DNA of 35,927 nt from an uncultured Methanosarcinales archaeon (GTDB lineage Archaea; Nanobdellota; Nanobdellia; Woesearchaeales; JAGLXL01). The notes under the pieces are model-generated. The model saw nothing but the letters and a program-made list of their open reading frames with translations, searched no databases and was not told where the DNA came from. How positions within the stretch are numbered: position 1 is the stretch's first letter; the number at the start of each line of letters is the position of its first letter. Where the stretch lies: NCBI GenBank assembly GCA_964472345.1, contig CAYYLB010000006.1:1-35927 (forward strand), given 5' to 3'. Both the position numbers and the translations under genes were made by a program. Shown here piece by piece: positions 1 to 35,927 of this stretch.

Positions 1-507
1 CCCAATAATCGTGAGTGCCGCTTGGGGCGCTGGGGTTACCGCGGCGGCTGGCACCAGTCTTACCCACCCCTTATTCTCCAAGCTTCTTACACTTGGCAAA
101 AGCCCATGCAGAGCATGAGCACTCTGAGTGGCCTTATCACGCTTGCGCGCAGTGTAAAGTTTTCGCGCCTGCTGCACCCCATAGGGCTAGGGTCAGTGTC
201 TCAGTACCCTTCTGGGGGCTCCCTCTTTCAAGGCCCCTACCGATCTTTGGCTTGGTGAGCCTTTACCTCACCAACAGCCTAATCGGCCGCCAACTCATCC
301 TCAGGTGTCACCTTTGGGCAAAGGAACATTCCAGTATCCATTGCCTATCCGGGCTTAGCCTCAGTTTCCCGAGGGTATCCCAGGCCTGAGGGCAGATTAT
401 TGACGTGTTACTCAGCAGTACGCCTGTGCTGTCTTGCGACAGCCCTCTGACTTGCATGGCTTAGTCCCACTCAGATAGTAGCACTCTCCCGCAGGATCAA
501 CGGGAAT
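1..507 (-). rRNA. rrs: 16S rRNA, 5' portion (continues beyond the window start)
   Basis: The minus strand begins ATTCCCGTTGATCCTGCGGGA at 507. It contains CCCTATGGGGTGCAGCAGGCGCGAAA (archaeal 340/344 region) and GTGCCAGCCGCCGCGGTAA (515 region). Confidence 0.98.
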
Positions 508-658
508 TAACGATTCGATCGCAAAGCTTTCGCAACTCGATGCCTTCATCGTGCTCAATGATGCATTGAGCATTCACACTGGAATCTCTCCAAATCGCTT
601 CCGCGATTTGTACGTCGAGAAAAGTGGAGCTGATAACCGCGTGGGGAAAAAGAGGTCC

Positions 659-674
659 TATTTAAACATTTCGC
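659..674 (-). promoter_or_regulatory. rRNA promoter (BRE + TATA box)
   Basis: Minus strand GCGAAATG-TTTAAATA about 150 nt upstream of the mature 16S 5' end. Confidence 0.7.
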
Positions 675-720
675 AACTGAAAGGAGAAATGGTGCTCTGC
701 GATATCGTCGGTAAAATTCA

Positions 721-825
721 CTACTGCTTCATCCGCCGCCGGCGCTTTTCTTTCCGCATCCGCTTGCGCTGCCACTTCCAGCGCATCTGCCTCGGCTTCT
801 TCCAGCGACGGGAACCGCGTTTCAT
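721..825 (-). CDS. rpl41e: Ribosomal protein eL41 (L41e / eS32), 34 aa
   Basis: MKRGSRRWKKPRQMRWKWQRKRMRKEKRRRRMKQ matches the archaeal L41e pattern (MKR..R.WKK...MRWKW..KR.R). ATG at 825 with a TTTAAAG box about 25 nt upstream. The ORF track over-extends it to 969. Confidence 0.9.
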   Translation of the reverse strand: MKRGSRRWKKPRQMRWKWQRKRMRKEKRRRRMKQ

Positions 826-919
826 GCGCTTTGCGAAAAAGGAACACTCTTTAAATGCTTTTCCATAGGACAGGACACCGTCCCCTCCACCCTGGTGCAG
901 AACGTGAGGCGTATACTCG

Positions 920-1125
920 GGCAAGTAATTATCGAACATTTGCTTGCCGTTCGTAATAAGCAAAGGCACATTTTTTTACGAATAGTAGTTGCCTTTGCTC
1001 TATCAGACGATCAGACGTAGAGCGCACGGACGCTTATAGCGAATCTCGTTGGTTATCAAACTTTTCCGAGATTCGCTAGAATAGCAAATTGCGGGTAAAA
1101 AGTTTGAAAATTTCCGCAATTTGCT
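920..1125. repeat. Cluster of five tandem inverted repeats (hairpins)
   Basis: Arms 920-928/940-948 (one G-T pair), 959-968/990-999 (perfect 10 bp), 997-1002/1018-1023 (6 bp), 1037-1048/1067-1078 (perfect 12 bp), 1083-1094/1114-1125 (perfect 12 bp). Confidence 0.9.
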
Positions 1126-1126
1126 C

Positions 1127-1483
1127 TTACTGCACAATGCACAGCCGGTTCACATCCCCTTCGCAGTAGACGCCAAGCACCTCGCCGGTGATCTTTTTGC
1201 TTCGCAGGAACCGCGACACCTTCCGCACCTGCGCCTCAAGCTTGCTCCGCGCGTACCAGCAGCTCCCACTCTTGACCTCGACAAACAGCCGCCGCAGCTC
1301 CCTGCCTGCAGCATACTGAATCATGATGTCCGGCTGCGCGATGGGCCGCTTCTTTTTGAGCAGGGGAAATTCCGTCTCTGTCCTCACGATACGCGCTGCC
1401 TCGATCCCCAAAAGCTCCGGATGAGCCAGAATCAGCTGCTTCAGGCGTTCATGCTTGGTGAGGCTGCCGCGCTGGTAACGCAT
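1127..1483 (-). CDS. Small PD-(D/E)XK-fold nuclease-like protein
   Basis: Motifs ETEF...QPDIMI...FVEVKS...LEAQV fit the PD-(D/E)XK core. A TTTATATA box lies about 25 nt upstream of the ATG. Confidence 0.65.
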   Translation of the reverse strand: MRYQRGSLTKHERLKQLILAHPELLGIEAARIVRTETEFPLLKKKRPIAQPDIMIQYAAGRELRRLFVEVKSGSCWYARSKLEAQVRKVSRFLRSKKITGEVLGVYCEGDVNRLCIVQ

Positions 1484-1546
1484 CTGGTATACGGAAAGGT
1501 GATATTTTTATATAAATATTGCGCACCACCGGCACGGAGAGAAAAA

Positions 1547-1651
1547 TGCCGCGGCCGGGAAAGCCACACCGCCGCGCTGCTCGGCAGCGATTTGAACCCG
1601 GGTCACAGCCTCGAGAGGGCCGTATCCTTGGCCGGGCTAGACTACCGCGGC
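1547..1651 (-). tRNA. trnE: tRNA-Glu(CTC) with a 30-nt non-canonical intron at position 59/60 (intron 1561-1590)
   Basis: Acceptor stem GCCGCGG/CCGCGGC-A, anticodon arm CGGCC-CT CTC GA-GGCTG, T arm CCGGG TTCAAA[intron]T CCCGG. Promoter TTTAAAAA about 25 nt upstream and a T-run downstream. Confidence 0.93.
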
Positions 1652-1754
1652 ATAACCCCGCGCAGAACCAGAGCGCTTTTTAAACATGTCGGATTTTTCC
1701 ATTACCCGCGGCTGGTGATTCTTTCATTCTGCAGCCGCTTCGGGAACCGCAGGA

Positions 1755-2177
1755 CTATTGAACGGCGCTGAAGCCTGTACCGAGCTGCGCCTGCAGAAGC
1801 CTTCGTGCGGTGATGTATTTAAGGTTGCGTGCGATGCATGACGCGCTCACGATGCCGGCGATCCCGCCGCGGTCAAGAGCCACCAGCCGGCGGATGCAGT
1901 GGCGCTCCATCAGCTCGGCCGCCTCCTCCGCCCCGTGCTCGACATCAATCGTCTGCAGCGGAGAGCTCATGATTTCGCTGACGGACACCTGTGCAGGATC
2001 ACGCCCCCGTGCAACGACCTTGCGGAGGATATCCCGCTCCGTGAAGATGCCTATGGCGCCTGCCTGCTTTACCAGCATCGAGTCAAGCTGCTTCTGCTCC
2101 ATCAGGCGCGCGGCTTCCGCAACGCTCAGGCCGGCAGGAGCATACTCTGCATGATGCATGATCTCACGGACTTTCAT
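1755..2177 (-). CDS. CBS-domain pair protein
   Basis: MKVREIM...GIFTERDILRKVVA...VSEIMSSPL...IRRLV...GIVS, a typical tandem CBS pair. Start set at ATG 2177. Confidence 0.9.
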   Translation of the reverse strand: MKVREIMHHAEYAPAGLSVAEAARLMEQKQLDSMLVKQAGAIGIFTERDILRKVVARGRDPAQVSVSEIMSSPLQTIDVEHGAEEAAELMERHCIRRLVALDRGGIAGIVSASCIARNLKYITARRLLQAQLGTGFSAVQ

Positions 2178-2419
2178 TGCACACCCCTCAGAGAGCACAT
2201 GCTTCCCGTTGCTATAAATTGTGCGCATAAGGTGTATAAGGGGCATATACCGACAGCACTCAGGACATGCCTTGGGCAAGCAGAACAGTTATAGCAGGCG
2301 ACCGGCTTTGCCCCATAAGTCCGCTTTTTATCTTACTATTGGGGGCAGACTATTGACTTTTGAGGCAAAAAAATAGTTTTAGAAAGTTTTATAAGCATTT
2401 GTAATATGGGTACAACAAT

Positions 2420-2668
2420 ATGAAAGAAAGATACTCCCTTAATAAATTGACCAAAGAAGAAAAGATTGAGTTACTTAGAATTTTAAATTATGATAGTGAT
2501 GGTCTGTTTGTATTAGATGGAGCCGGAGAAATTGTGATTGATAGATATATAGACCAACCAGTTAAAATTGATAATATGCTTATTCTTGAAGGCAGCACTT
2601 TGATTATTGATAATAACCCTCTTAGCATTGCAGCTTATTTAGAGGAGTATCCTAATGCAGGACTTTAA
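2420..2668 (+). CDS. Hypothetical protein, 82 aa (passenger gene)
   Basis: AT-rich ORF with TTTATAAG box upstream; overlaps the next ORF by 14 nt; no recognised motif. Confidence 0.75.
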   Translation: MKERYSLNKLTKEEKIELLRILNYDSDGLFVLDGAGEIVIDRYIDQPVKIDNMLILEGSTLIIDNNPLSIAAYLEEYPNAGL

Positions 2669-3374
2669 TGGACTCCCTAAAGAAGTTAGACAGACCACAC
2701 AAGATTTAGCAAGAGGCATGACTGATGCATTTATCGACCGCTCATCAAATAAAATTAAAGAATTAGCAAACCGGTTTCTAAATCACGAACTCTTGTTTAT
2801 TGAAGATGATGAGACAATCGAATTAGTCAAACAACAAATAAAAACTCAAGAGTGGATTCTTATAAAAAAATATGTGAGTAATCAAGACCATAAACTTCTC
2901 ATACAAATGGGATTAGCTCTCCGTAAATTGGATTTGAAAGAGGATACTCAAAGAATATCAAATCTCAGGGAAAAGATTCATGGAAAATACAAAAGAATAG
3001 GTCTGCACATAGCTCAGTTTGTTCAGTGCAAACTAATGATGAGTTATATATCTAAAATTATTGATGATTGTAAAACAGAAGAAGGACTAATCACAAGAAT
3101 CAAAGATTTGTTAGATAATTTAGAGAACAGGGTTACTTTTGTTCAAGGCGGGCAAACTGTTGATTATGTAATTGAACAAATAAAAGCAAGATTAAACTCA
3201 CATAATCCTGAAGATTATCTAATATTTAGCAGGGACTCTGTTCTTAATAATGGTTATCAGATTAAAAAATATTTTGAGATTAACAAAGACCAAACCCAAT
3301 ACGATGTAGAATTTTCAACATCCAAAAAAACCTTGATAACTACACTAACAAGAAGAGGACAACCACCACCTTAA
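2655..3374 (+). CDS. Hypothetical protein, 239 aa (passenger gene)
   Basis: Long ORF in AT-rich DNA with GAGGAG SD upstream; no DDE or HTH transposase motifs seen. Confidence 0.8.
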   Translation: MQDFNGLPKEVRQTTQDLARGMTDAFIDRSSNKIKELANRFLNHELLFIEDDETIELVKQQIKTQEWILIKKYVSNQDHKLLIQMGLALRKLDLKEDTQRISNLREKIHGKYKRIGLHIAQFVQCKLMMSYISKIIDDCKTEEGLITRIKDLLDNLENRVTFVQGGQTVDYVIEQIKARLNSHNPEDYLIFSRDSVLNNGYQIKKYFEINKDQTQYDVEFSTSKKTLITTLTRRGQPPP

Positions 3375-3528
3375 GTAATAGTGGAATCTAAAAATGTTTA
3401 AATGGGGGGAGTTTTGGTTGCCTTTGAGGCAGAAAACACTTATGGGGCAACCTTGACTTATGGGCTACTTATGAGGCAAAGCCCAGGCGACCACAAGAGA
3501 TATAAGGATAAACACCGCAGAAACCCCC

Positions 3529-3834
3529 ATGCCAAGGAGAACGGACAAGCATGCCATGAAGCGCATCGCCCGCGAACGGATTGCGCACCTCTTCTCGCAG
3601 GCAGACGGGATCTTTGCCGCTGACCGGCAGCTCGCCAACCGCTATGTGCAGCTCGCGCGGAAGCTTGCCATGAAGGCGCGCGTCCGCATTCCCCGTGAGC
3701 TCAAGCGAAAATTCTGCAGGCACTGCGACACCTATCTCCGTCCGGGGGCAAACACGCGCATCCGGATCGCCAAAAGCCGCGTCATCATCCTCTGCCTTGC
3801 GTGCAAGAGATTCACCCGCATCCCCGTCCGCTGA
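3529..3834 (+). CDS. rnp4: Ribonuclease P protein component 4 (Rpp21)
   Basis: IARERI..LF...RYV.LARK.AMK...KRKFCRHC...L.PG.N.R.R...CLAC zinc ribbon. Confidence 0.95.
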   Translation: MPRRTDKHAMKRIARERIAHLFSQADGIFAADRQLANRYVQLARKLAMKARVRIPRELKRKFCRHCDTYLRPGANTRIRIAKSRVIILCLACKRFTRIPVR

Positions 3835-3852
3835 GGCAAGGCAGGCCAGCAG

Positions 3853-5712
3853 CTACGCGATGGGGTGGAAGAACCTCTCGACATTCTCGCGGTAATTCCG
3901 CGTCACGCTGAGCTCCCAGCCGGCCGGCAGGCATTGGTAGTACTGCGGAAGCACAAAGCGCTCGTCCAGGAAAACGACAACGCCGCGGTCCTGCTCGCTG
4001 CGGATGACGCGGCCGGCGGCCTGCAGGCACTTCATCATCGCGGGAAACACATAGCCGTAGTCCCACCCTTTCCCGAAGCGCTCCTGGCAATAGGCGATCA
4101 GCGCGCGGGTCTTCACATCCGGCCTCGCGAGCGGCAGCCCGACAACGACCACTGCCTTCAGCAGATCTCCGGGCAGGTCGATCCCCTCGGAAAAGCTTGC
4201 TCCGGCAACCGCAAACAGCGCAGCACCCTTCTCTTTTGACGAGCGGAACACCTCGAGCAGCTTTGCCTTCTCCTCGGCGTGTAGGACAGGCTTCTCGAGC
4301 AGCAGCAGCTTCGGGCTCTGTGCGGCGACACGCTCCGCGACTGCGTCCCTCACTTCATAGCTTGGGAAGAAAAACAGGCTGTTGCCGGGAATCAGCCCGA
4401 GAAGCTCCGCACAGTGCAGGGCAATCCGGTCAAACATCGCGCTGCCGCGCGTCCGGAAGCGGGTGCTTGTATCCGGCACGACAAGCGCGAGCCGGTTTGC
4501 CGCCGGGAACGGGCTTTGGTAAAGCCGCTCGACGCTGCGCGGGATTCCGAGCACGTCGCGGAACATGGCGGTTGGCGTCAGCGTGCCGCTCATCACCACG
4601 CTTCCAGCGGCATTCTCGAACACGGGTGCGGCAAGCACCGCCGGGTCAAGGCAGTCATGGCGCAGCGCAAGCATCCCGTCTGCGGAGCCGCGCCGCTCGA
4701 CAAACCGGACAAACGCCGCGCCGTCAGACTGCCATGCCTGCAGGAACTCCGCGATGCTCCCGAGAAAACTCCTCTTTTGCGCTGCCCGCACGTCAGCTGC
4801 AGCCTCTTCGAGCAATGAGACAAACGCCCCATAGTCAGCAGCCGCCGTGACCTCCTCGGTGAACGCTTCGCGGGAAAGCGGCTGCTCGGGAAAGCGCTCG
4901 TGCAGCGCGCCAAGAGCCTTGCTGAGCTGCTCAATCAGCGGCTTCAGCCCGGAAAACCTGAACTTCTCCGCCTCGCGGAGCGCAGCGTTCAGCGCCATGG
5001 TCGAAAGCCTGCTGCTCTGCAGCTCGCGCAGCCGCTGCGGCAGGTTGTGCCCTTCATCGACAATGAGGATGCTCTTGGCAAGCTGCTTGCCGGCGCGTGA
5101 AAAAAAGCTCTGCTGGACCGCAGGATGAAAGAGGGTGTTGTAGTCAGCGATGATGACATGCGCCTGCTGGGCGAGCTCAAGGCTGAAATAATACGGGCAG
5201 AGCTCCTCTTTCGCGCAGAGCGCCTGGACATCATGCACCTGCATCGCGCCCTGCCTGCGGCTTGCATGCAGCACGCGGTGCGCGGCAGCGCTGAGCTGCG
5301 GCGCAGTTTTCTGGTAGAGCTTGGCATAGAACTGGCATGCGTTGCTTTCCTTCAGCATCGTGCAGTATTCGGCAAACTCCTGGCCTGACAGCTGGCGCAC
5401 GCCTTCCTGGAGGCACATCCACTTCTTGCCGATGAGATCGGCGACGACCAGCTCGCGCTGATGCTTCTGGCTCATGAGGCGCAGCGTCTCGATCGCGATG
5501 TGATGCTGCGTATGGCGGTTGGTCAGGAAAAAAACCGTCAGCCCGTGCTCAAGGGCAAACGGAACGGCGGCTGCAAGAGTCGCTGCGGTCTTTCCCAGGC
5601 CCGTGGGGGCATGCACAAGAAGGTTTTTCCGCTCGCGCAGTGCGGCAGCGACATCCTGCATGAGCGCTCCCTGCTCAGGCCGCACCTGCACATGGGGGAA
5701 GAGGAGCTCCAT
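3853..5712 (-). CDS. XPD/Rad3/DinG-family Fe-S DNA helicase
   Basis: Walker A APTGLGKT, Fe-S cluster cysteines (C..., C, C, CPY), DEGHN, MSGTL, SEGID, QAAGRVIR. Start at ATG 5712, 25 nt below a TATTTAAG box. Confidence 0.95.
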   Translation of the reverse strand: MELLFPHVQVRPEQGALMQDVAAALRERKNLLVHAPTGLGKTAATLAAAVPFALEHGLTVFFLTNRHTQHHIAIETLRLMSQKHQRELVVADLIGKKWMCLQEGVRQLSGQEFAEYCTMLKESNACQFYAKLYQKTAPQLSAAAHRVLHASRRQGAMQVHDVQALCAKEELCPYYFSLELAQQAHVIIADYNTLFHPAVQQSFFSRAGKQLAKSILIVDEGHNLPQRLRELQSSRLSTMALNAALREAEKFRFSGLKPLIEQLSKALGALHERFPEQPLSREAFTEEVTAAADYGAFVSLLEEAAADVRAAQKRSFLGSIAEFLQAWQSDGAAFVRFVERRGSADGMLALRHDCLDPAVLAAPVFENAAGSVVMSGTLTPTAMFRDVLGIPRSVERLYQSPFPAANRLALVVPDTSTRFRTRGSAMFDRIALHCAELLGLIPGNSLFFFPSYEVRDAVAERVAAQSPKLLLLEKPVLHAEEKAKLLEVFRSSKEKGAALFAVAGASFSEGIDLPGDLLKAVVVVGLPLARPDVKTRALIAYCQERFGKGWDYGYVFPAMMKCLQAAGRVIRSEQDRGVVVFLDERFVLPQYYQCLPAGWELSVTRNYRENVERFFHPIA

Positions 5713-5826
5713 CGCGGCAGGCAGCACCGCGCTCTACTTAAATATTGTGCCAATCGAGTGGTGAATAGTGATACCGAAAAGTATATAAAAGACTATAGCT
5801 ATTGCACAAGCCATTCGGGGTGGCGT

Positions 5827-6096
5827 ATGCAACAGAACAAGATTTTCGACGTGTTTTTCCGCGAAAAGCCGGCGATGATGCTGGTCGAGCTGAAAAACCA
5901 TGATACGGAAATTTACGCATCCGTCCTTGCCAAGCAGATTGACTGCACCTACAGCCATGTGGTGAAGATCCTGCAGGAGATGGAGAAAGCAGGTTTGGTC
6001 GCATTCAAGAAGCAGGGCAGGCTGAAGCTGCTCGAACTGACGAAGAAAGGCCGCGACATCGCGACGAATATCGAGGACATACGGAATAAGCTGTGA
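5827..6096 (+). CDS. Winged-helix (MarR-like) DNA-binding protein, 89 aa
   Basis: YASVLAKQIDCTYSHVVKILQEMEKAGLV...GRLKLLELTKKG. ATG at 5827, divergent from the helicase. Confidence 0.85.
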   Translation: MQQNKIFDVFFREKPAMMLVELKNHDTEIYASVLAKQIDCTYSHVVKILQEMEKAGLVAFKKQGRLKLLELTKKGRDIATNIEDIRNKL

Positions 6097-6193
6097 AACT
6101 TTTTGTGATTGCGTAGCTTTTTCTTTTGGTGGAGAATCACGATAAAAATGTTTAAATAGGGGGCGCCATTGCGCAGCCATTGGGTGAGGCATC

Positions 6194-9172
6194 ATCGACA
6201 CACGCAAGGCAGTCCCATCATCAATAAAAAAAATCAGCGACACGGTGTGGGAAATCCCGGCGTCGTACAAGCAGGGCATGCGCGCCCCCGCGCGGATCAT
6301 CGCAACGGAGCAGCTGCTCAACGCGATGGATCCCGGCGTCTTCGACCAGGTCACGAATGTCGCGACGCTGCCGGGAATCCAGAATTACGCGCTCTGCATG
6401 CCCGACGGCCACTGGGGATACGGCTTTCCCATCGGCGGCGTTGCGGCGTTTGATGCAGAAGCAGGCGTTATTTCGCCAGGGGGGGTTGGTTTTGACATAA
6501 ACTGCCTTGTAAAAAATTCAAAGATACTTACAGAATATGGGTGCACAAAAAATATCCAGGACTTTGAATCATGCTTTACTGATGTCGCCATAAGTCACCC
6601 CCAATACATACTTAAAGCAAAGCAGTGTACACAATCAGTAGTTTCATTTGACATCGATCGCAAGTTGTTTTCTTCCAAAGAAATACAAATCTTTATGAAG
6701 AAAAAACATTGCGAATCGATTGTCCAAATCAAAACGAGATTGGGTTATACACTCGAAGTTACAGAAGATCATCCAATTCTTACTGATAGGGGTATGCTGA
6801 AGGCTAATAAGCTTGTCAAAGGCGACAAAGTTGCAGTTTATCCTTTCGAAGGTGTCGATTACGAAGAACCGGAAGACGTTGTTATAATAAAAGACAAAGA
6901 CATATTCACAAAACAAGAATTGAATGAACTAGAAAAAAGATATCTTTTCCCTCTTACCATAAAAAATTCAAAAATCCCAATACTCACAAGGCTCTTTGGT
7001 TATCTGCTCGGCGACGGCAATATATACCTGTCCAAAGGAAAAGGATACATCTGTGCTTATGGTCAAGAAGACGATTTGATATACATACAGAGTGATTTTC
7101 AAAAGCTTGGTTTCTCAGCCAGAATCTACAGTAGAGAAAGAGACCACAGCATACCAACAAAATATGGGAAAGTTGAGTTTACAGCAAGAAACTATGAACT
7201 TCACGTATCCTCAAAAGCCTTGGCTAAACTTTTCTTTGCTCTTGGCTATCCAGTAGGAATCAAAACTGCTGTTCCATTTTTGGTTCCAGCTTGGATAATG
7301 GATGGTCCACTTTGGATCAAAAGATTGTTCTTATCAGGATTATTTGGCGCAGAACTTTCAAAGCCAAGAACACACACAAAAACAGGCTTCAATTGTCCTA
7401 CGCTCCAAATGAATAAGAATAGTGTGCTGCTTGAGAATGGTCGCAGGTTTTTTATTCAAATAATGTCTATGCTCGAAGCATTTGGCATAAAAACCCATAA
7501 GTTAACCGACTTCGAAGACTTCAAAAACAAACAAGGAAAAACGCACACGATAAGGCTCCTGATATCTGCCGATGAAGATAATTTGTTAAAGCTATGGTCA
7601 AAAGTCGGGTTCTCCTACAACAAAAAACGCGAAAATCTTGCGAACATAGGAGTCCTTTACATCAAAGAGAAAAAAGTGCTTACACTGAAGCGCATACAAG
7701 TAGCACGGCGTGTACAGGAATTAAAGCATCAAGGGCTAAAGATGTATGAAGTGGTTGCATTGCTTCAATCAGAAATGATTAACAAACGATTTATTCAACG
7801 CCACTATGCAGAAAACAAAGTATCGCGAATAACACCCAATTTTATCTCATTCAACGATTTCGTAGAACAAAAGAACAATGAGCTTAGAGAATACGGCTGT
7901 TCCTTTGATGCTATTGGGTCAATAACAAAAAAGCAGTACGACGATTATGTATACGATTTTAACGTCCCGGAAACGCATAATTTCATTGCTGATAACATCA
8001 TTGTCTCAAACTGCGGCATGCGTCTCGTCCTTACCAATCTCACCTTCAGCGACGTCCAGCCCGTGCTCAAAAAGCTCGTCGACCGCCTCTATGAGCGAGT
8101 CCCTGCAGGCGTCGGCTCAACGGGTTTTGTCAAATTGACGCCGGGGAAGTTCAAGGAAGCCATCGAGCTCGGCGCGAAATGGTGCGTCGAGCAGGGCTAC
8201 GGCTGGGAAGAGGATCCCGGGCGGACAGAAGAATCCGGCTGCATGGAAGGAGCGGACAGCAGCAAGGTCTCTGACAAGGCGATCTCGCGCGGCCTGAACC
8301 AGATCGGCACGCTGGGCAGCGGCAACCATTATCTCGAGATCCAGCGTGTTCTGAAAGAGAATATCCGCGACGAGGAGATTGCGAAAGCGTGGGGCATCTT
8401 CCCTGACCAGATAGTGGTGATGTTCCACTGTGGAAGCAGGGGCTTCGGCCACCAGGTTGCAACAGACCACCTGACGACATTCCTCAAGGTGATGGAGCCG
8501 AAGTATGGAATCAAGATTCTTGACCGCGAGCTGGCATGTGCGCCGTTCCATTCACCCGAAGGCCAGGCCTATTTCACCGCGATGAAGTGCGGCATCAACA
8601 TGTCATTGGCAAACCGGCAGGTGATCCTGCACCGCATCCGCGAGGTGTTTTCCGAAATCTTCAAGCGCTCGCCGGAGGAGCTGGAGATGCGCCAGGTCTA
8701 TGACGTCGCGCACAACACGGCGAAGCTGGAGGAGTACACGATCGACGGCAAGCGGAAGAAGCTGATTGTGCACCGCAAGGGCGCGACGCGGTCGTTTGGC
8801 CCGGAGCGGGAGGAAGTCCCTGCAGTCTACCGGAAGCACGGCCAGCCGGTCATCATCGGCGGCAGCATGGAAACAGGCTCATATCTTCTTGCAGGCACAA
8901 AGAAAGCCGAGGAAGAAACCTTCGGCAGCACGGCGCACGGCAGCGGCAGGACAATGTCGCGCAACGAAGCCAAGCGCACCTGGCGCGGCGAGACGCTGCA
9001 GAAGGAGATGGAGAAGCGCGGCATCTACGTGCGGACGACCTCATTCAGCGGATTGGCGGAGGAAGCCGGCCCTGCGTACAAGGATATCGACGAAGTGATT
9101 GAGGCGACGCATCTTGCGGGCATTTCGAAGAAGGTTGTGCGGTTTGTCCCTATTGGGAACGTGAAAGGCTAG
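6194..9172 (+). CDS. rtcB: RNA-splicing ligase RtcB containing an intein (start possibly ATC at 6194; first standard start codon is GTG at 6245)
   Basis: MPDGHWGYGFPIGGV, GFDIN|CGMR, GTLGSGNHYLE, HCGSRG.GH, HNTAK, HRKGAT, HGSGR, EEA..AYK motifs. Confidence 0.97.
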   Translation: MDTRKAVPSSIKKISDTVWEIPASYKQGMRAPARIIATEQLLNAMDPGVFDQVTNVATLPGIQNYALCMPDGHWGYGFPIGGVAAFDAEAGVISPGGVGFDINCLVKNSKILTEYGCTKNIQDFESCFTDVAISHPQYILKAKQCTQSVVSFDIDRKLFSSKEIQIFMKKKHCESIVQIKTRLGYTLEVTEDHPILTDRGMLKANKLVKGDKVAVYPFEGVDYEEPEDVVIIKDKDIFTKQELNELEKRYLFPLTIKNSKIPILTRLFGYLLGDGNIYLSKGKGYICAYGQEDDLIYIQSDFQKLGFSARIYSRERDHSIPTKYGKVEFTARNYELHVSSKALAKLFFALGYPVGIKTAVPFLVPAWIMDGPLWIKRLFLSGLFGAELSKPRTHTKTGFNCPTLQMNKNSVLLENGRRFFIQIMSMLEAFGIKTHKLTDFEDFKNKQGKTHTIRLLISADEDNLLKLWSKVGFSYNKKRENLANIGVLYIKEKKVLTLKRIQVARRVQELKHQGLKMYEVVALLQSEMINKRFIQRHYAENKVSRITPNFISFNDFVEQKNNELREYGCSFDAIGSITKKQYDDYVYDFNVPETHNFIADNIIVSNCGMRLVLTNLTFSDVQPVLKKLVDRLYERVPAGVGSTGFVKLTPGKFKEAIELGAKWCVEQGYGWEEDPGRTEESGCMEGADSSKVSDKAISRGLNQIGTLGSGNHYLEIQRVLKENIRDEEIAKAWGIFPDQIVVMFHCGSRGFGHQVATDHLTTFLKVMEPKYGIKILDRELACAPFHSPEGQAYFTAMKCGINMSLANRQVILHRIREVFSEIFKRSPEELEMRQVYDVAHNTAKLEEYTIDGKRKKLIVHRKGATRSFGPEREEVPAVYRKHGQPVIIGGSMETGSYLLAGTKKAEEETFGSTAHGSGRTMSRNEAKRTWRGETLQKEMEKRGIYVRTTSFSGLAEEAGPAYKDIDEVIEATHLAGISKKVVRFVPIGNVKG
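6503..8011 (+). mobile_element. Intein (503 aa) with LAGLIDADG homing endonuclease, inside rtcB
   Basis: Starts CLVKNSKI; block B TEDHPILT; LAGLIDADG-like LFGYLLGDG and FLSGLFGAEL; ends VYDFNVPETHNFIADNIIVSN followed by C(+1). Markedly AT-rich compared with the exteins. Confidence 0.97.
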
Positions 9173-9186
9173 GCGGGAGGCGAGTA

Positions 9187-9222
9187 ATGAAGAAAACCCC
9201 CATCTCTATCATAACCGGCTAC
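9187..9222 (+). repeat. Remnant copy of the 5' end of the COG0523 GTPase gene (direct repeat of 10377-10412)
   Basis: ATGAAGAAAACCCCCATCTCTATCATAACCGGCTAC vs ATGACCAAAACCCCCATCTCTATCATCACCGGCAAC, 32/36 identical. Preceded by a GGGAGG SD. Confidence 0.9.
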
Positions 9223-9243
9223 TTCTTAACCGCAACATTTATA

Positions 9244-9281
9244 TATTACTATAAGTAATAGTGCTATTACAATAAGTAATA
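9244..9281. promoter_or_regulatory. Two tandem palindromic operators upstream of the MNT-HEPN operon
   Basis: TATTACT-ATA-AGTAATA (9244-9260, perfect) and TATTACA-ATA-AGTAATA (9265-9281), 21-bp period, between the TATA box and the ATG. Confidence 0.75.
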
Positions 9282-9284
9282 ATT

Positions 9285-9857
9285 ATGAACAGCGAGATAA
9301 AGATACTAAAACTGTTATTAAGCAGAAAAGAAGAACGGCCTACCATAAAAAAGATAGCTGAAAGCCTGAACATCAATTACCGGATAGCGTATGAGAAGAT
9401 AATGGGGCTCGAAAAAGAGGGCCTAATCAAAATCACAAAAGCTGGCAACTCCAAAACCTGTGAATTTACCTACAAATTCGATAACAAAGTATTTGAAGCC
9501 GAATACGAGAGAAGAAATGATCTTTTCAAAAATAAAGATTTCCTCATTTTACAGAGAAGGTTAGCCGAACTTCAATTTCCGTTTATTGCTTTACTCTTTG
9601 GTTCTCGGGCGAGCGGAACTGCAAATAAGCATTCGGATATTGACCTATTAACAATAGGCGGCGATGAGAAAGAGATAAAAGTGACGCTCTCACTACTGCC
9701 CGAGAAAATTCATTTAACTGCCGTAACCTACAAAGATTTTATACACATGGCAAAAAGCAGGGAGTTTACCGTTGTGAGCGAAGCAATTAAAAATAATATT
9801 ATACTGATTGGGATAGAAGAATACTACCGATTGCTCAAAAATGCTGGATACGCATAG
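9285..9857 (+). CDS. wHTH + minimal nucleotidyltransferase (MNT) antitoxin
   Basis: N-terminal HTH (TIKKIAESLNINYRIAYEKI..LEKEGLI) and the LFGS.A.G....SDIDLL nucleotidyltransferase motif. Confidence 0.9.
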   Translation: MNSEIKILKLLLSRKEERPTIKKIAESLNINYRIAYEKIMGLEKEGLIKITKAGNSKTCEFTYKFDNKVFEAEYERRNDLFKNKDFLILQRRLAELQFPFIALLFGSRASGTANKHSDIDLLTIGGDEKEIKVTLSLLPEKIHLTAVTYKDFIHMAKSREFTVVSEAIKNNIILIGIEEYYRLLKNAGYA

Positions 9858-10380
9858 GGTAAAAGAAGCGGAAAGCAATGTAAAACGTTACTTAGAAGAA
9901 GGGCTCCTTAAAAAAGTGGTCATGGACAAGCAGGTTATGAATATACTTTTACTCAATGCAAAAGAAAGCTTGAGGGTTGCTGAAGAAGTGCATCAAAAGA
10001 ATCTGTCTGAATTATGGGTTATTGTTTGCTCCTATTACGCAATGTATTACCACGCGAATGTTGCCCTCTTGAAGCTGGGCTATAAGGTCGGGGAAAAGAT
10101 TGTTCATAAAGTAACCTCCGATGCAATCATTGTTTATGTAAGAGGAAAGCTGAAGGAGTCCTTGATTGAAGAATACGAAGAAACAAAAGAGGAAGCATTG
10201 AATCTCGCAGGAATGAAGGCAGACGCTTTGATAGAGTCTTTTGAGTTTGAAAGAAACAAAAGAAGCTTAATCCAATACAAAACAATAAATAGTGAGAAGC
10301 AATCAAAAGCGAAAACCTCCCTGCAAAGAGCAAAAGAGTTTGCAAGAGAAATGGAAAAACTGATTGTTGATGTAACATGA
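9841..10380 (+). CDS. HEPN-domain protein (MNT-HEPN pair)
   Basis: SYYAMYY motif, H in EKIVH, R-x4-Y-type motif (KRSLIQY), C-terminal AKEF helix; overlaps the MNT gene. Confidence 0.85.
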   Translation: MLDTHRVKEAESNVKRYLEEGLLKKVVMDKQVMNILLLNAKESLRVAEEVHQKNLSELWVIVCSYYAMYYHANVALLKLGYKVGEKIVHKVTSDAIIVYVRGKLKESLIEEYEETKEEALNLAGMKADALIESFEFERNKRSLIQYKTINSEKQSKAKTSLQRAKEFAREMEKLIVDVT

Positions 10381-11267
10381 CCAAAACCCCCATCTCTATC
10401 ATCACCGGCAACCTCGGCGCCGGCAAGACCACCCTGCTGCGCAAGATCATCGAAAAGCTCGACCGCAGGTTCGCGATCATCATGAATGAGTTCGGCGAGA
10501 TCGGCATTGACACGCAGCTCGTGCAGGGGAGGAATGTGAATGTCGCTGAGCTCGCGGGCGGCTGCGTCTGCTGCTCGCTGACGGGTGAATTTGAGGAAGC
10601 GGTGAAGGAAGTCATCGGGAAGTACCAGCCTGAGCTTATCATTGTCGAGACGACGGGTGTCGCTGAGCCGGATGCGCTCGTCGTTGAGGTGAGCGAGAGC
10701 ATGCCCTTGGTGAAGCTCGATTCCGTGATCACGGTCGCTGATGCGGATGCGATGGTGCGCTTCCCTCAGATGGGAAGGACCAGCCGCGTCCAGCTCGAGA
10801 TGGCGGATATCATCCTGCTCAACAAGATGGATCTCGTGAATGAGGCGCAGCGCGTCGCGCTCAAGACGCAGATTCGCGCCATCAGCAGGAAAGCGCCCCT
10901 GATCGAAACGACGCAGTGCGCGGTGGACATCAGCCTGCTGTTCGGGATCGAAGCGGAGCATCATGGAGCCAGCGCCCACCCCGGCCACCAGACTGCATTC
11001 GAGTCGTTCACCTACACCTTCAGGAAGCCTGTCAGCCGCGAACGGCTTGAACAGCTCCTGCTGCAGCTGCCCGCGGCCATCTACCGCTGCAAGGGATTCG
11101 TTGCGTTCGAGGAGGATGAGACGTTCCTCCTCAACTATGTCGCAGGCCGGTGGGAGTTCGAGCCGATGCCTGCGCAGCAGCTCACGCTGGTGTTCATCGG
11201 GGAGAACGCGTCCGCAGCGAGGCAGAAGATTGTCGCGACGCTGGAGCGGCTTCAGCATGGTGCATAA
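10377..11267 (+). CDS. COG0523/CobW-family G3E GTPase (metallochaperone)
   Basis: GAGKTT, NEFGE, GGCVCC, ETTGVA, NKMD, C-terminal YRCKG. Confidence 0.93.
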   Translation: MTKTPISIITGNLGAGKTTLLRKIIEKLDRRFAIIMNEFGEIGIDTQLVQGRNVNVAELAGGCVCCSLTGEFEEAVKEVIGKYQPELIIVETTGVAEPDALVVEVSESMPLVKLDSVITVADADAMVRFPQMGRTSRVQLEMADIILLNKMDLVNEAQRVALKTQIRAISRKAPLIETTQCAVDISLLFGIEAEHHGASAHPGHQTAFESFTYTFRKPVSRERLEQLLLQLPAAIYRCKGFVAFEEDETFLLNYVAGRWEFEPMPAQQLTLVFIGENASAARQKIVATLERLQHGA

Positions 11268-12093
11268 GCCGCGCATCTCCCAGCTGCTGCGAAACGCGGG
11301 ACTCGCCAACACCAGGGCAGATGCGCTTGGGCTGCTCACGGCGGGCAAGGTGCTCGTGAACGGCGCGCCGGTGTTCAGCCCTGATTTCCAGGCGAACCCG
11401 AAGAAGGAGCGCATTGAAGTCGATGGGACGCGGCTGTCCCTTGGGCTCCCAAAGAAATACTACATCATCAACAAGCCCGCAGGCTGCCTCACGTCGAAAA
11501 AGCGCAGCAACGGAAGGAAGCATGTGATGGAGCTGCTTCCGGTTGACAGGAACCTCAGGAACAGCCTTTTCCCCGTCGGCAGGCTTGATTACCGCACCAC
11601 CGGGCTGCTGCTCATCACCAATGATGGCGCGCTTGCGCACCGGATCCTCCGTCCGAAGGGCGCGATCGAAAAGGAGTATCGCGTGCTGGCCAAAGGGGCG
11701 CTGACGGCGGAGGCGATCAAGGCACTTGAGCAGGGCGTGGTGATTGAGGTGGACGGCAAGCCGTACCGGACGCTGCCGGCAAAGCTCACCGTCACGGAAC
11801 GGACCGCGCAGACGAGCTGCCTGCACATCACCATCACCGAAGGCAAGAAGCGCCAGGTGCGGCTGATGCTCGCGGCGCTCGGGCATCCTGTCCTGCAGCT
11901 GCAGCGCGTGCGGATTGGAAACGTGAAACTTGGCACTCTGGCCGAGGGCTGCTGCCGTGAGCTGACAAAAGAGGAAGCTGCCGGTTTCGTTGAGGGAGGG
12001 AGAGCCGCGCAGGAAGTGCGCAGGCGTATGCACTCGGTTGCCGCGGCGTTCCCGAAAAAGCCTGCACAAAGGGCGGCAGCACCCGGAACATGA
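11257..12093 (+). CDS. RsuA/RluB-family pseudouridine synthase with S4 domain
   Basis: N-terminal S4-like domain, NKPAG, PVGRLDYRTTGLLLITNDG, KEY, ITEGKKRQVRLM, LQRVRIG. Start at ATG 11257. Confidence 0.93.
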   Translation: MVHKPRISQLLRNAGLANTRADALGLLTAGKVLVNGAPVFSPDFQANPKKERIEVDGTRLSLGLPKKYYIINKPAGCLTSKKRSNGRKHVMELLPVDRNLRNSLFPVGRLDYRTTGLLLITNDGALAHRILRPKGAIEKEYRVLAKGALTAEAIKALEQGVVIEVDGKPYRTLPAKLTVTERTAQTSCLHITITEGKKRQVRLMLAALGHPVLQLQRVRIGNVKLGTLAEGCCRELTKEEAAGFVEGGRAAQEVRRRMHSVAAAFPKKPAQRAAAPGT

Positions 12094-12746
12094 TCATCAC
12101 CAAGCTTGGCCATTCCTGCCTGATCGTTGAAGAAAACGGAACGCGCATCCTCATCGACCCGGGAACCTACACCTTCAAAGTCAGTGGCCAGGCACTCGAC
12201 CGCATCAAAAACATCAACGCCATTTTCATCACCCATGGGCACCCGGATCATTGCGATCTTGAACTGCTTCCCACCATTCTTGAGCAGAATAATAACCCAC
12301 TAATCCACACCAATGGTGCGACCAAAGCCCTCCTGAAGGAGCGGGCAATTCATGCAACCCCCATCTCCAACAATGAGAGTATCACCATTGGAGCAATCAC
12401 CGTTCAAGCCATTGACTGCCCGCATGGTACGTTACCAGAACCGATCCCCACGCCAGAATGCACCGGTTTCCTCTTCAACAATAAGCTGTTCCATCCCGGC
12501 GACTGCCACGCTCCGGTGCAGCCGGTAAAAGCTGAAGTGCTTGCTCTGCCCGTCATCGCACCGTGGGGGACCACAACGGCAGCTGCTGCATTCGCAAAAC
12601 ATTCCAATCCAAAAATCGTCATCCCGATCCACGACGCCATCGTGCGCTACCCGGAACTGATCCATGGGATGCTCACGAAGGTTTTTGCAGGAACCGGCAT
12701 CACGTTCAGGCCGCTCGGTCCGGGGGACCAGCTCGAGTTGCCGTAA
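12090..12746 (+). CDS. Metallo-beta-lactamase-fold hydrolase (UlaG-like)
   Basis: LGHSC, IDPG, THGHPDH, HPGD, IPIHD. Confidence 0.9.
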   Translation: MIITKLGHSCLIVEENGTRILIDPGTYTFKVSGQALDRIKNINAIFITHGHPDHCDLELLPTILEQNNNPLIHTNGATKALLKERAIHATPISNNESITIGAITVQAIDCPHGTLPEPIPTPECTGFLFNNKLFHPGDCHAPVQPVKAEVLALPVIAPWGTTTAAAAFAKHSNPKIVIPIHDAIVRYPELIHGMLTKVFAGTGITFRPLGPGDQLELP

Positions 12747-12868
12747 GCCACAAGTTAGTCAGAATAACAACTGCTTGAGATAGTGAATGCCAAACTCAAC
12801 TGCTCCCGTTCGGCAGGTGTTGGGAGACTGGGCTGACTGTTTGTGGGGCAATTCCGGCGCCATTGACA

Positions 12869-14182
12869 TCACTCGGCAATCTCCCCGTACCCAATCAGGC
12901 GGAAACGCGTCCCGACCCTGCGCGAGAGCGTCACGCGCGCCCCTTCCGCAGCGCACACGGGCTTCTTCAGCACGCACTTGACGTGGTCCTTCTTCAGCTC
13001 CACGACGGTGCCCACGGTCGCAGCCGCATTGACATTGAGCATGAGCAGCTCACCCTTCTGGAGGGGCCTGACCTCTGCTTCCTCTTCCAGGCCGACAACA
13101 CGCGTGAGCAGGCGCGTCTTGAGAAAGAACTCATACCAGACCGGCGGGAGCTTTCCCGGCCTGCCCACCACGGAGCCCGCAAGGCTGTCCGCTTTCACGA
13201 CGGCAGGATCGAGCAGCGTCATGACCCCAATCGAACCGCCGGGGCCGAGCTGCTCAAAGCCCGCATTCCCTGACTTGAGCCCTGCGATGGACGTGCTGAG
13301 GGGCTTCCAGGCATTCTTGTTTTTCTCCTCAACCTCGCGCCCAGGCCGCAGCTCGATCGCATCCCCGACACGCAGGATGCCTTGTTTCAATGTCCCGCCG
13401 AGCACCCCGCCGGCAAGCTGCTCAATCAGGGTTCCCGGCTTGTTCACATCAAAGGAGCGCGCGACAAACATCAGCGGATCAGCGTCGGGGTCGCGCTGCG
13501 GCGTCGGGATGACCTCCTGGATGGCCTTGATCAGCACGTCACTGTTCGCGCCGCTCCGTGCGGAAATCGGAATGATGGGGGCGTTCTCATAGGGTGTGCC
13601 TTTGAGAAATGCAGTAATCTGCTGGTAGTTCTGCAGCGCTTCCTCCTCGCTCACCAGATCGATCTTGTTCTGGACGATGATCACCCGGTCAATGCCCGCG
13701 ATCTGAAGTGCCATGAGGTGCTCGCGCGTCTGCGGCTGCGGGCATGCTTCCGCGGCAGAAACAAGCAGCAGGGCGCCGTCCATGATGGTTGAGCCGGCAA
13801 GCATGGTCGCCATGAGCGATTCGTGGCCGGGGGCGTCGACGAGCGATATCTTGCGCAGCACGCGCGTTGCGGCAGCGCACTTCGCGCACGCCGGCTTTGT
13901 CGTGAAGATCGTGCACGTCCCGCAGTGCCGGATTTCCGTGTCCGCGTACCCGAGGCGGATCGTGATGCCCCGCTTGATCTCTTCGCTGTGCGTGTCGGTC
14001 CACTTGCCGCTCAGGCGCTCGGTGAGCGTCGTCTTGCCGTGGTCGACATGCCCCACAAGGCCGATGTTGACCTCGGGTTGGGCCGGCACCTCACCGGCAG
14101 GAGCCGCTGGGACATTCTCAGAAGCTTCTGTTTTTGTTTCTTCGGTTTTTGCTCCTTTCTTTGTTTTTGCCTTGGTTGCCAC
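12869..14182 (-). CDS. eif2g: Translation initiation factor 2 subunit gamma (aIF2-gamma)
   Basis: QPEVNIGLVGHVDHGKTT, HSEEIKRGITIRLGYA, zinc knuckle, DAPGHE, QPQTREH, NKID, RSFDVNKPG, RLIGYG. GTG start at 14182, about 25 nt below TTTATAAA. Confidence 0.97.
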   Translation of the reverse strand: MATKAKTKKGAKTEETKTEASENVPAAPAGEVPAQPEVNIGLVGHVDHGKTTLTERLSGKWTDTHSEEIKRGITIRLGYADTEIRHCGTCTIFTTKPACAKCAAATRVLRKISLVDAPGHESLMATMLAGSTIMDGALLLVSAAEACPQPQTREHLMALQIAGIDRVIIVQNKIDLVSEEEALQNYQQITAFLKGTPYENAPIIPISARSGANSDVLIKAIQEVIPTPQRDPDADPLMFVARSFDVNKPGTLIEQLAGGVLGGTLKQGILRVGDAIELRPGREVEEKNKNAWKPLSTSIAGLKSGNAGFEQLGPGGSIGVMTLLDPAVVKADSLAGSVVGRPGKLPPVWYEFFLKTRLLTRVVGLEEEAEVRPLQKGELLMLNVNAAATVGTVVELKKDHVKCVLKKPVCAAEGARVTLSRRVGTRFRLIGYGEIAE

Positions 14183-14301
14183 GCGATGCGCAAGCAGGCA
14201 TTTGTTTATAAAGGTTGTTGGTTCCGGCTGTTTGGTTGCTTTTCCCGACGGATGAATCGGATCCGCGATCATGACCCGTGGCGTTGAGCGGGAAAGAACC
14301 G

Positions 14302-15114
14302 TCAGGAAATCCGCTTGATCTCGATGCTGATCGCCCGCTCGTTCACCCGGATCGGGCGCGGGCACAGCGTCCACTCGAGCCCTTTGCTTTTGCAGTACGC
14401 AATGAGTTTCTCCTTTTCTCCTTCATTGCCATACCGCACGGCCACATTCAGCCCCCACCGCTCGCGATGCACGATGTCGAACTGCTGCAGATCCGCGAGC
14501 GCCTGCTGCCTGGCTGACGCGAGCCGCTCAAGCCGTGCAGGGATTGCCGCGACCTTCTCATGCAGCGTTGCGATGCTCTCCTCGGGCACCTTCAGCATGC
14601 GGAAAAGCCAGTCAGCATGCGCAAGGGACTGCCTCTCGCGGGCGCTCACAAAACCGCCATAGCCTGCGTTCACGGCTTTCCACTTCCCGAACGAGCAGAC
14701 GAGCAGGTCAGCGGACGCCCCATCAGCATGCGCTGTCCCGATGGAGCCGGAAACGTCCATAAGAACGCTGCAGCCGGCGCGCCTGCACAGCCCGTAAATC
14801 TCACGCGCAGGCTGATGGGCAATGTAGCCGCCGGGATTGCTGTAGAGGAAAACGCTGTCGGCGGCAGCCTTGGCGTCAAGATCCGCGAGGTCAATCAGCC
14901 CTGCGTCCGTCGTTATCTCAGCACACTCCATCCCCAGCAGCTTGGGGAACCGCGGATAGCTGAGCCAGCCGCCCTGGTCAGGGATGAGCACGCGTTTCTT
15001 GTTTGCGCAGACGAGCGCAGCAAAAATTGCCGCATCGCCGCTTGGCACCAACCGGACAGACCGGTGGGAGGTGAGCCGGCACAGCTCGCTGATGATCGCA
15101 GAACGGGTGTTCAT
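14302..15114 (-). CDS. PLP-dependent transferase-fold protein (DegT/DnrJ-like, short)
   Basis: SGDAAI, IPDQGGW, DVSGSIG, CSFGKWK...GYGGF (candidate PLP lysine). Confidence 0.7.
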   Translation of the reverse strand: MNTRSAIISELCRLTSHRSVRLVPSGDAAIFAALVCANKKRVLIPDQGGWLSYPRFPKLLGMECAEITTDAGLIDLADLDAKAAADSVFLYSNPGGYIAHQPAREIYGLCRRAGCSVLMDVSGSIGTAHADGASADLLVCSFGKWKAVNAGYGGFVSARERQSLAHADWLFRMLKVPEESIATLHEKVAAIPARLERLASARQQALADLQQFDIVHRERWGLNVAVRYGNEGEKEKLIAYCKSKGLEWTLCPRPIRVNERAISIEIKRIS

Positions 15115-16307
15115 CGCGCGGTCTGCATGAATCGCTCAATCCGGTCGTACGCCTCGTGCAGGATATCAGGCTGCGGCAGGAAGGCGACGCGGAAGTGCAT
15201 GGTGCCCTTCTGCTGGCCGAAGCCGGAGCCGTGCACCACGACCACGCCTTCGCGCTCCATGAGCTCAAGGACCCACTGCTTGTCGTCCGCATGTTTCGTT
15301 GAAGTGATACAGGGAAACGCGTAGAAGGCAGCGCGCGGCATGACACAGGAAACCCCCGTGATGGCGTTGAGCCGCTCGAAGGTGATTGTTGCGCGCTCCT
15401 GCATCTTCGCGACCGTCTGCGCGAGATGCTCCTGCGGCCCTTCGAGCGCCGCCTTGATGGCGAACTGGGGCGGCGTGGGGCTGCAGAGCCTTGCGTCGAG
15501 AAGGTTGTTGATCGTGCTCGCGCAGGCGCTTGAGGGCTCGATGTTGCTCTCGATGATCCAGCCGGCGCGCCAGCCCGGCGCGAGGTAGTTCTTGGACAGG
15601 CCGTTGAACGTGAAGACCGGGACATCGGTCGTCAGGCTCGCAGCGGGGACATGCGCCGCGCCATCATAGAGGAGCTGGTCGTAAATCTCGTCGGAGATGA
15701 TCGGGATGCCGCGCTCACCCGCAATATCAACGACCTGCTGGACGGTTTTCCTGCCCGCGACACCTCCGGTGGGGTTGTTGGGGTTGATGAGCAGGATGGC
15801 GCGCGTCTTTTCCGTGACGCTCCTGCGCAGCTCGTCGGCATCGGGCTGCCAGCCGTCGTCCTCACGGAGCGGATAGGGAGCGATGGAAGCGCCGATTTTC
15901 GTTGCGACGGCATGGTACAGCGGATAATTGGGGACAGGAGCGAGGATGTTCTCGCCGGGGTTCAGCAGCGTCTGCAGCACGATGTCGACTCCTTCGCTGA
16001 CACCCGTGGTGACGGCCACATTCTCGCTGCTCACCTGTGCGATGCCTTTCTTCCTCGCGCTGCGTGCGATGGCTTCCCGCGCCTCGTCGACGCCGGAGGA
16101 GAATGCATAGTAGTTCTTGTTGCCGTACAGCGCAGCGCTGCACGCATCGAGCATGTGCCTCGGCGCAGGAAAATCATACTTTCCCGGGTCGCCGATGTTG
16201 AGGTAGATCAGCTTCCTGCCCTGCCTCTCGAGCTCTTGTGCGCGGCGCGCGACATTCCTCACGGCATAGGTGACCTTCGCTGCGTTGCGTGACACCGGAA
16301 TGTCCAT
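15111..16307 (-). CDS. Class I/II aminotransferase (alanine aminotransferase-like)
   Basis: LNIGDP, GVSE, NPNNPTG, SDEIYD, GLSKNY..PGWRAG, HGSGFG, HFR. Confidence 0.93.
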   Translation of the reverse strand: MDIPVSRNAAKVTYAVRNVARRAQELERQGRKLIYLNIGDPGKYDFPAPRHMLDACSAALYGNKNYYAFSSGVDEAREAIARSARKKGIAQVSSENVAVTTGVSEGVDIVLQTLLNPGENILAPVPNYPLYHAVATKIGASIAPYPLREDDGWQPDADELRRSVTEKTRAILLINPNNPTGGVAGRKTVQQVVDIAGERGIPIISDEIYDQLLYDGAAHVPAASLTTDVPVFTFNGLSKNYLAPGWRAGWIIESNIEPSSACASTINNLLDARLCSPTPPQFAIKAALEGPQEHLAQTVAKMQERATITFERLNAITGVSCVMPRAAFYAFPCITSTKHADDKQWVLELMEREGVVVVHGSGFGQQKGTMHFRVAFLPQPDILHEAYDRIERFMQTAR

Positions 16308-16342
16308 AATCTATAAAAGGGCGTGCGGTATTTATATGGGTT

Positions 16343-16852
16343 ATGGTCGCTGGACGGGCAGGAGGGGGCCCGATGCAGGGTTGTTGCGGAATGGGATGCT
16401 GCCTGCTGGTGGGGAGCGACGCCCAGCAGAATGATTATATCTGGCTGAATACGCCCGGAACGATTCCCAACCCGTGCGGGGGCAATGACTGGGCTGCCTG
16501 CACGAAGGATGCGCAATGTTCTTCGGGCAGGTGCGATGATGGGAAGTGCAGCCCCTGCAATTCGAGAGAATGCACGCATGCGAACAACCAGGTCTGCGTG
16601 GGGAATAATCAGGTCTATGCGACTAACCAGCTATTCTGCCAGCCCCAGCCCGGAGATGGTGATCTCTTCATTCAGTGTATAGCAGCCAATCACACCGGAT
16701 GCGAACAGCGGGGGTTCTATTATTGCACCAACCAAGGCGGTCAGGGATGGGCGTGGCGGGTGTGCGATGTGAAAGGCTGCGTGAACAATCAATGCTTGAC
16801 AGAAGTGCCGCAGATTTGCGTGGATACGGGGGTGGTGAGGGTTGAAATATAG
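16343..16852 (+). CDS. Cysteine-rich extracellular-type protein, probably a fragment (no signal peptide)
   Basis: Dense Cys pattern (C..DAQCSSGRC..GKC); ends at the first membrane-protein gene. Start uncertain (alternative ATG at 16373 after GGAGG). Confidence 0.55.
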   Translation: MVAGRAGGGPMQGCCGMGCCLLVGSDAQQNDYIWLNTPGTIPNPCGGNDWAACTKDAQCSSGRCDDGKCSPCNSRECTHANNQVCVGNNQVYATNQLFCQPQPGDGDLFIQCIAANHTGCEQRGFYYCTNQGGQGWAWRVCDVKGCVNNQCLTEVPQICVDTGVVRVEI

Positions 16853-17189
16853 GATGATGGATAAGAGTAAAGCTAAAAAAGGAATCGTAACCCTATTCTC
16901 AAACTTCTTAAAAACCTATAGAAATGGGTTAATCTACGGGTTGTTGGTCGGGGTAGCCTTTATTCCATTAACACTTTTGCTGGGGTGGGTTGTTCGGGGT
17001 CAGAGTAAGGCACTCTTATCAATAGTAACCCTCCCTTTTTATCCTGCTGCACTGATTGGATCATCCTTTTGTAGGGTGGGAAATGTTTGTAATGTTGGTC
17101 TTCCGGTTTTAGTTTTGACCCCATTGATCTATGCTGTCATAGGATTAGTAATCCAGATTTTGGTACAAGCCCTAAAGAGAAAAATATGA
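16842..17189 (+). CDS. Small membrane protein A (about 3 TM)
   Basis: Hydrophobic segments; C-terminal IYAVIGLVI..L..KRK. Start TTG 16842 or ATG 16854. Confidence 0.8.
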   Translation: MKYRMMDKSKAKKGIVTLFSNFLKTYRNGLIYGLLVGVAFIPLTLLLGWVVRGQSKALLSIVTLPFYPAALIGSSFCRVGNVCNVGLPVLVLTPLIYAVIGLVIQILVQALKRKI

Positions 17190-20100
17190 AAACACAACCC
17201 AGAAAATATCTCATAAACTTTCTGGTATTTTTACTCTTAGTATCACTAATAGACACAGTAAACGCCTTAAAGCAGAGTGTCCCCTTAATCAACGCTGATG
17301 ATGTTTGGGATAATGGATTTGAAGGTGATGGTGTGGGTGTTTGTGTACTCGATTCTGGAGTTGATAGAAATAATCCACTTCTTTCTGGAAAAGTCATTGT
17401 AGAAAAGTGCTTTTGTGATATTGGTGGTGGTTGTTGTCCCAACGGTCAAACAACACAAGAAGGTACAGGAGCTGCGGCTGATAGTTTTGGTCATGGGACA
17501 GCGGTAGCTGGGGTTGTGGTCTCTCAGCATAGCAAACGAAGAGGAGTCGCTCCTCGTGCGGCTATAGTTGCTGTGCGGGTTTCAGACGACGATGGAAACG
17601 TAGACTGGGCTGGGGTTAGGCAAGCTGTAGATTGGTGTAACAATGAAAGACTCACATATAATATTAAAGTTATTTCTATGAGTCTTGGACAAAGCCTTTA
17701 TGACAATATAGATTCTTGTAATAGTGCTACTCCTATACTCAGCCAGTCAATAACGAATGCGGCAAGTAATAGAATTTTTGTTACTGCTGGTGCTAGTAAT
17801 GATGGTAATATTACACATATAGGAAATCCTGCTTGTACCACTAATACCATCTCTGTTGGTGGTGTTTATGATACAAATATCCCCTATCCTTCTGTTGTGC
17901 TCGGATCATATTTCCCACCAAGCTTTACCTGCGCTGAGGTGTCTTTAAAAGATAAGATAACTTGTTATTCAAATAGGGGTAAGCTGTTGGATTTGCTAGC
18001 TCCAAGCAGCTTCATAAGAACAGTAACGTTTTCTCCTTTGTCTCCCCATGGAGATTCCGGGACATCTTTCGCTACTCCACACGTTGCTGGCGCAGCAGCC
18101 TTAATCTACCAGCTTAGTGATGAAAACAACCTTAACCTAGACCCAGATGAAATCAAAAACGTCCTTCAAGCCACGGGCAAAGAAATAAAAGACAAGACAT
18201 TCTTTGGCAAGGTAATCGGAAGATACAAAAGAATTGACGTTGCTGCTGCATTTGCCAGCCTTGACAGGTCATATTCTTTGCAAACTTTAAGCTGCGGCGA
18301 CGCTAACTTATATATCTCTAATACGGGAAGCTCACGTGATTATGTTGAGCACTTTACTTCATACAATCTCGCTCCCGGCCAATCTGTCAACCTAACATTC
18401 AATGTTGTTTCTTCCATGCTTACAAAGGATAATTACAACGGTGAAGTACAGGTATTCTCAAATGCGCAGGGCAATTCCACTATTGCAATCCCATTTAGTA
18501 TCTCTAAGTTTGCAAGCCAAGGTTTGGATGAAGCGAATGAAGGCACTTTGCTGGCATTATCCAGAAGACAGCCCGGCGCGCAGGGCATCTACCAAAGCAA
18601 GTTATTTATTGATCCGAATGAGACGGACAATCTGGAGATATTGTTTAATCTGCTGACGGATGCTGGGATAAGCTTTACCATAACACGACCTGACGGCTCT
18701 AATATTACTGGAAGCTCAATAGCTTCAAATCCGAACAGCACAATATTCGAGAATCCACAAAATGGGACATGGATTATCACTTTGAATACAACGGCAACAG
18801 ATGATGTTGACTTCTCCATAGAAACCACCCCCTTCCCTTCCGACAACCCCGCCACCGGCATCAACTTCTCCGATGTAAGGATAGGCTATATTGATACCTG
18901 TTCAGTACCGAACACAGCTGGCTTGCGCATCGCGATGCGGGCAACAGAAAATAACACAGCCCCCATCAACGCCACCAACGCAACCGACATGGCCTCAAAT
19001 GCGTTCTTGACAGCGTTGGTAACCCCAAATGATAAGTTAACAGTCAACCTGCCACCCAATGAAGTGATTATTGATGATACATTTGCGCAGACGCAGCTTG
19101 CTGATGTTCTTTTAACTGCGGACGTCGCATTGAAGAAAGAGAATGCAGCGGAGTTTGAGCAGGTGCTTGAGCAGGCGTGCAATAACTGGACGGCTACCAT
19201 TAACCAGACGACCTACTACCCCAAGATCAAGAATGCTTTCCACTGCCCTTCGTTCAGCGCGCGGAGGACCATCGTGATAAGCAACGCAACGCTCAACGGG
19301 ACGGAATGCGACGCCTATGTGAGCGGTGTCCAGCTGAAGATTCTCGAAACGGTTGACGGTGTGTGGGCTGATTATTCTTCCTATGGCCTGACGCAGAATG
19401 AGACGGATGATGCCAACAGTAAGCTGCCGGCGTGGAAGAGCACGCTCCAGAACCTGTTCGACACGGCTGACGTTCCTGTGCTGAACACGAAAGCCAATAC
19501 CAACGCGACCTACGCTGATCTGAGGCGTGTGAGTGCTTCCATCGCCATGGCTCACTGGTATAAGCAGCTGCCGCGGGAGAACCTGCTGCTTGCGGACCTC
19601 ATTGACAGTGAAAATATCACTGCGGTTGGCGTCAACCGCACCTTCAATGAGTCCTATTGGGTCGCGCAGAGCTACCAGAAGCTCTTCACGACTGATTTGA
19701 ACCTCACGAACGGGAACTTTACGTTTGACTTCTATGGCGGAGTAGCGTTTGACAATGTGACTACCACCACTATTGGGAATATCAGCTCAGAGACACAGAT
19801 AGCAATCGACAATTCTCTAACCAAAAAATCTCAAAACATAAGCGCATTGTATTACTATTCTTCCATGCTCCTGAGTGATAAGCCTGATCTCAAACCGCTC
19901 TCGGTTTACTTCAACACCAGCCAACCGCTCATCAATCAGCAGGTCGATATCACTGCAGTCGTCAAAAACAAGGGCGGCCAAGCCGCTTCGAATTTCACCG
20001 TCAGGTTTTATTCCGAATACTTTTATCCCACCGGTGATTTCGTGCTCGTCAACATAGGAGAGCGCAATATCACCGGTCTCGCCGCAGGACAAACGACAAC

Positions 20101-20638
20101 CGTTTCATTATTAGGGAACTTCTCTTTTACAGGCGATCATGACGTCTTCGCTGAAGTAGATTCTGGAAATACTGTCCTCGAAAGTAATGAGCTCAATAAT
20201 CTGCGTTCGTCAACAATAACCGTTGCGACGCCCTCCCCCACCGCCGCCATCACCTCGCCCTCAGACAACACCGGATTTTATGCGTATGAAACTATAACCT
20301 TTGAAGGCTCAGCGAACGACCCGCAGGACGGCGCTCTGAACGGAACGTCTTTGACATGGAAATCTAATCTGGATGGGAGTTTGGGAACGGGCACAAGCAT
20401 CTCAGCCGCTTTATCGACGGGCTATCACACAATAACACTTACTGCAACCGACAGCGACGGAAACGTTAATAACGCGACGATACAAATTCCGATAACTGCG
20501 TCTGCGCCGCCGGAAGCTTTCATAACAAGCCCAGTCGCTTCCCAGAAATTCATCTTCGGAAAAGTGATAAACTTTGAAGGGTATGGGAAGGATAAGGAAG
20601 ACGGGGTAAAGATATTAAATGAAGGTGAGGGATTATGA
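17186..20638 (+). CDS. Secreted multidomain S8 (subtilisin-like) protease: signal peptide, S8, Ig-like/PPC-like, uncharacterised domain, CARDB, PKD/Ig-like; ends mid-repeat
   Basis: Catalytic triad VLDSG / HGTAVAG / SGTSFATPHVAG; CARDB PDL...VDSGNTVLESNELNN; repeat ITSP...FEGSANDPQDG...HTITLTATDSDG followed by a second copy cut after FEGYGKDKEDG. Many N-x-S/T sequons. Confidence 0.9.
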   Translation: MKTQPRKYLINFLVFLLLVSLIDTVNALKQSVPLINADDVWDNGFEGDGVGVCVLDSGVDRNNPLLSGKVIVEKCFCDIGGGCCPNGQTTQEGTGAAADSFGHGTAVAGVVVSQHSKRRGVAPRAAIVAVRVSDDDGNVDWAGVRQAVDWCNNERLTYNIKVISMSLGQSLYDNIDSCNSATPILSQSITNAASNRIFVTAGASNDGNITHIGNPACTTNTISVGGVYDTNIPYPSVVLGSYFPPSFTCAEVSLKDKITCYSNRGKLLDLLAPSSFIRTVTFSPLSPHGDSGTSFATPHVAGAAALIYQLSDENNLNLDPDEIKNVLQATGKEIKDKTFFGKVIGRYKRIDVAAAFASLDRSYSLQTLSCGDANLYISNTGSSRDYVEHFTSYNLAPGQSVNLTFNVVSSMLTKDNYNGEVQVFSNAQGNSTIAIPFSISKFASQGLDEANEGTLLALSRRQPGAQGIYQSKLFIDPNETDNLEILFNLLTDAGISFTITRPDGSNITGSSIASNPNSTIFENPQNGTWIITLNTTATDDVDFSIETTPFPSDNPATGINFSDVRIGYIDTCSVPNTAGLRIAMRATENNTAPINATNATDMASNAFLTALVTPNDKLTVNLPPNEVIIDDTFAQTQLADVLLTADVALKKENAAEFEQVLEQACNNWTATINQTTYYPKIKNAFHCPSFSARRTIVISNATLNGTECDAYVSGVQLKILETVDGVWADYSSYGLTQNETDDANSKLPAWKSTLQNLFDTADVPVLNTKANTNATYADLRRVSASIAMAHWYKQLPRENLLLADLIDSENITAVGVNRTFNESYWVAQSYQKLFTTDLNLTNGNFTFDFYGGVAFDNVTTTTIGNISSETQIAIDNSLTKKSQNISALYYYSSMLLSDKPDLKPLSVYFNTSQPLINQQVDITAVVKNKGGQAASNFTVRFYSEYFYPTGDFVLVNIGERNITGLAAGQTTTVSLLGNFSFTGDHDVFAEVDSGNTVLESNELNNLRSSTITVATPSPTAAITSPSDNTGFYAYETITFEGSANDPQDGALNGTSLTWKSNLDGSLGTGTSISAALSTGYHTITLTATDSDGNVNNATIQIPITASAPPEAFITSPVASQKFIFGKVINFEGYGKDKEDGVKILNEGEGL

Positions 20639-21066
20639 GTAAAAAAATAAAAGGACTTAAAGTATATATTATAACAACGATCATTTTTGCTGTTCTAGGG
20701 GCAGCGATTGCGATACCCACTGCCGAATTATCAGCAAACTTAGAATTAAAACATTGTGAACCGGCCATACTTGATGAGAGATTCCAAAATGATGTAAATG
20801 GTGTTCCATTATGCGAAAAATTATCTGAAGAAAGAGTAGCTGGAATGAATCAATTTTGTAAAGATGGAAAACTCTACTCTCTTCAGAAAAAAGAATCGTG
20901 CATAAACAAAGTAATCTTTTTTCCATTCTTTCCTTGGGTAGAAAATATGCATTCGGATGCAGGTTTGGCTATAATCCCACTGGTTATAATTTATGGTGGT
21001 TTTGTAGGATTTTTAATTGGTTTGTTGATATCTTTTATAATTTATAAGATTAAACGAAATGGTTAA
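20635..21066 (+). CDS. Small membrane protein B
   Basis: N-terminal TM, Cys-containing loop, C-terminal TM IYGGFVGFLIGLLI...KIKR. SD GAAGGTGAGG upstream; ATGA overlap with the protease gene. Confidence 0.85.
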   Translation: MSKKIKGLKVYIITTIIFAVLGAAIAIPTAELSANLELKHCEPAILDERFQNDVNGVPLCEKLSEERVAGMNQFCKDGKLYSLQKKESCINKVIFFPFFPWVENMHSDAGLAIIPLVIIYGGFVGFLIGLLISFIIYKIKRNG

Positions 21067-21676
21067 CACACAAGCAAAAATAAATATTGGGGTAATGTTA
21101 CATTTAGTAGTTATTTCTTTGATTTTTGTTACGATAAATGTTAGTGCGACCGATTGGTACAAAGGTAGCTTGCATCAACACACTGGGTTTAGTACAGAAA
21201 CGGGGTACGATGGAGTAGAGGGCCAAGGGGGCGACGATTGTTCAGAATTGCTAGAAGGACTTCCACAAACAATAGAATATGGCAAAAACGTTTCAAACCT
21301 TACCCAATCCGCCCTCAGCAAAGGCCTTTCCTGGCTCTCCTTCACAGACCATTCATACTGCTTGGACGAAAATGAGTTCAATGTTGTGAAAAACGACTGC
21401 AACACAGAAGATTCAGCTAGATCTAATTTCGCCTGCTTGTCGGGAACGGAACTGAGCGTTCGGGAGCACTCTCCTGAAATTGAGCCAATCATTTCTACCT
21501 CATGCGCAAATGTTTTATTTGGTGAAGCGCATCTTGGCGCCAACGGGATCAACAGCTATGTCGGGCAGTATCCTTTCGGGTTTCACTGCCCAATATCGCC
21601 AAAAGCGCAGACTGGGATTAACGATGCAAACAATATTTTAGTTAATTTAACTGAAAAAGAAGGTGAGGATTTATGA
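21059..21676 (+). CDS. Secreted PHP-domain (CehA/McbA-like) metallohydrolase, N-terminal fragment 1
   Basis: Signal peptide, WYKGSLHQHT, FTDH, GTELS, AH; lacks the later AHP and D-x-H motifs. Confidence 0.8.
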   Translation: MVNTQAKINIGVMLHLVVISLIFVTINVSATDWYKGSLHQHTGFSTETGYDGVEGQGGDDCSELLEGLPQTIEYGKNVSNLTQSALSKGLSWLSFTDHSYCLDENEFNVVKNDCNTEDSARSNFACLSGTELSVREHSPEIEPIISTSCANVLFGEAHLGANGINSYVGQYPFGFHCPISPKAQTGINDANNILVNLTEKEGEDL

Positions 21677-22206
21677 AAAAAACAACCATATGGAAATTTA
21701 TTTTAATTGGGTTAATGCCAATTTTGTTCATAAATTTTTTTAGGATAATTATCCAATTAGGACCCAACCAATTTAAAGGAGTTTCATTCTCCAACCTAGT
21801 TTATGGGTTGATTATAATATTCGGGATGATATTGTATGGTTTGATATTGGCATTTATCACATCAATCCCAAGTCTTGTAGTTGTTGGGCTATGTTCTTTT
21901 GTGATTTACTTTCTAAATAGAAACAAAATGGGAAAAGGAATTGTTTATATACTCACAATTGTCAGTTTTGCAATTATGGGATTATTTCTTTCATATAGTT
22001 TGTTTGGCATAACTGATAAGATGGATGCATTTATATATCCAAATTTTATGTTAAAGTCAATAAACAGTGCCCATCCAGATGATTTTATTAGTGGTGCATT
22101 CTTACTTTCGAATTATGGTGTAGTTGTAGGATTTGTTGTGGGGTTATTTGTTTCGATTATTTATTATTTCAGAAAAAAACTTATTGGTAAAAAATATGAG
22201 AAATAA
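21673..22206 (+). CDS. Membrane protein C (4-5 TM)
   Basis: Multiple hydrophobic segments; C-terminal NYGVVVGFVVGLFV...FRKK. SD GAAGGTGAGG upstream; ATGA overlap with the PHP-1 gene. Confidence 0.85.
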   Translation: MKKTTIWKFILIGLMPILFINFFRIIIQLGPNQFKGVSFSNLVYGLIIIFGMILYGLILAFITSIPSLVVVGLCSFVIYFLNRNKMGKGIVYILTIVSFAIMGLFLSYSLFGITDKMDAFIYPNFMLKSINSAHPDDFISGAFLLSNYGVVVGFVVGLFVSIIYYFRKKLIGKKYEK

Positions 22207-22900
22207 AAATAAGTCAATAATAAGAGTATTGCTTCTTACAGCAATATTTGTACTCAGCTTAGATGTTGTACTTGCCGATTGGTATAAAGGATCAACACAC
22301 CAACATACGGGTTTTAGTACTGCTAAAGGCTATGACCATAACCTAGTTACACTTAATGATATGTGCCCCCCCACTGTAGAAGGAAACCCATTTGATTTCC
22401 CGACTGAGGGTAATATTGTATCGGAGCTTAAACAAAACGCAACCGCTTTGAATCTTTCCTGGTTGGCTTTCACAGATCACAGCTACTGTTTAGACCAGGA
22501 CGAATTCCAGACTGTTAAAACAGACTATTCTAACGCGCAACAAGCAGGAACATTTGCCTGCTTGAACGGGGAAGAATTAAGTGTAAGTGAGGAAGTGCTC
22601 GATTTCGAATCACACGTAACATTAGGGGGTACATGCCGCAACATTCTCTATGGCGAAGCACACATACAAGCTGTCGGCATTGATAGCTATATCGCACAAA
22701 CGCCTTTTGGCGTGCACTGCCCACTTGCGCCAAAAGCGCAGAAGGCTATAAAAGACATCAAATCAAAAAATGGCTTGGCGATTATAGCACATCCAGATTC
22801 TGTGATCGGTTTTGAATTTTTGGATTTTGAGGGCATAAACAAAGTTAGAGATGAGGATGGGATAGAGATATGGAACGGAGAGTGGGGGGTGCCGGAATGA
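22196..22900 (+). CDS. Secreted PHP-domain metallohydrolase, N-terminal fragment 2 (paralog of 21059-21676)
   Basis: Signal peptide from ATG 22196, WYKGSTHQHT, FTDH, GEELS, AH, IAHP, GIEIWN; stops before the terminal D-x-H motif. Confidence 0.8.
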   Translation: MRNKNKSIIRVLLLTAIFVLSLDVVLADWYKGSTHQHTGFSTAKGYDHNLVTLNDMCPPTVEGNPFDFPTEGNIVSELKQNATALNLSWLAFTDHSYCLDQDEFQTVKTDYSNAQQAGTFACLNGEELSVSEEVLDFESHVTLGGTCRNILYGEAHIQAVGIDSYIAQTPFGVHCPLAPKAQKAIKDIKSKNGLAIIAHPDSVIGFEFLDFEGINKVRDEDGIEIWNGEWGVPE

Positions 22901-24144
22901 CGCAGCAACCTGACGCGCCGCTGCGCCGCAAGCGAGCTTCGCAAAAGGGGCCGGGCGGCCGGAGCGCCGATCTGCGGGACTCACCGCTCTACGAGCCGCG
23001 CGAGGATTCCTGGCTGCTGCAGAAGCATGTCAGGCGCCTCGCGCGCGGAACCGTGCTGGATATGGGAACCGGCTCCGGCATCCAGGCGCTCACGGCTGCG
23101 GCGAAGCGGAGCGTGAAGCGCGTCTGGGCGGCTGACTGCAACCCGCGCGCCGTCGCGCACTGCCGGAAGCTGCGGCACCCGAAAATCCGCTGCGTCCTCT
23201 CTGACCTCTTCTCCGCCTTCCGCGCGCCGCGTGCGTTCGACACCATTATCCTCAATCCGCCCTATCTGCCGGCTGACGCAAGCGAAACAGCGGACGAGGC
23301 ACGCATCCTGAGCGGCGGAAAGCACGGCTGGGAGCTGCTCGGGCGTTTCTTTGCCGGAGCCGGGCCGTTCCTCAGGCCCGACGGCAGGATCCTCATCGTC
23401 TTCTCATCGCTGACAGGCAGGGAGAAGGTCGATTCCCTCATCCGGCGGCACGGCTTCGTTTTCCGGGAGCTTGAGCAGCAGCCGTTCTTCTTCGAGCGGC
23501 TCTCCTGCTATGCGGTGCGCTGGAACCCTGCGCTGCGGCGCGTGATGAAGCGCGGCGTGCGCAACGTGGCGTACTTCACCCACGGCAAGCGCGGCCTGAT
23601 TTTCACCGGCACGTATCATGGAACGGGCGCCGCAATAAAGATCAAGCGGCCGGAAAGCGCCGCAGAGAACCGGATCGCCAACGAGGCGCGGTGGCTGAAG
23701 AAGTTTAACGCGCATGGCATCGGCCCGAAGCTTTTCTTCGCCGGCAGCGGCTTCGTGGTGTACCGGTTCGTGGACGGCGGATTCCTGCTGCCGTGGATCG
23801 GGCGCAGCGGGAAAACAGCAGTCCGGCGGGTGCTGCGCGCGCTTCTTGGGCAGTGCTTCGTTCTTGACGCGCTCAGCGTCAGCAAGGAGGAGATGCACCA
23901 TCCGACAAAGCATATCATCATGGCAAAAAGGAACGAGCCCGTCCTGCTCGACTTTGAGCGGACGCACCGCACGGCAAAACCGCAGAACGTCACGCAGTTT
24001 GTCCAGTACCTCTGCAGGCTGCAGCCGCTGCTCGCACGGAAAGGGTTCACCTTCACGCCGCAGGCGCTGCGCGAAGCCGCAAGGCGGTATAAATGGCAGC
24101 CGGGCAGGAAAAGGCTGGAAACCCTCAGCGCGCTCCTCACATGA
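22897..24144 (+). CDS. HemK2/Mtq2-like protein methyltransferase fused to a C-terminal kinase-like domain
   Basis: YEPREDS.LL, LDMGTGSGI, NPPY, GGKHG; C-terminal HGKRG..F, AIK, NEA..L, GIGP, LDFE. Start at ATG 22897. Confidence 0.88.
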   Translation: MTQQPDAPLRRKRASQKGPGGRSADLRDSPLYEPREDSWLLQKHVRRLARGTVLDMGTGSGIQALTAAAKRSVKRVWAADCNPRAVAHCRKLRHPKIRCVLSDLFSAFRAPRAFDTIILNPPYLPADASETADEARILSGGKHGWELLGRFFAGAGPFLRPDGRILIVFSSLTGREKVDSLIRRHGFVFRELEQQPFFFERLSCYAVRWNPALRRVMKRGVRNVAYFTHGKRGLIFTGTYHGTGAAIKIKRPESAAENRIANEARWLKKFNAHGIGPKLFFAGSGFVVYRFVDGGFLLPWIGRSGKTAVRRVLRALLGQCFVLDALSVSKEEMHHPTKHIIMAKRNEPVLLDFERTHRTAKPQNVTQFVQYLCRLQPLLARKGFTFTPQALREAARRYKWQPGRKRLETLSALLT

Positions 24145-24497
24145 GCACCGCATTCCAGGAAAAGGTCTACGCGCTCTGCAGGAAAGTCCCGCGCGGACGC
24201 GTCACGACGTACAAGGCCATCGGCGATGCGCTCGGCGGCAGGGGGCAGGTCTACCGTGCGGTCGGTGCCGCGCTGAACAGGAACCCATATGCTCCAGCGG
24301 TTCCGTGCCATCGGGTGGTGGCGGGCGACGGGAGCATCGGCGGATTTGCGCACGGCGTGAAGAAGAAGATTGCCTTGCTGCGGAAGGAAAGGGTGCAGGT
24401 GAAGAAGGGGAAGATTGTGGGTTTTGGGCAGCGATTGTTTCTGTTTCGTGCCACGCGCGCTGCACAAAAAAGCGGAATATTTAAATATATCTTGTGA
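24141..24497 (+). CDS. ogt: Methylated-DNA-protein-cysteine methyltransferase (MGMT, C-terminal domain only)
   Basis: VPRGRVTTY, RAVG.AL..NP, PCHRVV active site, K..LL.KE. Confidence 0.92.
   Translation: MSTAFQEKVYALCRKVPRGRVTTYKAIGDALGGRGQVYRAVGAALNRNPYAPAVPCHRVVAGDGSIGGFAHGVKKKIALLRKERVQVKKGKIVGFGQRLFLFRATRAAQKSGIFKYIL
24417..24459 (+). repeat. Direct repeat copy 1 (3' region of ogt); copy 2 at 24961-25003
   Basis: GTGGGTTTTGGGCAGCGATTGTTTCTGTTTC(G/A)TGCCACGCGCG, 42/43 identical. Confidence 0.95.
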
Positions 24498-24532
24498 TAT
24501 CAAATAATATCAAGAGCTGCATGGAGTTCAAA

Positions 24533-24835
24533 ATGAAAAGATGTACCGAATGTAAAGGGACGATGAAGGAATTACGAGCCAAAACCCCGGAAGGATTTGA
24601 GTACACTTATTTTAAGTGTGATAAATGTGGAGAGGAAATTCTTGATATGAGCCAGCTACACACGGTTGCGGAAAAATACAGGACGATGAAAAGGTTTCAT
24701 GCAAAGATTTCTAAGTGGGGCATGAGCTTAGGGCTGAGGATACCCAAGGAGTTAGTTGAGAGGTATCACCTGAAAGATGAAAAAGAAGTCGCAATAATTC
24801 CTGAAGAGAAAGGCATGCGAATCATCCCTGCCTGA
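24533..24835 (+). CDS. Zinc-ribbon (MqsA/YgiT-like) + AbrB/MazE-domain antitoxin-like regulator
   Basis: CTEC...CDKCGEE followed by KISKWGMSLGLRIPKE. Palindrome TGATAT-N6-ATATCA at 24495-24512 upstream. Confidence 0.85.
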   Translation: MKRCTECKGTMKELRAKTPEGFEYTYFKCDKCGEEILDMSQLHTVAEKYRTMKRFHAKISKWGMSLGLRIPKELVERYHLKDEKEVAIIPEEKGMRIIPA

Positions 24836-24960
24836 GATTGCTGGGCTCTGGCTATTGTAGTGAATGGAGCAGCTGTAGCGAACCCGGAAACGTTGGCGAG
24901 CGGCTGCAAGGGGCGAACCGTGAAAGGGTGTCCTGCGAGCTGAGCCGAATAAGAAGCGGA

Positions 24961-25003
24961 GTGGGTTTTGGGCAGCGATTGTTTCTGTTTCATGCCACGC
25001 GCG
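24961..25003 (+). repeat. Direct repeat copy 2 of the ogt 3' region
   Basis: 42/43 identical to 24417-24459. Confidence 0.95.
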
Positions 25004-25082
25004 GCAAAGAGCCTATATGATACCACAATATAGTAATAAAAAATAGAAAGATTTAAATGGAAGAGGGAAAAGCCTGAGGCGG

Positions 25083-25601
25083 ATGGCAGTCCCTCACCTG
25101 TATGTCGTCGATGTGGGAACATTCTATATCGAGAGAGGAAGCGTACACTTGAACGACCACCTTCTTCGTGCTCCATTTTCTCGACATATGGGCATAGGGA
25201 GAGCAAATGATGGGGAGGAATATTTACTCACGGGAGGTATACTATTTGTGCAACAAAGCTTTCCGTATTTTAATGGGAACCGTATCATCATCCCACATAT
25301 TGATGCAACCGCCGGCATAAGCAGGGACCATGGACGGCTTGCATATTCAAGGGATAGTGGTATCTACATACACGGGAGTGAGAGCGGTAGGCTCACATCG
25401 CTGGTTGATAGAGAAGGAACAATACTCCGTCAAGTAAAAAACCCTGGTGAAACAATTGATATTCCCTTTTGCGGAGGGGAAAAACCTGAGGAGCCTGAGG
25501 GAAAAATCCTCCTTCTCGGTGGAAAGGAAGGGGAAAAAACTTTAGAAAAGATGTTTGCAATGTATTCTTACTACCTCAACATCCACCCATTTCAATCGTA
25601 A
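25083..25601 (+). CDS. Hypothetical protein, 172 aa
   Basis: ORF in AT-richer DNA with a TTTAAAT box about 25 nt upstream; no motif recognised. Confidence 0.7.
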   Translation: MAVPHLYVVDVGTFYIERGSVHLNDHLLRAPFSRHMGIGRANDGEEYLLTGGILFVQQSFPYFNGNRIIIPHIDATAGISRDHGRLAYSRDSGIYIHGSESGRLTSLVDREGTILRQVKNPGETIDIPFCGGEKPEEPEGKILLLGGKEGEKTLEKMFAMYSYYLNIHPFQS

Positions 25602-25626
25602 GGCATAAGAAACCACAAGGCGACGC

Positions 25627-26571
25627 TTATTTCTTCTTCCCGCTGCTCTTGTTCTTCTTATCGACTTCCTTGGCGAGCTTGAGCTCATTGATCAGCTCCT
25701 TGTAGCGGTTGCGGATCGTGACTTCGGTGACGCCGGCGACATCGGCAACCTCGCGCTGCGTGCGCTTCTCGCCGTGGATCAGGCTGGACACGTACAATGC
25801 CGCAGCCGCGATGCCCGTCGGCCCGCGCCCGCTGGTCAGCTCCCACCTGCGTGCATGCTCAAGAATCTCGACCGCGCGGCTCTGCGTCTTGGCCGTCAGG
25901 TTCAGCTCTGACGCGAAGCGGGGGATGTAATCGGCAGGATTGCTCGGCAGGATGTTGATCGCCAGCTCGCGCGTCACGAAGCGGTACGTCCTTCCGATCT
26001 CCTTCTTCTCGATGCCGGAGGCCTCGCTCATCTCATCGAGCGTGCGCGGCACCTCATGCCTGCGGCAGGCGGCGTACAGCGCACCGGCGACCACCGATTC
26101 CATGCTGCGCCCGCGCACCAGCCCGCGCTGCACCGCAAGTGTGTAGATGCGCGCCGCCTCCTCCTCCACGGACTTGGGCAGCTTCAGGAACGAGCTGACG
26201 CGCTTCAGCTCTGCGAGCGCGACTTTCAGGTTTCTTTCAATCGCAGTCGAAATGCGGTACTGCCACTTGCGCAGGCGGAAAAACTTGTTCTTGTCCTTTT
26301 TCGATCCGAGCTTGTAGATGTCAGAGCGCTGCCCGACTTCTGTTCCCAGCCCGCGGTCAAACTGCGTGTAGGTGGTCGGCGCTCCTGCCCGGCGGTGCTT
26401 CTCGCCTTCCTCGCTGTCGAATTCGCGCCATTCCTGGTCGAAGTCGATCATCTTCTCTTCAAGAACAAGCCCGCAGTCCCGGCAGACGATCTCCCCGCGT
26501 TCCACGTTGCGGAACAGGTTCTCGCCGCCGCACTCCTGGCACTGTTTTATCGCTTTGCGAAGGATTGGCAT
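25627..26571 (-). CDS. tfb: Transcription initiation factor IIB (TFB)
   Basis: CQECG...EIVCRDCGLV, EWREF, RLRKWQ.R, ERNL, RGRS, PRTLDE, GRGPTGIAAA, TQREVA.VAGVTEVTIRNRYKE. Confidence 0.98.
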   Translation of the reverse strand: MPILRKAIKQCQECGGENLFRNVERGEIVCRDCGLVLEEKMIDFDQEWREFDSEEGEKHRRAGAPTTYTQFDRGLGTEVGQRSDIYKLGSKKDKNKFFRLRKWQYRISTAIERNLKVALAELKRVSSFLKLPKSVEEEAARIYTLAVQRGLVRGRSMESVVAGALYAACRRHEVPRTLDEMSEASGIEKKEIGRTYRFVTRELAINILPSNPADYIPRFASELNLTAKTQSRAVEILEHARRWELTSGRGPTGIAAAALYVSSLIHGEKRTQREVADVAGVTEVTIRNRYKELINELKLAKEVDKKNKSSGKKK

Positions 26572-26742
26572 GGTATGCACCCTCATCCGGGCCCCCGGCA
26601 CCCGGATCATTACCACTGGAATTGTTATGTCCCAGTGTACAATTAATTTTATATACTTCTGGCGTCACTTATATATAAACCTTTCGGTGTTTTTTGGAGA
26701 AAACGAAAAGGTTAAATACCATTCCTGCATAGGTTATAGGTA

Positions 26743-26892
26743 ATGGCCCTCACCAACGAGCTGCTCGACCTGCTTGCCTGCCCAGCGTGCCGGAGCCGCC
26801 TCGAGCCCGAAAAAGGCCAGAAAAGCCTGAACTGCACCGGATGCAAGGAAACGTACCCGATCCGGGAAGGAATCCCCTTCATGATGAAGTGA
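26743..26892 (+). CDS. trm112: Trm112-like methyltransferase activator, 49 aa (not in the ORF track)
   Basis: MALTNELLDLLACPACRSRL...LNCTGCKETYPIREGIPFMMK, the LACP.C...L.C..C...YPI..GIP signature. Confidence 0.9.
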   Translation: MALTNELLDLLACPACRSRLEPEKGQKSLNCTGCKETYPIREGIPFMMK

Positions 26893-26909
26893 CAGCTTCT
26901 CAACAACGA

Positions 26910-27302
26910 TCACTTCAGAAAAACGACACCCTTCAGTTTCTCAAAGTGCCTGTCCCCGCTCACGATGGTGCCGTTGAATTCCTTCTGTTTCACCAGCAGC
27001 ACCGCATCGATAAGGCCAAAATCAGGCTGTGTTTTCCGCTGCTCATGGCGCTCCTGCGCAGCATCGATCCAGTCATGCTCCGTGACGGCAACGATGCGGG
27101 AATTGGCCCGAATGATCCTGAAGAGCTGTTCGAAAGGCCGGTTCTCCCTGAGCGACCAGCCCTTGATCTCTGCAAGACAACATTCCGCCGTTAAAAATTC
27201 GTTGCCCTCAGCAGCAAACAACACCCGCACCTTCTCGCCTTTCCCTGAGCCCATGAAATATTCGACCCAGGCGTAGCTGTCAAGGAGGTAAAGCGTCACC
27301 AC
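26910..27302 (-). CDS. vapC: PIN-domain toxin (VapC-like)
   Basis: YLLDSYAWVEY, LAEI, GLIDA, VSGDRHF. Confidence 0.92.
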   Translation of the reverse strand: MVTLYLLDSYAWVEYFMGSGKGEKVRVLFAAEGNEFLTAECCLAEIKGWSLRENRPFEQLFRIIRANSRIVAVTEHDWIDAAQERHEQRKTQPDFGLIDAVLLVKQKEFNGTIVSGDRHFEKLKGVVFLK

Positions 27303-27496
27303 ATCTCCCCATGTCCTTCTTTCTCTTCCTCAAAAGGCGAGGCGCCCCGGCAAACGCCAAATCCGTCAATGCGTTTCTTTCTCACAATATCGACATTAAT
27401 CTTATCCCCTTCCTTAAGCCCAAGCTCCTTCAGCCGCTCTGCGGGGAGGATCACACCCACAGAATTTCCCCATCCTTTAAGTTCGACTTCAATCAT
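27296..27496 (-). CDS. vapB: AbrB/MazE-type antitoxin (VapB-like)
   Basis: KGWGNSVGVILP...LGLKEGDKI; overlaps the PIN gene start. Confidence 0.9.
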   Translation of the reverse strand: MIEVELKGWGNSVGVILPAERLKELGLKEGDKINVDIVRKKRIDGFGVCRGASPFEEEKEGHGEMW

Positions 27497-27587
27497 ATTT
27501 AAACATAAAGTATAACTAATTTATATAGCTTTTGATGGAAACTAGTTTATCCGTTTTGGTAATGCCGACGCTCTTTCGTTAACGTCA

Positions 27588-27616
27588 CCAGCATCCCCGG
27601 ATCAAACCCCGCCGGC
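27588..27616 (-). repeat. Remnant copy of the SRP54 3' end (direct repeat of 28273-28301)
   Basis: CCAGCATCCCCGGATCAAACCCCGCCGGC, 29/29 identical, extending to 36/38. Confidence 0.95.
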
Positions 27617-27660
27617 CGGTTCCCGAATTTGCAGGGATGAAAAAAATGCAGCCGCATCGC

Positions 27661-27891
27661 TCACGCCACCAGCGTCATCTCTACCGGCAGATCAATCTCC
27701 ACTTCTTTCAGGCTCTTCGTCCGTTTCCTGAAGCCCATGACCGCGATGCCGGTCACCGCGCCCGTTTTCTCGTCAATGCGCTCAAAGATGCCTTCGCCAA
27801 GGTTCTTGAAGTAGCCGTGAGCGTAAGGGCCGATATGGAGCTCGAGGAAATCTCCTCCTTCATCGTAATAGATCTGAAGTTTCCCTTTCAT
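27661..27891 (-). CDS. DUF2283-like putative antitoxin
   Basis: IYYDEGGDFLE...EGIFERID..TG.V.GI pattern; downstream of a small nuclease-like gene. Confidence 0.75.
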   Translation of the reverse strand: MKGKLQIYYDEGGDFLELHIGPYAHGYFKNLGEGIFERIDEKTGAVTGIAVMGFRKRTKSLKEVEIDLPVEMTLVA

Positions 27892-27900
27892 CTTGTTTTT

Positions 27901-28185
27901 TCATCGTATCTTATCAGTATAATATGCGGTAATGACAAAGCCAGTGCCGTTTAAATATTTTACTGAAACAAACAGGTACTTTCTCCTTTCTTTGAAATAC
28001 TTGAAGTAGAAATGCACCGCGGAATCGTACTCGAACGGGATGAGTGTATCCGGTTTCAGCAGCGTTTCTGTTATCTGTTCTACCTGGTTCGTCATCTCGG
28101 GGTGTGCAAGGATATGTCGCAGGCGCTCCCGTGAGAGGGAGATAAGCCTTCCCGACTTGTCCCTCACTTCAAGCACTTTCACCAT
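27901..28185 (-). CDS. Putative RelE/barnase-like (PBECR-type) toxin
   Basis: ER..HI..HPEM...TL.KPD...YF...YL.V.VKYLNG.GFVITAY pattern; paired with a DUF2283-like gene. Confidence 0.7.
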   Translation of the reverse strand: MVKVLEVRDKSGRLISLSRERLRHILAHPEMTNQVEQITETLLKPDTLIPFEYDSAVHFYFKYFKERRKYLFVSVKYLNGTGFVITAYYTDKIR

Positions 28186-28264
28186 TTTTTACATCTGCGC
28201 ATTTATTTTCGATCACGTGCCATTTGGAAAACAGGTGCAGAAGCGCCCGCAAGAGGCCCACATT

Positions 28265-29629
28265 TCACCCGCCCAGCATCCCCGGATCAAACCCCGCCGG
28301 CAGCTTCCCGCCGAGCTGCTTCATCAGCTTGCCCATGTTCCGGCCTTTGAGCATCCTGCCCATCTTCTTCGCCTGCTGGTACTGCTTCAGCAAGTCGCGC
28401 ACCTCGCTCGTGCTGAGCCCTGAGCCGTGCGCGATCCGCTCGACGCGCGGCGCGCTGATGATGTCCGGCTCCTCAAGCTCTTCCTTCGTCATCGAGTCCA
28501 TGGCGAAGCGCCACTTCTTCAGCTTCCCTTCCTGCACGTCGAGCAGCTCCTTCGGCATCTTGAGCTGGCCGAAGCCGGGGACCATCTCCACCAGCTTGCG
28601 CAGCGAGCCCATCTTTCCCATGGCTTCCATCTGCTCGTACAGATCGAGCAGGTTGAACTCTCCCTTCAGGAAGCGCCTGCCCAGGTCCTCGGCCTTCTCC
28701 TCCGGGACCGCCTCTCTCGCCTTCTCGAGCAGCGTCTCGATATCGCCCATTCCGAGCAGGCGGGACACAAAGCGCTTCGGAGCGAAAACTTCGAACTCGT
28801 CGAGCTTCTCCCCGACGCCGATGAAAAGGACCGGCGCCTGCGTCACTGCACAGGCTGACAGCGCCCCGCCGCCTTTCGCCGTCCCGTCAAGGCGCGTGAT
28901 GATCACGCCGGTGACCTGAACGGCGTCGTGGAATGCCTTCGCCTGGGCCTGCGCCGCCTGGCCGAGATCGGCGGACATGACCAGCAGGCGTTCGTCTGCG
29001 CGAACCGCAGCATTCAGCCTGTTCAGCTCGCCTATCAGCTCGCTGCTCAGCGCATCCCTGCCTGCCGTATCGATGATGACCAGATCGTAGGCCGCAAGCT
29101 TCTCCTCAAACGTGCGGTAGATGCCCGCCGCGTCCTTCCCGCCTTTCAGGCCATAAAAGTCAGCGCCCACCTGCCTGCTGAGCTGCTCGAGCTGCTCGTA
29201 GGCCGCTGCGCGCCAGGTGTCCGTCTGCAGCAGCGCAACCTTGTAGCCGCGCTTCTTGTAGAATTTCGCCAGTTTGCCTGCAGTGGTCGTCTTGCCGTTG
29301 CCGAACAGGCCGACGAGCATCAGCTTGGCCGGCTTCTTTGCGAGGGCGAGCTCGCGCGGCTCCCTGCCGAGGAAGTTCGCAAGCTCCTCGTAGACGATGT
29401 TGATCAGGTGCTCCTTCTTCGTGAGGCCGGCAGGCGTCTCTCCCTTCAGGGCGCGCTCCTTGATGCCATTGGTCAGGTCGAACACGAGCTGGACATTCAC
29501 GTCGGCCTGGAGAAGCGCCCGCTGGATCTCCTTCACGAGCTCCTTCACGAGCGACTCGTCCACGAACAGCGCGTTCGCTATCTTCTGCAATGTGCCTTTC
29601 AGCGATTCGCCGAGCTTTTCGAGGACCAT
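28265..29629 (-). CDS. srp54: Signal recognition particle protein SRP54
   Basis: MVLEKLG, ALLQADVN, GLFGNGKTTT, DTAGR, TRLDGTAKGGG, GMGD, Met-rich M domain with SMT.EE and RIA.GSG. Confidence 0.98.
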   Translation of the reverse strand: MVLEKLGESLKGTLQKIANALFVDESLVKELVKEIQRALLQADVNVQLVFDLTNGIKERALKGETPAGLTKKEHLINIVYEELANFLGREPRELALAKKPAKLMLVGLFGNGKTTTAGKLAKFYKKRGYKVALLQTDTWRAAAYEQLEQLSRQVGADFYGLKGGKDAAGIYRTFEEKLAAYDLVIIDTAGRDALSSELIGELNRLNAAVRADERLLVMSADLGQAAQAQAKAFHDAVQVTGVIITRLDGTAKGGGALSACAVTQAPVLFIGVGEKLDEFEVFAPKRFVSRLLGMGDIETLLEKAREAVPEEKAEDLGRRFLKGEFNLLDLYEQMEAMGKMGSLRKLVEMVPGFGQLKMPKELLDVQEGKLKKWRFAMDSMTKEELEEPDIISAPRVERIAHGSGLSTSEVRDLLKQYQQAKKMGRMLKGRNMGKLMKQLGGKLPAGFDPGMLGG

Positions 29630-29788
29630 AAGGAGCTTGGAACCCGTCAGCTTTTTAAATGTTCTCCGGAGCGGACGGCACGAGTTTCGTGAGAATCAGC
29701 CGTGAGAAAAGCACAAGGTGTCCGCCTTGCGGCTCTTGGAGCCTTTACTTTGGAAAATTTTAAAAGCGAATGATGTGGTACAGAAACC

Positions 29789-30277
29789 ATGCAGGTTACG
29801 GTTGGAACGACGGATGCAGTCACTCTTCATGAAGTGCAGTTTGAGGCGTACGGACTGTTGAGCTACCAGGGCGCCCATGAAACGCTCAAAAAAGCGCTTG
29901 ATTCTGCCCGGGAGCACTTTGATCTTCCTAAAGCGTTCGCTATTGATATCTATGATGGTGGGTTCTTCAAGAGGAATCCTGATCTGTCAGCCGTTCTTGA
30001 AGGGGCGAGCCTCGCGCGAGCGAAGCGGCTGGAGGATGCTCCACTAGACACAAACCTTACCGGCAACAGCGATACGGGGTTCCAGTATGTGCTCATCGCA
30101 TGGATGCCCCACAGAAAGGGCAAAACACCTGTTGAAACAGGAAGAGCTGCAGCGGCGGCGTTGGAAAGGATTTTGGAGGAAGCTTCTCCGGCACTTCACG
30201 GAGTCCCATGCCGCTACGCCGTGAAACCGTTTGAAGTAGTCTATTCAAGCGGATTTGTCTTCTCAGCCGATGCGTGA
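29789..30277 (+). CDS. Hypothetical protein, 162 aa
   Basis: ORF with a TTTTAAAA box about 25 nt upstream; no motif recognised. Confidence 0.65.
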   Translation: MQVTVGTTDAVTLHEVQFEAYGLLSYQGAHETLKKALDSAREHFDLPKAFAIDIYDGGFFKRNPDLSAVLEGASLARAKRLEDAPLDTNLTGNSDTGFQYVLIAWMPHRKGKTPVETGRAAAAALERILEEASPALHGVPCRYAVKPFEVVYSSGFVFSADA

Positions 30278-30316
30278 ACACCATTCTTTATAAGCAGATA
30301 GGCCCTTCCTTCTCTC

Positions 30317-31510
30317 ATGCCCCACCTCTCCGAGCGCGAGCTTGAGCTGCCGGACGCGGTCATCGGCCAGCTGCTTGACATCGCCGCGGAACGGCATGAC
30401 ATCATCTCTCTCGGCCCCGGCGAGCCTGATTTTGCGCTGCCGAAACCTCTCATTGATTACACGAAGAAGATCGCCCACAAGGTCAACCATTACGCTCCCC
30501 CAGGCGGCTTCCGCGCGCTCCGCGAGGCGATCTGCAGGAAACTCAGGAAAGACAACCGCATCCAGGCAGTGCCGGACAACATCATCGTCACCAACGGCAG
30601 CCAGGAAGCGCTGCTCATCGCGTGCATGGCGACACTCGACGTGTCCGAGCAGATCCTCATCCCCAGCCCGAGCTTCATGTCCTATCTGCCGGCCGCCGAG
30701 CTGGTCGACGCTTCCCCGGTCTTTGTCGAGCTGAAGGAGGACGAAGGGTTTGCCGTCAACCCCGACAGCGTGAAGAAAGCGATCGAGCCCAAGAAGACGA
30801 AGGTGCTCGTGATCAACTCCCCGGCAAACCCGACCGGGACCGTGCTGCGCCGGAACGTGCTCGAAGAGCTTGCGGGCCTCGCGGTCGAGCATGACCTTAT
30901 GATTTTCTCCGACGAGGCGTACGAGAAGATCACCTACGACGATGCGAAGCACCTCTCCATCGGCAGCTTCAGCGGCATGCAGGATCGTGTGGTCTCATTT
31001 TACACATTCTCCAAGAGCTATGCCATGTGCGGCTTCCGCCTCGGCTACGCAGTTGGCCCGAAAGAGCTGATTTCCGCGATGACGCGCATCCACGTTGACA
31101 CGACCATCTGCGCTCCCACCCTGTCGCAGCTCCTCGGCATCAAAGCGCTCTCGCTGAACCAACAGAGGTACATCGGGCCGATGGTGCGCGAATATGACCG
31201 TCGCAGGCGCCTGATTGTCGCGCGCCTGAACCAGATGGGCTTATCGACCCCAACGCCGCGCGGCGCCTTTTACACATTTTCCAACATCAGGCATCTCGCA
31301 CGCGACAGCCGTGCTTTTGCGCGAGAGCTGCTGCAGAAAGCCAAGGTCGCCGTCGTCCCGGGAAGCGAGTTCGGCAGGTTCGGCGAAGGCTACATCCGCT
31401 GCAGCTACGCGACGGACTACAAAAAGATCGGGCAGGCGGCGGACAGGATGGAAAAGTTAGTGAAGAAGCTCAGCACGAAATCCGCAGCGTCCCGCCGCTC
31501 ACGCAGCTGA
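30317..31510 (+). CDS. Class I/II aminotransferase (aspartate/aromatic type)
   Basis: ISLGPGEPDF, TNGSQEA, NSPANPTG, SDEAYE, FSKSYAMCGFRLGY, PGSEFG..GEGYIRCSYA. Confidence 0.95.
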   Translation: MPHLSERELELPDAVIGQLLDIAAERHDIISLGPGEPDFALPKPLIDYTKKIAHKVNHYAPPGGFRALREAICRKLRKDNRIQAVPDNIIVTNGSQEALLIACMATLDVSEQILIPSPSFMSYLPAAELVDASPVFVELKEDEGFAVNPDSVKKAIEPKKTKVLVINSPANPTGTVLRRNVLEELAGLAVEHDLMIFSDEAYEKITYDDAKHLSIGSFSGMQDRVVSFYTFSKSYAMCGFRLGYAVGPKELISAMTRIHVDTTICAPTLSQLLGIKALSLNQQRYIGPMVREYDRRRRLIVARLNQMGLSTPTPRGAFYTFSNIRHLARDSRAFARELLQKAKVAVVPGSEFGRFGEGYIRCSYATDYKKIGQAADRMEKLVKKLSTKSAASRRSRS

Positions 31511-31985
31511 TCCTGCTGTTCTCCACCTTGTAGGAGTCGATGCGGGGATCGTCCACCTTCGCCTTGCAGCAGATGTTGTTCGCCGCATTGGCCACGAGCT
31601 GCGCATAGCTGGTCTGCAGCTCGGTGTTCTGCTCGTTCTGCTGCTGAAGCTCCTCCTGCAGCTGCCCGGCGGCTTTCTGCCCTTCACCGAGCGCGCTCTG
31701 GCAGCTCGACAGCTCCGCGGTTATCCGCTCGGCATCGGCGAGCAGCTTCTGGTTGAACTCCTTGCAATAGCTCAGGTCCGTGTTCGCCTCAAGCGCATCC
31801 TGCTCAAGCTCGCTGACACGCGCGCCGTACTCCGCAAGCGAAAGGTCGAGGCTCTTCGCCTCCCGGTACACACTGTAGCCGATGACGCCCGGCCGTATGA
31901 TGAAGATCGCGAGCAGCGCAACCGCAAGAACAGCAGCAACAATGAGTGCAATGGTCTTCTTCCTGTCCTGCCTCTTTTCCCACAT
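31470..31985 (-). CDS. Membrane-anchored coiled-coil protein with C-terminal Cys motif
   Basis: N-terminal TM (IALIVAAVLAVALLAIFII), Q/E/L-rich heptads, NICCK...C...C. ATG at 31985 below a TTTAAAAA box. Confidence 0.75.
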   Translation of the reverse strand: MWEKRQDRKKTIALIVAAVLAVALLAIFIIRPGVIGYSVYREAKSLDLSLAEYGARVSELEQDALEANTDLSYCKEFNQKLLADAERITAELSSCQSALGEGQKAAGQLQEELQQQNEQNTELQTSYAQLVANAANNICCKAKVDDPRIDSYKVENSRISCVSGGTLRISC

Positions 31986-32124
31986 AGGCTGTATGATTCC
32001 GCGTGATTTTTTAAACCTTTCTGCGGGCAAAAACCAAAGCTTTATAAACCACCCCCTGCTGGAGGCGGAAAAACACCGTAAGGGGCTAAGCTTCTTATGG
32101 GTGGTTTGTGAGGAGGAAACAACT

Positions 32125-32286
32125 ATGGAAGGCGGAAGAGGACGTGGCGGCTTCTCAAGGGGCCCCCGTGAAATGCATAAGGCAACCTGCGCTGACTGTG
32201 GCGCCGAATGTGAAGTGCCATTCAAGCCGGCGGAAGGCAGGCCTGTCTACTGCAGGGACTGCTACCGGAACAAGAAAGGCTTCTAA
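32125..32286 (+). CDS. CxxC-x17-CxxC zinc-ribbon protein, 53 aa
   Basis: PREMHKATCADCGAECEVPFKP...RPVYCRDCY; GAGGAGG SD upstream; T-rich terminator downstream. Confidence 0.93.
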   Translation: MEGGRGRGGFSRGPREMHKATCADCGAECEVPFKPAEGRPVYCRDCYRNKKGF

Positions 32287-32375
32287 CGCGCGCGGAGCGC
32301 ACAGGCATGTTTTGAGCGGCTGCGTTCTTTTTTATTTTTGATAATGTTTATAAGAGATGCCCCTCTCCTGCTGCC

Positions 32376-33950
32376 ATGCTCTTCCAGCGCCTCGTGGAGG
32401 TCTTTGAGCAGCTCGGGCAGACCAGCTCCGGCAACAGGCTGCGGGAGCTCCTCTCCGCATTCTTCAGGCGCGTGCCGCCGCAGGAGATCGGGAAAGCGTG
32501 CTACCTCACCCTGGGCAGCATCGCGTCCGCCTACGAAGGCGTTGTTTTTGGCATGGCGGAAAAGATGGTGCTCAGGAGCATCGCTGCCGCTTCCGCCATA
32601 TCTGAGGAAACCGCCCAGGAGGCATTCAGAAAGCTCGGCGATGCGGGCATGGTCGCCGCAGCGCATCTCAGGGGCAAGGGCGGAAAGCTCACGATCCAGG
32701 AGGTTTTCCAGCGCCTGCACGCGATCGCAGCCGCGCATGGCGAGCGAAGCCAGGAGCGCAAGATCAGCGAGCTCGCGGCACTGATGCGGCGCGCCTCCCC
32801 CATTGAAGCGAAATATCTCGCACGGATCGTCCTTGGAACGCTCCGCCTTGGCGTCGCTGACATGACAGTGCTCGACAGCCTTTCCATCGCGTTCACCGGC
32901 GGCAAGAAAAGCAAGGCGCAGCTCGAGCACGCCTATAACATCTGCCCTGATGTTGGCATCCTCGCAACGGCGCTCGCAGCCAACGGAATGCGCAGCATCG
33001 GCAGCATCGGCGTGCGCGTAGGCCGGCCGGTCAAGATGATGCTCGCGCAGCGCGCAGCGTCCATCAGGGAAATCATGGAGCGCATGCCCGCCGGCGTTGC
33101 CGCAGAGGAGAAGTACGACGGCGAGCGGGTGCAGATCCACAAGAAGGGCAGCCGTGTGACGCTGTTCTCCCGCCGCATGGACACCGTCACCGGACAGTTC
33201 CCTGAGCTTGCTGCGGCAGCCGGACAGCTGAAAAGTGAGTTCATCATCGAAGGGGAGATCGTCCCTCTCGGCCCAAAAGGCGGGCTGCTTCCCTTCCAGA
33301 CGCTCATGCAGCGGCGCAGGAAGCATGACATCGCCGCCTATCAGAAGAAGATCCCGGTCGCCGTTTTCCTTTTCGATGTCCTTTACGTGAATGGGAGGAG
33401 CCTCCTGCGCACACCCTACAATGAGCGGCAGGAAGCGCTGCGCAGGCTTGTGGGGAAGGAAACGCGGGTGCTGCGCTTCGCCAGGAAAACGCTCTCGGAT
33501 GACCGTGACGAGATCGAGAGCTTCTTCAACGAATGCGTCGAGCGCGGAACCGAGGGGATCATCGCGAAAGATCCCCATGGTGCGTATCAGGCGGGCAGGC
33601 GCGGCTATCTCTGGATCAAGTGGAAGCGCGAGTACGCGAAAGAGCTGCGCGACACCNNNNNNNNNNNNNNNNNNNNNNNNNNNNNNNNNNNNNNNNNNNN
33701 NNNNNNNNNNNNNNNNNNNNNNNNNNNNNNNNNNNNNNNNNNNNNNNNNNNNNNNNCCTGGTTCGAGCCCGCGCTCGTGGTCGAGGTGCTCGGCGCTGAG
33801 CTGACACGGAGCCCGCTGCATACCTGCGCTGAAAAGGGCGGCACGGGGCTTGCGCTGCGCTTCCCGCGCCTGCTGCGCTTCCGCAATGACAAGAAGCCCG
33901 AGCAGGCGACGACGAGCAGGGAGATATGGGGGATGTATGGGAAACAATAA
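32376..33950 (+). CDS. lig: ATP-dependent DNA ligase (spans an assembly gap)
   Basis: [57 protein letters not shown]. Confidence 0.96.
33657..33756. other. Assembly gap (100 N)
   Basis: Run of N; probably a placeholder shorter than the missing OB-domain segment of the ligase. Confidence 0.95.
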
Positions 33951-34254
33951 GTGGGCTGGCACGCTGACGGCGGCGCAGTTTGCCGGGATTCTGCTCACCG
34001 CACTCATCATCAGCGCGTGCGCTCCGGTTCCCCCGCTGCCTGAAGAAAATGCTCCACCCCCAGAAAGCTCCTGCCAGGCTGATGCGGACTGCGTCCCTGC
34101 AAGCTGCTGCCACGCACGGGAGGCGGTGAGCAAGGCGTTTGCTCCGGACTGCAGCGGGAGCTTCTGCACGCAGGTCTGTGAGCCGGGGACGCTCGACTGC
34201 AATCAAGGGGAGATAAAGTGCGTTGAAGGGCGGTGCGCCGCGCTCATTTCCTGA
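33937..34254 (+). CDS. Cys-rich putative lipoprotein
   Basis: Hydrophobic signal ending in lipobox-like ISAC, Pro-rich linker, C..D.DC...CCH...C...C...C...C...C...C. Confidence 0.8.
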
Positions 34255-34276
34255 AGAATTAACGGGGAGCGATGCG

Positions 34277-34813
34277 TCAGAAAACAAACGGCACCAGCCG
34301 CCGGGTGCGCTTCATGTAGCCACGATATTCGGCCCCGAACTGCGCACCAAGGAACGCCTCTTCTTTCCTGATGCGCGCTGCGAGCGCAGGCACGAGCAGC
34401 GCAAGCGCCAGCAAAAAGCCGATCAGGCTCTGCAGCGCGAGAGCGGCGCCAAACCACAGCAGGAGGATGCCGGTGTAGAGCGGATGCCGGATAGACCGGT
34501 AGATGCCATGCGTGACGAGGCGGTGCTCCTTTTTCACCGTGAGCTCATAGGTGAAGAAGCGGCCGAGCGTCCTGCGCGCGACGATGCGGATGATGACACC
34601 AAGCACAAAGAGCACGAGGCCGGCTGCCGCGAGCGCACCGAACGGCGGCTGGACATGCAGGTGATCGGTGATCATGGCCCGCAGGGAAATGACCATGCCG
34701 AGGAAGATGAGCAGGAGGGAGCGATCTTCGAGCAACTGGGGCCTCACTTCGCGCTCGAGGAAGAACAGCGCCCAGAGAGCCGCGGTGATGGCGATGACAA
34801 GGAGGAGGGTCAT
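34277..34813 (-). CDS. Isoprenylcysteine carboxyl methyltransferase (ICMT/Ste14)-family membrane protein
   Basis: LGRFFT...HRLVTHGIYRSIRHPLY, EE..L...FG.EY..Y. Confidence 0.9.
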   Translation of the reverse strand: MTLLLVIAITAALWALFFLEREVRPQLLEDRSLLLIFLGMVISLRAMITDHLHVQPPFGALAAAGLVLFVLGVIIRIVARRTLGRFFTYELTVKKEHRLVTHGIYRSIRHPLYTGILLLWFGAALALQSLIGFLLALALLVPALAARIRKEEAFLGAQFGAEYRGYMKRTRRLVPFVF

Positions 34814-34864
34814 GCGCTTCGGGGGCGGATGGGGGGTTTAAATGTTTTTTGTTTTTTGGCAGTT

Positions 34865-35927
34865 TTACTTCTTCTTAAACAATTTATATCCTATAAAACC
34901 AAACAAAGCTACAATGATAATGGCAAATAGGTAGAAAAACCATTTATTTTGCTCGCTAAGTCGGTTATCAACAGAGTCGCAAGCATCACCAATTCCATCT
35001 TTGTCTATATCGAGTTGATTAGCGTTGCGCTCATTTGGACAATTGTCTTCTGTGTTAACAATTCCATCATTATCAAAATCCTCACAAGCGTCTCCTATGC
35101 CATTATAATTTATGTCTTTCTGATTACTGTTTTTAGTGGAAATACAATTATCATTTTCATTGATGACACCATCCTCATCAAAATCTCTGTTATAGCCCGG
35201 GTTGAGTTTTTCTTTAGATAATGTAGCAACAAGTATTTTTCCTGCATCGTGCCGTTTGGAAGTAACCAAACTTCCCCCAAAATCACCATAATATAATTTA
35301 TAAGTACGATCACATTCATCATTAACGAAGAAATAAATGGTGTTCTTGTTATTGCTGTCAAAAAATTCTATTTCCGCCACTTTTAGTATAGTATCAAAAA
35401 GGATTTGAATTCTAAGATTATCTGTGGAAATTTTTTGGTCAAAAAGATAGGTGTAACTAAAATTGTCTTTAATGGTTCTTGGTTCAAGCTTCACATTGTT
35501 TTTAGAGAACTCAACATTATTTAATTCAGAATCTCTTAAAGTTATTACAACCTTATCAAATGTTTGAGTTGTAGGATTTTTCAACTGTAGATCTAACTTG
35601 GATTGGGGTTTGCTTATCACATAATAAGTTTCCGAATTTTTATCCAAAGTGGTTTTTAATGCCTCTAAATCATCAATATTGCTATCTTTTACAAACCAGT
35701 TTCTCTTCTCCGAGCTAGAGCCGACTTCAATGTAATACTCACTGTCAATGTAAATGTTTTGTAAGTTTTTTGATTTAGATAATAAATCATTACTTGGCTC
35801 AAATTTCACATACCCTAAGAAATTATCGCAGCCTACCATAATGTCGTGTTAGTATTTGAATTTTGACAAATCAACATTCTATCTCAATACCGTAAACGCA
35901 CTAATTAGAAGTACGAACGTAATTAGA
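34865..35927 (-). pseudogene. Surface protein with thrombospondin type-3 repeats and C-terminal TM anchor; two in-frame stops near the 5' end; start lies beyond the window
   Basis: D.D.DG.....DNC....N..Q.D....GIGDAC repeated twice, C-terminal TM plus KKK. The frame continues upstream through TAA (35849-35851) and TAG (35879-35881) into a signal-peptide-like LITFVLLISAFTVL. Confidence 0.7.

Follow-up and report, generated by a model that had tools for sequence, protein, structure and literature searches.

An imported array of membrane-protein genes and cut-short secreted-enzyme genes upstream of hemK2 in a groundwater archaeon

In the stretch of DNA analysed here (the window, 35,927 nt), genes for secreted enzymes that lack their 3' parts alternate with intact genes for small membrane (TM) proteins, directly upstream of the methyltransferase gene hemK2. 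How did such an array come to be there, and what are its incomplete genes? The gene order proposed in a preliminary description of this DNA agrees with the ORF list (Cys-rich ORF, TM-A, S8 protease, TM-B, PHP-1, TM-C, PHP-2 and hemK2, all on the + strand; Table 1). Start and stop codons overlap at all junctions, as ATGA at 17186, 20635, 21673 and 22897 and over longer stretches between TM-B and PHP-1 (8 nt at 21059) and between TM-C and PHP-2 (11 nt at 22196). GC content is 28-47% across most of the block versus ~60-70% in the flanks, with sharp steps at ~16800 and ~22880.

Table 1. Features of the array and its borders in the window.
Feature	Position	Strand	Description	Basis
Intergenic stretch	16283..16342	.	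two TATA-like boxes	read by eye from sequence
Cys-rich ORF	16343..16852	+	5'-truncated secreted-protein gene	match to P0124
TM-A	16842/16854-17189	+	small membrane protein, 111 aa from ATG 16854 (alternative start 16842)	ORF, hydropathy
S8 protease	17186-20638	+	secreted serine protease, 1150 aa	Peptidase_S8 47-331, CARDB 899-1008, Ig 1018-1102
S8/TM-B joint	20605..20647	+	joint of S8 and TM-B unit	Ig-repeat homology stops near 20604; D2 repeat
TM-B	20635-21066	+	small membrane protein, 143 aa	N- and C-terminal TM helices, Cys-bearing loop
PHP-1	21059-21676	+	signal peptide and N-terminal 2/3 of PHP barrel	model positions 8-181 of 388
TM-C	21673-22206	+	small polytopic membrane protein, 177 aa	~5 hydrophobic segments, basic C-terminus
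PHP-2	22196-22900	+	signal peptide and PHP barrel through strand 6	model positions 1-219 of 388
hemK2/MTQ2	22897..24144	+	methyltransferase gene, GC-rich, resident; conserved C-terminal extra domain	relatives

Foreign origin and borders of the block

A 153-aa gene lies directly 5' of hemK2 in three of the four family relatives examined. Here it is replaced by PHP-2, whose stop overlaps the hemK2 ATG, and in the window's genome (G000) the 153-aa gene sits on a different contig from hemK2. The block is AT-rich within a 57% GC genome, and other AT-rich patches on the contig are mobile DNA (e.g., rtcB carries a LAGLIDADG intein). We found no PHP gene in 40 relatives, and across the phylum 8 of 401 genomes have such genes, counting G000; the nearest homologs are in Woesearchaeota MAGs of 32-36% GC. 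A gene is broken at each end of the block, the Cys-rich ORF lacking its 5' part and PHP-2 its 3' part. Thus, given the AT-rich composition, the rarity of PHP genes in relatives, the AT-rich nearest homologs, the break in synteny and the two broken end genes, we conclude from the sequence that positions 16421-22887 (~6.5 kb) are of foreign origin. That the block is imported, and that its two end genes are broken, had been missed in the preliminary description.

The left joint lies near 16421, inside the Cys-rich ORF, and the right joint near 22887, inside PHP-2. The first ~26 codons of the Cys-rich ORF are local DNA, and its residues 27-169 match residues 189-331 of P0124 (the last 143 of 331 aa) at 86% identity. 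The N-terminal ~188 residues and signal peptide of P0124 are missing, and the natural C-terminus is retained. The ORF is therefore a fragment, as had been proposed, but by the P0124 comparison it is cut at its 5' end and not its 3' end. A Pfam search assigned it to no family. On its other side it adjoins a divergent aminotransferase gene (start 16307, - strand), and what had been taken for a promoter at 16330 is a pair of TATA-like boxes equally well placed for that gene. The boxes could serve either direction or both.

The sharp GC steps, a 100-N scaffold gap elsewhere on the contig (33657-33756) and loose ends of single contigs at six positions (18160, 20865, 20998, 21006, 21707 and 22046) might point to a chimera of assembly or binning, in which AT-rich DNA of another organism was joined onto a GC-rich contig. 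We consider this scarcely credible. Single-run Logan contigs bridge every joint, and these separate assemblies read through both GC steps and each of the inner joints with no difference (X2 contigs span 16000-20012, 21553-21760 and 22608-23500; X1 contigs span 20419-21102 and 21751-22668; X4 spans 22406-23338). The four runs that hold the stretch, none of which is on record as RNA, are all from a single study, and the source samples may be among them, so that they represent a second assembly rather than independent DNA. In addition, reading frames continue through the joints via the start/stop overlaps, the intein, another AT-rich patch, interrupts its resident gene in frame, and the inner joints are common to related contigs from other metagenomes.

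Cut enzymes and the adjoining membrane-protein genes

Comparison with full-length homologs bears out the proposal that all three enzymes are cut C-terminally: the S8 protease breaks off partway through the second Ig repeat, PHP-1 ahead of AHP and PHP-2 ahead of D-x-H. A search of the whole window found no remnant of the lost 3' parts. The S8 catalytic domain is whole (LDSGVD at 55, HGTAVAG at 103, GTSFATPH at 292), and the cut falls 34 residues into the second ~91-residue Ig repeat (D1; 273-nt spacing); the homolog P0010 (1698 aa) has further Ig repeats of like kind beyond this point. The joint at 20605..20647 encodes the tails KILNEGEGL and ILVNLTEKEGEDL, each ending at a stop. A 31-nt repeat (D2) that carries a Shine-Dalgarno (SD) sequence and an ATG is common to the junctions from S8 to TM-B (20617-20647) and from PHP-1 to TM-C (21655-21685), the copies being 81% alike.

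Full-length PHP homologs range from about 450 to over 1,800 residues, and the extents of PHP proteins were placed on a 388-position model that represents the full PHP plus beta-sandwich unit. For the full-length homolog P0048 the predicted structure is a PHP barrel with a beta-sandwich (pLDDT 92), its best PDB match being the two-domain PHP phosphoesterase 3e38 (E = 2.6e-10). PHP-1 retains the motifs HQH, TDHSYC, GTELSV and GEAH and lacks AHP, IEIWNG and D-x-H; PHP-2 has AHP and IEIWNG but neither helix 6 nor the D-x-H strand nor the beta-sandwich. The structure predicted for PHP-2 has a pLDDT of 87.5, and the protein aligns to positions 2-149 of 315 of the CehA/McbA model at 32.7 bits, below the cut-off of 80. 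A nearly invariant Cys has been lost from PHP-2 (Y111), which hints at decay in G000.

TM-A has two hydrophobic segments, and both it and TM-C are preceded by the SD GGTGAGG. The S8 and PHP-1 genes have no SD of their own, and the PHP-1 start overlaps the TM-B stop. In the full count, an SD core stands upstream of 24 of 29 TM genes and of 2 of 26 enzyme genes. Of 28 PHP genes elsewhere, 22 begin where a small multi-TM ORF ends, versus 2 of 33 other large genes (Fisher p = 4e-9); such counts overstate independence, since a handful of kindred metagenomes (Ga0209541/2, Ga0209343, Ga03152xx, JADDYB01) contributed many of the loci. We counted non-duplicate PHP genes with visible upstream DNA, took other ORFs of at least 300 aa at the same loci as controls, and required two hydrophobic segments per small ORF by a simple hydropathy rule. 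One of the six misses is a TM-PHP fusion (L006; the TM gene is also fused to the enzyme gene in P0057), and the other five belong to a distant subfamily whose gene start was wrongly guessed. In these five, a small hydrophobic ORF adjoins the true ORF start by eye, although it fails the two-segment rule in L054 and L057, where it has a single hydrophobic segment, and in L057 and L061 it is only ~50 aa long. Linkage was counted for PHP genes, the flanks of relatives being too short for S8 genes; a resident S8 paralog on C3 has no adjoining TM gene.

The proposed unit, in which an SD and a TM gene precede the 5' part of an enzyme gene, is genuine, and other genomes as well as metagenomes have it too. 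The TM proteins are diverse. TM-B and TM-C belong to one family (c2), which has an hhalign probability of 4.7% against family c1. TM-A stands alone: Pfam and NCBIfam searches assigned it to no family, and comparison with the other TM proteins found no relative. There are therefore at least two families without detectable relationship, and what is established is a rule of position rather than a single partner family. An enzyme gene that has no SD and starts on the TM stop should be translated only once its membrane partner has been, and in coordination with it. We predict such translational coupling from the gene layout, and the TM protein may be the cognate partner of the enzyme, as an anchor or assembly factor or for self-protection.

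Recurrence, rearrangement and constraint of the cut genes

Thirteen stop-terminated N-terminal PHP stubs are present in 37 loci plus the window, ending between model positions 67 and 353 of 388, and a TM gene is directly next in 11 of the 13. Genome G413 has two further PHP stubs. End points recur, some following the strands GEELSV and GIEIWNG and some close to position 182. P0038 and P0050 stop at the same point as PHP-2, and P0041 and L033 share the cut end of PHP-1. The possibility that homologs are naturally this short is thus half borne out, in that short forms recur and are conserved (P0038, P0041/L033), but full-length homologs exist.

The array differs among related sequences, as had been suggested. 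L033 consists of TM-C, a hybrid gene whose N part is PHP-2 and whose C part is PHP-1, and TM-C again, the layout expected from unequal crossing-over in an array of the window's type. L032 has TM-B, PHP-1 cut at 125 rather than 181, another TM gene and a PHP-2-like gene. In L031, L034, L005/L038 and L036 a full-length copy is preceded by one that is cut or shorter, and in the tree the L031 stub is sister to the full-length gene beside it (100/94). The cut copies of G413 are at the downstream end of its array, so a full-length copy in last place is not a rule.

The shared C part of PHP-1, with the common cut end, has a dN/dS of 0.08, and in it synonymous sites differ at 28.5 of 58 versus 12.5 of 197 non-synonymous sites (p = 2e-12). 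Other stub parts have values of 0.12-0.19, TM genes 0.11-0.26 (TM-B versus the tail of the L032 TM gene, 84% identical, 0.11; TM-C versus the L033 copy, 84% identical, 0.16-0.26) and full-length pairs 0.07-0.42. The stub comparisons are at dS 0.8-1.2, and there are no internal stops in this AT-rich DNA. By these ratios, stubs and TM genes are under purifying selection, and the stubs are constrained like full genes, although their low dN/dS could partly stem from divergence within full-length genes or from gene conversion. We have no good functional explanation for such low ratios in partial barrels without their metal ligands.

Origin of the array

We consider it probable that the block is an imported, stacked array of TM-to-enzyme modules, part of a surface-protein operon, and that stubs are a habit of the whole PHP family. 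The donor would have had an operon like those of AT-rich Woesearchaeota-type DPANN archaea, and the fragment would have entered a GC-rich relative at the synteny break directly upstream of the resident hemK2. Each module would comprise an SD-bearing gene for a small polytopic TM protein and an SD-less gene for a Sec-exported enzyme, either an S8 protease or a PHP phosphoesterase, that usually has a long tail resembling adhesins. Stacking may involve tandem duplication together with unequal crossing-over and illegitimate joining: the incoming unit (a leader of ~20-40 nt, TM gene and enzyme gene) would land inside the preceding enzyme gene and leave it as an N-terminal stub, signal peptide included, that reads straight into the SD of the next unit. 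The cuts from S8 to TM-B and from PHP-1 to TM-C would predate the transfer, being already in the donor lineage, and the end cuts (Cys-rich ORF 5', PHP-2 3') would have been made by import or later deletion. Stubs may be retained as translated leaders or for a residual role.

The preliminary description suggested a mirror image of polymorphic toxin systems. Spelled out, the enzymes would attack host or competitor envelopes and the TM proteins, made first, would be cognate immunity proteins; displaced modules would be kept upstream as orphan immunity genes with effector stubs, for protection against neighbours and recombination with the active gene. With the TM gene always first and the enzyme gene SD-less, no enzyme would be made without its TM protein. 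T6SS arrays of V. cholerae are reported to keep orphan immunity genes (PMC5361080), which the intact, constrained TM genes beside cut enzymes resemble. A single enzyme family goes with several unrelated families of TM proteins, the distribution is patchy, as with transferred genes, the L033 recombinant swaps the TM gene and the first ~100 PHP residues, and cut copies lie upstream of full-length ones at the loci named above. The idea of swappable N-terminal effectors finds no support, however, since the N-terminal domain is constant, always the same PHP fold and one family in the tree, and it is the C-termini that vary, with adhesin-like parts (LamG, beta-helix, CARDB, MopE-type Cys repeats). 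We saw no toxin domains, and the family searches gave no match to toxins or immunity proteins already known; Colicin_im (0.78), the single lead from Atlas, was rejected as scoring at chance level. G000 also has no full-length PHP gene for its stubs to feed, and the G413 stubs are downstream. A toxin/immunity reading is not supported, and we regard an effector/immunity role of this kind as unlikely.

The alternative offered there, a tandem array of giant surface-protein genes that shrank by deletions, fits the anatomy; its stubs would be dead and open by chance. All three enzymes have lost C-terminal parts whose DNA is entirely gone, metal ligands of the PHP site are missing from both PHP-1 and PHP-2, which by the predicted structures should be unable to form a whole barrel, and PHP-2 has lost its conserved Cys. 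Elsewhere there are in-frame deletion variants (P0054), and the tail of P0012 looks frameshifted. Plain decay is nevertheless quite improbable. It is contradicted by purifying selection on the stubs, including one whose cut end is common to two lineages; every cut meets the SD of the next gene exactly, with zero spacer, which is unexpected from random deletions; and identical cut positions occur in unrelated contexts. The same selection, equal to that on full genes, the recurrent end points and the intact signal peptides could mean that the short forms are intended products, functional small secreted proteins in an ordinary operon. Against this, end points are spread widely over the model, fragments lack one to five of the seven barrel strands plus ligands, the tails come from the leader of the next gene rather than conserved coding sequence, and each stub has full-length relatives; we think this very improbable.

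A stacked, imported array thus remains the reading that we prefer. A tiny groundwater archaeon has acquired a ~6.5-kb piece of what was probably a foreign surface-protein operon, and its cut-short enzyme genes appear to be no peculiarity of the window but a recurrent, still-conserved trait of an undescribed gene family.

Setting of the seven-gene array

Seven ORFs, all on the forward strand, lie between an aminotransferase gene and hemK2 (Table), and the overlapping one-strand array of the preliminary description is confirmed, with the ORFs as listed there and an overlap at every junction. The S8 protease is the only member of the array named by Pfam or NCBIfam above threshold (Peptidase_S8, CARDB and one Ig domain). 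Its PF00082 (subtilase) match covers residues 47-331 at 125.6 bits against a cut-off of 21.8, and it includes LDSGVD (residue 55), HGTAVAG (103) and GTSFATPH (292), which we take to be the motif regions of the Asp/His/Ser triad. No Pfam or NCBIfam family was identified for the small membrane-protein genes TM-A, TM-B and TM-C, for PHP-1 or for the Cys-rich ORF.

The genome (G000) is assembled as 1.26 Mb in 120 contigs, and the window is all of contig C6. Its GC content is about 57%, with AT-rich patches. The contig encodes ordinary archaeal housekeeping genes (eIF2-gamma, TFB, SRP54, XPD-type helicase, RtcB, Rpr2, MGMT), and its other AT-rich patches are mobile or accessory DNA, for example the LAGLIDADG intein inside rtcB. 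This intein is AT-rich and in frame (Pfam Intein_splicing, LAGLIDADG_3 and RtcB). Also encoded is an overlapping AT-rich gene pair, a Polbeta/NTP_transf_2 nucleotidyltransferase with a TrmB-like N-terminus and a gene without a family, presumably akin to a minimal nucleotidyltransferase-type toxin-antitoxin pair. A gene with thrombospondin type 3 repeats at the contig end is probably another imported surface protein. HemK2/MTQ2 has a C-terminal extra domain of about 200 residues without a Pfam match, possibly of small kinase type from its look by eye; the domain is retained in family relatives (matches to residue ~406) and is a separate ORF in the genome G012.

Features of the window and related coordinates (window positions unless another contig is named)
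Feature	Position	Strand	Remark
rtcB	6245-9172	+	AT-rich part ~6500-8000
Nucleotidyltransferase gene	9285-9857	+	AT-rich pair, first gene
Gene without family	9841-10380	+	AT-rich pair, second gene
Aminotransferase gene	15111-16307	-	left neighbour of array
Candidate donor-operon block	~16421-22887		broken gene at each end
Start/stop overlap ATGA	17186, 20635, 21673, 22897	+	ORF junctions
8-nt overlap	21059	+	ORF junction
11-nt overlap	22196	+	ORF junction
S8 protease gene	17186-20638	+	open from 17186
PHP-2 residue 111	22526-22528		Tyr codon
hemK2/MTQ2	22897-24144	+	
Thrombospondin type 3 repeat gene	34865-35839	-	contig end, 32% GC
Logan contig, run X2	16000-20012		
Logan contig, run X1	20419-21102		
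Logan contig, run X2	21553-21760		
Logan contig, run X1	21751-22668		
Logan contig, run X4	22406-23338		
Logan contig, run X2	22608-23500		
Shorter contigs, lower depth (X2, X4)	20082-22634		
L033 bases 1-761	21763-22526		81-82% identity
L033 bases 688-1193	21325-21851		81-82% identity
153-aa gene	C15:10714-11175	-	other contig of G000
L062 array	G413:C26:4000-11879		genome G413

The stretch is present in four groundwater runs from one study, none of them on record as RNA, and separately built Logan contigs cross every joint without any difference; the runs may include the source samples, so this is the agreement of a second assembler rather than of independent DNA. More telling is that the inner joints were also found on contigs from other metagenomes. 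The junctions are not misassemblies. Across the middle of the array in X2 and X4 the contigs are shorter and the depth is lower than in the flanks, at one depth figure per contig.

Searches of 40 relatives from the same family and order with PHP-2 gave no match (the set includes one unpublished genome, on which nothing rests). Among 401 sampled genomes of the phylum, a PHP profile was positive in eight, G000 included, scattered over families. The nearest PHP genes are in Woesearchaeota MAGs of 32-36% GC, plus one in an Altiarchaeota MAG, and the hemK2 regions of other family members have 27-45% GC. A 153-aa gene is joined directly to hemK2, by overlap or abutment, in three of the four family relatives examined; in G000 it lies on a separate contig, thus the island marks a synteny break. 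The array differs among related sequences, as seen in the rearranged arrays of the metagenome loci L032 and L033. Both ends of the block are broken genes, and it reads as a piece of a donor operon, which may have been joined into place by illegitimate recombination. The PHP-2 frame closes on the hemK2 ATG.

Truncated enzymes and their full-length relatives

A scan of 1.84 billion representative proteins with PHP-2 returned 87 at E <= 1e-3 (itself included), 53 at E <= 1e-10 and 15 at E <= 1e-30, many of them 400-1,500 residues long and matching at the N-terminus. Past 'IEIWNGEW', the aligned homologs continue through a helix, a 'GGTDxH' strand and a beta-sandwich ending in 'YTNPIW'; the C-terminal parts beyond this unit vary (LamG, MopE-type Cys repeats, Ig). 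The predicted model of one 403-aa homolog (P0048, pLDDT 92) has a PHP barrel at residues 34-292 and a beta-sandwich at 295-402, and its best solved Foldseek match is the two-domain PHP phosphoesterase 3e38 (E = 2.6e-10), followed by 2anu and the PHP domain of RNase AM, 7ug9.

Scored on an HMM of the full PHP and beta-sandwich unit (388 positions), PHP-1 covers positions 8-181 and PHP-2 positions 1-219. PHP-1 lacks AHP, the IEIWNG strand/glutamate and DxH. PHP-2 lacks DxH, and its predicted model ends after strand 6. Neither has the full metal-motif set (HxH, E, H, H, DxH) on a seven-stranded barrel, while full-length relatives have the PHP fold and all motifs (H41, H43, H95, E126, H156, H199, E220 and D257 invariant or nearly so). 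Against the CehA/McbA family NF038032, PHP-2 reaches 32.7 bits (cut-off 80) over positions 2-149 of 315 and PHP-1 has no match; Pfam matches neither, and an exact PDB sequence search with PHP-2 had no match at E up to 1. The missing 3' parts of the enzymes have left no trace within the window, and no further PHP gene was found in assembled G000. The S8 protein ends 34 residues into the second ~91-residue Ig repeat (repeat D1), and the homolog P0010 has further Ig repeats of the same sort beyond this end; the nearest homolog (P0012, 44% identity over residues 28-593) has a tail that looks frameshifted and hence is uninformative. The C-terminal truncation proposed for all three enzymes is thus borne out by their full-length homologs.

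Residue 111 of PHP-2 is Tyr, whereas Cys occupies this position in at least 90% of aligned homologs, among them the L032 copy (85% identical). A 226-aa homolog (P0074) starts as a PHP-like stub without the HxH and DH motifs and continues into an S8-type 'HGTHVTG' motif, a chimera of both enzyme families present in the window. The gene call for the window S8 protein in the protein collection (P0001) begins at an internal Met and has 740 aa, apparently omitting the catalytic domain. GC content within the S8 gene is about 40% at the 5' end and 53-58% at 18800-19600; this unevenness suggests that the gene is a mosaic.

Residues 27-169 of the Cys-rich ORF correspond, at 86% identity, to the C-terminal 143 residues of P0124, a secreted protein of 331 aa, with the natural C-terminus kept and the signal peptide and first ~188 residues absent. 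Judged by this alignment, the ORF is a fragment too, of the opposite kind to the enzymes (5' part gone). Kinship of the ORF with the Cys-rich tails of PHP proteins was rejected, the matches being at composition level only (E >= 0.002 in a small database).

Incomplete PHP genes are not confined to the window. Counting loci and window, 13 non-duplicate copies (hereafter stubs) end at a stop codon inside the contig with the unit incomplete, at model positions 67, 78, 125, 129, 132, 144, 147, 158, 181, 182, 184, 219 and 335 (the last is 353 in near-duplicate copies on L038 and L039). A small TM gene directly follows 11 of the 13, the exceptions being L056 and window PHP-2, which meets hemK2; the proposed repeating unit, an SD with a TM gene and the 5' part of an enzyme gene, therefore recurs. 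Stub tails read, for example, EGEGL, EGEDL, EGDGL, KGGLI or EGGDGR before the stop, since their last 4-15 residues are encoded by the leader of the next gene, and the sole repeat at module borders in the window is a 31-nt SD/ATG stretch. Clusters of cut points occur behind 'GEELSV', around position 182 and behind 'GIEIWNG'. Two homologs (P0038 and P0050) share the end point of PHP-2, and the tail of P0050 is the opening sequence of contig L031.

The stub precedes a full-length copy in L031, L034 and L005/L038; in L036 the preceding member is a copy of 478 aa without the C-terminal part. This order is no rule, as the stubs of genome G413 are at the downstream end. The G413 array (L062) has four alternating TM/PHP modules with start/stop overlaps throughout, and its PHP proteins have 452, 685, 331 (cut at 314) and 175 (cut at 102) residues. 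A microhomology at the L059 joint ('ELKDNV' in the stub tail and at the end of the upstream protein) is no more than a lead, as DNA alignment backs only 21 nt around the ATG.

Proposed coupling, rearrangement and selection of the modules

Homolog loci were sampled from species-representative genomes (6), JGI metagenomes (31) and two more genome regions. A TM gene, defined as a small ORF with at least two hydrophobic segments ending at the PHP start codon, precedes 22 of the 28 non-duplicate PHP genes with upstream DNA visible, compared with 2/33 other ORFs of at least 300 aa in the same loci (Fisher p = 4e-9), counts that overstate independence because the sample is dominated by a few metagenomes and the loci are kin. 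The expectation that TM genes precede secreted enzymes elsewhere thus holds for the PHP genes. In one of the six misses (L006) the TM protein is fused in frame to the PHP protein, as it is in P0057. The remaining five come from a distant subfamily whose proteins are extended by ~200 residues at the N-terminus, and there the guessed start was wrong; by the true ORF start they have a small hydrophobic ORF as well, although those of L054 and L057 have one hydrophobic segment only, so failing the two-segment rule, and those of L057 and L061 have only ~50 residues.

An SD core (GGAG, GAGG or GGTG at -19 to -5) is present at 24 of 29 TM genes versus 2 of 26 enzyme genes, which begin within the A-rich codons of the basic tail of the TM protein. 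The TM-A/S8 pair follows the same pattern, with an SD at TM-A and none at S8. From this arrangement we infer translational coupling, in which the enzyme would be made only after its TM partner.

The TM proteins form clusters c1 (15 sequences) and c2 (TM-B, TM-C, L031_1038 and L032_720), with TM-A a singleton. The c1 HMM failed to detect TM-A, TM-B or TM-C at E < 1, and hhalign gave c1 against c2 a probability of 4.7%, that is, no detectable relationship; the TM proteins are not one family, and a single profile does not cover them. Weak links in an all-against-all phmmer comparison are noise, as two matches were to reversed controls. TM-C and the L004 TM protein fell into unnamed ESM Atlas clusters only; the nearest named cluster to TM-C, Colicin_im (0.78, a level often due to chance), was not accepted as an identity. 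The resident S8 paralog on contig C3 has no upstream TM gene, and the flanks of relatives' S8 loci are too short to tell. Co-folding of TM-C (5 alignment rows) with PHP-2 (63 rows) scored 0.00, which speaks neither for nor against binding.

L033 aligns twice to the window (Table), thus it consists of TM-C, a hybrid of PHP-2 (first ~100 residues) and PHP-1 (the rest, with the same cut end), and TM-C again. This layout is what would be expected if the two PHP copies of a window-type array had undergone unequal crossing-over, and the exchange point lies within a conserved 'WLxFTDHSYCLD' stretch. L032 encodes TM-B and PHP-1 (81%), the latter cut at 125 rather than 181, then a different c2-type TM gene and a PHP-2-like gene (DNA 90.5%, protein 85%). 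In a tree of the N-terminal ~125 residues (48 rows, duplicates removed), PHP-1 and PHP-2 fall in one well-supported 9-member clade with L031, L032 and L033 but are not sisters. The stub of L031 groups as sister to its full-length neighbour (100/94), a sign of duplication in place, and the two L005 copies are far apart; thus both local duplication and the joining of distant modules occur.

By the Nei-Gojobori method, window against L032/L033, dN/dS is 0.08 for the part of PHP-1 with the shared cut end (85 codons, dS 0.80; differences at 28.5/58 synonymous and 12.5/197 non-synonymous sites, p = 2e-12) and 0.13 for its N part. Values are 0.12 (L032) and 0.19 (L033) for PHP-2, 0.11 for TM-B and 0.16-0.26 for TM-C. 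Full-length genes compared in pairs range from 0.07 to 0.42. The PHP-1/TM-C joint is shared, so the PHP-1 cut predates the divergence, and protein-level selection would have acted on the stub in its truncated form, barring repeated correction by full-length genes. No full-length PHP gene that could supply such correction is present in G000 as assembled.

Known systems and competing explanations

The window array resembles phage holin-endolysin cassettes in that the gene for a small membrane protein, with 1-4 TM helices and charged at its C-terminus, immediately precedes and overlaps a hydrolase gene; its enzymes, however, have typical signal peptides of their own and belong to non-muralytic families that reach more than 1,800 aa, and no phage genes were identified nearby. 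Nor were attC-like or inverted-repeat sites found at the borders, or an integrase among the window's Pfam matches, as in an integron. Polymorphic toxin systems such as CDI (cdiA-CT/cdiI) and Rhs accumulate orphan toxin-tip/immunity cassettes; their conserved part is N-terminal, the variable toxin tip C-terminal and the immunity gene downstream. Common to both are arrays of fragments, each with a small partner gene, and homology that allows recombination with a full-length gene. In the PHP proteins, by contrast, the conserved N-terminal part is the enzyme, the variable part is adhesin-like and the partner is encoded upstream. PHP is the N-domain throughout, the C-terminal parts consist of beta-helix, LamG, CARDB, Ig, CBM or MopE-type Cys repeats rather than alternative toxin domains of different folds, and no toxin or immunity family was found among Pfam and NCBIfam matches. 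The array therefore lacks the feature by which polymorphic toxin systems are defined, and the swappable N-terminal effector domains of the preliminary description find no support.

What survives of that comparison is a likeness of process. In the Vibrio cholerae T6SS, as outlined by Kirchberger et al. (2017; PMC5361080), orphan immunity-gene arrays arise by sequential displacement of effector-immunity modules: transferred two-gene modules pile up, the incoming one takes the place of the older effector while its partner gene persists in the array, arrays vary between close relatives and homologous recombination yields mosaics. Retained partner genes, effector remnants, differences between relatives and transfer were all found here. 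In the account of PMC5361080, the immunity gene is downstream of the effector and orphans lie at the 3' end, whereas here the membrane gene is upstream. The likeness is further limited in that no secretion machine is near and what remains of the enzyme is a long N-terminal stub on which purifying selection acts.

Among archaea, the closest precedent for such a surface module of high variability is, from its outline in Makarova et al. (2021; PMC8416519), VARTIG of Thermococcales, a recombining module with a large secreted Ig-domain protein that those authors liken to polymorphic toxin systems, of unknown function and, they report, without a counterpart outside Thermococcales. As outlined there (PMC8416519), VARTIG differs in its proteins and gene order (a hypervariable C-terminal Ig domain of one large protein with variable genes after it) and has neither alternating TM/enzyme units nor N-terminal stubs. 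The P0048 model has a PHP barrel and beta-sandwich like the two-domain PHP-like metal-dependent phosphoesterase BVU_3505 (3e38), at 12-16% sequence identity; the archaeal proteins differ in being exported, with conserved cysteines, long adhesin-like tails and a TM gene partner, and both window copies, unlike CehA/McbA proteins (NF038032), are incomplete and below the family cut-off. No paper describing the TM/PHP module was found in open-access full texts.

The preliminary description was right in its observations and only partly so in its interpretation. We consider it fairly probable that the block was imported as a fragment of a DPANN surface operon, in which translationally coupled TM-to-enzyme modules stack and cut one another and the TM protein is the cognate partner of the enzyme. 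That the modules are effector/immunity pairs seems unlikely. Of the PHP genes, 22/28 do have a small TM gene adjoining the enzyme-encoding end, which makes immunity a candidate role only. The idea that the array was simply collapsed by deletions and is decaying is more doubtful again. The Tyr of PHP-2 in place of a nearly invariant Cys may be one sign of wear in G000, but the stub dN/dS of 0.08-0.19, lowest for the part of PHP-1 with the shared cut end, speaks against plain decay. It is very improbable that the short forms are the intended products, given that each stub has full-length relatives, and an assembly artefact is hardly credible, as Logan contigs agree across the joints and other metagenomes share the inner ones.

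A bolder extension of the imported-operon reading is speculative and, in our view, improbable. It would make the unit a horizontally mobile DPANN surface module, in which a small polytopic membrane protein is necessarily translated before an exported PHP phosphoesterase-adhesin or S8 protease and which evolves as a mirror image of bacterial effector-immunity loci. Displaced modules would persist as selected orphans of membrane partner and stub, the stubs being functional (e.g., as decoys, TM assembly partners or a recombination reservoir for the signal-peptide-proximal part), and the arrays would record or mediate conflict or host attachment among episymbionts.

DPANN archaea live attached to other cells and have genomes of about 1 Mb. 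To our knowledge, how they hold, feed on or fight their hosts is largely unknown, and large surface proteins are prime suspects. The analysis provides a testable unit, a small membrane protein that is probably coupled to an exported PHP enzyme-adhesin. This unit is patchy across the phylum, has moved between lineages and is stacked, and its cut copies are nonetheless conserved. The window itself has only cut copies in a recipient genome, yet it exposes an undescribed, widely scattered module and an unexplained conservation of stubs. If the membrane proteins are self-protection or anchoring partners, the arrays would qualify as a candidate equivalent, in archaea, of effector-immunity arrays with polarity reversed; if not, they are a clear case of an imported surface operon trimmed and wired to a resident essential gene, hemK2, in a streamlined genome.
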